Positions 1 to 64,000 of a stretch of 64,000 bases of DNA are shown here, in pieces. The DNA comes from Gnetum montanum. Its lineage: Eukaryota; Plantae; Gnetophyta. The notes below the pieces were generated by a model, which saw only the letters and a list, made by a program, of their open reading frames with translations, ran no database searches and had not been told where the DNA came from. Positions within the stretch are counted from its first letter, which is position 1, and the number at the start of each line of letters is the position of its first letter. Location of the stretch: the NCBI GenBank assembly GCA_015680685.1, contig MNCI01003125.1, positions 100,923 through 164,922 on the forward strand. The letters are read 5' to 3'. The position numbers and the translations under genes were made by a program.

Positions 1-1016
1 ATTTTTCCTTAGGCTTTAAATGTGAAAATTATTTGTTTTACATTGTGTCAATGCAGTCCAATGCATTGATGCATCCTTGTCAATGCATCATTGTCGATAC
101 AACATAAAAATACTATAAACACACATCAAAACTTGGAAATTTTTTACATTTGCACTCAGTCACAAGGGGAGTTTTTTTTTGTTTTAAGAGCCTAGAACCT
201 TCTAGAGCCCATAACTTCCTAACTGCTTGTCCAAATCACTTTGTTCTTTGACCTTGTAGCTATTGGATTACATTGTGGGGGCCATAAATTGATGGTGTCA
301 AATAGAAAATTTTTCAAAATTTTTCTAACTTCCACATGGTTTAACTAATAAAATAATATTAAATATCTAAAATAATCAAATTTAAACCTCATCAACAAAC
401 TCAAGTAGCTATCTTGATAAAATAATAACAAAACAATATTAAAATAATGAATTTTCCATGATCACAACTTAGCCTAAGTGTAACTAACTAAAGAGACAAG
501 GTATCAAAGTGTTATATGCTATACATAAGATGCTAATTCTTGGTTATGTTTGTGATCATAGATGATGTGGAAAAGAATACTGGAAGGAGAACCATCCCAT
601 CCATAAGAGAAGTGCCACAAGAGGGAAGGGGCTAGCAGCCACAACCACCCCAAGAAGAAGATCCTAAAACACATGTATCAAGGCCTCTACGGGAAAAGCT
701 CAAAGTGGAATTTGTCTACTAGATTCCCATAGTAGAATAGGCCAATCTAGGTGAGACTAGGTGCTAGGGTTTGGACTGAACTTGAAGGTCACCTTGATTG
801 AGGCTTGCTTAAGGAAAATTCATTTTAAGGAGGTCCAAAGCATAGTCCTCCAAGAATTTAACTTTGGTTCCTTCTTGGACTTGACACTAGAAGAGGTGAA
901 AACATAGCTGCAAGCCTCTTCCATGTGGCCTATCCTCACTTCCAATGGGGAGTGGTACATGGAAGAGACGTACCTCTATTGAGAAATAGACAAGTAGATG
1001 CCATAGTCAAGATCAA

Positions 1017-1185
1017 GGAAGGAGTTTATTCCCACTCCCAGTGCTTCCATACCTTGACATAGATGAATCAATGGCTTCTAGACCAGCTAATCCAGTTGGC
1101 TAGACTTAGGGAGCAGCAAGACACAATGTCTAACCATGATGAGACCTTCCAGGATGGACAAGAGGAGCTTGATTCTCAATCTGAC
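1017..1185 (+). pseudogene. gag: 5' gag fragment of element C (its 5' LTR and PBS are missing)
   Basis: MNQWLLDQLIQLARLREQQDTMSNH matches the reverse complement of A ~17170-17340; joins to 36301. Confidence 0.88.
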
Positions 1186-2891
1186 TGTAGCGACCGAAAA
1201 CGTCGATGGCTGGAAAACATCGAGAGATTGTCGGTCATTGACAGTCTTAACCTCGTATCTGCGCGAGGGCCATGCTAGATGAAAATAGAAATGGGGTGCC
1301 TTGAACAGCCTATTTGATCAGACAGGAACTTATTTGGTGTTAATATAACATTTCATAAATGGATAATTTGAAAATGAGACCTCTAGCATAAAATGATAAC
1401 TTTAAATGCAAGAGGTATAGAAAATAATGTAAAAATGCAATGATAAGAAAGAAAGCAAATTAAAGTGTAGTTAGGAAGATGCACCACCTCAAGATTATGA
1501 CTTCACTTTGTCAAAGGTGGATACAATTGGTTGCACGATGCTGGGAGGCGCAGAGATTGCAAAGGTAACCAAGACGTCCATAACAAGAAAACTGTATGCT
1601 TGAACAAGGACTTAGGAGTCAACAATGTACAATGCTATGAGGATAGCAGGAAAGAGCAGAACAGAATGCCAAAATGAGAGTGAGAACTATTTGTAGTATC
1701 AAACAAGATTACAATGCTCAAGAATGCAATGCTAACTTTTGCTTTCCAGTTGATTAGATCACCAACCAGCCGATAGACCGACCTGCTACTTGTGTTTTTG
1801 CCAAAAAAGACCCAGAACCAAACCCTTTGAGTGTTGCTCATTGGGGTATTTATAGGGCAAAGGGCATGTGAAAGGTGTAGTTTGGACGCCATGTGCCTTG
1901 GGCCCGTGTTGACTTGTCTGCATTGCATGGGCGTGCATGACCATTGGAGATGCATAACCATTGTAATTACGAGCCTGCCATGCCATAATTGTGAGCCTGC
2001 CATGCTGTAAGTGTGAGCCTGCTGTGCCATAATTGTGCCATCAGAGTTTGGAGATGTGTGCCAATGGTGCAATTAGGTGAAGTGCATTGATGTGGTGTAA
2101 TTGCTTGCTACTCTATGCTATGCTTTGTAGTGTAGCATGTTGGCGTAGCGTAGCATCTTGTTATGCGTCTTGCTACATGTGTTGGAAGCCTTTGAAGTGC
2201 ACTAAATATTTATTGCATATTTTCTATGCTATTCTACACTACATAGCGTAGCATAATGTAGTGACTGGCCTTAGTCACAAAACCATTTCCAATTTGCAAA
2301 CTTTACCTTTTGCACTACGAAACTTGCGAACTTGTTGATCTCGCCCTTTGAGATGCCCTCTGTCACTTTCATAGAATTGCTATGCCTCGCTCTACCATGT
2401 AGCTCAGCGTAGCATAGTAGCCAACATGGACTACTTTTTGCCAAGTTCGCTACTTTCTAACAGAAGGAGACATTGCTGAAGGACTTGAAGTTGGGCGAGG
2501 GGATTGACCGTCTAGCTTTTGCTATGCTATGCTACACTGCATAGCATAGCACTTTTGCTTTTGCAAACATCTTCTGAAGTCTACTATGCTACATAGCATA
2601 GCGTAGCATAGCAAAATGTCTTAACTTAGAAAACTTGTTGAAGTGTTTTGCACATTCTGAGCACCACCAACAATTCCAAACATCGCTCCTAAGTGCACAG
2701 TCGGCTAGGCGAACGGCTCAAGTGGGCAGGCTAGAGAATCCATTTAGCCTGTTAGCACCTGGGGTAGAAAGCTTGCCAAACTAGATAGTTTGATCATTAG
2801 AGCATCCATCTCCTAAAGAATTTCCATGATGCTGCACGAATTGCAAAGACCTGGTGAAGCAAGGATGCCTTGAAAATTTTGGGGTGTTTCA
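1186..2891 (-). repeat. 3' LTR of element A (~1.7 kb)
   Basis: Starts tgtagcgacc, ends tgtttca next to the PPT; colinear with 18013-18344 + 34937-36295 and with the reverse complement of 50324-51809; TATA (ctataaatacccc on -) at ~1843-1855. Confidence 0.95.
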
Positions 2892-2904
2892 TTGGCCCCT
2901 CTTT
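2892..2904 (-). other. Polypurine tract of A (AAAGAGGGGCCAA)
   Basis: Abuts the TG start of the 3' LTR; equivalent tracts at 20272-20284 (B) and 50311-50323 (C). Confidence 0.9.
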
Positions 2905-3450
2905 GTTGACATTTGGAGGATGGGCTTGAGAGATGTTGACAAAGAATACGAAATACCATGGAAGACAAAACACTAACATTGTTATTCAGTGATTGTCAAG
3001 ATGTTTCTTAGTTGTGCTTGAGAGTGTTGCATTGGTTTTTTGCGGGGGGAAAGGACGAAGCAGGGAGAAAGGAGGTTTAGGAAAAGGATAAAGATGAGGC
3101 TTAGTAGAGTCCCTCGTTGGAGGGCTCATGAGGGAGTCATTTGCGTTTTCATCTTTACTTTCACTGACCTTTGACCTCTTCATTGAAACGTTTGAGGAGG
3201 GTGATTGTGAAATGGCTTATGCTCTCTTATGCTTTGATCCTTTGCTGTTTTGCCATTTACATTTGTAAATAACTTAGCTACAAGATAGGTGTTTCTTTTC
3301 CTAGATGAGTTGTGTTACATCTGCATGGGGGTTTAACCTACCTACAGGTGCTTCCCATGCAGCGAGCTATGTTACGCACGTCATGGGCTTTGCGGTTGAG
3401 GAAATAGGAGGGCTTAATAGGTATTGGGAAAAGCTTGTAAAAGAGGGGAG

Positions 3451-4170
3451 CTAGTGGGAATTGCTAGTGCGAGAAGCAAGGTAAAGGGAAGGAGCATAGA
3501 CAGTAGGGTAGGATGTGCACTCTAAGGTAGCCAAGCTAGTCCAGACAACCACTTCGCAATGCTGTAGCATTTGTTGCTGTGGCGAGACGCACCTTCGACC
3601 GCACCTTGCAAGCACGGTAGAGGGAAAACCAAAAGAAATAGCCACGATGAAAAATGAGGGAAAAGGTCTTGCTTGCTGTAGATGTTGTTGAAGCTCTTGG
3701 ACACCTTTGTTGGAGTATGGTGTCCAAAATAGGAAGGCTAGCAGTGGCCTCAGTAGCATCAGCGTGGAGGAGTTGGCATCGAAGGAGCTGGGAGTTGCTG
3801 TGAGTGTGGATGCTCTAGAATCCCTACCAAAGGCATGCATTCTTAGTTTAGCTATGGGATCAGCTACCACATAGCTAAATGTCGCTTGAGCCTAGACATT
3901 GGCAGGGACTTGGAGGGTAACAATATTATGGTTGGGCCACAATACTCTAGGAACTCCAGTGGCAGGCACTGACCAAGGAACTACCATCAGGGTGATGGGC
4001 CATGGTGATGGTAGGTCCAGGGGATCAGTGAGACATCATACGACATCTTTGAGGGATTAGCGAGATGCCAGGGGCAGCATTGTTGCGTATGTTCTAGAAT
4101 GTGTTCTCAAAGCATTGTGAATCATGTCCTAGAATTACAACGTCCTGCCCCACATCGGCATTGTGCGCAC
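3451..4170 (-). pseudogene. Possible extra sense ORF between INT and PPT (unknown product)
   Basis: Peptide LWPNHNI.TLQ...YV.A.PI..L.MH..GRDS.AS is conserved in A (3451-3870), B (20757-21059) and C (49353-49550); sampled A/B differences fall mostly at third codon positions. Confidence 0.4.
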
Positions 4171-4224
4171 TCGCTTGATGGTGTGCTTGGTGCAGATGTA
4201 TGCTGGGGATGTGCTGCGAACCCA

Positions 4225-4650
4225 ATTTAAGGTCATGATAGACCATGTGCTGGTTTAAGGTCCCAGTGGACCACTATGCTAGTTTAAGATCCCAACAGAC
4301 CATATGTGCCATTTTAACGTCATAGCGGATGTGCTGTGCTAGTTTTATGTCATAGCGGATGAGCTGTGCTAGTTTTACATCATAGCAGACGAGCTATGCC
4401 AATTTTATGTCATAGCAGATGATTGTCAACTTTGCCAATTTTACATCATAGCAGATAAGCTGTGCCAATTTTACGTCATAGAAAATGAGCTGTGCTAGTT
4501 TTATGTCATAGTAAATGATTGCTAACTTTGCTAGTTTTACATCATAGTGGACGAGCTGTGCCAGTTTTACGTCATAGTGGACGAGCTGTGCCAGTTTTAC
4601 ATCATAGCGGATGATTGTCAACTTTGCCAGTTTTATGTCGTAGTGGACGA
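4225..4650 (-). repeat. Post-integrase tandem array (28/30/42-bp units, core TAAAACT(A/G)GC)
   Basis: Repeated gctagttttatgtcatagcggatgagctgt units; shorter homologous arrays at ~21290-21420 and ~48740-49005. Confidence 0.9.
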
Positions 4651-4669
4651 TACTTACCATGTTCATGCT

Positions 4670-7600
4670 TCACATGTAGTACGGCTTGAGGTACAAGTGA
4701 TTCATCAGGTTTGTGAACTCGTTGCCATCCATGCCCGCTAGCTTGAAGGCTCCATTTCCAAAGGCTTTAGTGACCATGTATGGACCTTTCCAGTTGGCTG
4801 AGAATTTGCTCACATGCTTACGGATGACCTTGAGGATGAGGTCTCCCTTCTGTACTAGCCTTTGATGTAGGTTTGCATGATGTTTGTGTTGTTGCTTGTG
4901 TTGGTAGTGCTCTATGTGGCTCAATATTTGTGTGCACTCCTCCTCTATTAAGTCAAGGTCAATAATTCTCAACTTGTTGTTCTAGGCTTCGCTCATGACA
5001 TTAGATAGGATCATCTGGACTGACGGTACTTGCAACTCAAGAGGCAACATAGCTTCAGATCCATAAACAAGACTATAAGGGGTCTTACTTGTCATGGTCC
5101 TACATGTCGTTCTATAGGCCCATAGAACATAGAGGATTTGCTTGTGCCACCACCTCTTATTATTGCTAAGCATCTGCTTCAGCAAGTTGATGATGGACTT
5201 ATTTGTAGCCTGCACCTATCTGTTCATCTACAGGTAATACGGGGAGGAGAATGATTGCCTAATTCCAGGATTGCTACTGAAGGTTTAGGTTTTCGTACTA
5301 CTGAATTGTGGTCCATTGTCGGTTACGATAGTTATTGGAAGCCTAAACCTTGTCACAATGTTGTCTAGAATAAAATGGCAAACCTGCTGAGATGTTGTCT
5401 TCCTCAGGGGGATAGCTTCCACCCACTTAGTAAAATACTTAGTGGCAGTGATAATGAAGCTATGCCCTATAGAGGACTTATGTGTGATAGGTCCTATGAG
5501 GTCTAGTTCCCATTATTGGAAAGGCCACGTGATTTGCAATGTGTGCAGGTCCATAGGTGAGACGTGTACGAGATTTGCATATCTCTGGCATGTGTCACAT
5601 GTCTTGAATTTTGGCAAGTATTCAGGCTCCATATGGAGCCATTAGTACCCTAGGCATCTAATTTTCATAGCCATAGCTCTAGGTGTTATGTGTCCACCAC
5701 ACAGCCCCTCATGTACTTCATTAATCACCTTCCATGCCTACTCCTTACCCATGCATGCTAGTAATATCCCATCATAAGAATGTCTACACAGGGAATCATT
5801 TCCCATGAGCGTATATTGCTAGGCATGCTTGCGGATTGCATCTCTTTGGGAAGATGTCAGTCTGCTTAGGGGTTCTCCATGTTGTAGGTAGGCTTTAATG
5901 TTGGCGTACCACTCCTGGGTATTCGTAGTGCTGATAGAGGTCACGTGTCCTACCTGAGTGATGGGCTCAGTACATTCAACAATCGAAGTTGATAGACTTG
6001 CAAACGAGTATGGTAGATATTTAGTGCTAGGGTGGCTAAGGTGTCTACCATGGTGTTCTCGTTGCATGGCACATGTTACACATCTATAGTTGTGAATTGC
6101 TTAAGCAAGCTTTTTGCTAGATCGTAGTAGGATTGTAGGTGTGTAGCTTTACAAGCATACACCTTGGTGACTTGATTCACAAATATTTGTGAATCCCCAC
6201 GAATTGCTAGGTGTTGTATGCATAGTGTTTGGGCAGCTAAGAGGACTCTAAGTAGCCCCTCATACTTTGCCACATTGTTGGTGCAGGGGAATGCAAAACA
6301 ATAAGCAAATGGGTGCATTTCCCTAGAGGGGAACATAATGACGGCAACTGCACTACCTCCTTGTGTGGTTGAGATGCCATCGAAGTGTAAAGTAGCTTCG
6401 AGGTATGATGGGATGCATTGATAGTACCAACATGCTCGTCTAGGAATTTGGAATCTATGGTTGCCTAGTCATTGATGGGTGAGGCTGTAAGTTGGGTTGC
6501 TATGGCTTGACCCTTTGTTGATGATTGGCTCACATAGTGTAAGTCGAACTTTGTGGTTATTGCTTTCCATTGGGCTATCCGACTACTTTCATACAAGTTG
6601 TTAGTAATAGCCCAGAGTATGTTTCTTTTGCAAATGATGTTAATTGTACTGTGAAACAGGTAGTGCCTCCACTTTTTTAATGCAAATACTAAGGCAAGAC
6701 AATTCCTCTCCACCTCATTGTATTTTGCCTCATGCACTATTAATGCATGACTCAGATAATACACTAGTATCTCATATTCGTCATCTTGTTTCTAACATAA
6801 CAGTGCTTCTATAGATGCGTTGGAGGTGGTAAGGTAAATAAAGAAAGGCTTATCCCTTTGTGGTGGATGCATAGTTGGGAGGTGAAAAAGCTCATTCTTT
6901 AGGTTGTTGAAGGCCTATTGACATTGGATTGTCCATTCGAAGTTAACCCCTTTCTTTAGAAGATGTTGCATGGGGTGTAACTTGTCAGTGAACTTTGCTA
7001 TAAACCTTTGAATGAACTGTACCCTACCTAGCAACCCATGTAACTCTTTAAGGTTTGTAGGAGGTACCAGGTAGATGATGGCCTTAACTTTGTCAGGGTC
7101 CACTTGATACTACGAACCCTAACATGCATCTGGTCTTCAAACCGAAGACACACTTCTTAGGATTAAGGCATAAATCATGCATTTGAAAACACTTAAGAAC
7201 TACCCCTAGATCACGTGGGTGATCAGCTACCTCCTTGGACTTGACCACTATATCATCCACGTAGTCGTTTAGCATTTCTAGGATGTAGTTGCTGAAGATG
7301 TAAGTCATGGCTTGCTGGTAGGTTGCTTCGACGTTCTTGAGCCCAAAAGGCATCATGGTGTAACAAAAGGTACCCCATGAGGTCATAAAGGTTGTTGTTA
7401 GCTAATGCTATGGGTTGATGTAAAGTTGGTTGTAGCCAGAGAAACCATCCATGAAGGATAATAGAACATGACCAGCCATAGTGTCAATGAGTTGATTGAT
7501 GCTTGGTAGTGGGAAATTGTCTTTGATTGTTGCCTTGTTCAGATCCCGTAAGTCCATATAGATTCGTATCCCTCCCATTTTTTTAGAAACTACAACAATG

Positions 7601-8133
7601 TTGGACACCCATTCCGAGTAATCAACTACATGATGAAATCAGCTTGATATAACTTAGTGATTTCATCTCTTACAGCTAGTGCAATTTCTGGTTTAACCTT
7701 ATGAGCTTTCTGCTTGACTGCCTTTGTGCGCAGGTCTAGGACAATGTTGTGCTGTATCAGCCACAGATCTAGACCCAGCATGTCCTTGTATAACCATGTA
7801 AAGACTTTGATGTTATCTTGCAGAATCTTGGCTACATTTTCATGTGTCTACACATCTAGGAGGGAGCTAAGTTTTAACTTTCTTTTTCCCCTTGGATGTG
7901 GTAACAAGCATCTCGACAAGAGGATCCTCAGTTACATCCCTAGCCTCTAAATCTAGGATTCGGACTAGATGTTCAGGCTAGTCTAGGGATGTTTTTAAGG
8001 ATGCTATGGTGTTAGTTGTGGTTGGCCCCTAGTCGATTAGATCTGGGTTCAATTGTCTTGCGAGCTTGCCATGTGGACCTGCTAAAGCTAAAGGCGTGGA
8101 GAGATCATGATGGATTTCTATCTTTTGCTCAAC
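4670..8133 (-). pseudogene. pol: pol of A: RT, RNase H, second (archaeal-type) RNase H, integrase; many stops and frameshifts
   Basis: DLNKA..KDNFPLP, LSFMDGFSGYNQ, MPFGLKN, YVDD, LNPKKCVFG; E..CLALVFALKKWRHY; TNNVA.YEGL..GDSQ..VNQ; LWAYRTT...TPYSLVYGSEA.LPLE; KFSANWKGPY. Confidence 0.95.
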
Positions 8134-8745
8134 CTATCAAAATGAGATGAAAGCCTAGTTAAGAGGCACATGTTGGTAGTAATTATGTGTAACAAAAACT
8201 TGCAAAGCAATGACAAGAGGTAACTAGCGAAGTATGATGTAAAGATTAAAATTTTTCCAGTTTAAAGTCATGGCAGATTGTTGTGGCATGGAGATGTAGA
8301 GATGCTAAAACAAGGAATGTAAAATTGTCGATGTGAGAAAGTGAAACTCCTAAAAAATGCAAAACTGTCAACGTAAAAATGTGAAACTGCTAGTTTAGCA
8401 TCATTGCGGACTGTGAACGCGTAACAGATCAAAATTGCTAGTTTAAAGTCTTTTTGGACCATTAACTAAAGTGTAACACTATGCTAAAAATGCTAGTTTA
8501 TGGTCTTTTTGGACTGTGAAAGTTACAACTACGTTGGGATTACTAGTTTAAGGTCTTTTCAGACCCATAACTAACAAAAAACATTTTTTTTCATTATTTG
8601 GGAAAGAAAAAAGTTAGCTTGAAGTGTGCCAAGGTTTTAATGCCAAGAGTGCTCTGAGGTTATGGAGAGCATGCTACGCTACATGACGCACTCCACATTA
8701 AACAAAGAGAGAGAGTGGCAAGTTTTCCCTTTTCATCATTACAGT

Positions 8746-8768
8746 CATAAATAGGGATTAAACCCTGG
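8746..8768 (+). promoter_or_regulatory. TATA box plus telo-box-like motif upstream of the antisense gene
   Basis: cataaatagggattaaaccctgg in A; TATAAATAGGGATTAAACCCTAG in C (44892-44914, -); ~150 bp upstream of ATG ATG (G/C)CT CCA AAG. Confidence 0.6.
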
Positions 8769-8903
8769 TAAGCTTGTCATTCTAACTGTAAGAGCGCAAA
8801 GCCCATATTTGGAGCACAAAGTGATTTCAGAGTGTAAAGAAAGTGTGCTAACAATGAGCAAGGCAATTTTTTGCATAGCGACTAGGAAAAGCCTACAAAC
8901 AGG

Positions 8904-11900
8904 ATGATGGCTCCAAAGAAGGAATGCACTCACTTGGAACTCGCAAAGGTCGAGGAGGTAAAGAAAACCCTAGGGTGTGTGACACAAGCATGTGTGATGG
9001 TGCGGAAGGACACACTATTGACTCAGTAGGCTGCTATGCTTCCTTTGCTTCCTCATGATTCTATTATCATTTTTGTTTTCTACTTTCATTTTGTGATTCA
9101 GTTTTAGTTATTCATGTTTTCTATCATCGTGTTGTCATTGTTTTGGCCTTTGCACCATCGTTGTTGCCGTTTTGGCCATGGTGGATGCATAGACACTACA
9201 CTGACATTGCATGCAAGGTCACCTAAACTGCCACTGCTATGGTTGTCATAACTATGGGGGTTTGGATAGTTTAGGTTACTTGGCTTTTGAATGACGTAGC
9301 GTAGGACCCTCAAGAGGGTTTGGCCATGTGTGATGTGATAGTGCGACACGTGTTTTGTTAGGGCATATTGTTAATCGCCCTGTTAGAATTAATCGCTCTG
9401 TTGCTATGGTAGGCTATTTTTCATGTTCTTGCTATGTTACGTGTGGGAAGAGGGTTATGCTACGCTATATGCATGAAATGCTAGGTATTGCTATGTTGCG
9501 TATGCATTGCACTTGGACATGATGCTAACACTTGCTAGTTGTGTCAAACAAGATGGGGCTAAGGCCAATTCTAATTATCTTAGAAATTGTAGGGGTCCTG
9601 TGTTACGTAGGAAAACCTATAGCCAATGTTCCTCCTCCCAATATACGTGTGGGGGAGCAGGGGGTTTGGTTCAGGAAAGGAGCATAGGAGTTCCTACAAT
9701 ACCTCCTCCAACACTTCAATGTGATCGTTTGGTCATACCTAGAGGAGGAAGAGGCAGCTATCATAACAGAAGCCCTCTTTCCTGGGGCAAGCTAGGGCAT
9801 CCTGAGGTTTTTGACGGATGGAGCAATCTTTAGCAGGCAAGGAGAAGGATCCAGTCAATGCCCCATAGAGTTAAGGCATTTGGCCTGGATCTAGGATATG
9901 CCTAAGTATAGTTGCTACCATCCTTACAACATATTATTTGTTGCACATTATATGGCAACGTGCTTCCAAAACCCACCAAGGACTGTCTACTTTGTTGGCG
10001 GGTGAGTTTTGTAGTCCTGTTCCACTGTATTGTGTGATGCTTGCTATATTAGCCAAACACTAACAGTATATTTTTGTTACTAGGTTCTACATCAACAAGG
10101 ATAATATGGATATCCCAACAGGAGTTCTTTTCTATTGAGAACCTCTGTGCAGGTGTGATCGGTCAATGCGGGGGTGAATACCACACCTACCTAGATCTAT
10201 ACCCCATTCCCTACAATAGGTGCAAGGAGCGTGGTTGGTTGGATGAGGGATGGACACCCTTCAAACTGATCACTGTTGAACAATTTCTAGTTAGTCTCCC
10301 ATGGTTCCCATTGCTGTAAAGACCTGGTAAGCTAAATAGTAAGTGTATGCATGCTTAAGTGTCTTTGCAATCTTTGGATTTTCTATGTTTTTATGCTAAA
10401 TGTTTCTTGTGAAAATTTCTGCAAGGGCGAAAAAAGCCCTGGAGGTGATGGTGGTAACCGCCGAGACACAGGAGGCAAACATCTACTTCAACTACAAAGA
10501 AGTAGATGCAAGCCAATGTTGGATAAATGATGTGGCTTTAGACTCCTTGGTCCAGAATATCCAAAAGGCTAGGCTTATGGATCTATTCTTGGCCCCAAAT
10601 ACAAGCGTTCCTACCATCGAGATGCTCTCCCTGGTCAACTCCTTTTCCGACAAGGCAGGCCACTTCCACATGCACATATAGGGCTTACGGGTGGTCATTG
10701 AAATCAATGACCAACTATTCATAGATATTTTCGATGTCCCTATTGATGGCATCCTCATAGGATCAAAGTCCAAGAAGGAGCTAACCCTTCAGAAGAAGGA
10801 CATCTAGGAGTGATTAGGGATTAACAAGGAGTAGAAGGGGCTCCCCATGAAGAAGCTTAAAGCAGGACCTGCCAGGGAGGTTTACCCTATCTTCTGTGCT
10901 CACACATTTTCCTAGTTGCTTTCCCAAGGGAAGTTCCTAGGGATTGAGCAGGCTTGGATAATGCATGAGGTCATGGAGGAAGGGGCCCACTACAACTGGG
11001 TTAATTTTTTGTGTAAAGGCTTGCAAGCTGAAATTTTGGGGCTTCATAAGAAATTGGAGTCTTGTTCCAATATACATTATGCCTTTTACATAGCTTGTCT
11101 GAAGCATTTCATAGAGTTTCTGGTAGTTCATGAGAATGGAACCTGGGTCATGCAAAATCGTGACCAGATTTTTAGACCGTGGATCTGCTAGATCCTCCAG
11201 ACCACTTGAGCCCAAGACCCCCCATAAATAATTAGGGAGTCATTCTCCGTGATGAATAAGGATTGAGTGGTTCACAACTTTTATGGCCAAGATAGCATAG
11301 GAGAGATGTCCCTCGTTGTAGCCAGTAGCGTATCATGGGGGGAACATCTCATAGCCGAGATTGTAGTTAGAAAGTTGCAGTGGAAGAGGCCTCTTCTAGC
11401 TAAGGAAACCCTTCACATGGAGGAAGAGGAGGGGTGGAGACTACAACTTAAATTGCAGAGGATGCAACCCCCCATTGGTAAATTCTTTTGTTCATGTTTA
11501 TTCCTTGGCTTACTTTGTTAATGCCTACTACGCTGTGCTACGCTAGACTGTGTAGCATAGCATAGCACCTACTTTAAGCTAACCTATTTTGAGCTAATGA
11601 AAACATGATTCTTGGCTGACAAAAGAAGAAGAGGAAGATGAAGAAGGTGATGAAGAGGTGTTGGCCCCTAAGATGGGGGTAATGAATAAATACACTGAGG
11701 CCCTACGTCACGGAAGAAAGGGCCTCGGTAAAGAAGAAAGAAGCTCCTGTCGCTAAGGTAGGGGCTCTCATCATTAGGTAGAATCCTCCTACTAATGAGG
11801 AGGGAATTTTTGAGGATGAAGAGGAGTCTCCCTTGAATAAAAAAGATGTTGGTCTCTCAAAAGGAAAGGCACCAGTGCATGAAGAAGAGGCTTGTACAGA

Positions 11901-13329
11901 CTTGGTAGGGACCTCTGCCAAGGCTACCACCATCGTTTTGCATCAATAGGAAGGGGGGATGCAATTGGATGTTGGTGAGTTTGGCAATATTTCTACCTTT
12001 TCATAGCCCATTTCAACCATTTTTGATACATTTAGTTATATGATAGGTGCCACTATTGATGCTGCAAGACCCCCTCTAATTCATGTAGAATCATGAGCTG
12101 AGATCCTTGATAAGTTTACATTCATGCAGGGAATCATTGACAACATGATCAATTGCCTTTAGCAGGTGGACCTTGAAGTGGGTAAGTAGTAGTGTTAGGT
12201 GCTCTCACGTTTCTATGCTAGAGTTTTCAAATTTGTTAATCTTCATTACACTAATGCAATTGACATGATCTTTGTGTCTTGGTAGCCTCTTGGCTCAAGT
12301 GGGACATGACATGTCCTTTGAAAGTTGGTGTTGTGTCTACATTCCTGCCTAAAGTGACTAAGGTATCTTGTCACACATACAAAAAGGCTTGCAAATTTGC
12401 TTTGCACTCAACATGCTCCTTGTGGGAGTATAAGTGCATCAACGAGGACCTGTGGAAATGGGTCCAGAAAGCTAAGCAAGAGAAGGTCAACCTAAGTATC
12501 GAGGTGAAGGATCTCAAGTCGAGGAACAAATTCCTCATAGCCCATGAAACTAATAATGAGGACTGGCACATGGCTATGATAGATTACACCAGATTTTGGA
12601 TAGCCGTGCATCAGAACTTCGAAGCCACCCACGAAATAATGGAACAGTGGATGCAAATGGACTTGTTAGCCCAGAAATGTTAGGATTTGAAAGATTTTAG
12701 CACCAAGGTTTATGAATGCGGGAAGTCCCAGAAAATCCATAAAAATATGTATAAACTAGAACATGCCACCTATCGTAAACTATACAGGGACGCTACTGTG
12801 GAGGCGTTTATGTATAAAGCATTCATAAATGCCATTGACATTTTTGAGGCCTATGCCAAATTCAAAGAGTAGGTAAAGGTTATAGAATCTCCTGACTAGA
12901 AAGTGGACCTTCCCATAGGAGAGACCGCAACTGTCTTCTTTTCTCCAGGACCACCAAGGTGGAAGAAAGCTGACAGGGAGAGAGTTGCTGCAGATGCTAA
13001 TCCAAGCAATAGGTGTTGGGTGGACATCACAACAGAAGAGGTCTGGCATCGCCTCGAGCTCAGTTTAGACCAGATACCCTTTGAGATGGGTGCAGGTCAA
13101 TCCCATGTTGGTTGCTTTCTACTATATTAATGCTTATGCTTTGTTGTAGCTTGCATGCATTGCTTTAGCTGACCACTTCATTTCTACAATGCAGGCTCTA
13201 GATGAGGGTGCAAGGTCCATAGAGGGAAGGAATGAAGAGTTGGCAAAGGAAAATGTAGGGGAAGGAAATGCAAAAGGAGGTGATGTAGAAGTGAATGGTG
13301 AAGATGATGTGAATAGAGACAACCTGTGA
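8904..13329 (+). pseudogene. Antisense multi-exon accessory gene of A: FCP1/NIF-like pseudophosphatase + plant-transposon-type domain + acidic linker + coiled coil
   Basis: Start MMAPKK; exon ~9552-10001 reads RPILIILEIVGVLC..VWFRKGA*EFLQYLLQHFNVIVWS..LRHLAWI*D..YNILFV..FQNPPRTVYFVG; GT-AG intron 10002-10083 with cactaac branch site; further introns at ~10327-10424, ~11480-11621, ~12182-12285 and ~13108-13168; ends ..NRDNL*. Confidence 0.8.
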
Positions 13330-13505
13330 TAGCATGGGATTTTTTTTTTGAAATTTTGAGTTTTTGTAAAATTTTTGCAAACATCGCTTGAAAGGCATTA
13401 GTTTTGAATAAAGAAAAGAGAATTTCGGGAAAAGAAATTGATTTTGCGCTAACTCATGCATTGTGTATGTGTTATGTTTTATGTAAAATTTTCATGCTTT
13501 TGTGT

Positions 13506-13640
13506 GCTAGTTTCAGGCCATTTTGGGCCACTGCTAGTTTTAGGCCATTTCGGGCCTTTGCTAGTTTTAGGCCATTTTGGACCTCTACTAGGTTTAGGCC
13601 ATTTTGGGTCTCTGGTAGTTTTAGGCCATTTCAAGCCTCT
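13506..13640. repeat. 27-bp tandem array (5 units, gctagttttaggccatttcgggccwyt)
   Basis: Directly visible; homologous arrays in B and C. Confidence 0.95.
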
Positions 13641-13803
13641 ACGTAGCGTGCCAAAGAGATGATACGTTAACAGCTTGAATAACAACTAATTGGTAACTTT
13701 CGTAGACAGATGGATGCAAACAATGAAAGATGGTAATGTAAAAAGGATGGAGACTAGGCAGGAAGCAGCGAGGTTGCTACACTATGCATAGCTACTTCTT
13801 GAC

Positions 13804-16800
13804 CCATCATGGGTTGAGTGGAATGTAAGGCTGAGGTGCTTTGCCAGGGCCTTCATTTGCATCATTATCCTCCACTTGGAAGGGTAACTCAACCCACACA
13901 CTTTCATTTTGGTAACCAGCTTGTTGAGTTGATTCCCCTGCTAGATGGTTAGTGTCTGCGTAAGTAGGTGCTTCATTCTCAAAGGTCACAACCTCTGAGC
14001 CCTACTCCATGTCTATGTTATTGATTGCTTGTGCTGCTACCTCGTCACCATGGATCACCACCTCCCTGCTTGCGTATGGTAGGTGGATTTCCTAGTGAAT
14101 GGGCAAAGAGATAGCCCTAAGTTATGCTAACCATGATCTCCCCAAGATCAGGTTAAACCCAGGCATCTCCTCGACCATGATGAACATCATGTTTGTGGGA
14201 AACTGATCCCCTTCTATGAAGTCTATGTGGATTGTGCCTTTCATCATGACCCGCGTCCCATTGAACGACCTCAGGCATGACATTGCTGTGGATTTGATCT
14301 AGTTGACCAAGCCCAACATATCCACAATAGGAAAGGGGATGATGTTCGTGGTAGCCCCATCATGAATGTGTACCCTTCGAATCTGATGTTGGCTGACCCA
14401 AATTGTTATGAACAGGGGTGCTGTAGTCACCTAGCCCCTTTCGGGATCTTCCTTGATAGCGTCATTGTAGAAAGTTAGTTGAGACTATTCTGGCTCTACA
14501 AGTTTGGAGGGGAGCATGACCGAGTGGATCGCTTCCTCTTCTACTAGCATGTCTTCGCTGACCGGAATTACTATTAACATGTGGATCAGAGCCTCACAGT
14601 GTGGGATGGATGTCATGATTAGGTCGTACAAGCTCAACATAGTATTTTTCTATTTTAGAGTTTGTTTGACCTAAGTGAGGGCATCTAATAGGTCTTGGCT
14701 ACCCCCTATTTAACACTTTCATCCTCTTCTATTCATCCCATAAGATGAATTTCTCAAGGAGGGAAAATTTTGGGTCTGGGCTCAGACCCTTCTTAGTAGG
14801 GCGATGTGGACTGTATAGTTATAGCGACATCCCTCTTCGGTGATGAGGGCATAGATGTAGGGGGTGAAGATGTAGGCTTGGAAATACCAGGGGTGGTACT
14901 TCCTCTTGATGTTTCACCTGTGAAATGCACTTCCCATTTTTTAGGAAGAGAAGGTTGTTCAACTGTCTTGCATGGGATGGAGGCTATCGGATGAGTTGGC
15001 CCCCTAATGATAAATGGAGCTAACGGTGTTAACAAGCGGGGTGGCATGGTTCTGCTAATAGGTGGTGTAGGGATGGATGCTTGGGGAGGAACCCCTAGAA
15101 CAAATGATTGTTGCAAACTTCGGCCAGCCACTAGTGGTGCAAGTGCACTATGCTGAGGCACATTGACCATGAACAGTTGCTGGGATGGTGTAGGATCACT
15201 GTTAACATCAATGGTATTGATAACATAACTGGCATTGTTGGTGTTGAGGGGGTCTATGTAGAGATGCAGAGATTGATTCTCAGGGCGTACTAGGTTGCTT
15301 TCGTCCAACATCAGTTTCCCCTAATCAATCATCCTTTGGATGTCATCCTTCAATGCCAGACAGTAATCCAGGTTGTGACCACATTGTTGGTGGTAGTTAC
15401 AAAACCTATCTAGCCTGAAACCTGTAGGAACTGGGGGCTCATTGGGTAGGGCCAAAGAGGGGTTCCTAAGGAGCTTGTAGTAGCGTTGATGTCTCTCGAT
15501 CCCTTGTTTCGACATCTGCTTATGTTGGATGTGCCCCGCTTCCAATAGTTGCTTTAGAAGTTTTGAAGGCTTGAGAGGTAGTGGGGTGTACTTTGAGTGA
15601 TCTTTCCGCTCAAAGTTTGGTTTTAGTTGTGCGGATGTCTCAGGTGTGGGTATGAAAGGTTGCTGCACATTGCTGTGCTTGGGTGTGGGATTGGCTATGG
15701 GTACGACCAGTTTCTTGTTGTTATTGTTACCATTGTTACTAGGTTTGGGCTTGGCCTTAGTCACCATAGCAACCACTATGGTTGTTGGGACCTTACCCTT
15801 ATCCTCCTTTGCAAAGCTGTTTTTGTAGGCGACATAGGCTAGGTATTTTCTTTTCTTGGTTGCATCCTATATACTCAGTCTGAGTGAAGGCTTGACTAAG
15901 AGTGCGAGGGGTGAGGTAGTATAGTTTAGACTTGATAAAGTCATTCACTACATCCTTAAAGATGGCCAACAAGTGGACCTCTGTGATGGGCTCACGGATT
16001 TCATTAAGGGTTGCACTCCAACGCTGGATGAACTTCTGGACTGGTTCCAAAGGATCCTGCTTCACACTCATCAACTGATCCAGTGTAGTTTTTGCCTTCA
16101 AGTTATACTTGAAGCACATCACGAACTCGGTCAAAAGCTTCTCTAGAGTTGAAATAGATGAGTGTGGCAGCATGCGGTACCAATCTAAGGCTTTCTCAGC
16201 TAGGGACATAGCAAAGACATGGATAATCATGTGTGGCCATTGTTGCAATAGGAGGGATTCAGACCTAAAGATAACAAGATGTGCATTGGGATCTCCCTCC
16301 CCATTGTACTTTGCCAAGTGAGGAAGGGACATCCCTGGGGGTAACGTGAGCACAGGGATTGCAGGGCTGATAGGGTTGTCCTGGTAAAAGTCCATGACTT
16401 GTACCATGTCAGACCTGACAACCTTGAGGCATTTTATTTCCTTGATAAGGATTTGGATAAGCTGGAACACTTGGTCCAAACCTTGCGATAATGTGGATGG
16501 TTGGGGAACTATCGAGGTAGCTCCCATCTGTGGAATGGTAGGGGTGGGAACATGACCCATTGGTGGTACCATTGGGATAGCCCCCGCAAACGGTGCTACT
16601 TGTGCTATCCACCACTTGGTAGGTGGTGCTGTTGGAGTAGCAACCGTAGCTTGGGCTTCTTGATAAATCGCTTGTGTCACCCGTGGAACAGACCATAGCC
16701 CCATGTTCGGTTGTACTGTTTGTGCGGTTTGGTAGGTATGAGGGCGAACATAATGAGACATTTGTGATGGTTGTGGAATAGGTGAAGAAGTGAACGGGGT

Positions 16801-17595
16801 CTACCATGTGGATGGGCTCAGGCCCACCATAGTTGGTGAGATGGATGTAAATGTAGGAATGGAAACGGAAGTTGCATACGACTGTGAAGTAGGTACGGTA
16901 TGAACATGTGGGAGGGTAGCCATGATTGGTGTGTGATGTGCTACAAGAATGGGCTATTAAATGGTTTTCAGAGGCATAGTTGTTGCAAATGAAATAGGGG
17001 AATAAGGACATTGATATGTTGGGAAGGTGACATGGCTACCCATTGCAGTTATAGTCATAGGCTGTGGGAACATAGGCGTGATCACAAAGGGAGTGGTGAC
17101 AGACAACGGATTGGCCCAGAAGGACTAGGTAGGAGGGATCGTAACGGGGTTGGCCTGACCTTCCCCTTCAAATTGAGAATAAAGCTCCTCTTATCCATCT
17201 TATAAGGTCTTTTCATGGTTAGACATTGTGTCCTACTACTCTCTAAGCCTAGCCAACTAGATTAGCTGGTCTAGAAGCCATTGATTCATCTATGTCAAAG
17301 GTATGGAAGCGCCAGGAGTGGGAGAAAACTCCTTCCCATCATAGTAAGAAAACTCGAAGCTATGTTTTTCTTTGAATTCGTGCACATGCAATGGAAAGTT
17401 TTCCTAAACCTTTGCACAGAGGAAGTTATAGTGCTCATGTTGCTGGGCCAAGCCCTCAGGTCCCCGATTGTGGTTCCTAAGGGATCAACATGTTTTCAAT
17501 GTCGGGTTGAGCGGTTGTTCAGCACCTATGATACCTTGAACCATGATGGGAACTTCAATGTTGAAGGTGTTAGCAGCGATAGTTGCGGAAGTCAT
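13804..17595 (-). pseudogene. gag: gag-protease of A
   Basis: KYNGEGDPNAHL..F, SLAEKALDWY..LP..SIST (retrotransposon gag); Tat/Ogre-type knuckle C-x2-H-x4-H-x4-C (CNYHQQCGHNLDYC); protease RV.(V/I)(D/H)DGA..N and FNLILGRSWL at ~14130-14390; Pro/Thr-rich N-terminal part. Confidence 0.92.
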
Positions 17596-17989
17596 TGTTA
17601 TTAAGCTAGATAGTTTTGCAAACATGAAAAGCAAGGAAATCAGAGAACAAAAAAAAGGGTTTTATGTCTTGCTAGCTTCCAGGGAAATCGTCAGGGCAAC
17701 TGATCTATACCACACAATGCGTAAACAACTACAAAAGGGTGTCACATTTACGCTAATGTGCGATAGGGTACAAAATGCATGCAAGACTACCGTAAAGTAA
17801 AAAAGTAAACAAGTCAATTGGCGATTGGAGGCTTTATGTCCTGCAGGGTTCTTGAGGAACCGTCGGAGTGACCGATCTACACCTTACGATGCATAAACAA
17901 CCAAAAATGGGTGTTAAGTTTACGCCAATGTGTATTAGGGTGCAGAACACTTACAAGACTATCAAGAAACATGGAAAGGATACTAAAAT

Positions 17990-18006
17990 CCCTTCTTCTA
18001 GTGCCA
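17990..18006 (-). other. Primer binding site of A (TGGCACTAGAAGAAGGG); tRNA not assigned
   Basis: TGG-initiated, 6 nt inside the 5' LTR end; B has TGGCACTAGAAGGAGGG at 33345-33361. Confidence 0.8.
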
Positions 18007-18012
18007 GAAAAC

Positions 18013-18344
18013 TATAGCAACCAAAAACGTCGGTGGCTAGAAAACACTAAGAGGTTGCCAGTCATTGACAGCCTTAAACCCATATCTGTGCGAGGGCCAT
18101 GCTTGATGAAAATGGAAATGGGGTGCCTTGAACAGTTTGGTCGATCAAACAGGGACTTAGTCAGTGTTAATATAACCTTTCATAAATAGATAATTTGAAA
18201 ATGATACCTCTAGCATAAAATGATAACTTTAAATGCAAGAGGGATAGAAAACAATGTAAAAATGCAATGATAAGAAAGAAAGAAAAGTAAAGTGCAGTTA
18301 GAAAAATGCACCACTTTATGATTATGACTTCACTCTGTCAAAGG
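18013..18344 (-). repeat. 5' LTR of A, part 1 (interrupted by B)
   Basis: Matches 1186-~1517; adjacent to the PBS. Confidence 0.93.
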
Positions 18345-20271
18345 TGTAGCGATCGAAAACATTGGTGGCTGGAAAACACTGAGGGGTTGATGGGCACGAC
18401 AGTCTCAACCCTGTATCTGCGCGAGGGCCATGCTGGGTGTGGGTAGATACGGGGCGCCCTGAATGGTTTGGTTAATCAGACAGGGACTTAATCAGCATCT
18501 ATATAGCCTTTTGCAACATATGGTTTTGAAAATGGGGAAGAAAACGTGAAATAATGCTTGAGAGTAAATAATGTAGAAAAAATAGTGCAAAACACAACAA
18601 TAAGCAAGAAACAAGTTAAAATATAGTTAGAAAAATGCATTGCTCTGAAGTTACAAATTTGCTCTTTCAAGGTGGATACAGTCAGTTGCATAGCGTGGAG
18701 GAGTGCAGAGATCCTAAGAGTAAACAAGATGTGTAGAGAAAAATAGGTTGTATGCTTGGGCGCAGCCTTGGGCGCTGACAATGCAGGGATTCTACCAAGG
18801 TGGTAGAAAGGGAGACAGAACAAAATACCAACTAAAGATGCTAATTGTTTGCAGTGTCAAATTGAAAGCTTACAATGCTCAGTGCTCAATGTTATGATTC
18901 TTGCTTTTTTTATTGAACCTCTAGAGATAGTGAAAAACACAACAATAAGTAAGAAACAAGTTAAAATATAGTTAGAAAAATGCATTGCTCTGAAGTTACA
19001 AATTTGCTCTTTCAAGGTGGATACAGTCAGTTGCATAGTGTGGAGGAGTGCAGAGATCCTAAGAGTAAACAAGATGTGTAGAGAAAAATAGGTTGTATGC
19101 TTGGGCGTAGCCTTGGGCGCTGACAATGCAGGGATTCTACCAAGGTGGTAGAAAGGGAGACAGAACAAAATGCCAACTAAAGATGCTAATTGTTTGCAAT
19201 GTCAAATTGAAAGCTTACAATGCTCAGTGCTCAATGTTATGATTCTTGCTTTTTTTATTGAACCTCTAGAGATAGTCCAACCCTTTGAGCACTGCTCATC
19301 AGGGTATTTATAGGGTTGAAGGGCACCTAAAAGGGATGGTTTGGATGCCACATGCCCTAGGCCCATGTTAGGTTGCTAGCGCCACACGTGCCATGTATGA
19401 CCATTGGACCTATAAGACCATTGTAATGCAATCTTGTTATGTCATAACTATGAGCCTGCCACATCGTAATTACATCGTCAGCATCTGGAGACATGTGCCA
19501 ACGGTCCAATGAGGTTAAGTGCATTGATGTTGCACAACCACCCACATGCCTTGCTGTGCTTTATAGTGTAGCATTCTTAGCGTAGTGTAGCACCTTGTCA
19601 CATGTTCCACTACATGTGTGTTGCATACTTGCTACATTATGCTATGCTACGTAGTGTAGCAACTGGCCTTAGTTGTGAAAGCTTTGCCAATTTACAAAAT
19701 TTGCTTCCTATGATGCAAGACTTTGCAAACTTTGAGCTACATTTTGTCTCTTTCGTAGGATTGCTACGCCTCACTGTGCCATGTAGCTCAGTGTAGCGTA
19801 GCAGCAGACATGGTCTGCTACTTCTTGACCGAAAGGAACATTGTTAAAGGACTTGAAATTGGGTGAGGGGAATGGTTATAAAGTTGTTGCCATGCTATGC
19901 TATGTCACGTATCATAGCGTAGCATAGCACTTCATTCTACAATCATATTCTTAAGCTTGCTATGCTACATAGCGAGGCATAGTGTAGCGTAGTAGACTTC
20001 GTGACTTAGAAAACTTGCCAAACTATTTCATGCATTTGGAATGCTGATACCAACTCCGTGCATCATTGCTAAACAAGCTGTCGGCTGGGTAGGCTACTTA
20101 GGTGGACAGGCAGGATGACCTATAGAGCTTGTTTACACGTAAAGTAGAAAATTTTCTGAATTGACCAGCTTGAATTCAGAGCATTCTCCTCCAGAAGAAC
20201 TACTGTAGTGTTTGCGTGAATTGTAATGCCTGGTGAAGCAAGAATGACTTCATAATTTTTTGGGTGTTTCA
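18345..20271 (-). repeat. 3' LTR of B
   Basis: tgtagcgatc...tgtttca followed by the PPT; homologous to 33368-34931. Confidence 0.95.
18582..19276. repeat. 345-bp tandem duplication inside the 3' LTR of B
   Basis: Units 18582-18926 and 18927-19271 are nearly identical; ATAGT occurs at all three borders; absent from the 5' LTR. Confidence 0.95.
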
Positions 20272-21466
20272 TTGGCCCCTCTTTGTCGACGTTTGGAGGA
20301 CAGGCTCGATAGACATTGACAAAGAATACAAAACACCGTAGCAGGAAAAAAGCTAAGGTTGTCGCTCGGTGAGTGTCAAGACATCACTTGGCCACACTTG
20401 AGAGTGTTGGATTGGTTTTGCAGAGGTTAAGGTAGAGAGAAAATATGATGTTTAGTAGAGTCCCTTGTTGGAGTGCTCATGAGGGACTCCTTCACATTTT
20501 CATCTTTGGCTGGTGCTGTTCTTCAACCTCTCATAGGACCGGTGTTTCCTTCGCAAGATGAGTTGCATTACATTTTTGAAGATTTTTGACCTACCTACAA
20601 ATGCTTTCCATTCAACGAGTTGTGTTACGCATGTCATGGAATTTGCACTCTGAAGTAGCTGAGCTAGTTGAGGCACTCACTTTATGACACTGTAGCATTT
20701 GATGTTGTTGCGAGCCATGCCCGCAGGGGCAAAGGTCTTGTTGGCTGCTAGCATTGTTAAAGTTTTTGGGCATCGTTGCTAGCATGTGATGTCCAAAGTA
20801 GGAAGGCCAGTAGCAACCTTGGTGGCACCAGCATAGAGGAGCTAGCCTCGAAGGTCCCGGGGGTTGTTTTGAGTGTGGATGCAATAGAATCCCTGCCAAG
20901 GAAATGCATTCTCAGTTTAGCTATGGGATTAGCTACCACATAGTTAAAAATCTTGGAAGCTGAGGTGTTGGTAGGGGGCTGGAGAGTAATAATATTGTGG
21001 TTGGGCCATAATACTGCTGGAACTCCAACTGTGGGAACTAGCCAAGGATCTACCATCAAGGCGATGGGCCGTGGTGATGGTAGGTCTGGAGGGCTAGTAT
21101 AATGCCATACGACATCTCCAGAGGGTCAACATGTTACCAATGGTGATGGCATTGCGTGTGTCCCGGACCGCATTCTCATTGCGTCGTGAACTGCATTCCA
21201 GAGCTGTGATGTCCCACCCACACGTCAGCATTGTGCATGCTCGTCTGATGCATAATTGGCATAGATGCATGCTAGGGATGTGATGTGAACCCAGTTTAAG
21301 GTCTTGGTAGACCGTATGCTAGTTTAATGTCCCAATAGACTGTACATGCCAGTTTATCATCGTAGCGAATGGGTTGTGCCAGTTTTAGTTTAACGTCATT
21401 GTGGACGTTGCTTAGTGGAGTTGCCAGGTTATCTTCGTAGCAGATGGTGGTGGCTACCGTTGGGCC

Positions 21467-24280
21467 TCAGACGTAGTATGGCTTGAGGTATGAGTGATTC
21501 ACCAGGTTTGTGAACTTGTTGTCATTCATGCCCACCAGCTTGAAGGCTCCATTCCCAAAGGCTTTAGTGACTATGTAAGGACCTTCCCAATTGGCTGAGA
21601 ATTTTTTCATGTGCTCACGGACGATCTTGAGGATGAGGTCTCCCTTCTACACTGACCGTTGATGTGGGTCTGCATAGTGCTTCTACTGCTACTTACTCTA
21701 GTAGTGCTCGATGCATCTTAGCATCTGCGTGTGCTCCTCCTCTATCAAGTTGAGGTCAATGATCCACAACTCGTTGTTTTGGGCTTTGCTCATGATCTTG
21801 AATAGGATCATTCAAAGTGATGGTACCTGAAACTCAAGAGGCAACACAACTTCAGATCCATAAACAAGACTATAAGGGGTCTTACTTATCGTGGTCCTGC
21901 ACATCATCCGATAGGCCCATAGAATGTAGAGGATTTTCTCATGCCACCACCTCTTGCTGTTGTTAAGAATCCACTTCAGCAAGTTGATGATGGACTTATT
22001 TGTAGCTTTCACTTGCCTGTTCGCTTGTAGATAATAGGGGGAGGAAAATGATTGTTTAATGCCTAGATTGTTGCAGAAGGTTCGAGTTTCCGTACTACTG
22101 AACTATGACCCATTGTTGGTCACAATAGTCATTGGAAGCCTGAATCTGGTTACAATGTTGTCCAGGATGAAATGGAAGATTTGCTGAGACGTTGTCTTCC
22201 TTATGGGAATGACTTCCATCCACTTAGTAAAGTACTCAGTGGTAGTGATAATGAAACTATGCCCTACGGAGGACTTAGGCGTGATAGGCCCTATGAGGTC
22301 TAATCCCCATCGTTGGAAGGGCCATGTGATTTGTGTTGGGTGTAGGTCTGTAGGTACTGTGTGTATGAGATTTGTATATCTCTGGCACGTGTTGCACATC
22401 TTGAATTTTGACAGGCAGTCACGTTCTATGTGGGGCTAGTAGTACCCTAGGCATCTAAGTTTTGTAGCCATAGATCTGGATGCTATGTGTCCACTGCACA
22501 GCCCCTCATGCACTTCATTAACTACCTTCTACACTTGCTCCCCACCCACGCATGCCAACAATATCCCGTCATAGGAATGTCGGCACAAGGCATCATTTCC
22601 CATGAGCACGTATTGTTAGGCACACCTATGGATTCCATCTCTCTGGGCGGATGTCAATCCACCTGGGGGCTCTCCATGTTGTAGATAGATTTTAATGCTA
22701 GCATACCACTCCTGGGTATCTATAGCATTAATAGAGGGCATGTGTTCCACCTGAGTGATAAGCTCTACACATTTTATAATCAAGGTTGGTAGATTTTCCA
22801 AGGAATGTGATGGAATGTTTAACACATTTGTCATGGTATTCATGTTGCATGGCACCTATGGTACATCTGTGGTTGCGAACTGCTTAAGGAGGATTTTTGC
22901 TAGGTCATAGTAGGGTTGCAAGTGCATAGCCTTGTAGGCATGGATTTCAGTGATTTGATTCACAACTAGTTGTGAATCTCCCTGGATTACCAAGTGTTGT
23001 ATGTGTAGTGCTCAAGTAGTTAAGAGGCCTCTAAGTAGCCCCTCGTATTCTACCATGTTGTTGATGCAGGGGAACACAAAATGATAAGTGGATGGATGTA
23101 TTTCCCCAGAAGGGAATGTGATGACGGTAGTGGCGCTACCTCCTTTTGCGGTTGAGGCACCGTCAAAGTGTAAAGTGACTTCAAGATGCGATGGGACAAT
23201 GTCAATATTGCTAATGTGCTCGTCTAGGAATTTTGGGTCTATGATTGCCCAATCATCAACTGGTGAGGCTATGAGTTGGGTTGCTATGGCTTCACCCTTT
23301 GTCGATGATTGACTTACATAGTGTAAATCGAACTTCATGATTATTACCTTCCATCAGGCTATCTTGCTACTTTTGTATAGGTTGTTAGTGATAGCCCAGA
23401 GTATATTGCTCTTGCAAATGACATTGGTAGTGTTGCAGAATAGGTAATGCAGCCACTTTTTTAGTGTGAATACTAAGGCAAGGAAATTCCTCTCCACTTC
23501 ATTGTATTTTGCTTCATGTGTTATTAGTGCATGGCTCAGATAATACACTAGCATCTCAGAACCATCGTCTCACTTTTGACATAGCAGTGCCACTACAGAT
23601 GTGTTGGAGGTGGCGAGGTAGATAAAGAAGGGTTTATCCCTTTGTGGCGGATGCACAGTCGTGAGGTGCGAGAGTTCCTTCTTCAGGTCATCGAAGGCTT
23701 GTTGACACTAGGTTGTCCACTCCAAGTTAACCCCTTTCTTTAAATGATGTTGCATGGGATGTAACTTGTCAGTCAACCTTTCTATGAACCTTCAAATGAA
23801 TTGTATTCTACCTTGCAAACCACGTAACTCCTTAAGGTTTATGGGGGGTTCCAGGTTGATGATGGTCCTGACTTTGTCAAGGTCCACCCTTATTCTGGCC
23901 TTTGATACTATGAACCCTAACATGTGTCCAGTTTTCACCCCAAAGATGCACTTCTTAGGATTGAGGCATAAGTCATGCGTTTGGTAGCATTTGAGGACTA
24001 CCCCTAGATTGTGTGGGTGATCAGCTACCTCCTTGGACTTGACTGCTATGTCATCCACGTCGTCGTTTAATGTTTCTAGGATATAGTCACTAAAAATGTA
24101 AGTCATGGCTCACTGGTAAGTTGCTCCAGCATTCTTGAGCCTAAAGGGCATCATGATGTAGCAGAAGGTCCCACATGGGGTCATGAAGGTTGTTGATAGC
24201 TGGTGCTCTGGATTAATGTAGATTTTGTTGTATTCAGAGAAACCATCCATGAAGGATAGCAGAGCATGTTCGATCATGGT
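21467..24280 (-). pseudogene. pol: pol of B (N-terminal part of RT deleted)
   Basis: LSFMDGFS, VDDIAVKS, LHFDGAS (aRH), WPFQRWGLDLIGP (INT); homology to the RT of A stops abruptly at ~24280. Confidence 0.93.
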
Positions 24281-24623
24281 TGCATGCAAGGCCACTGAAA
24301 CTACCACCACTGCGGTCATCATAACCGTGGGGGCTAGGGCAATTTAAGTTACTTGACCCTTGCATGTCATAAGGTAAAACCCTTAGGAGGGCTAGGCTGT
24401 GTGCAATGCGGCAGTGCGATATGTGTTTTTCTAGGGCATGTCATCAATTGTTTTGTTGCCACCTTAGGCAATCCGCATGTTCTTGCTATGCTAGGCTTTC
24501 ATGCCCTTGCTTATGTGTGGGCAGAGGGTTATGCTATGCTATATGCATGAACTACTAGGCATCGCTATGTTGCATGTGTATTGCCCTTAGTGTGATGCAA
24601 ACATTCACTAATTGTGTTGTGCA

Positions 24624-27600
24624 GGGCGGGGCTAAGGCCTAAGTTGATTATTTTGAAAATTAGAGGGGTCTTGTGCCATGTGAGAAGATCTGTGGCCAAT
24701 GCTCCTCCTCCCCAGATACATATGGGAGAGCGAGGAGTTTGGTTCAGGGTAGGGGCATGGAACTTTTTGCAATTCCTACTTGACCACTTTAGTGTGATCG
24801 TTTGGTCCTCCTTGGAGGAGGAGGAGGCATTCGACATAACAGAAGCCATGTTTCTTGGGGCAAGTCAGGGAATTTTGAGATTTTTTACCGATGGGGCAAT
24901 CGTGAGTAGGCAGGGAGAGGGATCCAGCCAACATTTAGTAGGGTTAATGCGTTTAGCCTGGATCTAGGACATGCCTGAATACAACTGCTACCACCATTAC
25001 AACACATTGTTCCTCGGATGTTACATGTCAACGTGCTTTTAGAACCCATAGGGGACTATCTATTGTGCTGGCGGGTGAGTCTTGCAACTTTGTGTCACTA
25101 CGTTGTGCAATGTTGGCTATATCAGCCAAATGATAATAGTACATGTTTGCTACCAAGTTCTTTATCAATGATGATGGGGTTCATGATTGATCAGGTCTAT
25201 TGGCTATAGCACAACTAGCCTTATAGGAATTCTCTTCTACTAAGAACCTGTGGGCGGGTGCGATCGGTCAATGCGGGGGAGAGTACCATACCTACCCAAG
25301 CACATTTCATGTTCCCTATAATCAATGCAAGGAGAAGGATTAAAGAAGTTCTGGTTGAACTCCCATTGTTCCTATTATCATATAGGCCCAGTGGGTCAAA
25401 CAGTAAGTGTCGTATGCTCTAATTTTTTGGCAATCCTTGTATTTCTTGCATCATTATGCTAAGTGTGTTTTGTGAAAACTATTATAGGGGCAAAGAAGCC
25501 CTAGGAGGTGATGGTAGTATCTGTCGAGACGTAGGGGGTGAACATCTACTTCAAATAAGGTGAAGTAGAAGCAAGCTAGCATTGGCTAAACCATGGGGCC
25601 TCAGACTCCCTAGTCTAGAACGTCCAAAATGTGGGGCTTTTGGATCTGTTCAAGGCCCTGAATTCGAGCGTTCCTGCTACTGAGATGCTCTCCCTGGTTA
25701 ACTCCTTCTCTAAAAGGGTGGGCCATTTTTGCACACATATATGGGACATGCAGGTGGTCATTAAAATTAATGACCAGCTATTTACAGACTTGTTTGGTGT
25801 TCCTGCCGATGGCCTCTTCATAGGGTTGAAGGGAAAGAGGGAGTTGACCCTTTAGAAGAAAGATATCGAGGAGTGATTGGGGCTTGTTAAGGAGTGAAAA
25901 GGGCTCCCCATGGATAACCTTAAGGATGGGCCTTCCATGGAGATTTACCCCATCTTCCATGCTCATGCATTCCCCCAACTGCTTACCCAAGGGAAGGTCC
26001 TGGGGCTTGAGCAGGCCTAAATAATATGCGAGGTTATGGAAGAAGGGGCCCGTTACAACTAGGCTAGTTTCCTATGTAACAACTTACAAGATGAGATTTT
26101 GGGACTCCATGAGAAAATGGAGTTCCACTCCAACATACACTATGCCTTCTACATAGGTTGTCTGAAGCACTTCGTGGAGTTTCTGGTGGTTTAAGAGGAT
26201 GGAGTCTGGGTCATGTGAAATTGCAACTAGATTTCCAGGTTGTGGATTCACCATGTCCTCCAAACCACACACAAGACCAAGATCCCATAGAAATAATCAG
26301 GGAGTTCTTATCTATAACGATCAAGGATCTGGTGATTCACAATGTTCATGGCTAGGATAGCATAGGAGAGATGCCCCCTGTTATAGCCGGTAGCATGACA
26401 TGAGGGGAACGTTTCATAGCTGAGATTGTGCCGAAGAAGTTGTGAAGGAAGAGGCCTCCCCCAGCCAAGGAAACCCTTCGTGTGGAGGAAGAGGAGGGAC
26501 AAAGACTATGGCTTAAGCTGTAGAGGACACAACCCCCCATTGGTAAATGCTTTTGTATAATGCTTACTCTATTATTTTTTTCTATGTTATGCTATGCTAG
26601 GCAGTGTAGCGTAGCATAGCATCTGCTTTTAATTAACTTATTTTGGATCAATGCAAACATGCTTCTTTGCTAGCAGAGGAAGAAGAAGAAGAAGAAGAAG
26701 GTGATGAAGAAGTGTTAGCCCCTAAAACAAGGGTGACGAATGACGACATGGAGGCCCCAGTCTCACTGGAAAGGGCCCCAATCAAGAATAAAGGAGCTTC
26801 TATCTCTAGGACAAGGGCTCTTGTTATTAGAGAGCCTCTTTCTACTAATGAAGAGGCATCTCCCTTGAATAAAAAAGATGCTAATCTTCTGAAAGAAAAG
26901 GCACCAGCACATGAGGAAGGTGCTCGTGTAGACTTAGTAAGGCATTCCACCAAGGCTACCGCCATCGTCTTGCATCAGCAAGAAGTAAGACCATAGCTAG
27001 ACACTGGTGAGTTTGGTGATACGTCTGCCTTGTCATGGTCCATTATGGCCATTGCTAATATGGTTAGTCATGTAATAGGCACTACTGCTAATGCTGAAGG
27101 ACCTCTTCCAATTTGTGTGGAGTCATGGGCTGAGATCCCTGACAAGTTTGCATTCATGCAATGACTTGTCAACGACATGATCAAACATCTTCAGCAGGTG
27201 GACCCTGACGCATGTAAGTAGTCGTGTTAAGTACTCTTATGTTGCAATGCTAAAAATTTTTGAGTTTGTTGATTTTGGTATACTAACGTGATTGCTATGC
27301 TCTTTGTGTCAAGGTAGCCTCTTGGCTCAAATGGGACCCGATGCAACCTATGAAAGTTGGCACCGTGCCTACACTCTCACCTAACATGATCAAGGTGCCT
27401 TGTTGCATGTTCGATGAAGCTTATGAGTGCATCTTGCATTCGGCACACTCCCTATGGGAGTATAAGTGTGTCAATGAGAACTTATGGAAATGGGTCCAAA
27501 GGGCTGAGTAAAGAGAGGCCAACCTGGTCACTGAGGTAGAGGATCTCAAGTCGAGGAACAAGTTCCTTGCAACCCGTAACCCTAATAATGAGGATTGGCA

Positions 27601-28362
27601 TACGGCTGTAGAAGACTATGACAAGTTTTGGACTTTCCTTCATCAGAATGTTGAATCCACTCGTGAGATAATTGAATAGCAAATGCAGATGGACTTGGTA
27701 GCCTAGAAGTGTTAAGACATGAAATATTTTAGTGCCAAAGTTTTTGAATGGGGGAAAACCTAGAGAAATAACAAACACGTGTACAAGCTAGAGAATGACA
27801 CCCATCGAAAATTGTACAAAGGTGCTGCTATGGAGGCATTCACATATGAAGCATTCATGAATTCCATTGACACTTCTGAGGCCTATGCCAAATTCAAAGA
27901 GTAGGTAAAGGTTACGAAATCTCCTGACTTAAAAGTGGACCTTCCCATAGGAGAGACTGTGACCGTCTCCTTTTCCCTGGGACCTTCAAGTGGACGATCA
28001 TGGAAAGGGAGAGAGTTGCTATTGTGGCTACTAAACCTAGCAATAGGTGTTGGATGGACATCATGACAGAGGAGGTTTGGCATTACCTTAGGCTCGGTTT
28101 AGACCGAATACCCTTTGAGACTGACGCAGGCCCTTCTCAAGTTAGTTGCTTTACTGTGTTGGTGTTTATGCTCTATTGTAACTTGCATTTGTTGCCCTAG
28201 CTGACTGCTTCATTCCCAAGATGTAGGCTCTAGATGAGGGTGCAAGGCTCGTAGAGGGAGGGAATGAAGAATTGGCAAAGGGCAACATAGGAGAAGGTAA
28301 TGCAAAAAATTGATGGCACAAAGGTGAGCGGCGAAGCTAATGTAAATAGAGAAAACCCATGA
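24624..28362 (+). pseudogene. Antisense accessory gene of B (promoter and first exon deleted)
   Basis: ORF 24614-24967 RPKLIILKIRGVLC..WFRVGAWNFLQFLLDHFSVIVWSS; intron 25075-25156; acidic stretch EEEEEEEEGDEE at ~26675-26710; colinear with A. Confidence 0.8.
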
Positions 28363-28538
28363 CTGCATGGGAGTCTCTTTTTTTTCTTTTTTTTTTTAAA
28401 TTTTGAAATTTTGAAATTTTGTACAAGTTTTGCAAACATTGTCAACAGGTGAAAGTTTTGAATGGAATGAAAAACTTCAAGAAAGAAATTGATTTTGCAT
28501 TAACTTATGTATTGTGTAAAGTTTCCATGCTTTCATAT

Positions 28539-28722
28539 GCTAGTTTTAGGTCGTTTCGGGCCTTTGCATAACATGCCAAAAGAATTGTATGTTAATAAAG
28601 AAAAACAAAACAATGCTAGTTTTAGGCCATTTCGTGCCATTGCTAGTTTTAGGCCATTTCGGGCCATTGCTAGTTTTTGGCCGTTTCGGGCCATTGCTAG
28701 TTTTAGGCCGTTTCGGGCCATA
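28539..28722. repeat. 27-bp array of B (1+4 units)
   Basis: gctagttttaggccrtttcgggccatt units. Confidence 0.9.
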
Positions 28723-28837
28723 ATGTAGCATGCCAAAGAATGGCATGTTAGTGAAACAAAAAGTAATGAATGTGTATGGGCTGGCAAGTGGGTGGGAAGT
28801 AGTAGAGTTGCTAGGCTATGCATAGCTACCTCTTGAC

Positions 28838-31800
28838 CTGCCATGGGTTGATTGGAATGTAAGGACGATAGGTTTTGCCAAAGCCTTCATCTACGTCATC
28901 GCCTCCTACTTGGAAGGGAAACTCAGTCCATGCATTTTCATTTTGGGTATCAACTTGCTAAGCTGACCCCTCTAGGTTTTCAGTGTAGATTGCTATAGGT
29001 GCTTCATTTTCAGAAGTTATAACTTTTGAGCGCTGTTCCATGCCTACATTATGAATTTCTTATGTCGCTACTTCATCATCATAGATCACCACTTCTTTTC
29101 CTACGTATGGCAAGTGGATTTCCTGGTGTATGGGTGAGGAAATAGCCCTAAGTTGTGCTAACCATGATCTCCCCAAGATAAGGTTAAACTCGAGCATTTC
29201 TTCAACCATGATGAATGTTGTGTTGGTGGGGAATTAGTCCCTTGCTATGAATTTCATATGAACTATGCCCTTCACTACGACCCACGCCCCATTGAATGAC
29301 CTCAGGCATGAGGTTGTCGTGGGTTTGATTTGGTTGACCAAGCCCAGCCTATCCACAATGGGGAAGGAGATTGCATTTGTAGCAGCCCCATCATCAACAT
29401 GTACCCTTCAGATCTGGTGTTGGCCGACCCAAATTATGATGAAAAGAGGCACCATAGTCACTTGACTCCTCTCGGGGCCTTCCTTAATGGCCTTGTCATG
29501 GAAGGTTAGTTGAGGTTGTTGTGATCATAAAGGCACAGAGGGAAGCATGACTGAGTAGATCACTTCATCTTTCACGGGCATGTCTTCAATGACCAGAGTC
29601 ACTATCAACATGTGGATCAGGGCTTTGCGATGTGGAATAAATGTCATGATTAGGTCATACAAGCTCAACATAGTGTTTTTTTGTTTTAGAGCTTGCTTGA
29701 CTTGTGTGAGGGTGTCTAAGAAGTCTTGGCTACCTTCTTGTTTGATGCTCTTCTCCTCTTCTATTCGTCCCGAAAGACAAATTTCCTGAGGAGAGGCGAC
29801 TTCAGATCTAGCTTTAGATCCTTGTCGGTAGAGTGAAGTAGGCTGCATAGTCGCATCGACCTTCATCTTTGGTGGAAAAGGTACAGATGCGTGGGATGAA
29901 GACATAGGCTTGGGGGTACCTTTGATGGTATTTCCCTTCGATGTATCATCGCAAAGTGGACTTCTCAGCTTGCAGGGTGAGAAGGTTGTTCAACTGCATT
30001 GCATAGGGTAGGGACCATTGAGGGTGTTAGCCCCCTGATAACAAATGGAGCTAGAGGTATTAGCGGATCAAAGCGCGTGGCTCCGCTAACAGGTGACACA
30101 AAGGTGGGTTCTTGTGGTGGGACTTTCAGGACGAATGGCTACTGCAGGCTTTAGTTAGCCGCTCATGGTGCTAGTGCACTATGTTGAGGCACACGGACCA
30201 CGAATGGCTGTCGAGGTGGCCTAGGATCACTATCAATTCTTATGGTGTTGATTACGTAATCAACATGGTTGGTGTTGAGGGGATATTTGTAGATGTAAAT
30301 AGATTGGTTTTTAGGGTGTACTAGGTTGATTTTGTCTAGCACCAGTTTCCCTAGGTCAATTAATCTTTGGATGTCATCCTGCAATGCTAGACAGTAATCA
30401 GTGTTGTGACCACACTGTTGGTGGTAGTCACAAAACCTGTCCAGCCTAAAACCCCTAGGAACTAAACGCTCATTGGGCAAGGCCAAAGAGGGGTTGCTAA
30501 TGAGCTCGTAGTAGCATTGATGTCTTGTGTTTGCTTCATCCAACATCTTCTTGTGTTGGATGTACCCTGCTGCCAATAGTTGCTTCAGGACTTCTGAAGG
30601 CTTGAGAGGTAGTGGGGTATACTTTGAGCGGTCTTTGCACTTAAAGTTGGGTTTGGTTTGCGTAGATGTCTTGGGTGTAGATATAGCAAGTTGCAGTACA
30701 TGGCCCTACTTGGGCGTAGGGTTAGCCATGGGTATGGCCAATTTCTTACTGTTCTTGCTACCATTGTTGCTAGGCTTAGGCTTGTCCTTAGTCACCACAA
30801 TGGCCACTATGGTTGTTGGGGCCTTACCCTTGTCCTTCTTTGCAAAGGTATTTTTGTAAGCAATGTAGGCCAGGTCTTTGCTTGCCTTGGCCATGTCTTG
30901 TATGCCCTTAGTTTGAGCAAAAGTTTGACTAAGGGAGCAAGGACCAAGGTAGTATATTTTGAACTTGATAAAGTTATTCACTGCACCCTTAAAGATGGCC
31001 AGCAGATGAGCCTCCATGATGGGTTCATGAATTTCGTTAAGGGTTATGCTCCAATGTTGAATGAACTTTTGGATTGGATCTAGAACATCTTGCTTTATGC
31101 TCATCAATTGGTCCACCGTGGTTTCTAGCTTCAAGTTGTACTTGAAGCACGTCACAAATTGGGTTAGGAGCTCTTCCAAAGTTGAAATGGATAAGCGTGG
31201 CAATGTGTGGTACCGATTCAAGGCTTTCCCTGCTAGGGACTTGGCGAAGATGTGAATAATTTTGTGTGGCCATTTTTGCAATAATAAAGACTCAAACTTG
31301 AAGGTAACAAGATGTGCATTGGGATCTCCCTCCCCATCCTACTTCGTGAAGTGTGGAAGAGGCATCCTTGGGGGTAGTGTTAAAGCAGGGATTATGGGGA
31401 TGATAGGGTCGTTCTGGTAGAAGTCCATGACTTGTACCGTGTCAGATCCAGTAGCTTTGAGGCATTTTATTTCCTCAATGAGGGTCTGGATGAGTTGGAA
31501 TGCTTGGTCCAGACCCGGTGATGTTGTAGCTAGTTGGGGAACTACAGAGGAAGCTCCCACTTATGGCATGATGGGGGTAGGGGCATGATCCATTGGTGGT
31601 ACCATTGGGAGGACCCCCACAAGTAGTGCTACCTGTGTTGTCCACCACATGGCAAGTGACATTGTTAGGGTAGCAACCGTGGGTTGGGCTTTCAAATGGA
31701 CTGCTTGTATCACCTGTAGTGTAGACCATAACCTCATGTTGGGTTCTATTGTCTATGAGGCTTGGTGGGCTTGTGAACGAATGTAGTGAGACATTTGTGA

Positions 31801-32576
31801 CAACTTTGGAATGGGCGAAGAAGCAAATGGGGCCCACCATGTGGATGGGTCGAGGCTCACCATACATGAATGTAGGAATAGAGACAAAAGTCATGTACGA
31901 TTGTGAAATAGGCATGGTATGAACATGTGGAAGGGTAGCCACGATTGGTGTATGATGTGCTACAGAAATAGAATGCTGAACAGTCGGTAGAGGGATAGTC
32001 ATTAAAAACAACATAGGTGAACTAGGTGAAAGAGGGTGTTGGGACCCCACAAGATTGGCATGGCTACCCATAGCAGATCTAATCGTGGGTTGTGGAAGCG
32101 TAGGCATAATCACAAAGGGAGCGGTGACATACAATGGCTTGGACCAAAAGGACTGGGTAGGAGGGACAGGAACGGGGTTGGTTGGACCTTCCTCGTCTGA
32201 TTGGGAATCAAGTTCCTCCTGTCTATCCTAGAAAGCATCATCTTGGTTGGATGTAGTATCCAATTGCTTCCTAAGCCTAGCCAACTGGATTAATTACTCT
32301 AGAAGCCTTTGGTACACTTGTGTTAAAGGTAAAGAAACGCTAGGAGTAGGAACAAACTCCTTCCCATTGTAGTAAGTGAACTCGAAGCTACATTTTTCCT
32401 TGAGTTCGTGTCAATCTCTCAGGTCCTCGATTTTGGATTCTAAGAGATCAACATGTTTCTAGGATCGGGTTTAGCGGTTGTTCGGCACTAGTAGTGCCTT
32501 GAATCGTGATGGGGTCTTCAATGTTGAAGGGAACTTCCATGTTGAAGACATTGGTGGCAATAGTTGAAAAAGCCAT
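28838..32576 (-). pseudogene. gag: gag-protease of B
   Basis: FCDYHQQCGHNTDYC knuckle, gag core, protease VDDGAA; colinear with A. Confidence 0.92.
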
Positions 32577-32659
32577 TGCAAGCTAAATAGTTTTGTAGAA
32601 AAGTGCAACAAGTGCAAAAAGGAAAAAAGAGATTGAAAGGAAACAAAAAGAAGGCTTCA

Positions 32660-33310
32660 CATCTTGCAGGATCCTAGAGGAATCATTGAGGCAACCGATC
32701 TGCACCACACAAAGCATAAGCAACCACAAAAGGATATCACATTTACACCAGTGTGTGATTAGGTATAGAGCACATGCACGACTATTGCAAGATAGGTAAG
32801 CTAACTAGCGATCAAAGGCTTTGCGTCTCATAGGATCCCAGAGGGACCATCAAAGTGACTGATCTGCACCACGTGAGATGGGGTACAAAATGCATGCAAG
32901 ACTACCGTAAGATAAGCTAGTCAACTGGCAACCAATAAGGCTTTATGTCTTGTAGGATTTCAAAGGAACCTTCAAGGCGACTAGTCTATACCACATGTGA
33001 TGGGGTACAGAACCCATGCAAGACTACTGTAAGATAGGCAAGCTAACTAGTGACCAAGAAGGCTTTATGTCTCGTAGGATTCTAGAGGAACCGTCGGGGC
33101 AACTGGTCTATACCACACATGATGGGGTATAGAACTCATGCAAGACTACTGTAAGATAGGCAAGCTAGTTAACTAGCAATTGGAGGTCTCATGTTCTATA
33201 GGGCTCCAGAGGAACCGTTGAGGCGACCGACTTGCACCGTACAAAGCACAAACAATTGCAAAAGGGTGTCACGTTTACACTTATGCGTATTAAGGTGCAG
33301 AAGGCTCACA
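32660..33310. repeat. ~120-bp tandem array in the 5' UTR of B (~5 units; ~2 units in A at ~17655-17960)
   Basis: Repeated gatggggtac..aa..catgcaagactac.gtaagata...ggctttatgtct..taggat. Confidence 0.85.
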
Positions 33311-33367
33311 GAACTATCATGACATGTGAAAAAGGCACCAAAGGCCCTCCTTCTAGTGCCAGAAAAT

Positions 33368-34931
33368 TGTAGCAACCAAAAACGTCAGTGGTTGAAAAAC
33401 ACTAAGGGGTTTCTAGGCACAATAGTCTCGACCTTGTACTCGCAGGAGGGCCGTGCTGGGTGTGGGTGGATACGGGGCACCCTAAACAGTCTGGTCGATT
33501 AGAAAGGGACTTAATTGGCATCTATATAGCCTTTAGTGGCATATGGTTTTAAAAATGGGGATGAAAACGTGAAATAATACTTGAGAGTAAATAATGCAGA
33601 AAAAATAGTGCAAAACGCAACAATAAGCAGGAAACAAGGTAAAATACAGTTAGAAAAATGCACCACTCTAAAGTTACAAGTTTGCTCTATCAAGGTGGAT
33701 ATAGTTGGTTGCACAGCATGGTAGAGTGTAGAGATCTTGAGAGTAACCAAGACATGTAGAGAAAAATAGGTTGTGTACTTGGGTGTGGCCTTGGGTGCTG
33801 ACAATGTGATGATTCTACCAAGGTGCTAGAAATGGAAACAGAACAAAATGCCAACTAAAGATGCTAAATTTTTGTAGTGTCAAACAGAAATCTTACAATG
33901 CTCAGTGCTCAATGTTATGATGCTTGCTTTTTTTTTTTGAACCTCTAGAGATAATCCAACCCTTTGAGTGCTACTCATCGAGGTATTTATAGGGCTGAAG
34001 GGCATGCGAAAGGGACAATTTGGATGCCATGTGCCCCGGGCCCATGTTGACTTGCTGGCACCACACGTGCCATGTAATACCATTAGACCTGCAAGATCAT
34101 TGTAATGCGAGCCTGTTATGCCATAACTATGAGCCTACCACACCGTAATTGCATCGTCAGCATCTGGAGACATGTGCCAATGGTTCAATTAGGTGAAGTG
34201 CATTGATGTCGCACAACCACTCGCATGCCTTGTTGTGCTTTGTAGCATAGCACCTTGTCATGCGTTCCACTACATGTGTATTGCATGCTTGCTACACTAT
34301 GCTACGCTACATAGCATAGTGACTAGCCTTAGTCACGAAAGATTTGCCAATTTGCAAACTTTGCTTCTTGCGATGTAAGACTTTGCAAACTTTGAGCTAC
34401 CTTCTGTCTCTTCTGCAAGATTGCTATGCCTTGCTACGCTATGTAGCTGAGCGTAGCATAGTAGTAGACATGGTCTGTTGCTTCTTGACAGAAAGGGACA
34501 TTGTTGAAGGACTTGAAATTGGGCAAGGGGACTGGCTGTGAAGCTGTTGCCATGCTATGCTACATCACGTAGCGTAGTGTAGTGTAGCACTTTATTCTAC
34601 AATCATCTTCTGAAGCTTTCTACGCTACATAGTGAGGCATAGCATAGTGTAGCAGACTTCGTGACTTAGAAAACTTGTTGAACAATTTCACGCATGCGGA
34701 ATGCTGTTGCCAACTCCGTGCATCATTTCTGAATAGGCTGTTGGCTGGGCAGGCTACGTAGGTGCACAGGAAGGATGACTCGTAGAGCCTATTTACACCT
34801 AAAGTAGAAATTTTTTTGAACTGGCCGACCTGAATTCATAGCATTCTCCTCTTGAAGAACTGTCATAGTGCTTGCATGAATTACAAGGCCTGGTGAAGCA
34901 AGAATGACTTTGGAATTTTTGGGATGTTTCA
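33368..34931 (-). repeat. 5' LTR of B
   Basis: Adjacent to PBS 33345-33361; TATA at ~33982-33993. Confidence 0.95.
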
Positions 34932-34936
34932 AAATG

Positions 34937-36295
34937 TGGATACAATTGGTTGCATGATGCTGGGAGGTGTAGAGATCCCAAAGGTAACCAAGATGTCTAG
35001 AGTAAGACAACTGTATGCTTGAACGTGGACTTGGGAGTCAACCATGTACAATGCTATGAGGATAGTAGGAAAGAGTAGAATAGAATGCCAAAACAAGGGT
35101 GCCAACCGTTTGTAGTGTCAAACAAGATGTTTACAATGCTCAGGAATGCAATGCTAACTTTTTCTTGCCAGCTGATTAGATCACCAACCAATCGATAAAA
35201 CGACTTGCTACTTGTGTTTTTGCCAAAAAAGACCTAGAACTAGACCCTTTGAGCATTTCTCATTGGGGTATTTATAGGGCCAAGGGCACGTGAAAGGTGC
35301 AGTTTCGACGTCATGTGCCTTGGGCCCGTGTTAACTTGTCTGTGCTACATGGACGTGCATGACAGTTGTAATTACGAGCCTATCATGCTGTAATTGCAAG
35401 CTTGCCATGCATTAATTGTGAGCCTTCCATGCTGTAATTGCACCATTAGAGTTTGGAGATGTGTGCCAACGGTGCAATTGGGTGAAGTGCATTGATGTGG
35501 CGTAACTACTTGCTACACTATGCTATGCTTTTTAGTGTAGCATGTTGGCGTAGCGTAGCATCTTGTTACACATCTCGTTGCATGTGTTGGAAGCCTTTGA
35601 AGTGTGATGACTATTTATTGCATATTTTCTACACTATGCTATTCTATGCAGCGTAGCATAGCATAGCAGCTAGCCTTAGTCTCAAAAATGTTGCCAATCT
35701 GCAAACTTTACCTTTTGCACTGTGAAACTTGTTAACTTGCTGATCTCGCCCTTTGAGATGCCCTCTGTCACTTTTGCAAAATTTCTATGCCTCTTTGTGC
35801 CATGTAGCTCAACATAGTATAGTAGCCAACATGGCTTGATTTTTGTCAAGTTCACCACTTTTTGATGGAAGGAGACATTGCTGAAGGACTTGAAGTCGAG
35901 CGAGGGGATTGACTGTCTAGCTTTTGCTACGCTGTGCTACACTATGTAGCATAGCATAGCATAGCACTTTGCTTCTACAAACATCTTTTGAAGTCTTCTA
36001 CATTACATAGAGTACCAAAACTCCTTGACTTAGAAAACTTGCCGAAGTGTTTTACGCATTCTAAGCACCATCAAAAATTCCACGCATCTCTTCTAAGTGC
36101 ATGGTCGACTAGATGAATAGCTCAGGTGGGTAGGCTGGAGAATCCATTTAGCCTATTGGCACTTGGGATAGAAAACTTGTCGAATTGGACAGTCTAATCA
36201 TCAGAGCATCCATCTCCTAAAGAATTACTATGATGCTGCATGAATTGCAAAGACTTGGTGAAGCAAGGATGCCTTCAAAATTTTGGGATGTTTCA
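34937..36295 (-). repeat. 5' LTR of A, part 2
   Basis: Matches ~1518-2891; ends tgtttca followed by the TSD. Confidence 0.93.
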
Positions 36296-36300
36296 CTGAT

Positions 36301-39300
36301 GGGGGAGGTCAGGCCAACCCCATCACCATCCCTCCTACCTAGTCCTTCTGGGCCAGTCCATTATCTATCATAGCTCCCTTTGTGATCATGCCTATGCTCC
36401 CACAGCCTACAACTACACTTGTAATGGGTATCCATGTCACCTTCCTAGCGTATCAATGCCCTTATTCCCCTATTTCATTTGCAGCAACTATGCCTCTGCA
36501 AACCGTTCATCAGCCCATTCTTGTAGCACATTACATACAAATCACGGCTACGCTACTGCATGTTCATACTGTACCTACTTCACAGTTGTACGCAACTTCT
36601 GTTTCCCTTCCTACATTCACATTCGTCCCACTAACCACGGCAGGCCCAGGCCCGTCCACATGGTGGACCCCATTCACTTCTTCACCTATTCCGTAATTTT
36701 CGTAGATGTCTCATTATGTTTGCCCTTAGACCTACCAAACCCAGCAAACCATACAACCCAACATGGGGCTATGGTCTGTTCTGCTGGTGACACAAGTGAT
36801 CTATCCAGCAACCCAACCCATGGTTGCCGCTCCAATAGCAGCACCTACCGGGTGGTGGACAACATAAGTAGCACCATTCGCAGGGGCTATCCCAATGGTA
36901 CTGCCGATGGGTCACACTGCCACCCCTTCCATTCCATAGATCTGAGCTACCTTAGAAATTCCCAAATAGTCCACATCGTCGTAGGGTTTGGATCAAGCGT
37001 TCTAGCTTATCCAAACCCTTATCGAGGAAATAAAATTCCTCAAAGCTATCTAATCTAACACAGTACAAGTCATGGACTTTTACCAAGACAACCCTATTAG
37101 CCCTGCAATCCCTAGATTGACATTACCCCTAGGGATGTCCCTCCCCCACTTCACAAAGTACATTGGGGAGGGAGATCTCAATGCACATCTTGTTACCTTT
37201 AGGTCTAAATCCCTTCTATTGCAACAATGGCTGCACATGATTATCCTTGTCTTTGCTATGTCCATAGCTGGGAAAGCCTTGGATTGGTACCTTGTGCTAC
37301 CACACTCATCTATTTCAACCCTAGAGGAGCTACTAACCTAGTTCGTGACACACTTCAAGTATAACTTAAAGGCAGAAACCATGCTGGATCAGTTGATGAG
37401 CATGAAGAAGGATCCTCTAGAACTGGTCCAGAAGTTCATCCAGTGTTGGAGCGCAACCCTTAACAAAATCCACGAGCCCATCACGGAGGACCACTTTCTG
37501 ACCATCTTTAAAGATGCAGTGAATGACTTTATTAAGTCTAAGTTGTACTACCTCACTCCTTGCACTCTTAGTCAATCCTTCGCACAGACCAAGAGTATAC
37601 AGGATGCAGCTAAAGTGAGAAAAGATCCGGCCTACATTACCTACAAACATACCTTCAAAAAGAAGGATAAGGGTAAGGCCCCAACAACCATAGTGGCTGC
37701 TATGGTGACTGAGGCCAAGCCCAAACCTATTAACAATGGTAACAAGAACAAAAAGAAACCAGATGTACCCATAGCTAACCCCGTGCCCAAGTATGGTAAT
37801 GTGCCACAACCTCCAGTACCCGCACCTGAGACATCTGCACAACCCAAACCAAACTTTGAGCATAAAGATCGCTCAAAGTAGACCCCACTACCTCTCAAGC
37901 CTTCAGAACTTTTGAAGCAGCTACTGGTAGCAGGGCACATTCAACATAAGCAGATGTTGGAAGAAGAAATCAGGAGACATCAACGCTACTGTGAGCTCCT
38001 TAGGAACCCCTCTTTGGCCCTACCCAATGAGCCCCCAGTTCCTAAGGATTTCAGGTTAGATAGGTTTTGTGACTACCACCAACAATGTGGTCACAACAAG
38101 GATTATTGTTTGGCGTTGAAGGATGACATTCAAAGGATTATTGATCAGGGGAAACTGATGTTGGATGAAAGCAACCCAATATGCTCTGAGAATCAATCTC
38201 TGCATGTATACATAGACCCCCTCAATGCTAACAACATTAGTTATGTTATCAACACCATCAGCATTGATACTGATCCTATGCCAGCAACCGTTCATGGTTC
38301 ATGTTCCTTAGTGTAGTGCACCAGCATCACCAGTGGTTGGCCAAAGGTCACAACAGCTATTTGTCCTGAGAGTCTATCCTCAGGCATCCACCCCCATGCC
38401 ACCTATTAGCAAAACCATGCCACCCCACCAGTTAACATCGTTAGCTCCGTTTATCATTAGGGGACTGACCCATGAGACAGCCCCCATCCTGTGCAAGATA
38501 GCTAAACAACCTTCTCATCCTAAAAAATGGGTAGTGCATTTTGCAGGTGAGACGTCAAAAGGAAGTACCACCCTTAGTATTTCCAAGCGTACATCTTCAT
38601 CCCCTACATCTATGCCCTCATCACTGAAGAGGGACGTCACCATAACCATACTGTCTATGTCACCATGCCAAGAAGGGTCTAAACCTAGACCTGAAATTGC
38701 CCCTCCTTGAGAAATTTGTCTTCTAGGACAAATAGAAGAGGAGAAAAGGGTTAAAAAGGGGGGTAGCCAGGACCTCTTGGATGCCCTCAGTTAGGTCAAA
38801 AAAGCTCTAAAATAGAAAAGCACTACATTGAGCTTGTACAACCTAATCATGACATCCGTCCCACACTGTGAGGCTCTAATCCACATGTTGACAATGATTC
38901 TGGTCAGCAAAGACATGCTAGCGGAAGAGGAAGTGATCCACTTGGTCATGCTTCCCTCTACACCTACAAAGCCAGAATCATCTCAACTAACTTTCTATGA
39001 TGATGCTATCAGGGAAGATCCCGAAATGGGCCAGGTGACTACAGCACCCCTATTCATCAAAATTTGGGTCAGCCAACATTGGATCTAAAGGGTACAAGTT
39101 GATGATGGGGCTGCCATGAACGTCATCTCTTTCCCTATTGTAGAAAAGTTAGGCTTGGTTGACCAGATCAAACCCACAATGATGTCATGCCTAAGGTCAT
39201 TCAATGGGGCGCGAGTCGTAGTGAAAGGCATGATCCACATAGGCTTCGTGGTAGGGGATTAGTTCCCTACAAACGCGACATTCATCATGGTCGAGGAGAT

Positions 39301-39661
39301 GCTTGGGTTTAACCTGATCTTGGGAAGATCATGGTTAGCACAACTTAGGACTATCTCTTTGTCCATTCACTAGGAAATTCACCTACCATACGTAGGTAGG
39401 GAGGTGGTGATCCATGGTGACAAGGTAGCAGTGCAAGCAAGTAATAACATAGACATGGAGTAGGACTCAGAGGTAGTAACCTCTAAGAATGAAGTGCCTT
39501 CTTACGCATGCACTAATCATCTAGTGGGAGAATCAGCTCAGCAAGCCAGTTACCAAAACGAAAGTGCATGAGCTAAGTTGCCCTTCCATGTGGGGGACAA
39601 TGATGCAAATGAAGGCCCTGGAAAAGCACCTTGGCCTTACATTCCACTCAACCTATGATGG
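36301..39661 (+). pseudogene. gag: gag-protease of C
   Basis: ORFs 37072-38316 carry the gag core and FCDYHQQCGHNKDYC; VQVDDGAAMNV protease at ~39090-39125. Confidence 0.92.
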
Positions 39662-39825
39662 GTCAAGAAGTAGCTATGCATAGCATAGCAACCTCATTGC
39701 TTCCTACCCAGTTGCCATCCTTTGTACATTACCATATTTTGTTGTCTGCATCCATATGTCTACGAAAGTTTCCAGTTAGCTGTTGTTCAAGTTGTTAACG
39801 TATCATCTCTTTAGCATGCTACGTA

Positions 39826-40133
39826 GAGGCCCAAAATGGCCTAAAACTAGCTATGAGCTAAAATGGCCTAAAACTATGCTATGAAGAGGCCTGAAATGGC
39901 CTAAAACTAGCAATGGCCTGAAATGGCCTAAAAATAGCTATGACCCGAAATGGCCTAAAACTAGCTATGGCCCAAAATAGCCTAAAACTAGCTATGGCCC
40001 GAAATGGCCCGAAACTAGCAATGGCCTGAAATGGTCTAAAACTATGCTATGATACAAACCAAAATGCCTTAAAACTAGCTATAGCCAAAAATGGCCTAAA
40101 ACTATCAGTAGCCCGAAATGGCATAAAACTAGC
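39826..40133. repeat. 27-bp array of C (~10-11 units)
   Basis: ggcccgaaatggcctaaaactagc(ta/aa)t units. Confidence 0.92.
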
Positions 40134-40310
40134 ACATAAAAGCATGAACATTTTACACAAAACATAGCATGTAGATAATGCACGAGTTAGCACAAAATCA
40201 ATTTTCATTCCCGAAGTTCTCTTTTCTTTATTCAAAACTATTGTCTTTGAAGCAATGTTTGCAAAAATTTTACAAAAATTAAAAATTTCAAAAAAAAAAC
40301 TCTCATGCTA

Positions 40311-43300
40311 TCATGGGTTGTCTCTGCCTTCATCATCTTCGTCATTCCCTCTTGCATCAACTTCTTTTGCATCGCCTTCCCCTACGTTGTCCCCTGCTGA
40401 CTCTTCATTCCTTCTCTCTATGGGCCCTGCACCCTCATCCGGAGCCTGCATTGTAGAAATGAAGCCGTTAGCTAAAGCAATGCAAGCAAGATATAATAGA
40501 GCATAAGAATTAACACAATAGAAAGCAACCAACCTGAGCTGGACCCATGTCCATATCGAAGGGTATCCAGTCTAAACCGAGCCTAAGGAGGTGCTAGACC
40601 TCCTCTGCCATGATGTCCACCCAATGCTTATTGCTTGGTTTAGCATCTATAGCAACTCTCTCCCTTTTAGCAGTCATCCACCTCGATGGTCCTAGAGAAA
40701 AGGAGACAATTGCTGTCTCTCTTATGGAAAAGTCCACTTTCCAGTTAGGAGATTTTGTAACCTTTAACTACTCTTTGAACTTTGCATAGGCCTCAGAAAC
40801 ATCAATGGCATTTACGAATGCTTTACACATAAATGCCTCCATAGCAATGTCCCTATATAGTTTACGATAGGTGGCATGTTTCAGTTTATACATATGTTTA
40901 TGATTTTTCTGGGATTGCCCCCCATTTGTAAACCTTGGCACTAAAATCTTTGAAATACTGACATTTCTAGGCTAACAAGTCCATTTGCATCTACTGTTCT
41001 ATTATTTCCTAGGTGGCTTCAACATTTTGACGTGCGACTGTTCAAAATTTGGCATAATCTATTATAGCCATGCGTCAATCCTCATTATTAGTATCACGGG
41101 CTATGAGGAATTCGTTCCTTGACTTGAGATCCTCCACCTCGGCGCTCAGGTTGACCTTCTCTTACTTAGCTTTTTGGACCTGTTTCCACAGGTCCTCATT
41201 GATCCACTTATACTCCCACAAGGAGAATGCCGAGTGCAAAGCACATTTGCAAGCCTCTTCGTATGCGCAATGAGACACCTTGTTCACTTCAGGTGGGAAT
41301 GTAGGCATGACACTGACTTTCAAAGATCGTGTCCTATCCCATTTGAGTCGAGAGGCTACCATGACACAAAGAGCATGTTAGTCACATTAGCATAGTAAAG
41401 ATTAACAAATTTGAAAACTCTAGCATAGCAAGATGAGAGAACCTATCACTACTACTTACCTACTTCAAGGTCCACCTGCTGAAGGTGGTTGATCATGTCA
41501 TCGACGATTCCCTGCATGAACGCAAACTTATCAGGGATCTCGGCCCATGATTCCACATGAATTGGAGGGGGTCCTATAGCATCAATAGTGGTGCCTATCA
41601 TATAACTAAATGTGTCAACAATGATCGAAATGGGCTATGATAAGGTAGAAATATTTTTGAACTCACTAGCATCCAATTGCGGCCCCCCTTCCTTCTGATG
41701 CAAAATGATGATGATAGCCTTGGCAGAGGTCCTTGCCAAGTCTGTACAAGCCTCTTTTTCATGTGTTGGTGCCTTTCCTTTTGATAGACCAACATATTTT
41801 TTATTCAAGGGAGACTCCTCTTCATCTCCAAAAATACCTTCCTCATTAGTAGGAAGATTCTACCTAATGACGAGAGCCCCTACCTTAGCGATAGGAGCTC
41901 CTTTCTTCTTGACCAGGGCCGTTTCTTCTGAGACTGGGGCCTCTGTGTCTTAGGGGTCAACACCTCTTCATCACCTTCTTTGTCTTCCTCTTCTTCTTCT
42001 ATCAGCAAAGAAACATGTTTGCATTAGCTCAAAACAAGTTAGCTTAAAGTAGGCGCTACATTATGCTACGCCGTCTAGCATAGCTGGCATTAACAAAGTA
42101 AGTGAATGAATAAACATGAACAAAAGAATTTAACAATGGGGGGCTGCATCCTTTGTAGCTTAAGCTGTAGTATTTGCCCCTCCTCTTCCTCTGTGTGAAG
42201 GGTTTCCTTAGCTAGAGAAGGTCTTATCCACTACAAGTTACTGGCCGTAGTCTCGGCTATGAGAGGCTCCCCCTGTGACACGCTACTGGCTACAGCAGGG
42301 GCATCTCTCCTATGTTTTCTTGGCCATGAAAGTTGTGGGCCATCTGATCCTTAGTTGTTACAGAGAACAACTCCCCAATTATTTCTAGGGGATCTTGGGC
42401 TTGGGTGATCCAAAGGATCTAGTGGATCCACAGTTTGGAAATTTGGTCATGATTTCACATGACCTAGGTTCCATTCTCATGAACTACCAGAAACTCAGTG
42501 AAATGCTTCAGAAAGGCTATGTAAAAGGCATCATGTATATTGGAACGGGACTCAAGTTTCTTATGGAGCCCAAAAATTTCAGCTTGCAAGCCTTTACACA
42601 AAAAATTAGCCTAGTTGTAGCAGGTCCCTTACTTCATGATCTCACGCATTACCTAGGCCTGCTCAATCCCCAAGACCTGCCCTTGGGAAAGCAGCTGGGG
42701 AATGCACAAGCACGAAAGATAGGGTAAACCTCCTTGGCAGGTCCTACTTTAAGCTTCTCCATGGGAAGCCCCTTCTGCTCCTTGGCAATCCTTAACCATT
42801 CCTGAATGTTCTTCTTCTAAAGGGTCAGCTCCTTCCTGGACTTTGACCCTATGAGGACACCATCAGCAAGGATGTTGAAAAGATCTATGAATAGCTAGTC
42901 ATTGATTTCAATGACCACCCATACATCCTATATATGCGTGCAGAAGTAGCTTTCCTTGTTGGAAAAGGAGTTGACCAAGGAGAGCATCTCGACAGTAGGA
43001 ATGCTTGGATTTAGGGCCAGGAATAGATCCATAAGCCTAGCATTTTGGATATTCTAGACCAAGGAGTTTGAAGCTGCACCATTTATCCAGCATTGGCTTG
43101 TATCTACTTCTCTGTACTTAAAGTAGATGTTTGCCTCCTGTGTCTCGATGGTCACCACCATCACCTCCAAGGCCTTTTTCACCTCTATAGCAATTTTCAC
43201 AAGAAATGTTTAGCATAAAAACATAGAAAACATAAAATATTGCAAAGACACTTAGGCATGCATACACTTATTTTTTAGCTTACTAGGTCTGTATGGCAAC

Positions 43301-44756
43301 GGGAACGGTAGAATACTAACTAGAAATTATTCAATAGTGACCGGTTTGAAGGGTGCCCATCCCTCATCCAACCAACCACTCTCCTTGCACCTATTGTAGG
43401 GAATGGGGTATAGGTCCGGGTAGCTATGGTATTCACCCCCGCATTGACCAATCACAATTGCACATAGGTTCTCAGCAGAAGAGAACTGTTGCAGGGCTAT
43501 CTGTGCTATAGTCAACAGACCTGTTTGGTCGTGAAGCCCATCCTTGTTGATGTAAAACCTAGTAACAAAAACATACTATTAGAGTTTGGCTAATATAGTA
43601 AGCGTCGCATAATACAGCAGAATAGGGCTACAAAACTCACCCGCCAACACAGTAGATCTTCCCAGGTGGGTTTTGGAAGCACGTTGCCATATAACGTGCA
43701 ATGAACAATGTGTTGTAACGATGGTAGCAACTGTACTCAGGCATATCCTAGATCCAGGCCAAATGCCTTAACTCTATGAGGCATTAATTGGATCCTTCTC
43801 CCTACCTATTAAAGATTGTCCTATTCGTCAAAAACCTCAGGATGCCTTGGCTTGCCCTAGGCAATAGAAATTCTATTATGATGGCTACCTCTTCCTCCTC
43901 TAAGTATGAACCAGTGATCACACTGAAGTGTTGGAGGAGGTATTGTAGGAACTCGTGTGCTCCTTTCCTGAACTAGACTCCCTGCTCCCCCACACGTATA
44001 TTGGGAGGAGGAACATTGGCCACAGGTTTGCCTACATAACATAGGACCCCTGCAATTTCTAAGATAATCAGAATTGGCCTTAGCCCCATCCTTCACAACA
44101 CACCCAGCAAGTGTTAGCATCATGTCCAAGTGCAATGCATATGCAACATAGCAATACCTAACATTTCATGCATATAGCGTAGCATAACCCTCTTCCCGCA
44201 CATAACGTAGTAAGAACATGAAAGCGATAGTGTAGCAAAAATAGACTAGCATAGCAATATAGGGATTAATTCTAACAGGGCGATTAACAATATGCCCTAA
44301 CAAAACATGTGTCACACTATCACATCACACATGGCCAAGCCCTCCTAAGGGTCCTATGCTATGCCATTCGAAATCCAAGTAACTTAAACTGTCCAACACC
44401 CACCGTTATGGCAACCGCAGCAGTGGTGGTTTAGGTGGCCTTGCATGCAACGTCAACATAGTGTCTGTGCATTCACTGTGGCTGAAATGAAAACAACGAT
44501 GGTGCAAAGGCTAACAAAATGACAACGTGATGATAGAAAACATGAATAACTAAAGCTGAATCATAGAATGAAAGCAGAAAATAAAAAAAATGATAACAGA
44601 ATCATGAGGAAGCAAAGGAAGCATAGAAGCCTACCGGGTCAACGACGTGTCCTCCCATGTCACAATGCTCACTGGTGTCACATGCCCTAGGGTTTTCTTT
44701 ACCTCCTCAATCTTTTCAAGTGCTAAGTGAGTATGTTCTTTCTTTGGAGGCATCAT
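40311..44756 (-). pseudogene. Antisense accessory gene of C
   Basis: MMPPKKEHTHL start; RPILIILEIAGVLC; intron 43559-43640 (GG|GTGAGT..TAG|G); ends GRDNP*. Confidence 0.8.
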
Positions 44757-45270
44757 CCTACTTGTAGAAGTTTCCTCATTACTATGCAAAGAACTACCTT
44801 GCTCGCTGTTAGCACAATTGCTCTATGCTCCAAAATTGCTTTATGCTTCGAATATGGGCTCTTCGCTCTTATGGTGAGAATGACAAGCTTACTAGGGTTT
44901 AATCCCTATTTATAACTATAATGGTGAAAAAGGAAAACTTGCCACACTCTCTCTCCGTTTAATGCAGAGTGAGCCATGCAGTGTAGCATGCTCGCCACAA
45001 CATCGTAGCAGTGTTGGCATTAAAACCTTGGCATGCTTCAAGCTAACTGTTTGCTTTCCCAAAAAATGATATATATATATATATATATTTGTTATGGGTC
45101 CAAAAAGACCTTAAACTAGCAACCCCAGCGTAGCANCTTTAAACTGAAAAAATTTTAATCTTTACATCATACTTCACTAGTTATAGCTTGTCATTGCTTT
45201 ACAAGATTTTGTTATTCAAGATTACTACCAATAGGTGCCTCTTAACCAAGCTTTCATTTCATTCTAATAG

Positions 45271-48200
45271 GTTGGGTAAAATATGGAAATCCATTGCAAT
45301 CTCTCCATGCCTTTAGCTTTAGCAGGTCCACATGGCAAGCTTGCAAGACAATTAAACCCAGACTTGATCAACTGGGGGCCAACCAAAGTTAGCACCATAG
45401 CATCCTTCGAAACATCCCTAGACTGGCCTGAGCATTTAGTGTGGATCCTATATTTAGAGGCCAGGGATGTAACTAAGGACCCTCTTGTCGAGATGCCTAT
45501 GACCACATACAAGGGGGATGTAAAAATGTTAAAACTTAGCTCCCTCTTAGATGCACAAATACATGAAAATGTAGCTAAGATTCTACAAGAAAACATCAAA
45601 GTCTTCGCATGGTCATACAGTGACATGCTAGGTTTAGATCCACAACTGATACCACACAACATTTTCCTAGACCCGCACACGAAGGTAGTCAAGTAGAAAG
45701 CTCATAAGGTTAAACCAAAAATTGCACTAGCTGTAAGAGATGAAATCACCAAGCTATATCAAGCTGGTTTCATCCACATAGCTGATTACTTAGAATGGAT
45801 GTCCAACATCATGGTGGTTTCTAAAAAATGGGAGGGATACAAATCTGTATAGACTTTTGGGATCTAAATAAGGAAACAATCAAAGATGACTTCCTGCTTC
45901 CAAGTATTGATAAACTCATCAACACTACAGTTGGTCATGCTCTATTATCCTTCATGGATGGTTTCTCTGGCTATAACCAAATTTGCATCAACCTAGAGCA
46001 CTAGCTAACAACAACCTTCATGACCCCATGGGGTACCTTTTGTTATGCCATGATGCCTTTTGGGCTCAAGAGTGCTGGGGCAACCTACCAGTGAGCCATG
46101 ACTTACATCTTCAATGACTACATCCTAGAAATGCTAAATGACTAGGTGGATGATATAGCGGTCAAGTCCAAGGAGGCAGCTGATTGCCCACGCGATCTAG
46201 GGATAGTCCTTAAGTGTTGTAAAATGCATGATTTTTTCCTTAACCCTAAGAAGTGTGTCTTTGATGTGAAGACCATATGCATGTTAGGGTTCATAGTATC
46301 AGAGGCCAAAATACGGGTGGACCCTAACAAAGTTAAGGCCATCATCAACCTGGAACCTCCTACAAACTTGAAATAGTTACGTGGGTTGCAAGGTAGGGTA
46401 CAGTTCATCTAAAGGTTTATAGCAAAGTTGATTGACAAGTTACACCCCATGCAACATGTTCTAAAGAAAGGGATTAACTTCGAATGGACAACCCAGTGTT
46501 AAAAGGCCTTCGATTACCTGAAGAAGGAGCTTTTGCACCTCCCAACTATGCATCCTCCATAGAGGGATAAGCTTTTCTTCATCTACCTTGCCACATCTGA
46601 CACATCTATCATAACACTATTATGTTAGAAATGAGATGATGGATCTAAAATACTAGTGTATTATCTAAGTCATGCATTAATAGTGCATGCGGCGAAATGC
46701 AATGAGGTGGAAAGGAATTGTCTTGCCTTAGTATTTGTGTTAAAAAAGTGGAGGCACTACCTATTTCGTAGTACAATTCACATCATTTGCAAAAGAAACA
46801 TACTTCGGGCTATTACTAACAACCTATATGAAAGTAGCAGGATAGCCCAATGGAAAGAAATAGCCAAGGAGTTCTACTTACACTATGTGAGCCAATAGTC
46901 AATGAAGGGTTAAGCCATAGTGACCCAAATCAGAACTTTACCTGTCAATGACTAGGCAACCATAGATCCTGAATTCCCAGACAAGCATGTTGGTACTATC
47001 AACATCATCCCATTGCACCTTGAAGCTACTTTACACTTTGATGGTGCCTCAACCACGTGAGGAGGTAGTGCAACTATTGTCATTATGTTGCCCTCTAGGG
47101 AAATGTACCCGTTTGCTTATCGTTTTGTGTTCCCCTATGCCAACAATGTGGTAGAGTATGAGGGGCTTCTCATAGGCCTCTTAGCTACCAAAACACTACA
47201 CATACAACACCTAGCAATTTGCAGGGATTCACAACTAGTTGTTAATCAAACCACCGAGGTATACGCCTACAAAGCTACGCACCTACAACCCTACTGCAAT
47301 CTAGCAAAAAGCCTACTTAAGCAATTCGCAACTACAGATGTGCAACACTTGCCACACAACGAGAACACCATGGTAGTCGCCTTAGCCACCCTAGCACTAA
47401 ATATCCCACCACACTCATTTTCAAGTCTGTCAACTTCAATTGTTGAATGTACTGATCTTATCACTCAGGTGGGACACATGGCCTCTATCAGTGCTGTGAA
47501 TATTCAAGAGTGGTACGCCAACATTAAAGCCTACCTACAATATAGTGAACCCCCAAGAAAAATAACATCTACCTAGAGAGATGTGATTTGCAAGCATGCC
47601 TGGCAATATACGCTCATGGGAAATGATGCCTTGTGTAGACGTTCCTACGATGGGATATTGCTACCACGTGTGGGTGAGGAGTAGGTGCGGAAGGTAATTA
47701 ATGAAGTACATGAGGGACTATGTGGTCGACACATAACACCTAGGGCTATGACTATCAAAATAAGATGCCTAAGGTACTACTAGTCCCATATGGAGCATGA
47801 CTACTTGTCAAAATTCAAGACGTGTGACATGTGCCAGAGATACGAAAATCTATACACGTCTCACCTATGAACTTACACCCAACGCAAATCACATGGCCTT
47901 TCCAACGATGGGGACTAGACCTCATAGGACCTATCATGCCTAAGTCCTCCATAGGGCATAGCTTCATTATCACTGCCACTGAGTATTTTACTAAGTGGTT
48001 GGAAGCTATCCCCCTGAGGAAGACGACATCTCAATAGGTTTGTCATTTCATTCTAGAAAACATTATGATAAGGTTTGGGCTTCCAATGACTATCGTAACC
48101 AACAATGGACCATAGTTTAGTAGTACGGAAACCCAAACCTTCTATAGTAATGTAGGCATCAGGCAATCATTCTCCTCCCCATATTACCCACAAGAGAATG

Positions 48201-48715
48201 GGCAAGCAGAGGCTATAAATAAGTCCATCATCAACTTGCTTAAGTGGATGCTTAGCAACAGCAAGAGGTGGTGGCACAAGAAAATACTCTATGTTTTATG
48301 GGCTTATAGAATGACACGTTGGACCATGACAAGTAAGAACCCTTATAGTTTCGTTTATGGATCTAAAGCTGTGTTGCCTCTTGAGTTGTAGGTACCGTCA
48401 CTCCAGTTGATCCTATCTGATGTTGTGAGCAAAGACTAGAATAATGAGTCAAGAATTATCGACCTCAATTCAATAGAGGAGGAGCGTGCATAAATTCTAA
48501 GCAGCATAGAGCACTACCAAAGAAAGCAACGATAAAGGAGAGACCTCATCCTCAAGGCCATCCATGAGCATGTGAGCAAATTCTCACCCAACTGCGAAGG
48601 TCCATACATGGTCACCAAAGCCTTTGGAAACAGAGCCTTCAAGCTGGTGGACATGGACAACAATGAGTTTGCAAACTTGGTGAATTACTCATACGTCAAG
48701 CTCTACTACATCTGA
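45271..48715 (+). pseudogene. pol: pol of C (RT-RH-aRH-INT)
   Basis: VFAWSYSDMLGLDPQLIPH, LNPKKCVF, LHFDGAS, NNVVEYEGL, WPFQRWGLDLIGP. Confidence 0.95.
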
Positions 48716-50323
48716 AGCATGAACACTATAAGCATTGTCTACTATGACGTAAAATTGGCACAGCTCGTCTGCTATGATGTAAAACTGGCAAAGTTGACAA
48801 TCATCCGCTACGATGTAAAACTGGCACCTACAGTCTGCTGGGACCTTAAACTAGCACAACTCATTTGCTATGACATAAAATTGGCATAGCTTGTATGCTA
48901 CGATGTAAAACTAGCACAACACATCTGCTATGATATTAAACTAGCACATATGGTCTGCTGGGACCTTAAACCAGTACATGGTCTACCAAGATCTTAAACT
49001 AGATTTACGACACTCCCCAGCATGCACCTACACTAATCACACCATCAAGCAAGCATGCACAATGCTAATGTGGGGTGGAACGTTGTAGTTCCAGGATGCA
49101 GTCCACGATGCACTGAGAACACGATCTGGAACATATGCAATGTTGCTAGCCCTTGCATCTTATTGATCCCCTGGAGGTGTCGTATGACGTCTCACTAACC
49201 CCCTAGACCTACTGTTGCCATGAACCATTACCCTAATGGTAGTTCCTTGGTTAGTGCCTACTGCTGGAGTTCCTGCAGTATTGTGGCCTAGCCAAAATAT
49301 TATTACCCTCTAGATCCCTACTAGCGTCTAGGCTCAAGCGACATTTAGCTATGTGATAGCTGATCCCATAGTTGAACTAAGCATGCATGCCTTTGGTAGA
49401 GATTCTAGAGCATCCGCACTCATAGAAACTCCCTGCTCCTTTGATGCTGGCTCCTCCATGTTGATGTTGCCAAGGCCGCTGCTGGCCTTTCTAGTTTGGA
49501 CACCATACACTAGCAAAGGTGTCCAAGAGCTTCAACAACATCTACAGTAAGCAAGACCTTTGCCCTCATTTTGCATCATGGCTATTTTGCTCTCTATCGT
49601 GTTTGTAGGTTGCGGCCAAAGGTGCGTCTCGCCACAGTAGCAAATGCTACAGCATTGTGAAGTGGTTTTCTTAGCTAGCTTAGCTACCTTAGAGTGCACA
49701 TCCTGCCCTACCATCTATGCCCCTTCCCTTTACCTTGCTTCTCACATCCACAATTCCTACTTGTGCCCCTCTTTTACAAGCTTTTTCCAATGCCTATTAA
49801 GCCCTTCTATTTGCTCAACTGCAAAGTTCATGATGTGCATAACATAGCTTGCCACATGGGAAGCATTTGTAGGTAGGTTAAAGCCCCCACGTGGATGTAA
49901 CACAACTCATCCAGGGAAAGAAACACCTATCCTACAGCAAGGTTATTCGAAAATGTAAATGGAAAAACAACAAAGGACAAAAGTGTAAGAGAGCATAAGC
50001 CATTTCACAATCACCCTTCTCACACGTTCCAACAAAGAGGTAGAAGGTCAAAAAAAGTAAAGATGAAAATGCAAATGACTCCCTCATGAGCACTTTGATG
50101 AGGGACTCTACTAAGCCTAGTCTTTATCCTTTTCCTAAGCATCTTTTCTCCCTACTTTGCCCTTTCCCCTTGCAAAAAACCAATGCAACACTCTCAAGCA
50201 CAGCTAAGCGACATCTTGATGATCATTGAACAACAATGTTAGTGTTTTGTCTTCTATGGTGTTTTCTATTCTTTGTCAACATCTATCGGGCTCCTCCTCC
50301 AGATGTCGACAAAGAGGAACCAA

Positions 50324-51809
50324 TGGAACACCCTAAAATTTTGAAGGCATCCATGCTCCACTAGGCCCTTGAAATTCACGCAGTGCCATGGTAGTTCTTC
50401 AAGAGATGGATGCTCTGATGTTCAGACTGTCTAGTTCAGCAAGTTTTCTACCCCTGGTGTCAACAAGCTAGATGGATTCTCTAGCTTGCCCACCTAAGTA
50501 GTTCACCTAGCCGACCGTGCACTTAAGAGAGATGCATGGAATTGTTGGCAGTGCTCAAAACGTGCAAAATGCTTCAGCAAGTTTTCTAAGTCAAGGAGTT
50601 TTGCTACGCTACACTACGCTATGTAGCACAGGAGACTTCAGAAGAAGTTTGTAGAAGTGAAGTGCTACATTTTACTATCCTACGTAGTGTAGCATAACGT
50701 AGCAAAAGCTAGACGGTCAATCCCCTCACCTGACTTCAAGTCCTTTAGCAATGTCTCCTTCTATCAGAAAGCAGCGAACTTGGCAAAAAGTAGGCCATGT
50801 TGGCTGCTACACTACACTGAGCTACATGGCATAGTGAGGTGTAGTAATTCTATGAAAGTGATAGAAGGAAACTCAAAGGGCGGGATCAGCAAGTTCACAA
50901 GTTTCGTAGTGCAAAAGGCAAAGTTTGCAAATTGGTGACGTTTTTGCGACTAAGGCCAGTTGCTATGCTATTCTATGCTACGTAGCATAGCGTAGCATAA
51001 CAAATATATAATAAAAAGTTAGTGTGCTTCAAAGGCTTCCAACAGATGCAATGAGACGCGTAATGAGTTGCTACGCTATGCCAACATGCTACACTAGAAA
51101 GCATAGCACAGCATAGCAAGTAGTTACGCCACATCAATGCACTTCACCTAATTGCATCATTGGCACACATCTCCAAACTTTAACTATGCAATTACGGCAT
51201 GGAAAGATTGTAATTACAGCGTGGTAGGCTTGTAATTATAATGGTCATGCATGTCCTTGTAGTGTAGACAAGTCAATGCAGGCCCAAGGCATGTGGCATT
51301 TAAATTGCCCCTTTCACATGCCCTTGACCCTATAAATACCCCAATGAGCAATGCTAAAAGGGGTTCGGTTTTGGGTCTTTTTGACAAAAAACACTAGTAG
51401 TAGGTTGGTCTATTGGCCAGTTGGTGATTTGATCAACTGGCAAGCAAAAGTTAACATTGCATTCCTGAGCATTGTAAACATCTTGTTTGACACTGCAAAT
51501 AGTTGGCACTCTTGTTTTGGTATTTTTTTCTGCTCTTTCCTGCTATCCTCATAGCATTGTAAATTGTTGATTCCTGAGTCTCTGTTTAAGAATATAGTTG
51601 TCTTGCTCTGGACATCCTGGTTACCTTTGGGATCTTTGCACCTCCCAGCATCGTGTAACCAATTGTATCCACCTTGATAGAGTGAAGTCATAATCTTGAA
51701 GTAGTGCATTTTCCTAACTACATTTTACTTTGCTTTCTTGATTATCATTGCATTTTTACATTGTTTTCTATCCCTCTTGCATTTGAAGTTATCATTTTAT
51801 GCTAGAGGT
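50324..51809 (+). repeat. 3' LTR of C, 3'-truncated by ~190 bp
   Basis: Reverse complement of the LTR of A; TATA ctataaatacccc at ~51330; homology ends at gctagaggt. Confidence 0.92.
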
Positions 51810-51872
51810 TCAGGCAACATGAAGCCCTTACTCTGTGCAACATGAGCAGTATAACTTACTCTGTCTCAAGTT

Positions 51873-52109
51873 TTGGCCTAGCAACATGAGCAATATAACT
51901 TACTCTGTGCAAAGGTTTAGGAAAACCTACCTTTGGATGTGCACAAATTCGAAGATAAACATAGCTTCGAGTTTGCTTACTACAATGGGAAGGAGTTTGT
52001 TCCCACTCCTAATGCTTCCATACCTTTGACATAGATGAATCAATGGCTTCTAGACTAGCTAATCCACTTGGCTAGACTTAGGAAGTAGTAGGAAACAATA
52101 TCTAACCAT
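51873..52109 (+). pseudogene. gag: Isolated 5' gag fragment of the A/C family
   Basis: Matches the reverse complement of A ~17215-17450 and also 1017-1137. Confidence 0.85.
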
Positions 52110-53075
52110 ATTTCATTATGAGGATGGCTTTAGTGTAGCCTGTGGTGATGAGCATCACATCTCTTGAAGCAACTATAGCTGTAATAAAGGTAAAAACATT
52201 ATTAATATCATGCAAAGGTAAATCAACAAGCATATGTAAGAAGTCAAAATGATAAATTCTTATATGGAACAAATGACATGTGAGATGGAGCTGGTGATGT
52301 AAGAAGCTCCTCAAGGTTGAGTTCACCACCAACCCATTCCTTGTCAAGCTAATCATAGGTCTTGCACAACCTAAATTCCTTTATGTAGTAGATAGGGTAA
52401 TCATTTAGATCAACTCACAACTACTCTAGGATGGCCTCCCAAATTTTCAAACTAGAGGAGAACACCTCTAGGGAAATACAAGTCAAGGAAAGAGCCTTGT
52501 CCTCATCATGGAGACCCTGGTCATCAACTTTGAATCTAGCATTAAGAATGAGCAGTAAGTGGTTAGCAAACTTAGCATGAACCAATAGCAAAAAATATAA
52601 TGCAAAAATCATAGGAGCACTTACCCTCCAATGTAGTATACCATTCTAGATGGATTTTGGAAGAAGGTATGCATGCGCAGAGAAACAAAGAGGATGTTGA
52701 TCTTGTTGTAGCAAGAGAACTTTGGCATTTGCCAAATCTTGGATAAGGGATGAGTGCCCCTAGGGCCTTAGCCCAAACCATGTGCTCTATCATCACTGTT
52801 AGTGGGCTCATTGGACATAAATCTCAATATGTATTGGTTGGCCTTGGGTAGCAATGTCTTAGTGATGACAGTCATAGCCTCCACTACTAAGTATGATTAC
52901 ATCATCAGACTAAAGTGCTATAACAGAAACTCTAGGAACTCACGTGCTCCTAGTTGGAATGACACTACCTGATAACCCACCCACATATTTGGCATAGGCA
53001 TGTTGGGCATCAGCTCACTCTTGTAACAGAGAATGTGAATAAGGTCCATAACAACTAGGATGGGCTTTAGTAACA
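52110..53075 (-). pseudogene. Antisense accessory gene of diverged element D (FCP1-like exon and following exon)
   Basis: PILVVMDLIHILCY..SFQLGAREFLEFLL*HFS..IWQMPKFSCYNKINILFV..FFQNPSRMVYYIG|gtaagt; intron 52536-52624; next exon GFKVDDQGLHDE. Confidence 0.78.
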
Positions 53076-55260
53076 CTTTGCAACTGCAAAAGCAACATAC
53101 AAAGCATTAGTATACACTAGATACAAAAATACTTTAAATTAAACTTAGAAAAAATTAGAATGAAACAACATAGGTTAACAAAAATATCTTAAGGCCCTTA
53201 TGGCCTCACAGGTATAGGATGTCAACATATACATTTGATGCACCTGGTATTCACTAGGGCATAGCATGTTTCACATAGCATTAGCATTTTGTTCCACATG
53301 TTTGCATATTTAGTGTTATAGATTGCATGTTTTGGCAATTTAGCATTAGCATTAGCATTTTACATTTCAAAAGCTTACCATTTTACATAGAATTTTTTAA
53401 TTTTTTTCTAAATTTGGATAGTGTAGTTTGGAAAACTACAAAAAAGAAATTCTAACTCTTGGTTACCCCTTGGAGGAGCAGAGTCTAGAAAAATGTAAAT
53501 ATTTCAAATTCTAACTCATATTGACTATGCTTTGGAGACTGCAGAGTGTATTCATAGTTTGAAAATAAATTATAACTACCAGCTACACTCCCCCCCTCCC
53601 CCAAAAAAACTAATTGGCCACATGTACTAAGCGTTAGCCACAGCTATGGCCCCTACAACCACACCAACAATGTTGTCGCATGTCACACCGCTTGCTTTGC
53701 CTAGTCAAAAAATAGAGGGTGCAGAAAACATGCCCTTGGGCCCTACATCTCCCCTTAGACCTTGCCATGCCAAGGTGAAACACACAATGCCCCCATGCCT
53801 TAGTTTACATAACCCTCGTTCATGTGTTCATAGGGAAAATAAGATTGTGGAAATTGTAAAAACATGGTAGAAACCCTTTGCTACATCCCTATCCCATGGC
53901 CTATCATATTGGCTATTGTTGATGCTCTCATCCTTGTCCTTGCCTTGCACCTAAAATTTTTAAAATTCTAAAAACAAAAAAAAATGATAGTCCCCTACTA
54001 CAACCTTGCCTTATAGTGAGACACTCGTGGTGACCACCAACACCTACTCCCATCCTGTGCACAAAAAAAAACACAAAAATAATTGCAAAAAATCATCACA
54101 CCTTAGCCTCGTAGGTGGTAGCCCTAAGGTAGCCACCAAACCCTAATCCCCTACCTTATGCAAAAAATCCCTTAAAATAGAAAAAAAATTGTAGAGCCCA
54201 CTACCATGCCCTTTGACCCTATGGATGGAAGCTATTGGTAGTCACTATTTAGACCTAAATTCCTACCCATGTGATGAAAAAGAATTTTTAGAAACAAATT
54301 TTTTTTAAAAAAACCCTATGTAGGCCTATGGCCTTCTCATCTATGGCAATGTAGGCTACTGTAGTGGCCATGACCTTCACTTTGTCCTTGTTGCACAAAA
54401 AGCCCACACTCATCAAAACCCCCATCCAACCTCAAACCCATCATAAAAACTAGAAATCCTTTTCCCATGCATGTGCATGCCCTCCTTGGCTATAGCATCT
54501 ATAATGTCCATGGCAGCGGTGGACCTTGCCATAGCAAGGTGCCATCAAAACTAAGCCCCAAACCCTAAAAGAAATGATCAAAGTAAGGCAAAGAAAAATG
54601 AAATAGGGGGAGCATAGTTAGGGTACTTGGTGGATGGTGGTGCCCTCTGTTCCTCCACATGTGCCACAATAGGCATCCCAGTGCTTGCTCTCCCTCATCC
54701 ATGTTGGTCAGTCCAAGGTGTTGGCATCCAATTTGGCATGACATTCTAGTGACTATGCTCTTCCAACTATGCTATACTCTAAAAAGTTTGCATTTTCAAC
54801 TTTGACAATGATAAATTTACTTAAGGTGAAATGCACTTTTATATTCCCTAGGACCACTTAATGTTTCACTAACCCGAAGACTATGCTCAACAGTGCGAAG
54901 CATAGTTGGGTGAGAGCATAATCACCAGACTTAGAAAATTTCTTGATTTTTCTGGCCATCCTAGACTTAGAAAAATTTTATATTTTTCTCATTGCCTAGT
55001 GAATGCCCAGTCTAACTTTGCATCCCAAGTGCTCTCTACCTTGCTTAAATATGCATCTAGCACATATAATAGTTTGCTAAGACCTTAAATTGGCATCCAT
55101 CACTTACCAAGGCCAAAAACTAGCCCATGCATTTCTTACTTTTTTAACATCATATGTGCATATTTAGGAAAAATTTTATTACATTGTTTTTCTTCATTTT
55201 TATGCATATTGCTCTTGCTAACATAGGTGTAGCTTGACATTTTTCTAGTTGTCTTTGTAG

Positions 55261-58200
55261 GATTTCGGTAGGATTTTTATCATGACTATGTTTGAGCATC
55301 TTCACTCACCTCTAGTCCTCATTGGTCCCCATGATGATTTCATGTGATTCATTGACCTACAATGCCTAGACCTTAAGCCCATAGCCTATGATGAATACAT
55401 AACATCTGTAGAGGCACTACTAGACTAGCCTTACCATCTAGTTAGGGCTCTAGATCTAGAGGTAGGTAATGTCATTGAGGATTTCCTCATTGAAATCCTT
55501 GTAGCAACACCTAGTGGTGAGGCAAAGGCATTGAAACTTAGTTCTTTTCTAGAGCCTCAACATGTCCAAAATTTTAAAAAAATACTTAATGAAAACATCA
55601 AGGCATTCACATGCTCTTACGAAGACATGCCATGCCTAAATCTTTTTGTAGTGTAGCACAACATAATCATTGATCCTAGCATAAAACTAGTTAAGAAAAA
55701 AGCTCACAAGTCTATGCCTGAGGTGGCATTGGTAGTCCATGATGAAATTACTAGGCTCTACAAAGTTGGGCTCATCTAGGCCATTGACTATGTAGACTGG
55801 GTCTCCAACATCATGGTTGTACCCAAGAAAAATAAAAGTATACATATTTGCATAGACTTCTAGGACCTTAATAAGGAAACCATTAAAGATGACTTCCCAT
55901 TTCCTAGTATTGATCAATTGATCGATACTACGGCTGGTCATACCTTATTATTCTTCATGGATGGGTTGTTGGGTTACAACTAGATTCACATCAACCTAGA
56001 GCACTAGCTTAGTACTACCTTTATGACCCCTTGGGGTACATTCTATTATACAATGATGTCCTTTGGACTTAAGAATGTAGGAGTGACTTATCAACAAGCC
56101 ATGATGTACATTTTTAGTGACTAGTTATTAGGTTTGCTCAATGATTACATTGATGACATAGTAGTTACGTATAAAGTAGCACATAACCATGTAGATGACT
56201 TGGGCCTTGTACTCAAATGTTTTCTGAAGCATAAACTTAGGTTAAATTCTAAGAAATGTGTATTCAGCCTCAAGATATGCTAAAGGCTAGGTTTCATAGT
56301 ATCCAAGGTAGGCACACATGTAGACCCTACTAAGGTCAAGGCCATTATCAACTTAGCACCATTGGCTAACCTTAAGGAGCTATGAGGGTTACAAGGTAGA
56401 TTACAATTTATATGTAGGTTTGTTCAATTGTTGACTAACAAGTTATAGCTAATGAGACACTTACTTAAAAAGGGGTTCACTTTGAGTGGATGGTTTAATG
56501 CTAATAGACATTTGACAACCTTAATCAAGAGCTAGCTCAACTTCCAATGGTCTACCCTTTGCAGGGAGATAAACCTTTCTACATCTACCTTGCTATCTTT
56601 GACACATCCATCACTTCTTTGCTTTGCAAAAAGTGAGACAATGGTATAGAGGACTTAGTATACTACCTAAGCCATGCATTAATTTCCTATGAAGTAAAGT
56701 ATAACAATGTGAAAAAGAATTGCCTCACCTTAGTCTTCACACTTAAGAAGTGGAGGCATTATCTTTTCTACAGCCAAGTCAATATCATTTGCAAGAGCAA
56801 TGTACTCCAAGAAATTACAATGAACATCTACAAAAGCAATTGCATTGCATATTGGAAAGTAATAATTATGGAGTTTGACTTGCATTACATTGCACACACA
56901 TCAACCAAAGGTCATGTAATAGCCACACAACTTATGGATTCCCCAATCGATGATCAAGTAGTAATAGATGTAGAATTTTTGGATGAGCATGTCACTAGCA
57001 TAAGTTTAGTGTTCTCCACTTGGGAGATCTGATCCTTTGCATATTATTTTACATTTCAATGCACTAACAATGTGGTAGAGTATGAAGGTCTCCTCTAGGG
57101 TATCTTAGTAGCTCATGACCTAGGAATACAAAAGCTAGTAATTCAAGGTGATTTGCAGTTGGTTGTCAACCAAGTCATATAGGTTTACACTTGCAAAGCC
57201 AAACATTTGTAACCTTACTATGACTTAGAAAAGCACTTGCTTAAAGAATTTTCAACTACTGATGTTTAGCATATCCCATGCAATGAAAATGCCATTGTCG
57301 ATGCCTTAGTGATGTTAGCCTTAAGCATTGCACTTGATATGTTTCACGCATTGTCCACCTTAGTGGTGGACTACACTGTGCCTATTACACATAAAATAGA
57401 AATTACATCCATAGCCATAGTAAGCACAACCCATGCAATAGAGTGGAATGACAACATTAAGGTGTACCTTGTATAGGGTGAACCTCTATAGCATCTAACC
57501 ACTGCCCAAAAGGATGTGGTGTGAAAGTGATCATGATAGTACATCATTGTGGGTGATTGCACATTGCGTCACAAATCCTATGATGAGATACTATTGACCT
57601 ATGTTAGAAACATTAAAGCATAGATAATCATGGAACAAGTCTAGAAGGGACTGTGTAGAGGCCATATAACACCTAGGGAAATCGTGGCAAAGATTAGATG
57701 CTTAGGTTACTATTGGCCTTACATGAAGCATGATTGCTTCTCCGAGGTCAATATGTGCAACACTTGTTAATGACATGGTTACTTAATGCATGTGCCAGCA
57801 ACTGAACTACATAAAACATAGATCATGTGGCCATTCCAACACTGGAAGTTAGACATCAAAGGGTCAATAACACCTAAGTCTTCTATAGGACATAGTTTCA
57901 TTATAACTACAATTGAGTATTTTACAAAGTGCGTTGAGGCTATTTTCCTTAGGAAGAATACATTGTAGTAGGTCTACAAAGTTTTACTTGATAACATAGT
58001 AATCCATTTTGGTTTACCCATGACCATAGTCACAAAAAATGGGTCATGGTTTAGCAGTGTTGAAACCAAAGCCTTTTGTGAGTGCTTCGAAATCAAACAT
58101 TTCTTTTTGTTGCCTTACTAACCATAGGAAAATGGCCAAGTAGATACCATAAAGAAGGTCATCATCAATCTTCTAAAAAAGATTCTTAGCAGCTGTAGAT

Positions 58201-58572
58201 TGTGATGGCATGAGCAACTGATCTATCCACTCTAGGCCTACTACACAACATGTAGAATTGCAATAGTTAAGATACCATATAGCTTGGTTTACAAGTTTGA
58301 ATCAATCTTGCCTCTTGAATTGTAGGTCCCATCACTTTGAGTAATCCTATCAAGCTTCATCAATGAGGTTCAAAATGACAAGTTTAGGACCATGGACCTC
58401 GATTCAATAGAGAAGGAGCACATGTTGACAGTTGATTGTATCAAGTGGTACCAACAAATGCAATGGCAAAAGCACTACCACAATCAACACCAATGCCTAA
58501 TCAAGAAAGGGGACCTAGTCCTAAAGGCTATTTGTAAACATGCAAACAAATTCTCAACCAACTAGGAAGGCC
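55261..58572 (+). pseudogene. pol: pol of element D (older, diverged Tat family member; INT C-terminus and aRH N-terminus deleted)
   Basis: DWVSNIMVVPKK, KDDFPFPSIDQLID, NDYIDD, LKKWRHY, TNNVVEYEGL, GDLQLVVNQV, integrase core; preceded by gtctttgtag acceptor-like site. Confidence 0.9.
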
Positions 58573-59099
58573 TAAAACTGGCAACACGTGGCCTGCTAAG
58601 GCCTTAAACTGGTGGCTTGATAAGGCCTTAAGTTAAAAATACCTTTATAATATATTTCTTATTTAACTTTTTTATAGCTATTATGCCTTATTTTAAATTT
58701 TATTTGCATAATTAGTTTACATTTTACTTTACCAACTATTGTCCTATAGTGTTATGTTTCATTAATGTAGCTATGTAACATGAATAAACCTTAGAATACA
58801 TAAGATGCATAAAACTACAAATGCTATAACATATAAGAAAAATTAAAATTTTAAAATAAAAAATAATTATAATAAAATTGTCCATAATCCACAGCCATAG
58901 CCACATAATATAATGAAAGTTCAATAACAAATGACATATAAAATAAATAAGAGTCTAATATCCATGGCTACACTGTGTACCAATAAAATAAGTAAAAACA
59001 AAAAATATCATAATAACTAATGGCTAGAAATAGCTAATGAATATGAAATTTAATAACAATTACACCATAATAGCAATAACAAGAATAGCCAAGGGCATG

Positions 59100-61629
59100 A
59101 TCAAACTGGTAGAACTAAAGCATTTCTAGAGAGAGAGGAGAAGCATCATTAACGTTATCACCATTGGGGCTACTGTTGTCAATTAGTGCCTACACCAACT
59201 ACAACAAAAATAAAACAAAATAAAAAATAAAAAATATTTAATTAGTAATCTATGTAGCTAAAAGTATAATAATGAAAAAATAAAACAAAAACCAAAACAA
59301 ATACAAATTAAACTAAAGTATGTTAAAATAAAACTTAAACAAACAAAGCTTGGAAGAATTAGGTGTAACATCTTCTACAAGGAAGTTTCAATGACTAGTA
59401 TCTAAATGATGGAGAATTTGATCTTTAGTTATGTTTGTTCAATTCACTTTTCCAAAGTTAACACCTTTCAAGATGTTCCTCTCCATATTATTGGTCCATG
59501 AGGATGGCTCCCATGAAAGGGTAGTAGCAGTTGCTTCCCCTAAAGTGATCGTGATTTGAGGAGTAGGGGAATTGGAAATGACCAAAGAGCCTTGAAGTAG
59601 ATTGAAGGCATCCTTTTCATTGATTCCCTTTATAGACATCTCCAACTTGCAACTTCCTATGGATTCCTCCTATAGCCACTTCAAGTAACTTTCCCATTCA
59701 ACCTTGTACTTCTTCTTATGATCTTTTTGTGCTTAGCCTCATTTAAGGATCCATTTACAATAGTCCCATCATTCTTTAACCTTTCATAATAGTAGTTCTA
59801 TCTATAAATTTTGTTCAACATTGCTCCTAGCTAGAGAAACCTTACTATGGATGGAATTCCAATCATGTGACCATTTGATCTTCTTAGTTTGCAAGGGATC
59901 TCTATTAGTCACCTTAGCTTCTACAAACTCCTTGTGGTTCCTAAAGTCTATGATCTCCTTCACTTGCCATTTGGTTTCTTTTTCCAATGTTATAACTCTT
60001 TCTCGAAGGAATTTGTTGGAGTGTTGGCATTCCCATGAAGTCCTAACACATGAGAATAGAAATTTAGTGGCACTATCGTATAACCTTCATGGAACATTCT
60101 CAACTATAGGTGGTAATGTAAGTAACTAATCAAGATCAATGGTGCATTCAGGATTCCATCCAACCTTGGACATTACAAATAATATAATAAAAAAATAATA
60201 AATACTTAAAAATGGTAAACAAAAAAATAGCCAAAAATACTTTTAAAATTTGAAATCATAAAACCATAAAACTTAAAACACCATGAAATCAACAAATGAA
60301 AAAAAATGCATAAACAACAAAATAAGTTAGACAAAGCATGCTAGAGTTCTTACCAACATCAACAACAATCTATTGTAACTGATGAATCTTTTTTTTGGCC
60401 ATGCCACACATAAACTCAGTTTTGTAATGAACCTCCACCCATGGTTTCATATGAAACATAGAAGTAGATGCCTCTTGATGAGGTTTAGTTGTTGTAATAG
60501 GTATGGCCATCAACTAAAGGAGTTAAAACAAACTCCAACATGAAATTGTAAGATACAACAGGTAAGAAAAAATGCATAAGTACCTAGAGGACCATACAAG
60601 ATGATGATGGGAGGTTCACCAAACTATAAATCCTCAAATATGGCATTAAAGACATCCAATGTGGCATTGGACAACCCCTCATGCTCATGCCATTGTAGAG
60701 CCTCCTCTAGGAATTTTTGTTCCACCTTTGTTGGCATTACCTAGGCTAGCTGTTCTTGTTGCTTACCTACAAGAACAATGAAGAAAAAACATAGAATGAG
60801 TTAGCATATTTTTTCTTCAATAAAAAATAACATAATCATGTAACATAAAACATACATGCAAAATATCTTAAATAAAAAAAATGCAAAAACATACCTATAA
60901 CTACATTATGTGCCTGGCCAAGTTTGATGAGGAGCCTCTTCTATACTAGCTTCTCAACTATAGGTGTAATCTTCTCCATCATAGGCCTCTTCAACTTTAC
61001 TCTAGTTGCATCGTCAGCCTCTGAACATAATTCCTTGGCCTTCTTAGTGCTTTCATGAGTAACTTGGAATTCAATCCTTATGTTGTTAGGGGAAGGATAA
61101 CATGCATCACTAAATCTCCTAGTGGTAATAGACATCAACTCCCCCATATGCTTAACTAGTGCATTCTTAACAATGATGTAGGTCGGTAAACTTAGAAGTG
61201 GGGTGGGATGAATAAGTTACTCAAATAAAAACTTAAACAAACAAAGCATACAAAAAACTTACATGGTTTCCCAACTTGGGTACTCCACACTTAGAGGGTA
61301 GATCATGAGCACATATCCTAACTTTTTTCCTCTCAAAATGTGGTTGAACGGTCCACATCCTGTATAGTCATCAAGCCTTACTTTAGAGTGTTGTATCCTG
61401 CACAAATCACTTAACCCTAAAAAGTCTTGTTAGGCTTGAAAATGTGGTTTTAAGGCTTCCACAACCTTTACAATGTTAAGCTTCACACTGGACTGTTGTA
61501 CTGTAGCACCAACAACTCAGTCTTCCAAGATCCTAACAAGCTCAATTACATCAATCCCATACAGTAACAAGAACAAGAATTATAAGGAATAATTACAACT
61601 CAATTTGCTGATCCTTGCACAATTAGGTT
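59100..61629 (-). pseudogene. Degenerate spliced gene, possibly Ulp1/C48 protease-like N-terminal part plus coiled-coil C-terminus; probably TE-borne
   Basis: T-rich introns with minus-strand donors (gtaag ~61262, gtatg ~60895, gtaag ~60353); exon 61263-61620 reads VVIIPYN..(Y/H)(C/W)MGIDV...RLDDYTGCGPF after one frameshift; K/E-rich frames at 59440-59990. Confidence 0.4.
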
Positions 61630-62670
61630 TGTAACGACGGAAAACGTCGGCAGCTGGAAATACCGATCGAGATTCCGCGTACACAGTTTTTACCACGGAT
61701 CCGCGCGAGGGCTAAGCTGGAAAAACGAATCCGCGGTGCCCTGAACGGTCTTGTCGATCAGACAGGGACTTACGGGTCAGTAAAACAATGATAATTGTAG
61801 ATCGACCGCAAAACGGTGGGATAACAATGTGTGTGGACCACCGCGAAGATGACGCCGAAATACCGAGAAGATGCAAATCGGGAGCAGAAAATCGTGCAAT
61901 TTACGAAGATCAAAGATCTATGTTCCAATGCCAAATGGAATATATGATTGGATGTATACAATGTTACAATGGGAGGAAATTCCCAACAAACTGAGTACAA
62001 AAATGAGCACAAAACAGCAAGAAAACTGTCTAGACAGAACAACGGATCTACCTTTTGGACCAAGGCCTAGATGCAGAAATGGTCAAGCAATTTCCGTTCC
62101 GCTTCTCGGCTTCAGATAGATCTGCTGCTAGGAGCTCCTGCATGCTGTGTTCTATTGCTGCTGAAGAATGATGTCTGCGGCCAAGAGGTTGCTCTTGTTT
62201 CTCTGTTTCAGGGCAATAAGTTTCCCTTGCTCAGAAAATGCTCTTGTCCTCTTGGTCTCTGTCAAAGTGCTAAGTCTGTATATTTTTCAAAAATCCCCCT
62301 TTTGTATATTTGTCAGTTGGAGTATTTATAGACCACGACATGTGAAACCCTGATGATGTGGGCCCGAATGTCGCGGGTTTCGCCGATGCGATTCTTTTAA
62401 GTCGAACTGCGACTACGCACAACACGCTTGTTCGCGTGCTGTGCGTGTAAAGAGCAGGCTCACGATAGACATGTCTCGGCTGCGTTTGCGCTCATTCGCG
62501 TTGTGTTTGCGTGTATGAGCGCAACTTTGGCGTAGCAACAACACGCTTAAGATTGTTGTACGCTCATCACGCAACTGTGCGTGACGCAGCGTAAGTGTAA
62601 CACACTCCATGCAGCTACACGCGGTGGAGTATGATCAAAGTGTAGCTTACGCTCATCACGCAGCTGTGCG
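61630..62670 (-). mobile_element. Element E: partial 3' LTR of a young related family
   Basis: tgtaacgacggaaaacgtcggcagctggaaa..gcgcgagggc..gtgccctgaac..cgatcagacagggactta parallels the A/B LTR terminus; TATA (ctataaatact on -) at 62321-62331; CpG-rich. Confidence 0.85.
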
Positions 62671-63875
62671 TTGGAATTTCTGCAGTTCCTGCTGCGTAAT
62701 TTCAGCATCATCATCTGGTCAAACGTGACCGGAGATGTTGCTGGTGCCGTTCTGGAGCACCTGTTGCCAGGGTCTTCGCAGGGGATTCTGGCCTACCTGA
62801 CAGATGGGGCGGTTGAGACGGGCAATCCCGAGGACCGAACTCTCAGCTCTCGGGGTCTGAGGAACTTGCGATGGATCTGGGACATGGAGCGTTTCAACTG
62901 CTACCACGAATACAATACGCTTTTCATGGCCCGCCATGTGTCGACATATTTCCAAAACCCGCAAGGCACAGTATTTTACGCAGGCGGGTAAGCAGATCTG
63001 GATAACTATGCCTAATGTTATAATGTATAAAGGTCTATCTGTATAATGTGGCTAAATTTACGCTGTATTTGACAGATTTTTTATACGTGATGGCCAGCTG
63101 CTCGGTGAAGGCGACACGCTGTCCTGTGCCGAAAGGGCAATAACAGAGTTCACCGTGACGAACAACGTTCGCGCCGGGGTCATCGGGCAAATCGGCCATG
63201 AGATGCGTGAGTACCACTCACGCTATGCGGAAGCCTTCCAAAAGTGCAAAGACCTCGGATGGCTGCACGAGGATTGGACACTGGATCCGCCCCTCAGCAT
63301 CGAGGACGTGGCAATTGAGCTTCTGCAATTCCCGCTGCCGTTTGGCCCCGGGAAGGCTGTTGCGTCTTTGTGTCATGCGCGTATATGTCATGCGTATATG
63401 TGACTTGTATTCTGTCTTACAGTTAGGGAATCTCAGGAGATTACCCTCACAATTTCCGGCCGCGAGGCGAGAGATGTCCTCTTCAGATATGGGGACATCA
63501 AGGAGGCGCAGCGGTGGCTTAGCCACGCGGCGGCCCCGGCTGTGGTGGTCGCCAACCTCCAGACCGCGGGGCTGCTACACCTGTTCCTGGCCACTACTCC
63601 TGACGTTCCCGCCAGTGAAATGATCGGCCTGGTGAACTCCTTCAACGTGAAGGCCGACCGCTTCAGCACGCGCGTGCATAACGTGCGTGTGAACTTCGAC
63701 ATCAACGCGCAGGTCTTTTCGGACCTATTTGGCATCCCTGCTGGTGGCCTTCCCGTGGACGTGAAGGCACAGAGGGGTGCCAAAGTGGAGGAGCTTTTGC
63801 AGGAGTGGGCGAAAATCCCTAAAGACCAGAAGGGATTCCCTTGCGAGAAATTCGCGCTGCCGACCGCCAAGACGC
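62668..63875 (+). CDS. Stop-free exons of the accessory gene in E (5'-truncated)
   Basis: Exon 62668-62987, intron 62988-63075 (GG|GTAAGC..ACAG|A), exon GFFIRDG..KCKDLGWLHEDW..LPFGP, acceptor at 63422, exon ..LFLA..VPASEMIGLVNSF..DINAQVFSDLFGIPAGG..DQKGFP; aligns with the A/B/C peptides; second donor is not canonical. Confidence 0.8.
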
Positions 63876-64000
63876 NACGCGAGGCGAGAGATGTCCTCTT
63901 CCGATATGGGGACATCAAGGAGGCGCAGCGGTGGCTTAGCCACGCGGCGGCCCCCGCTGTGGTGGTCGCCAACCTCCAGACCGCAGGGCTGCTGCACCTG

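Follow-up and report, generated by a model that had tools for sequence, protein, structure and literature searches.

A lineage of Tat/Ogre-type Ty3/gypsy retrotransposons in Gnetum montanum probably carries a built-in accessory gene, encoded on the strand opposite gag-pol and housed in an enlarged Ogre-type intron between the protease and reverse transcriptase (RT) coding regions. The window (the whole 64,000-nucleotide stretch of DNA that we analyzed) contains three such LTR retrotransposons, A, B, and C, together with a diverged fourth, D, all with the domain order gag-protease, gap, RT, RNase H, second RNase H, integrase. A selected, multi-intron gene lying antisense between protease and RT is a layout for which we found no match in the literature searched, in keeping with an earlier sequence-only reading of this stretch, which had not recognized the architecture as one already described.

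Element A lies on the minus strand and is complete, with 1.7-kb LTRs (1186–2891 and 18013–18346 plus 34932–36295) and a 5-bp target duplication (CTGAC/CTGAT). Its gag and protease region occupies 14125–16800, with Gag identified by domain search at 15802–16800 and the C-terminal protease motif at 14125–14298, the frame of which runs on to ~13807. On the other side of the gap, RT, RNase H, and the second RNase H (RVT_3) span 6079–8133 (RT from ~8133 to 7096, RT_RNaseH at 6468–6791, and RVT_3 at 6079–6468), and integrase-homologous sequence lies below; with RNase H before it and integrase after it, this second RNase H (aRH) has the placement that characterizes the Tat clade (REXdb Ogre/Retand type). 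A word-index protein search returned no named relatives of Gag. Element B (18346–34931) is a separate insertion nested in the 5′ LTR of A, with its own duplication (AAAGG/AAATG), C lies on the plus strand with its 5′ end truncated at 36297, and the RT of D begins near 55375. LTR K2P values of the copies in the window are 0.17–0.19, and every one of these copies is old and dead, with stops and indels.

The gap in A spans 8134–13803 (5.7 kb), which agrees with the ~5.6-kb spacer that the sequence-only reading had seen splitting gag-protease from RT in A, B, and C, and comparison of the copies confirmed the opposite-strand gene that it had placed at 8904–13329 (plus strand) in A and 40311–44756 (minus strand) in C. 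In both copies the gene has the TATA box and start codon claimed for it: a TATA-like (C/T)ATAAATA element (8746–8753, plus strand; CATAAATA in A and TATAAATA in C) lies ~150 nt upstream of an ATG ATG (8904 in A, 44756 in C) that reads MM(A/P)PKK. The claim of about six GT–AG introns also held, in that at least six have conserved GT/AG ends and consistent phase, and with at least one approximate intron the total comes to at least seven. What did not hold fully was the description of the gene as complete; the copy in A has a start, a stop, and a poly(A) signal but is not intact: ~12 stops interrupt its frame, 32 bp are deleted, 1 nt is inserted, and AA stands in place of AG at three acceptors.

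In our model of the gene in A (all plus strand), exon 1 (8904–8974, beginning MMAPKK) ends at a phase-consistent donor at 8975 (GTGTGT); another candidate donor at 8958 (GTAAAG) is compatible only with the decayed acceptor of A. This 5′ part of the model is provisional because sequence is present there only in A and C. Exon 2 (9552–10001) encodes an NIF/FCP1-like domain lacking DxDxT and is followed by the phase-2 intron 2 (10002–10083), with the donor GG^GT(G/A)AG(T/C) in all five homologues (A–E). Exon 3 (10084–10338) contains the 32-bp deletion of A, near 10101, and exon 4 (10425–11489, 3′ end approximate) encodes a large middle domain, after which at least one further intron lies roughly within 11190–11622, its borders again approximate. 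An exon with an acidic run (11623–11974) has a weak coding signal and a conserved donor, G^GTGAGT at 11975, and the short exon after it (12047–12181) is flanked by introns (11975–12046 and 12182–12285) with conserved GT..AG ends and phases that agree on both sides. A long C-terminal exon (12286–13106), helical and probably a coiled coil, precedes the last exon (13195–13329), which ends with a stop at 13327–13329 ahead of an AATAAA at 13407–13412. Between this 3′ end and the sense-strand donor discussed below is a tandem array with a 27-bp unit in 4.7 copies (13505–13631).

The other homologues are preserved to different degrees. In B the gene (24596–28313, plus strand) is missing its 5′ end, as B has no counterpart of A 7470–9200, a segment comprising the RT N terminus and the 5′ end of the gene. 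The homologue claimed for D is indeed found in the same position and orientation upstream of RT, but only its first large, NIF-like exon is kept (52538–53106, minus strand). D also carries a Tat/Retand-like antisense gene after integrase, the C-terminal part of which is weakly similar to the C-terminal exon of the gap gene. E (62650–63880, plus strand) carries the gene too, as claimed, but is 5′-truncated and rearranged with internal duplications, and we rejected the idea that it is an intact young copy. Because no pol lies between E and an LTR terminus ~480 bp away, its context within the window is not that of a gag-protease/RT gap. Its exons are GC-rich (0.55–0.60) and its introns AT-rich (GC 0.31 for intron 2, which cannot be aligned with that of A), and its GC content accounts for the many open frames on both of its strands.

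The sequence-only reading had held that dN/dS below 1 across the copies would support function. Between A and B, dN/dS over the concatenated exons was 0.249 (bootstrap CI 0.19–0.32), compared with 0.72 and 0.91 in shifted frames and 0.44–0.65 in non-exon sequence, and individual exons gave similar values (0.21 for exon 2, 0.24 over 10430–11188 of exon 4, and 0.26 for the C-terminal exon). The element's own genes fell in the same range (RT 0.13–0.30, RH 0.11, gag 0.29–0.30, and PR 0.28). Total identity between A and B showed no contrast between exons and introns (0.74 vs 0.70–0.75), the signal residing in codon positions and not in total divergence. At the greater distance of E, where synonymous sites are saturated, exon 2 differed from that of A at 76 of 107 third positions compared with 37 first and 36 second positions, with amino-acid identity of 48% in frame and 18–22% in shifted frames. 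Together, these patterns indicate that the antisense gene evolved as a protein under constraint like that of gag and pol.

Such a signal could conceivably spill over from the element's own strand or arise from composition, with the supposed introns being frameshifts in decayed sequence, and two observations lean that way: the minus-strand frame that shares third positions with the plus frame also has a low dN/dS (0.29–0.41), and in-frame dN/dS between A and C is near 0.5, a comparison that mostly captures post-insertion decay. We consider this explanation very improbable and largely contradicted, since dN/dS is always lowest, and stops are fewest, in the plus frame, tblastx matches to D and E are best in plus frames, plus-strand GT..AG splice sites have consistent phases, and AT-rich, unalignable introns stand against conserved exons. 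Still less credible is the separate insertion of an independent transposon or other DNA into each element, an explanation for which we found no supporting point and which the identical position and orientation in A, B, C, and D already contradicts. A and B each transposed in one piece and have separate target duplications, divergence of the gap equals that of its flanks (~84% identity across the collinear gap for A and C, with flanks of 83–85%, and ~74% for A and B, with flanks of 75–78%), and self-comparison of the window revealed no copy of the gap outside the elements, E excepted.

These comparisons support the view that the gene was inherited with the element and did not arrive by later insertion. 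Three elements that inserted separately, and the much more diverged D, all carry it at one position and in one orientation; gap divergence tracks flank divergence; constraint on the antisense protein resembles that on gag and pol; and intron positions are kept in homologues (D and E) with just 43–48% of residues in common, the phase-2 intron 2 being common to all five. An inherited gene might nonetheless be a mere hitch-hiker, a host gene transduced once into the protease–RT gap of an ancestral element and carried since without a role for the element. LTR retrotransposons are known to capture genes (PMC7264820), E is GC-rich with a gene-like contrast between exons and introns, and the copies here are all dead, with no function demonstrated. 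We nevertheless judge a passive passenger improbable, given that a useless 4.4-kb insert would be expected to decay or vanish in active lineages, whereas constraint here equals that of gag and pol over the A–B divergence and the protein is conserved to D and E despite saturated synonymous sites; moreover, protein searches with single exons of A and E and with the exon-2 alignment found no cellular homologue. The introns themselves do not betray a later DNA insertion, as the sequence-only reading had argued. Because they are antisense to the genomic RNA they would not be spliced out of it, and their presence after the independent retrotransposition events of A and B fits that argument.

The gap itself looks like a giant Ogre-type intron on the minus strand (putative donor GT 13803–13802, acceptor AG 8135–8134), because its GT and AG ends join the protease and pol frames: the two are continuous across the join 13803/8134, so that removal of the GT..AG-ended stretch restores a gag-protease/pol frame. 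A, B, and C all keep the donor context ..GG^GTCAAG; A and C also keep the acceptor, where ATAG^GTTG comes after a pyrimidine tract. The alternative, in which the gap is not spliced and gag-protease and pol come from separate messages (for example through an internal promoter back-to-back with that of the antisense gene, or through re-initiation), is in our view unlikely but deserves serious consideration. In favour of separate messages, the frame in A and C meets a TGA two codons ahead of the putative donor (so that in this sub-lineage plain splicing would yield a fusion only with read-through, unless pol is made otherwise), the start of the antisense gene and that of pol are head-to-head ~770 bp apart, and an intron of 5.7 kb would be ~20 times the mean reported for Ogre (PMC6317226). 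Against separate messages stand the conservation of the donor and acceptor with their exact joining of frames, the TGG in place of the stop in B, and the restart of pol coding precisely at the acceptor with no conserved ATG there.

RNA reads on 8400–13800 (~1x, mostly <90% identity) contained no splice joints, and the flanks of the sense junction lie outside that stretch. Loose read ends at 11622–11658 derive from unrelated acidic repeats, and a poly-T loose end at 13340 proves nothing because it sits on a genomic T10 run. In one RNA run, X1, reads had a strong strand bias over exons 2 and 8, a bias that does not by itself give the transcribed strand.

To characterize the encoded protein, estimated at roughly 1000 residues, we searched exons separately, each as its own query. 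NIF (PF03031) was the top Pfam match for 4 of 12 independent pieces (E 0.007–0.011), with best scores of 15.9–16.5 bits that fall below the curated Pfam cut-off of 21.8, and all 30 Atlas neighbours of exon 2 of E were NIF clusters (best 0.92, with 193 of 256 features in common). The position of DxDxT reads LEIVG in A and C, LKIRG in B, and MDLIH in D, so the protein would be at most a catalytically dead relative. Exon 2 thus bears a weak but consistent resemblance to a CTD-phosphatase (NIF) domain without the catalytic aspartates. A HAD-type fold would be expected of an NIF-like domain, but AlphaFold models were poor for exon 2 (pLDDT 52.7), with which Foldseek gave nothing meaningful, and too poor for use for the start of exon 4 (pLDDT 42.4). 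Atlas placed the middle domain among unnamed plant clusters only, with DUF1985 at rank 17, and no exon piece of A or E had a Pfam match to PMD (PF10536) or Transposase_28 (PF04195). The sole match to a PDB sequence, RACK1, we dismissed as chance WD-repeat similarity. No homologue outside the window emerged when all 1.84 billion representatives were scanned by HMMER with the 198-aa exon of E, and none came from word-index searches with the 139-aa exon of A, gag, and the exon-2 alignment, a blank that says little about longer kin because of the length window of the search. The predicted layout is an NIF/FCP1-like domain, a large middle domain, an acidic stretch, and a helical C terminus, and our best guess is that the product lacks catalytic activity and regulates how the element is transcribed or silenced.

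Four known systems resemble parts of this arrangement. Splicing of the Ogre intron has been shown experimentally. In Ogre elements, members of the Tat clade, the intron has GT..AG ends and lies between gag-pro and RT-RH-INT, and the elements have a second RNase H, large LTRs, and a large overall size (PMC6317226, PMC4408406); their gap averages 274 bp with no gene inside (PMC6317226). The elements described here likewise have fused Gag-protease, a GT..AG stretch before pol, the RNase H pair, and large LTRs in a large element, but their gap is 5.7 kb and contains a multi-exon opposite-strand gene, and its splicing is predicted from sequence alone. Extra antisense ORFs of the Tat/Retand group (Grande gene23, RIRE2, and Retand) are described as continuous, encode PMD-CC or Tr28-CC proteins, and lie between pol and the 3′ LTR. 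Like them, the gap gene encodes an antisense accessory protein whose C terminus is helical or a coiled coil, and it apparently has a promoter of its own, but it differs in lying between protease and RT and in having at least seven introns, an NIF-like start, and no PMD/Tr28 match. The HBZ gene of HTLV-1 is spliced, antisense, and regulatory, transcribed from the 3′ LTR with one intron. Judging from descriptions alone, the likeness is that of a protein encoded opposite gag-pol, although the gene here has its own TATA-like promoter and at least seven introns; spliced antisense genes of retroviruses are mentioned in a passage of PMC11963269. To the NIF/FCP1/SCP family (PF03031) the link is exon 2, whose weak alignment covers the first two thirds of the profile and whose Atlas neighbours are all NIF; unlike that family, it scores below the cut-off and has DxDxT replaced.

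As the comparison of copies shows, the gene, equipped with a TATA-like promoter of its own, a poly(A) signal, and at least seven introns, passed from one copy to the next by retrotransposition under purifying selection as a protein. Unspliced RNA would serve as both the genomic RNA and the Gag-protease message, and pol would be brought into frame with protease once GT (13803) was spliced to AG (8134). On the genomic RNA the introns of the antisense gene read CT..AC, so they would not be removable from it and would be copied at each transposition. We suggest only tentatively that, in this arrangement of a gene within an intron within an element, a catalytically dead CTD-phosphatase-like product favours the element through RNA polymerase II or host silencing, and that its message adds control at the RNA level, being complementary to genomic RNA only while that RNA is unspliced.

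To our knowledge, descriptions of plant LTR retrotransposons generally present them as poor in introns and place extra ORFs solely beyond the limits of the polyprotein region. A survey that scores only unspliced ORFs of at least 250 codons outside the polyprotein (PMC6317226) would miss an antisense gene of this kind, and an annotation pipeline built around an uninterrupted gag-pol would either break such elements in two or label the gene as a host gene. The putative intron would extend the Ogre splicing strategy to 5.7 kb, the protein may be a CTD-phosphatase-like decoy serving as a transposon accessory factor, and the lineage indicates that a retroelement can bear and keep a gene of host type over repeated cycles of reverse transcription.

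A self-comparison of the window, together with Pfam scans, showed it to be a nested cluster of Tat-type Ty3/gypsy LTR retrotransposons, designated A to D. Element A lies on the - strand between LTRs at 1186-2891 and at 18013-18346 plus 34932-36295, with a target duplication (CTGAC/CTGAT); the LTRs are bordered on their inner sides by a polypurine tract and a primer-binding region. Along its own strand A encodes gag (15802-16800), a protease motif (14125-14298) in a frame extending to about 13807, RT, which restarts at about 8133, RNase H (6468-6791), a second RNase H (RVT_3, 6079-6468) and then integrase. Its 5′ LTR was split by the insertion of B (18346-34931), an element with LTRs and a target duplication of its own (AAAGG/AAATG). 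Element C (36297-51812, + strand) has a truncated 5′ end. D (about 52538-61630, + strand) has diverged much further: it shares with A 65% of the amino acids of the RT core and 48% of those of integrase. The LTRs of A differ by a K2P of 0.167 and those of B by 0.186, and transitions are about four times as frequent as transversions; A and B are old, decayed insertions. Although B sits within the 5′ LTR of A, its LTR divergence is not below that of A. The 3′ LTR of B contains a tandem duplication of 350 bp (18582-18931 and 18927-19276, 98% identical), and directly beyond the 3′ LTR of C, between C and D, lies a 250-bp piece (51864-52110) with about 80% protein-level identity to the leader region of A (17214-17460).

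In A, a gap at 8134-13803 parts protease from RT, and equivalent sequence occupies the equivalent place in C and B, although B is without an equivalent of A 7470-9200. Identity to the gap of A is about 84% in C and about 74% in B, the same divergence as in the flanking gag and pol. The sequence-only reading had placed a gene on the opposite strand here, opening with a TATA box and an MM(A/P)PKK start, and both the gene (hereafter the cargo) and these features were borne out: a TATA-like (C/T)ATAAATA stands at 8746-8753 (+), followed by ATG ATG at 8904 (+), which encodes MMAPKK in A and MMPPKK in C. The stop codon is at 13327-13329 (+), with AATAAA at 13407. Between this poly(A) signal and the putative sense-strand donor described below, where the two transcription units converge, is a 27-bp tandem array of 4.7 copies (13505-13631).

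The same reading had counted about six short GT-AG introns, and the copies agree with it in their conserved ends and consistent phases, with at least one more intron needed. Exon 2 (9552-10001) ends in GG|GT(G/A)AG in A, B, C, D and the rearranged cargo homologue E (62650-63880, +), with an in-frame stop immediately after; on the 3′ side, a pyrimidine tract and AG precede coding sequence in another frame. This intron 2 is in phase 2, and in each copy read across the acceptor (A, C and E) the codon that it splits encodes Gly. Intron 2 cannot be aligned between E and A, whereas the flanking exons can, and in E its GC content is 0.31, against 0.55-0.60 in the exons. In four further introns (10339-10424, 11975-12046, 12182-12285 and 13107-13194, +) the phases are consistent, and A, B and C all retain GT and AG. 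A tentative intron 1 (+), with donor GTGTGT at 8975 and an acceptor AG|G kept in B and C, is also phase-consistent; exon 1 is covered by A and C only, leaving the 5′ end of the model tentative. The further intron is required between about 11190 and 11622, where each in-phase GT that we tried makes a stop; this interval and the acidic exon (11623-11974) carry little coding signal. The acceptors of A at 9551, 10424 and 11622 show AA in place of the AG kept in B and C. Overall, transitions exceed transversions by roughly 4:1 among the LTR differences, consistent with deamination decay of methylated DNA.

Translated comparison singled out one + frame per block, kept in D and E too. Support for function had been sought in a dN/dS below 1, and over 688 concatenated exon codons the A-B ratio was 0.249 (bootstrap 0.19-0.32), compared with 0.72 and 0.91 in shifted frames and 0.44-0.65 in introns plus 3′ flank. 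The same method applied to the elements' own genes gave 0.13-0.30 for RT, 0.11 for RNase H, 0.29 for the second RNase H, 0.26 for integrase, 0.29-0.30 for gag and 0.28 for protease, so that constraint on the cargo is on par with that on gag and pol. Between A and C the ratio is near neutral for cargo and pol both, as expected if post-insertion decay makes up most of their divergence. The - strand frame that has its third positions in common with the + frame looks constrained as well (0.29-0.41), but it is worse than the + frame throughout and contains more stops. In exon 2, A and E have 54% of nucleotides and 48% of residues in common, compared with only 18-22% of residues in shifted frames, and of 107 codons, 76 differ at the third position, 37 at the first and 36 at the second.

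To characterize the predicted protein, exons from natural copies were searched individually. For exon 2, NIF (PF03031) was the top Pfam match in four independent pieces, all below the cut-off, and all 30 Atlas neighbors of the E copy were NIF clusters (best 0.92, 193 of 256 features in common); PDB sequence searches and AlphaFold models of exon 2 brought no added support. The DxDxT catalytic position reads LEIVG, LKIRG or MDLIH, and the cargo protein, if its fold is NIF-like, would not be an active phosphatase. Exon 4 (10425-11489) had no Pfam match, and its Atlas neighbors are plant proteins without names; DUF1985 is a weak lead among them. The C-terminal exon (12286-13106) is helical.

On the element's own strand, the gap itself reads as a putative intron. 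The protease frame leads up to CCA TGA TGG|GTCAAG in A and C and in CCA TGG CAG|GTCAAG in B; the acceptor side has a pyrimidine tract and ATAG, then GTT GAG. A frame with recognizable pre-RT sequence opens exactly at the acceptor in A and C (a related motif occurs in D), and joining 13803 to 8134 is in frame. Ogre elements have a short, partially spliced intron that yields Gag-Pro-Pol (PMC6317226, PMC4408406), an arrangement that the gap would match at about twentyfold larger size. Two codons before the putative donor, A (13807-13809) and C (near 39665) have an in-frame TGA where B has TGG; the shared TGA may reflect shared decay, or a sub-lineage whose pol needs read-through or another route.

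In RNA runs of G. montanum, depth was about 1x; reads fell on both strands, and most came from relatives with less than 90% identity. Over the stretch covered (8400-13800), the reads contained no splice joints. In one run (X1), reads of diverged relatives stack over cargo exons 2 and 8 (9486-9847 and 12382-12924) with a strand bias of roughly 8:1 to 20:1, first mate on the - strand; in a standard dUTP library, this would be cargo-sense RNA.

Homologue E is differently placed. The sequence at 61630-61772 matches the outer end of the A LTR (1186-1332) at 72% in the same orientation, which places E within a - strand element, about 480 bp from the LTR end; no pol separates that end from the cargo. 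For this region (62113-64000), the possible origins include a derivative that is internally deleted or non-autonomous, and a piece of cargo lying in an LTR. E further carries a short duplication (62560-62660) and, at 63880-63998, a repeat of 63462-63581.

Antisense ORFs have been put between pol and the 3′ LTR by a review and by the Retand study, and the PMD/Tr28-CC ORFs listed by Ustyantsev et al. lie either 3′ in antisense or 5′ in sense orientation; the only plant LTR elements with introns that a 2025 review names are Ogre and EVADE. Literature keyword searches for the present layout or for a CTD-phosphatase cargo returned nothing relevant. Element D has a second antisense gene in the classical position, 3′ of integrase (58566-61629, -), part of which (59394-60188) is weakly similar to the C-terminal exon of the cargo (A 12270-13064); the similarity amounts to 23% in an ungapped alignment of 90 residues (E 1e-4) and to 22% in a tblastx alignment of 265. 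It hints at a relationship to the X-coiled-coil extra ORFs known from Tat elements (PMC4408406), and suggests that the gap gene may be kin to the 3′ antisense ORFs already described. The original observation is confirmed, and its interpretation is supported by a divergence equal to that of the flanks, by the low dN/dS and by the conserved GT and AG ends; the splicing of the cargo and a function for it are inferred. The elements are of a known kind, Tat/Ogre retrotransposons with an accessory gene; what is new, and in no paper that we found, is that this gene sits within gag-pol, has a multi-intron structure and carries a putative NIF-like domain.

Follow-up and report, generated by a model that had tools for sequence, protein, structure and literature searches.

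A likely catalytically dead NIF phosphatase domain in an antisense cargo gene of Tat-type retrotransposons from Gnetum montanum

The stretch of 64,000 nucleotides of the Gnetum montanum genome analyzed here (contig MNCI01003125.1, positions 100,923 to 164,922; hereafter the window) holds five copies of an exon predicted to encode a NIF/FCP1-like HAD phosphatase domain. Our results indicate that the domain is real, has been under selection, is likely catalytically dead, and sits in an unusually placed cargo gene of a Tat-type Ty3/gypsy retrotransposon family. On balance, we favor the interpretation that it is a noncatalytic binding module of a predicted nuclear cargo protein that favors expression of the element, a regulatory role that would be analogous to those of known host proteins.

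The cargo exon encodes a NIF-like domain

A preliminary description had proposed that a retrotransposon cargo protein begins with an FCP1/NIF-like phosphatase fold lacking its catalytic aspartates. The peptide quoted in support was located in a plus-strand frame at 9552-10001 (copy A), interrupted by four TAG stops, and all five copies of the exon were recovered within the window. Copy B lies at 24625-25074 (plus strand), copy C at 43641-44090 (minus strand, element C itself being on the plus strand), and copy D at 52625-53083 (minus strand, with pol on the plus strand from 55261). Copy E, at 62668-62987 (plus strand), is 5'-truncated, stop-free, and CpG-rich and adjoins a 3' LTR; ∼38 codons are gone at its start, motif I among them.

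In HMMER searches against Pfam NIF (PF03031), copy A passed with an E value of 9.2e-5 and 22.6 bits, above the gathering cut-off of 21.8, while copies B, C, and E fell below it (E values of 0.019, 0.0029, and 0.007) and copy D gave no match. A profile of the cargo, searched with HMMER against 1.84 billion representatives, returned 111 matches, the best at 57 bits. All 30 of the matches that were scanned carried NIF, and those named among the 10 looked up were Asteraceae FCP1-domain proteins and one Sphagnum cluster. Aligned with hhalign to 29 of these cellular NIF matches, the cargo reached 99.6% across 143 of 148 columns, and a profile of the same 29 proteins scored 39 to 66 bits on the five copies versus a shuffle maximum of 4.4 (500 shuffles per copy); both tests are partly circular because the 29 proteins were found with the cargo profile.

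The predicted model of the domain is of low confidence (pLDDT 44.9). With this model, Foldseek ranks 1 to 13 were all NIF-fold structures (SCP, CTDNEP1, Tim50, and Fcp1; best E value 1.1e-3, none at or below 0.001), and the top VIA match was SCP1, with a Z score of 8.7 and an rmsd of 3.4 over 124 residues, so that SCP1-type phosphatases head both fold searches. Word-index protein searches with the NIF exon, its alignment, and exon 3 gave no match, the cargo profile, searched directly against PDB sequences, met with chance matches only (E above 1), and a metagenome scan with the NIF alignment found 0 relatives among 128 pattern matches. The proposed NIF/HAD fold was borne out by the Pfam, profile-profile, Foldseek, and VIA results, and 9552-10001 encodes a real NIF/FCP1-like HAD domain.

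Its suggested affinity with FCP1 and SCP did not hold, the closest cellular relatives being instead a DxNG group with Asn at +2 in 95 of 105 domains, whose nearest solved structure is UBLCP1. These cellular proteins match the cargo along the full length of the profile and share with it a Gly three residues after the nucleophile position, a W-S motif II, and an N-T-L...N-P tail, but differ from it in having retained the nucleophile Asp (in 102 of 105 domains) and, for the most part, the Lys and DD. In a quick tree of 116 rows, the five copies grouped together on a shared stem of 2.27 changes per column, whereas the donor was not placed, the cargo forming a long branch of unsettled position relative to the DxNG proteins. 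The match to their C-terminal tail was not significant, and exon 2 was rejected as a continuation of that tail, as 20 of 300 shuffles of copy E scored equally high.

Six plant proteins of the DxNG group (P0001, P0002, P0003, P0005, P0008, and P0010), five of them named from Asteraceae, carry two tandem NIF domains. The second domain is degenerate at motifs I and/or IV in all six, and these proteins are candidate cellular pseudophosphatases.

The host elements belong to the Tat clade

The window is a stack of decayed, nested Ty3/gypsy elements of one family. Element A, on the minus strand, contains gag (15799-16800; Pfam Retrotrans_gag), a protease-like region named by motif and position (14005-14520), and pol (5102-8133), the latter with RT (7102-7626), RNase H, an additional RNase H (aRH, 6079-6468; RVT_3), and integrase (5102-5737). 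Its 3' LTR (1186-2892) follows, in element sense, a polypurine tract, and its 5' LTR is split into 18013-18344 and 34932-36295 by element B (18345-34931), with the primer binding site (PBS) next to 18012. Element A has itself inserted into element C, at the start of gag. The LTRs, which are 85% identical within the pair of element A and 84% within that of element B, have TG...CA ends and near-matching 5-bp target duplications and are accompanied by a PBS and polypurine tract. Together with the order of gag, protease, a ∼6.4-kb gap, RT, RNase H, additional RNase H, and integrase, these features place the family in the Tat clade. No tRNA genes were found in the window.

The best RT relatives retrieved are 46 to 54% identical, and among the best 80 of at least 517, most show the RT-aRH-INT order. 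The cargo and NIF profiles matched 0 of these 80 (best 3.8 bits), many of which lie on short contigs. Where both protease and RT were detected among the 80, the gap between them is ∼1 to 2 kb versus 6.4 kb here. The gene order of element A corresponds to the "retrovirus-like" Tat structure, which has been described for clubmosses, hornworts, ferns, gymnosperms, and angiosperms (PMC10508981 and PMC13468544, in part).

Tandem arrays of 30/66 bp occupy 4275-4643 in the 3' region, and a 345-bp tandem duplication, 98% identical, lies at 18582-19276 within the 3' LTR of element B. A local rearrangement is seen around element C: its 3' LTR is truncated at 51809, and two separate fragments of the gag start region (51873-52109 and 1017-1184) lie on either side of it. 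Around copy E, the CpG-rich and stop-free region 61632-64000 has a short 3' LTR and a polypurine tract (∼62290-62305) beside the truncated NIF exon; this copy is likely an internal-deletion derivative or a member of a subfamily with 3' cargo. An N at 63876 followed by a 123-bp repeat of 63461-63583 is likely an assembly join.

The cargo is a multi-exon gene antisense to gag-pol

The NIF exon is part of a family-wide multi-exon cargo gene that lies antisense to gag-pol, between protease and RT, and its proposed retrotransposon-borne nature was thus confirmed. The predicted first coding exon of copy A (8904-9025, plus strand) opens with ATG, is 122 nt long, and ends in a phase-2 GT donor, with a TATA-like box ahead of it near 8746; the first coding exon of copy C (44756-44635, minus strand) agrees in length and phase. 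Because this ATG exon lies upstream, the NIF exon cannot be where the cargo protein begins, as had been thought. The acceptor of the NIF exon has decayed to AA in copy A, and a phase-2 GT donor follows the exon in all five copies. Exon 2 (10084-10340, plus strand, end approximate) then opens in frame; it occurs in all five copies and has no family match. Exon 3 (10416-11480, plus strand, ends approximate) is a conserved domain with dN/dS of 0.22 to 0.53, and the later exons (11620-13100, plus strand), of which the last spans 12264-13100, include an acidic/basic low-complexity stretch. From exon 3 onward, conservation is seen in A, B, and C and, in part, in E, in which exons 2 and 3 contain no stops. 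A coiled-coil scan was not significant, with 81, 17, and 101 of 300 shuffles scoring as high.

Exon 3 has no Pfam match. Its Atlas leads, plant-only clusters at 0.88 and 0.84, contain DUF1985 in 10% and PMD in 16% of members; hhalign against the DUF7745/PMD ORFs of Ogre gave 0.7%, below the best of 100 shuffles, and the structure model (pLDDT 37.5) was too poor for a fold search. With neither a Pfam match nor a significant profile comparison, a PMD (PF10536)/DUF1985 identity of exon 3 is a weak lead only.

In element A, a predicted protease-RT intron (8134-13803, minus strand; 5670 nt, GT-AG, phase 0 at both ends) would enclose the entire cargo gene in antisense. A phase-0 GT donor follows the protease in A, B, and C, a phase-0 AG acceptor precedes RT in A, C, and D, and removal of 5670 nt in A or 5609 nt in C would join the two reading frames. 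Owing to the antisense placement, the introns of the cargo would survive retrotransposition. Close to its 5' end, the predicted intron carries 27-bp tandem arrays in A (13475-13684), B (28611-28739), and C (39801-40158). Element B lacks ∼1.7 kb at 24268-24280, which has removed the RT start, the intron acceptor, and the first cargo exon. A distant paralog of the last cargo exon (22% identity) lies 3' of the integrase of element D at 59394-60188 (minus strand). It may represent either a further antisense cargo gene at the classical 3' location or a piece of some other element.

An intron of 5.6 kb would have to be both kept, for packaging, and removed, for pol expression, and a regulator of that choice would therefore be useful. 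The cargo could accordingly be imagined to act on the particle or its RNA, through Gag binding, export of unspliced RNA, or control of protease-RT splicing, instead of on chromatin. Among the HAD fold matches of the low-confidence model is a baculovirus capsid chain, 8i8b_J (Z 6.1), the 38K phosphatase. However, a Pfam scan of the cargo found no RNA-binding or Gag-binding motif, and antisense transcription alone could tune splicing without any protein; we regard this explanation as unlikely.

The catalytic residues have been replaced

In the four copies in which motif I can be read, it is LEIVG (A), LKIRG (B), LEIAG (C), and MDLIH (D), as originally reported. DxD(T/V) occurs in none of the four; the nucleophile position reads E, K, E, and D, the first Asp being present in copy D alone and Glu taking its place in A and C, and the second Asp is missing from all four. 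The Lys of motif III, invariant in 29 of 29 aligned cellular relatives, is replaced by R, M, R, H, and R in A to E. The DD of motif IV, found in 77 of 93 relatives, is absent from all five copies, which have AH, GC, AR, SL, and AR, again as reported. The assertion that the catalytic aspartates had been lost thus stands for the DxD and DD motifs and fails for the retained nucleophile Asp of copy D. SCP1 loses its activity when Asp96 is mutated, and its Asp206 functions in Mg2+ binding (PMC3215212, available text).

It had also been suggested that the domain binds phosphorylated RNA polymerase II C-terminal domains (CTDs) as a decoy or reader, with Arg at motifs III and IV possibly replacing Mg2+ as the phosphate ligand. 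The motif II Ser is present in 5 of 5 copies, Arg occupies motif III in A, C, and E and the second position of motif IV in C and E, and SCP1 is the top match of the predicted fold. Nevertheless, SCP1 binds the phosphoserine (phospho-Ser5) via Mg2+ and accommodates Pro3 in a hydrophobic pocket that includes Leu155 and Tyr158 (PMC3215212 and PMC7281111, excerpts), while the cargo has lost the Mg2+ ligands and, in a chained alignment in which these two pocket positions were mapped, has Glu at both in A to C and Thr/Val in E. The closest relatives are, moreover, DxNG/UBLCP1-like. Since neither Mg2+-dependent phosphate binding nor the hydrophobic pocket of SCP1 is kept, the CTD-decoy idea is weak, and we think it quite improbable; a general adaptor role for the domain is plausible.

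Still less probable, in our view, is that intact members of the family act as phosphatases, or did so until recently, and that the window happens to show derived dead lineages only. The Asp of copy D, the Glu of A and C, and the sampling of only five copies would fit such a scenario, but DD is absent from all five, even from copy E, which has no stops, and from lineages whose synonymous divergence is saturated. A weaker argument against it is that no change at the Ala-Arg codons of copy E appears among the 40 of 323 RNA-read differences listed.

The domain evolved under purifying selection

Each of the 10 motif IV codons is at least one transversion away from Asp, whereas the stops in copies A to D fall mostly at TGG, CAA, or CAG columns, as expected of decay by transitions. 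We infer that the catalytic residues were lost by selected substitution and not by decay of the copies. The dN/dS of the NIF exon is 0.20 for A-B (0.10-0.36), 0.44 for A-C (0.25-0.82), and 0.30 for B-C (0.16-0.53), with all bootstrap intervals below 1, while that of RT is 0.14, 0.39, and 0.19 for the same pairs and shifted frames gave 0.69 and 1.19. Synonymous sites have reached saturation in comparisons with D and E, where pN is 0.34 to 0.43. The low dN/dS and saturated synonymous sites suggest that the domain remained constrained after its catalytic set had gone, and the closeness to the RT values makes the NIF domain likely a selected pseudophosphatase.

The stops in A to D and the truncation of E might be taken to mean that the cargo is a functionless host-gene fragment, passively carried, but this is scarcely credible and largely refuted by the RT-like dN/dS, by splice sites and phases preserved across saturated divergence, and by the long common stem that precedes the split of the copies.

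Related copies are transcribed

RNA reads from related copies map to both regions, those of A and E, at low depth, and are mostly less than 90 to 95% identical; none of the reads on copy A is 99% identical to it. These reads show transcription of relatives and not of the window copies. In run X1, whose strandedness is assumed, reads over the NIF exon lie mainly on the expected cargo-sense strand (0.5-0.6 versus 5-18 for A and 0-5 versus 12-25 for E), which is suggestive of transcription antisense to gag-pol. Read depth in this run dips over the predicted introns of copy E, an effect that faster divergence of introns could also produce, and none of the mapped reads spans a predicted splice junction.

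A model for the cargo protein

Our favored explanation, that of a noncatalytic binding module in a nuclear cargo protein, can be set out as a series of steps. An ancestral element would have acquired a NIF gene, probably one from the DxNG group, with which homology is clear. The domain would then have lost DxD, Lys, and DD while staying under purifying selection, as seen in the present copies. Transcription would start in antisense at a promoter of the gene itself, within the predicted protease-RT intron, and the cargo introns would thereby survive reverse transcription; the gene structure is evident in the copies, the RNA strand is suggestive, and splicing is predicted. The NIF exon would be spliced in frame to the downstream domains, with which its phases fit, and the putative fusion could recruit host factors of chromatin or RNA processing, or block them, a proposal made solely by analogy with MAIN/MAIL1-PP7L. 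This scheme is drawn from five decayed or truncated copies in one window, one of which, copy D, has the nucleophile Asp.

MAIN/MAIL1-PP7L, the MAIL3 fusion, and fungal Tim50 likewise use a (presumably) inactive phosphatase fold as a partner or receptor module. According to the available text of PMC9899485, PMD proteins are bound by PP7L, itself presumably inactive; the NIF fold of fungal Tim50 is inactive and binds peptides, and human Tim50 is reported to be active though a translocase subunit (PMC8346121, in part). PP7L, however, has a PPP fold and acts in a host silencing pathway, Tim50 is mitochondrial, and PMD in the cargo is only a lead. PP7L, presumably inactive, is the partner with which host PMD proteins act, and fusions of PMD and PP7 have arisen on two occasions (PMC7156037 and PMC9899485, excerpts). 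We tentatively raise, as a rather doubtful extension, the idea that a Tat lineage built its own fusion of PMD and a dead phosphatase as a counter-silencing factor, spliced in antisense within a giant gag-pol intron and convergent with the host MAIN/MAIL1-PP7L system.

Comparison with other retrotransposon cargo

The extra ORFs of Tat/Ogre/Retand elements (PMD and Transposase_28) are likewise family-wide and antisense to gag-pol, in elements with the RT-RH-aRH-INT order (PMC4408406 and PMC6317226, available portions). Those described there sit 5' of gag or 3' of pol, with no NIF listed, unlike the present cargo, which is multi-exon and lies between protease and RT. In Ogre, a spliceable intron separates gag-protease from pol (PMC4408406, in part), and in-frame GT-AG signals occur here too; the intron predicted here would be ∼5.6 kb long and contain a whole antisense gene. 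An AlkB-like demethylase ORF in orchid Gypsy elements also represents a host enzyme domain fixed in a Tat-related family, but the orchid enzyme has retained its cofactor residues and shows activity in vitro (PMC9289625, excerpts), whereas the cargo NIF domain lost its catalytic residues.

A full-text search of mainly freely available literature found no description of a NIF/FCP1 domain in an LTR retrotransposon. None is named in the domain table for eORFs in Additional file 4 of PMC6317226 or in the available text of PMC9289625, PMC11963269, PMC7264820, PMC13468544, and PMC10508981, nor do the accessible portions of these six sources contain an antisense gene between protease and RT. The survey in PMC6317226, as far as its available text describes, looked on either side of the polyprotein for long unspliced ORFs. 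A multi-exon gene in antisense inside a predicted intron would be missed by such surveys, and cargo genes may therefore be undercounted.

For the majority of extra ORFs in plant Tat/Athila elements, no domain can be recognized and no role is known. A conserved and recognizable pseudoenzyme provides a handle on what the cargo genes of these elements do.

Follow-up and report, generated by a model that had tools for sequence, protein, structure and literature searches.

An autonomous LTR retrotransposon must make reverse transcriptase (RT) and integrase from its packaged RNA, and the elements within the 64,000 nucleotides of Gnetum montanum contig MNCI01003125.1 analysed here (the window) raise the question of how this is achieved across a 5.6 kb gap holding a whole intron-containing gene. 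In three copies, A, B, and C, the order is gag and protease (PR), a stop, a 5.6 kb spacer with an antisense multi-exon gene (the cargo), and then RT, RNase H (RH), an additional RNase H (aRH), and integrase. These are old, nested Tat-type Ty3/gypsy elements, with a distant relative, D, alongside, and all copies within the window are decayed.

Copy A (1185–18346, minus strand, with its 5′ LTR resuming at 34932–36297) is ~18.5 kb in size, with an LTR identity of 85–87%, and copy B (18345–34931, minus strand), inserted inside the 5′ LTR of A, has an LTR identity of 84%; each is flanked by a 5-bp target duplication with one mismatch. A TGG-starting primer site follows the 5′ LTR in both, and presumably fits plant tRNA-Asn rather than tRNA-Arg. 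Element C, on the plus strand, comprises a decayed gag-PR (36298–39673, ending in the TAG at 39671–39673), a decayed pol (45271–48710) in which a leader of ~100 codons precedes RT, RH, aRH, and integrase, and a 3′ LTR (50321–51809) preceded by a purine tract and deleted at its end. The spacer is slightly longer in A (5670 nt) than in C (5609 nt), and in B a deletion has removed the acceptor and RT start (at B 24279/24280, positions matching C 44451 and C 45936 adjoin). D (52270–61629, plus strand), which we treat as one element from its order and orientation, no LTR or gag-PR being visible, carries antisense 5′ exons of the cargo at 52280–53100, a pol ~66% identical at 55261–58570, and a second, antisense cargo-like gene 3′ of pol (59394–60450). 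The layout is thus common to three independent insertions, two of them with paired LTRs and target duplications, and to D. Separate chance insertions of the spacer into each copy are ruled out by its occupying the same place in A, B, C, and D. A further element, E, was dropped as a case for a 3′ cargo position, being a likely deletion product since neither a purine tract nor an LTR start was seen in it.

The cargo gene of C (40545–44914, minus strand) has a TATA box at 44907–44914 and GT donors at 44634, 43640, 43283, 41666, and 41459, and its exons are homologous in A, B, D, and E. Five of seven cargo segments show an excess of third-position differences, so that the gene has been under purifying selection. 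The spacer is heritable. No significant Pfam match was found for the cargo, neither the plant mobile domain (PMD, PF10536) nor TRP28 (PF04195) being matched, and protein searches gave no match, a PDB sequence search nothing significant. The predicted fold of a cargo exon (pLDDT 47) was too poor for a structure search. In one Atlas cluster at 0.90, DUF1985 is present in 10%, with a low recognition score, making a PMD/DUF1985-like family only a lead. No cargo similarity was found in the post-integrase region of C.

At the upstream border of the spacer, Pfam matches to gag (Retrotrans_gag, E 0.0017) and PR (gag-asp_proteas, E 0.0056) of C fall below the curated cut-offs; for the PR stretch, the match to the corresponding region of angiosperm Tat polyproteins has E ~1e-11. 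The preliminary description of this DNA placed a weak splice donor here, and its coordinates hold: following PR-frame residues PYIP(L/I)N(P/L)x(W/Q), GTCAAG starts right at a codon boundary at C 39662 (plus), A 13803 (minus), and B 28837 (minus), with an in-frame TAG three codons on in all three copies. The site is indeed weak, matching U1 at 4 of 9 positions in A and C and 6 of 9 in B, compared with 6–8 of 9 for the five cargo-gene donors. Among 293 sense-strand GTs in 38851–45270, 164 reach four matches and 22 reach six, and the candidate donor alone is not above chance. Furthermore, six of the ten conserved GTs near the PR end are in phase 0, 39662 being one, and a phase-2 GT at 39670 scores equal to or above it. 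The surroundings are more distinctive, with a conserved island at 39636–39690 (plus strand) spanning both the candidate 5′ splice site and the gag-PR stop, extending ~17 nt beyond the latter, and showing a three-way identity of 0.855 across 55 nt, in the top 0.7% of windows, though this window was chosen after the fact. Sites at which A equals C are kept in B at 26 of 27 positions in 39662–39690; upstream the corresponding figure is 120 of 170, and downstream 30 of 58. The linker from PR to the donor has no third-position excess (22/69, 14/64, and 15/59 by codon position), and a search for a shared RNA fold at the island found none. Just inside the donor end the sense T content is 0.42/0.33, and a 27-bp tandem array (39828–40133, plus strand, TRF) carries a short AAACTAGC-type motif, which the motif map places again before the acceptor and after integrase.

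The downstream border resembles a genuine acceptor. The TAGs ending at C 45270, A 8134, and D 55260 were reported as acceptors with a branch site and pyrimidine tract, in phase 0 with pol, and this is borne out: each has a YTRAY branch-like motif 27–29 nt upstream (TTAAC at 45242–45246 in C), and pyrimidines make up 59–65% of positions -40 to -3. In C this site closes a U-rich spacer end (45100–45270, plus strand), with sense T content of 0.35–0.45 in three of four 60-nt windows ahead of it, and a motif copy stands ~150 nt upstream of the acceptor in both lineages (C 45112; D 55116). With thresholds derived from the three observed sites themselves, TAG, branch-like motif, and tract come together within the window at 32 of 3914 stops and 38 of 3579, and at 1.2–3.7% in shuffles, where TAG makes up 24–26% of stops. 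The acceptor thus looks real, its features being rare among stops (1–4%) and recurring in two lineages. Substitutions between D and C at 45271–45360 are of coding type from the acceptor on (19/30, 11/30, and 16/30 by codon position). The joining of donor and acceptor is in frame, as had been claimed, but as an argument this adds little and is partly circular, because the last stop ahead of pol is the TAG of the acceptor, making phase 0 automatic.

Pfam orders the pol domains as RVT_1, RT_RNaseH, RVT_3, Integrase_H2C2, and rve. Differences between the C and D pol genes fall at 37/101, 21/100, and 57/100 by codon position, and this coding-type divergence, together with that of PR and cargo in B versus A and C, indicates that selection was acting on pol, PR, and cargo when this layout was in place. 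Twelve nucleotides past the acceptor of C lies an in-frame ATG (45283–45285, plus strand) with A at -3 and G at +4, so that a separately translated Pol is possible. This ATG aligns with the first Met of D (+21), nine codons before a shared P-L-x-L-x-G-P-H; amino-acid identity between C and D sets in only with that Met, and copy A has ATA at the homologous codon. C and D are 9 nt apart in the distance from acceptor to Met, with phase kept, and the frame is open in A and D. Protein database searches with the pol leader gave no match, and the best 150 of 43,223 profile hits match RT and partly PR, none of them the leader, so that no database protein could show the leader fused to PR; the seven named among ten profile hits looked up are all angiosperm. 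Metagenome scans found no relatives, and of seven loci in viral contigs, the one examined is a Retand-like element with continuous PR-RT.

RNA reads were sampled at ~2% of runs X11–X13 and 26% of X14/X15. The 1170 reads from four RNA runs (X11–X14) contain no PR-pol junction at a depth of 0–5 at both sites, the only joint listed in them lying inside the tandem array. Introns of the cargo gene likewise gave no joint in these reads, and the junction test therefore had little power at such depth. Most of the reads derive from other copies, since 926 of the 1170 are under 90% alike. Across RNA runs X11, X14, and X15 and DNA run X1, the 15 joints listed of 377 are all DNA-contig joints, with none at the two sites. 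Loose A-tail ends at 40299 were rejected as a poly(A) site owing to a genomic A run there. X11 reads show a strand skew of constant direction through most of gag, spacer, and pol, from which no inference was drawn.

Our best guess, with a probability of about 0.5, is that Ogre-like splicing of the whole spacer joins Gag-PR to Pol. Unspliced RNA would provide Gag-PR and the genome, and in a minority of transcripts a phase-0 donor in the PR tail, most likely 39662, would be joined to the acceptor at 45270, with the weak donor perhaps controlling the ratio of the two. Since the unspliced RNA would serve as genome, the cargo would be carried into every new copy, and its introns, facing the opposite direction, would survive reverse transcription; for expression, the cargo itself would rely on its TATA promoter near 44910. 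An older, short PR-RT intron is the likely entry site of the cassette, as suggested by U-rich sense sequence at both ends and by the post-integrase repeat motif that also flanks the cassette. The notion of an Ogre-like intron turned cargo bay is thus upheld by the Tat/Ogre-like layout, the heritable spacer with its selected gene, an acceptor above chance, and the island at the donor, but is tempered by the missing junction in shallow RNA, by five other conserved phase-0 GTs, and by the in-frame ATG, which the preliminary description left unweighed.

That ATG opens a strong, if less likely, alternative, in which Pol is translated alone with no Gag-Pol fusion, and the acceptor ends a 5′-leader intron whose donor lies either near the LTR, in the manner of foamy viruses (a precedent described in excerpts of PMC5294762), or behind a short exon from a cargo promoter firing both ways. 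The homologous position of the ATG in C and D, where their identity begins, fits such a start, as do the weakness of the PR-side donor and the cargo TATA box standing head-to-head with the acceptor ~360 nt away, with a CT-rich stretch and a donor-like GTGAGC between. However, A has ATA at this codon, the phase-0 acceptor in both lineages would be luck (agreement of ~1 in 3), the conserved island would need another role, and an unfused Pol some way of being packaged; literature searches found no plant precedent, and the reads, at a depth of 0–5, show neither an RNA start nor a joint there. Its fuller form, with an LTR-driven Gag-PR, an antisense accessory gene, and an own-ATG Pol on a separately spliced RNA, perhaps from the head-to-head accessory promoter, is rather doubtful.

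It is unlikely that both routes are used, or that the spacer is removed stepwise or from another donor, the island then serving chiefly where a short gag-PR RNA ends and pol being reached otherwise. The PR tail offers six conserved phase-0 GTs, which would suit this, and the T-rich sense sequence past the stop would be just as compatible with a 3′ untranslated region; yet there is no direct sign of RNA ends, the A-tail ends at 40299 coinciding with a genomic A run. Most improbable is that the splice-like sites arose by chance in a rearrangement that is non-autonomous and depends on other elements for copying in trans. The decay of every copy, the commonness of TAG as a stop, and the unseen spliced RNA at this depth are compatible with it, but the coding-type divergence of pol, PR, and cargo, and the recurrence of the acceptor features in two lineages, speak against it.

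Of the elements already described, Ogre (REXdb non-chromovirus|OTA|Tat|Ogre; Tat IV/V of Ustyantsev 2015) is among the nearest. The RT-RH-INT order and additional RNase H of Ty3/gypsy's Tat clade are present, and as in Ogre, PR is fused to Gag, a gap precedes RT, aRH lies between RH and integrase, and there are a large size, an extra gene, tandem arrays, and a 5-bp target duplication, the last not Ogre-specific. Ogre elements range from 7.7 to 24 kb, with a tRNA-Arg primer site in 89%. Excerpts of PMC6317226 and PMC4408406 describe the GAG-PROT/RT gap in pea and Medicago Ogre as a partly spliced intron, the known gap averaging 274 bp. In contrast, the gap here is 5.6 kb, about twenty times longer, and holds the extra gene, and splicing, demonstrated in Ogre, is what we infer here. 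The position of aRH is not Ogre-specific, as it is also found in ferns, clubmosses, hornworts, and gymnosperms (PMC10508981). In a FastTree RT tree of 30 rows (27 picked from 151 candidates, four more being dropped as short matches), the RTs of the window group on a long branch of their own beside, with weak support (0.865/0.308), Ogre-like and Retand-like rows, and not inside the angiosperm Ogre-like rows, the labels being uncurated.

Foamy virus PR travels with Pol, whereas here PR stays with Gag, and this animal retrovirus serves as a model for the own-start reading, with no homology claimed. According to excerpts of PMC5294762, its pol is made from a singly spliced RNA, with a title cited there placing the pol acceptor inside gag. 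If pol has its own start here, the expression mode is one that we have not found described for plant elements. The extra ORF of Ogre and Tat V, which contains a plant mobile domain and lies 5′ in sense or 3′ in antisense, is not matched by the present gene, which lies between PR and RT and has no PF10536. The antisense extra ORFs of Retand/Tat VI and Tat III/V, described as TRP28 or as PMD with a coiled coil in excerpts of PMC11963269, PMC4408406, and PMC7264820, are alike in being conserved antisense genes beside tandem arrays, and D has a cargo-like gene at their 3′ position; theirs, however, lie between pol and the 3′ LTR, whereas the gene here sits in the gap from PR to RT, contains several introns, and gives no Pfam match to TRP28 or PMD. 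Literature searches found no published case of an extra gene between PR and RT, and a pipeline that expects PR and RT domains side by side would probably break such elements up or overlook them. For extra ORFs, the published classes are just two, 5′ and 3′ of the polyprotein, and if the gap is one intron, it would constitute a third accessory-gene site in Tat elements, one that leaves the reading frame unharmed.

The window holds plant DNA of nested, decayed LTR retrotransposons, with self-comparison identifying four relatives: C (1017–1184, then 36298 to ~52109, + strand), A, nested within C, B, nested within the 5′ LTR of A (both on the − strand, each flanked by a 5-bp target duplication whose two copies differ at one base), and the distant D (+ strand), ~66% identical to C in pol. 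The LTR pairs of A and B are 84–87% identical. Pfam matches run in the order gag, RT, RH, second RH, and integrase, a Tat layout with the additional RNase H between RH and integrase, and the protease (PR) is recognised weakly by Pfam and through matches to angiosperm Tat polyproteins. At either end of the C block lies one copy of a 120-bp direct repeat (1017–1137 and 51988–52109, 90% identical) made up of 5′ internal sequence, and more such sequence is located after the truncated 3′ LTR of C, an arrangement that points to a tandem or recombined unit rather than a plain insertion. The 3′ LTR of B contains a 345-bp tandem duplication (18582–19276) of 98% identity, either recent or an assembly artefact.

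The ~5.6 kb spacer between the gag-PR stop and pol, which carries an antisense multi-exon cargo gene, belongs to the element: its position is identical in A, B, and C, and antisense 5′ cargo exons precede pol by ~2.2 kb in D. The preliminary description took the spacer for an Ogre-like intron running from a GTCAAG donor (C 39662, A 13803, B 28837) to a TAG acceptor, and all six of its donor and acceptor coordinates agree with the sequence. Judged from sequence, we give roughly even odds (~0.5) that Gag-PR-Pol is produced by splicing out the spacer: unspliced RNA would yield Gag-PR and the genome, a minority would have the PR tail spliced to 45270 to yield Gag-PR-Pol, and the antisense cargo would travel in the intron under its own promoter. 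The layout and acceptor context favour this proposal, whereas the donor is weak and one of six shared phase-0 GTs.

The TAG ends at 45270 in C, 8134 in A, and 55260 in D, each in phase with pol, with the acceptor region of B gone through deletion. The phase-0 fit proposed earlier holds at these sites, but at the acceptor it is automatic, since the TAG doubles as the last stop ahead of pol; TAG makes up a quarter of stops in shuffled sequence. The suggested branch-site and polypyrimidine context is borne out in two lineages, A/C and D, each of which shows a pyrimidine tract together with a branch-like motif at −27 to −29. This context exceeds chance, with 32/3914 and 38/3579 stops in the window resembling it, and 1.2–3.7% in shuffles, by thresholds derived from the observed sites themselves. 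Comparison of C and D by codon position from 45271 onwards (19/30, 11/30, 16/30; then 27/50, 14/50, 25/50) shows the second position to be the most conserved; immediately upstream the three positions differ less (16/23, 12/23, 13/24). The acceptor is probably real.

At the other border, GTCAAG starts at the first base of a PR-frame codon in each of A, B, and C, with a shared TAG three codons on. The donor is as weak as first described, matching U1 at 4/9 positions in A and C and 6/9 in B, compared with 6–8/9 for five cargo donors, which are GT sites of ordinary type; 164 of 293 sense GTs reach at least the A/C score. Ten GTs are common to A, B, and C within 39300–39830, six of them phase 0. 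A point for the donor is that 39636–39690, chosen after the fact, ranks in the top 0.7% of 55-nt windows for conservation and forms an island that extends ~17 nt beyond the gag-PR stop between poorly conserved flanks; no shared RNA fold was found in it. Some cis-element resides here, a donor being one reading of the island.

Of six raw RNA runs that carry the species label of the best-matching DNA data, five were mapped. Mapping that included DNA contigs gave no joint at the donor or acceptor sites among the 15 of 377 joints listed, and RNA-only mapping (X11–X14, 1170 reads) listed one joint, within a tandem array. Across X11–X14 the RNA-only depth at the donor bin was 1.9, 0.15, 0, and 5.0, and at the acceptor bin 4.1, 0.4, 0, and 2.2, with three reads needed for a joint and most reads derived from other copies. 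The cargo's introns likewise yield no joint at this depth, so the donor–acceptor null speaks neither for nor against splicing.

An in-frame ATG after the acceptor, left out of account in the preliminary description, raises the alternative that Pol is made alone from differently spliced RNA, starting at its own ATG. In C this ATG lies 12 nt past the acceptor in strong context and aligns with an ATG at +21 in D, C–D identity begins at that Met, and the cargo promoter (TATA box at 44907–44914, − strand) is posed head-to-head ~360 nt upstream. However, A has ATA at this codon, phase 0 is kept in both lineages despite a 9-nt length difference, and the codons between acceptor and Met are open in A and D. 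A separate Pol is less likely than the spliced fusion. Mixed or other routes to pol are improbable, and splice-like sites arising by chance more improbable still.

If the spacer is indeed spliced as an intron, it likely originated as a repeat-plus-cargo cassette that moved into an older short intron. This is suggested by short AAACTAGC-type motifs clustered at three places per element, namely following PR, ahead of the acceptor, and past integrase (C 39828–40133, 45112, and 48742–48978; A 8397–8550; D 55116 and 58574–58605; 16 and 22 copies per strand, where ~3 are expected), by T-rich sense sequence at both spacer ends, and by a second cargo-like gene after pol in D. One motif copy lies ~150 nt upstream of the acceptor in both C and D; the motif may serve protein binding or be a trace of recombination. 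The second, distant cargo-like gene (59394–61629, − strand, antisense), past D's integrase, resembles A's last cargo exon at ~22% identity, and D may therefore carry cargo-like genes on both sides of pol. Inserted in D is E (61630–64000), a GC-rich and far less decayed element in which open cargo exons adjoin a partial LTR; around 63875, where an N is accompanied by a 123-bp near-duplicate (63461–63583 and 63878–64000), the sequence resembles an assembly join.

Sites at which A equals C but B differs, counted by codon position, show a third-position excess in 5/7 cargo segments (e.g. 19/122, 16/135, 47/132), one segment having none, similar to the protease core (17/134, 10/141, 46/133), which shows that the cargo was a selected gene. 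Pfam, PDB, and database searches gave no significant match that would assign it to a family, fold prediction was poor, and a weak Atlas lead points to plant clusters, in one of which 10% of members have DUF1985. The pattern is reminiscent of plant-mobile-domain-like accessory proteins.

The primer binding site, 5–6 nt past the LTR end (17990–18006 and 33346–33362, − strand), presumably fits tRNA-Asn, compared with the tRNA-Arg typical of Ogre. In a rough RT tree the window elements occupy their own branch, so they are not classed as Ogre, although they would work as Ogre does. The separate-Pol alternative is modelled on foamy viruses, in which, according to PMC5294762, Pol derives from differently spliced RNA. 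The dual-RH structure also occurs in non-flowering plants, according to PMC10508981 and PMC13468544. Literature searches gave no case of an additional gene carried in the PR–RT interval; the REXdb per-element table and sequence file, and Steinbauerova 2011 on extra ORFs, may contain some. As described in PMC4408406, PMC7264820, and PMC11963269, the extra ORFs of Tat elements are 5′ sense or 3′ antisense, whereas the elements of the window carry their cargo between PR and RT.

Follow-up and report, generated by a model that had tools for sequence, protein, structure and literature searches.

A gene with introns, antisense to gag-pol, is very probably a selected component of Tat-clade Ty3/gypsy LTR retrotransposons in Gnetum montanum, where four element copies (A, B, C and D) have it between protease and reverse transcriptase (RT); its product is likely a nuclear accessory protein. 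We found it in a window of 64,000 nucleotides (contig MNCI01003125.1, positions 100,923 to 164,922), which is a nest of such elements. A fifth copy, E, enters at the end of the window.

The host elements

Pfam matches in the window comprised gag, protease, RT, RNase H (RH), a second RNase H (aRH; RVT_3) and integrase (INT; rve). The domain order, read in A-D, is gag, protease, antisense gene, RT, RH, aRH and INT. An aRH between RH and INT is the order of the Tat clade; it is also the order by which Ogre elements are recognised, and is common to Retand. In each of A, B, C and D, the antisense gene runs against pol and is found upstream of RT. The gag-protease region, lost in D, has the gene downstream of it in the other three. 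The pol of E is outside the window, and the position of the E gene relative to protease and RT cannot be seen. The elements and domains located were:

1186 to 36295, minus strand: element A, with LTRs at 1186-2891 and at 18013-18344 plus the rest to 36295, and target site duplication (TSD) CTGAC/CTGAT
4670 to 8121, minus strand: pol of element A (RT, RNase H, RVT_3 and integrase, by Pfam)
18345 to 34931, minus strand: element B, with LTRs 84% identical (1312/1562) and TSD AAAGG/AAATG
39050 to 39400, plus strand: protease of C (Pfam aspartyl protease, E 9e-4)
55297 to 58595, plus strand: pol of D (Pfam), beside the D gene remnant

The LTR pair of A is identical at 1442 of 1678 positions (86%) and is flanked by a 5-bp TSD; paired LTRs with a TSD were found for A and B, the ends of D and E being missing. 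A is inserted in the gag of C, and B is nested in the 5′ LTR of A. An internal deletion in B at about 24270 (24268-24280) removed some 1.7 kb relative to A, comprising the start of RT and the start exon of the gene. In D, exon 3 is truncated after 27 codons and continues into sequence that resembles what precedes gag in A (51810-52096); this break is an internal deletion. The 3′ LTR of C also ends short at 51810-52096. Six bp from the 5′ LTR of both A and B there is a TGG-led candidate primer-binding site, which may fit tRNA-Arg, the primer of Ogre elements. A scan of the window for tRNA genes found none. The nearest named RT was that of yew (54% identical), and the neighbours of exon 3 in the Atlas belong to Streptophyta.

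Several further features of the nest were observed. A 345-bp unit is duplicated at 98% inside the 3′ LTR of B (18582-19276); this duplication either arose long after the element itself or is an artefact of assembly. Tandem arrays of 30, 66 and 96 bp follow integrase in A and C, and a 122-bp array lies near the primer site of B (arrays at 4240-4650, 32754-33167 and 48737-48959, in the A, B and C elements); arrays of this kind have been reported for large Tat elements. Between 59300 and 61629, decayed minus-strand coding pieces, intron-broken and transposase-like by eye, flank the LTR of E, and a plus-strand ORF within this interval had no Pfam match.

The antisense gene model

Comparison of A, B and C gave a model of six predicted exons and five introns, antisense to gag-pol. 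A start exon of 122 bp, which ends in phase 2 and begins MMAPKK in A and MMPPKK in C, is followed by a NIF-like exon (exon 1), a 91-codon exon (exon 2), an exon of about 350 codons (exon 3), an acidic exon (exon 4) and a last exon (exon 5), which is coiled-coil-like by eye and has a provisional 3′ end. The copies read as follows:

8904 to 12900, plus strand: A gene, start exon at 8904-9025
9026-9552, 10002-10083, 10327-10425 (acceptor AA), 11478 to about 11622, and 12182-12285, plus strand: introns of the A gene
24625 to 27950, plus strand: B gene, start exon deleted
25075-25156 (3′ end AA), 25391-25487, 26543-26676 and 27214-27317, plus strand: introns of the B gene
40760 to 44756, minus strand: C gene, start at 44756
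43559-43640, 43185-43283 and 41356-41459, among others, minus strand: introns of the C gene
52096 to 53083, minus strand: D gene remnant, with exon 1, intron 52536-52624, exon 2, intron 52179-52263 and an exon-3 stub
61630 to 62671, minus strand: LTR-like sequence of E, aligning to the LTR end of A, outer end at 61630
62668 to 62987, plus strand: E exon 1, NIF/FCP1-like, 5′ 44 codons missing, no stops
62988 to 63075, plus strand: E intron 1, phase 2, GTAAGC..TGACAG, GC 0.33
63076 to 63350, plus strand: E exon 2, stop-free over 91 whole codons, matching no family
63351 to 63422, plus strand: position of E intron 2, phase 1, 72 bp, AG acceptor present, donor reads GG
63423 to 63875, plus strand: first ~150 codons of E exon 3, no stops, cut by an N at 63876

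Intron 2 is in phase 1 in all five copies, and its donor is GT in A, B and C, AT in D (52179-52263) and GG in E. Intron 4 runs from GT to AG and measures exactly 104 bp in each of A, B and C.

Intron 1 in the five copies

The first-pass annotation had placed an intron at the end of the FCP1-like exon in five copies, and all five intervals were borne out as given; it did not state the strand, which is minus for the antisense genes of C and D. As had been claimed, the intron measures 82-89 bp (82 bp in A, B and C, 89 bp in D, 88 bp in E) and stands at the same codon position. It is in phase 2 in five of five copies (GG|G or GG|A, giving Gly, then Phe), with a GT donor in all of them and an AG acceptor in four, the acceptor reading AA in B. 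Reading through it leads to an immediate in-frame TGA or TAA in each copy, and in-frame homology picks up again 82-89 bp past the donor in all five. Judged by these reading frames and splice sites, intron 1 in the five copies is real. The peptide motifs said to accompany it needed some correction. Exon 1 was described as ending Y(F/C/Y)(V/A/I)GG, which does not fit E, where it ends FYAGG. Phe does follow in all copies, but the G of the supposed "G-F" start of the next exon belongs to the split codon. FQNP, reported to persist, is interrupted by a stop in B; CK..GWL.E.W is whole in A, C and E and not in the other copies; and EM..LVNSF, given for A, B and E, is indeed there and is present in C too.

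Smith-Waterman alignment against 300 shuffles found the peptides of D and E to be homologous to those of the other copies, well above chance in exon 1, where z was 36.9-64.8 in seven of seven pairs. For exon 2, z was 4.2-31.9, and six of the seven pairs, all save D-A, beat every shuffle. Exon 3 of E aligned to the peptides of A, B and C with z of 41-51, and the 27-codon stub of D with z of 0.5-3.9, of which the significance is not clear. Exon by exon, the residues that E has in common with A, B or C are 47-50 of 106 (exon 1), 28-33 of 76-91 (exon 2) and 47-56 of 147 (exon 3). DNA alignment of D and E had been called poor, but over 90 nt their exon DNA aligns above chance (identity 0.54-0.63, z 6.5-11.7). 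The introns are not as conserved as the exons: the interior of E intron 1 compares with the other four at shuffle level (z -0.2 to 0.5), while the 90 nt of exon adjoining it align above chance with all four (z 6.9-11.7). Intron 1 of D shows a weak likeness to that of A only (z 3.7). The introns of A, B and C are homologous to one another (z 8-16), and the five copies thus represent three independent lineages (ABC, D and E).

Selection on the gene

The gene had been proposed to be old and under purifying selection, which holds between element lineages but not for the present copies. In pairwise codon models, omega was 0.39 (A-B) and 0.40 (B-C), each below 1 with p<1e-8. Values for E against A, B and C were about 0.11 (p<1e-8) and are rough, synonymous sites being saturated (dS about 4.9); those for pairs with D were 0.03-0.09 and equally rough, with dS saturated. 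The codons of D and E were aligned through proteins, which biases toward low omega, and 21 codon columns at the beginning of A exon 2, which a deletion misaligns, were excluded. Between A and C omega was 0.88 (p=0.54), and by this measure the two sister copies are in neutral decay after insertion; in their pol, two of three domains were also near-neutral (0.77-0.79), with RH at 0.46.

Identity at second codon positions was 0.63-0.82, against 0.33-0.64 at third positions. Both halves of exon 3 and exon 5 had omega of 0.45-0.46, no selection was seen in exon 4 (0.88, p=0.63), and intron 0 gave 0.91-1.61 across its three frames. Synonymous distances of the gene agree with those of pol (0.64 vs 0.50-0.70 for A-B, 0.16 vs 0.15-0.25 for A-C), which indicates that the gene travelled with the element. 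Taken from these codon comparisons, the gene was kept under purifying selection while the families diverged.

In a six-frame control (C vs B), omega dropped below 1 in just two frames, that of the gene (0.38) and, on the opposite strand, its codon-mirror (0.48). The latter value could hint that the exons are conserved only through gag-pol coding on the other strand and that the introns are a product of chance. A mirror effect is, however, expected from shared third positions, and the gene frame is the lower of the two; the NIF match also belongs to the gene frame, which has GT..AG sites in corresponding phases at five introns and stays open across the three exons of E while frames shift at each intron. 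Conservation through the other strand is therefore extremely improbable.

We also considered that a host gene or a DNA transposon (MULE, CACTA or Helitron) was captured in the PROT-RT spacer and rides there as a passenger, its selection predating the capture. The multi-intron structure and the NIF domain do look host-like, and related short motifs are found at both spacer ends in A. Yet these motifs are direct, not inverted, there is no convincing terminal inverted repeat (best 24 nt, 75%), Pfam found no transposase family match, and families that split when the gene was already there compare at omega below 1 (A-B 0.39, dS equal to that of pol). Capture of a passenger is thus very unlikely, and we treat the gene as part of the element.

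Domains of the predicted protein

Exon 1 of A matched the Pfam family PF03031 (NIF) with 22.7 bits, above the cut-off of 21.8, and was the only one of the five copies to pass; B (15.2 bits), C (17.8) and E (16.5) stayed below the threshold, and D had no match. The matches span only positions 2-93 of the 160 in the profile, and exon 1 is unmatched to NIF in its C-terminal half. In the Atlas, exon 1 reached 0.94, and 30 of 30 hits were NIF. Structure models were of low confidence for both exon 1 (mean pLDDT 43, best fold-search Z 2.5) and exon 3 (pLDDT 48, best Z 4.5).

The catalytic motif of NIF/FCP1 proteins is DxDx(T/V). At the corresponding site, B reads K-I-R, A reads E-I-V, C reads E-I-A and D reads D-L-I, and the region is absent in E. 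An intact Asp-x-Asp is found in none of the four copies that have the region, all of them decayed, with D keeping one Asp. From these residues, the NIF-like domain is predicted to be inactive. If living elements encoded an active HAD-type phosphatase, the missing Asp residues would merely reflect decay of dead copies; the state of A-D, with 7-13 stops each, would agree with this, as would the Asp kept by D and the fact that E, the young copy, is without the region. Against it, A and C both have Glu and B has Lys, the second Asp occurs in 0/4 copies, and the C-terminal half of exon 1 is without a NIF match. We consider an active enzyme quite unlikely and keep to a domain predicted to be inactive.

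Exon 3 scored 0.93-0.94 in the Atlas to unnamed plant proteins, and one cluster at 0.90 has DUF1985 on 10% of its members. No Pfam match to the plant mobile domain-type family PMD (PF10536) was obtained in the gene; the exon-3 stretch ..SLVNSF..F....D.F..P.DG presumably resembles PMD. Exon 1 and exon 3 showed no relationship to each other. Comparisons with longer proteins confirmed 0 of 932 candidates for E exon 3 and yielded 0 of 7994 for the exon-1 alignment, pattern scans of metagenomes confirmed 0 of 428 and 0 of 145 matches, and a PDB sequence search with the exon-1 profile gave 0 matches. E exon 1 searched against 1.84 billion representatives gave five hits, all of them repeat proteins reached through summed stretches, and these were rejected as artefacts.

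Copy E

E had been reported to be without stops in three exons, and we counted 0 stops in its 344 aligned codons, as compared with 8/379 in A, 13/376 in B, 9/391 in C and 7/267 in D; at the stop rates of A-C, this has p<0.001. The CpG observed/expected ratio is 0.95 in E vs 0.05-0.34 in the other copies, and its value in E points to a young copy. The E family is very abundant, with 13,012 matching DNA contig records. The proposal that E is the best model of the functional protein is only partly right. No copy is less decayed, yet E is incomplete: the start exon is missing, as are 44 codons at the beginning of exon 1, it has ~150 of the ~350 codons of exon 3, and exons 4-5 are outside the window. 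When the start exon and the 44 codons were sought in E, best scores were 24-37, below shuffle maxima of 38-51, while the same start-region queries scored 93-213 on C, which served as positive control. At 63876-64000, an N is followed by a 119/124 copy of 63460-63583, which looks like an overlap at an assembly or scaffold join and not a real duplication.

A 24-bp repeat (62559-62582 / 62648-62671, 96% identical) marks the point at which the LTR of E passes into exon 1, and at the outer end of the LTR reads carry unrelated loose ends before 61629/61630. E is probably a young internal-deletion copy in which LTR sequence was joined to mid-exon 1. Alternatively, E could represent a separate intact lineage, with a shortened gene beside the 3′ LTR, an LTR promoter and another intron-2 donor. 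E is stop-free, CpG-rich and strongly constrained, antisense genes beside the 3′ LTR are a common layout (PMC7264820), and an AG|GC at 63356 and GTs at 63372 and 63381 exist. However, there is no in-frame ATG before codon 84, the join falls on the 24-bp LTR repeat, the LTR boundary and purine tract of A and B were not seen in E, and the in-phase GTs near the donor would leave introns of only 51, 42 or 36 bp. Depth of DNA contigs, a coarse measure, is also reduced at the join, where it is 5066 as against 22200 and 43742 in the adjoining bins. A separate lineage is on balance unlikely, and the internal-deletion reading is preferred.

Both DNA contigs and RNA reads reach by far their greatest depth at the LTR end (61630-61775) that A, B and E have in common, and the flanks of this end vary. 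A dip in DNA depth over intron 1 (2909 vs 5066-43742 in exon 1, at 88% likeness) was set aside, parts of exons 2 and 3 being equally low.

Transcript data

No run recorded as RNA among those listed contains this stretch, which speaks neither for nor against transcription. RNA sampling covered about 2% of run X20, 26% of X23 and the contigs of X14. Splice junctions of E were found in 0 of 292 X20 reads, 119 X23 reads and 26 X14 contigs, where depth over intron 1 was <1 and uninformative on splicing. The X20 reads over the E gene were strand-biased (summed bin depth 47.2 vs 0.65), in the direction that is the gene's own strand in most stranded libraries, the library type of X20 being unrecorded; most of these reads are 90-95% alike, i.e., from relatives.

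A candidate sense-strand intron and a proposed mechanism

Between protease and RT, the sense strand contains candidate introns:

8134 to 13803, minus strand: candidate sense-strand intron of A, 5670 bp, GT..AG in phase 0, with the antisense gene entirely inside it
39662 to 45270, plus strand: candidate sense-strand intron of C, 5609 bp

The donor is a phase-0 GT three codons before a shared stop, after protease, in A, B and C, and its sequence GTCAAG is a weak match; in A, C and D, the acceptor is a phase-0 AG that is preceded by a pyrimidine tract and stands shortly ahead of the RT frame.

The motif TGCTAGTTT is found at either end of the A spacer (8386-8574 and 13505-13639) without change of orientation, as spaced copies at one end and as a 27-bp tandem array at the other. 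The 27-bp array is also found in B (28614-28721) and C (39830-40133).

We propose that the genomic RNA, being the other strand, would carry the splice sites of the gene as CT..AC, leaving them unspliced, and that the introns would thereby survive reverse transcription, the antisense gene being spliced only from its own antisense transcript. Following established biology, the introns most likely persist by virtue of pointing opposite to the RNA that serves as template for reverse transcription; an intron in the same direction as that RNA is lost on retrotransposition, which is the basis of classic reporter assays (PMC12786077, in its accessible part). The gene would itself lie inside a sense-strand intron like that of Ogre, whose removal from a subset of transcripts would join GAG-PROT to RT, and unspliced sense RNA would be packaged. 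Gag-pol would then not be broken by the gene, because the gene sits in a sense-strand intron.

The protein itself would combine a basic MAPKK-type start, a NIF-like module without both catalytic Asp residues, a PMD/DUF1985-like middle, an acidic linker and a coiled-coil-like end. Tentatively, it may be a non-catalytic nuclear adaptor that favours transcription or integration of the element. Rather doubtful as a whole is the fuller reading, in which an undescribed Tat lineage carries a five-intron antisense gene in a pol-regulating intron, encoding a fusion of a pseudo-phosphatase (captured, RNA-polymerase-II-CTD-phosphatase-like) with a PMD-like part that counters silencing or boosts transcription.

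Comparison with known systems

Antisense extra genes in such elements are known. In the open-access literature, with a keyword search of supplements, no report was found of an extra gene placed between protease and RT or of one with a NIF domain, and files 1 and 3 of PMC6317226 may hold such elements. Our elements resemble Ogre in the order RT-RH-aRH-INT, the 5-bp TSD and the large size, as Ogre is described in the available portions of two papers (PMC6317226, PMC4408406). The same portions describe the non-coding stretch that separates GAG-PROT from RT in Ogre as an intron, spliced in pea and Medicago. The Ogre intron is spliced in a subset of transcripts and has a mean length of 274 bp (PMC6317226, available text), whereas the spacer here is 5.6 kb and holds an extra gene with five predicted introns and a NIF-like exon. 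Ogre-related lineages also have extra ORFs with a PMD plus a coiled coil (excerpts of PMC6317226 and PMC4408406); there, extra ORFs are classed as 5′ of gag or 3′ of pol, whereas the gene here is between PROT and RT.

Antisense extra ORFs are common in Tat elements, where they are classed as 5′ or 3′ of gag-pol (PMC6317226, accessible part), and those in plant LTR retrotransposons are described as ORFs without an assigned function (PMC7264820). Like our gene, gene23 of Grande and the ORFs of RIRE2 and Retand (TRP28) are antisense to gag-pol and kept in most copies; according to the available text of PMC7264820 and PMC11963269, they are conserved like pol, have their own transcript and have a proposed nuclear regulatory role. 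The Retand paper describes ORFs, and the word "intron" is absent from its accessible text (PMC11963269); likewise, NIF is not among the domains that the available part of PMC6317226 lists as found in at least five elements. The ORFs of Grande, RIRE2 and Retand lie between pol and the 3′ LTR, whereas the gene here is upstream of RT in A-D. The E gene does abut LTR sequence, but E appears deleted, unlike the regular placement of the aORF-3R type.

The brtn gene of Boty/BcGypsy1 from Botrytis reportedly bears introns. It is likewise an additional antisense gene in a Ty3/gypsy element (PMC7264820, PMC8365987, as far as their accessible text goes), but the element is fungal, the gene is 3′ of pol and the protein is unrelated. 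In orchids, a host AlkB-type demethylase has been fixed in the extra ORF of Tat/Ogre-like elements (PMC9289625, available part); that enzyme is active and Gag-Pol is one ORF, whereas here the domain looks inactive and the gene is intron-split. With the FCP1/SCP family of HAD phosphatases (NIF, PF03031), exon 1 shares a partial match to the N-terminal half of NIF and has no intact catalytic motif. MAIL3, a PMD-PP7 protein that acts in TE silencing, also joins a phosphatase-type domain to a mobile-element domain (PMC7156037, in excerpt), but PP7 is another class of phosphatase, and the PMD here is only putative.

Surveys detect extra genes as long ORFs of at least 250 codons, 5′ or 3′ of gag-pol (PMC6317226, accessible text), and a multi-exon gene between protease and RT would therefore be missed. 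A 2020 review calls for looking for antisense and spliced transcripts (PMC7264820). To the question of what antisense extra genes do in plant retrotransposons, this gene brings splice sites, a selection signal and a domain. It shows how introns can last in an element that multiplies by way of RNA, and may extend the positions of extra genes in retrotransposons to a third.
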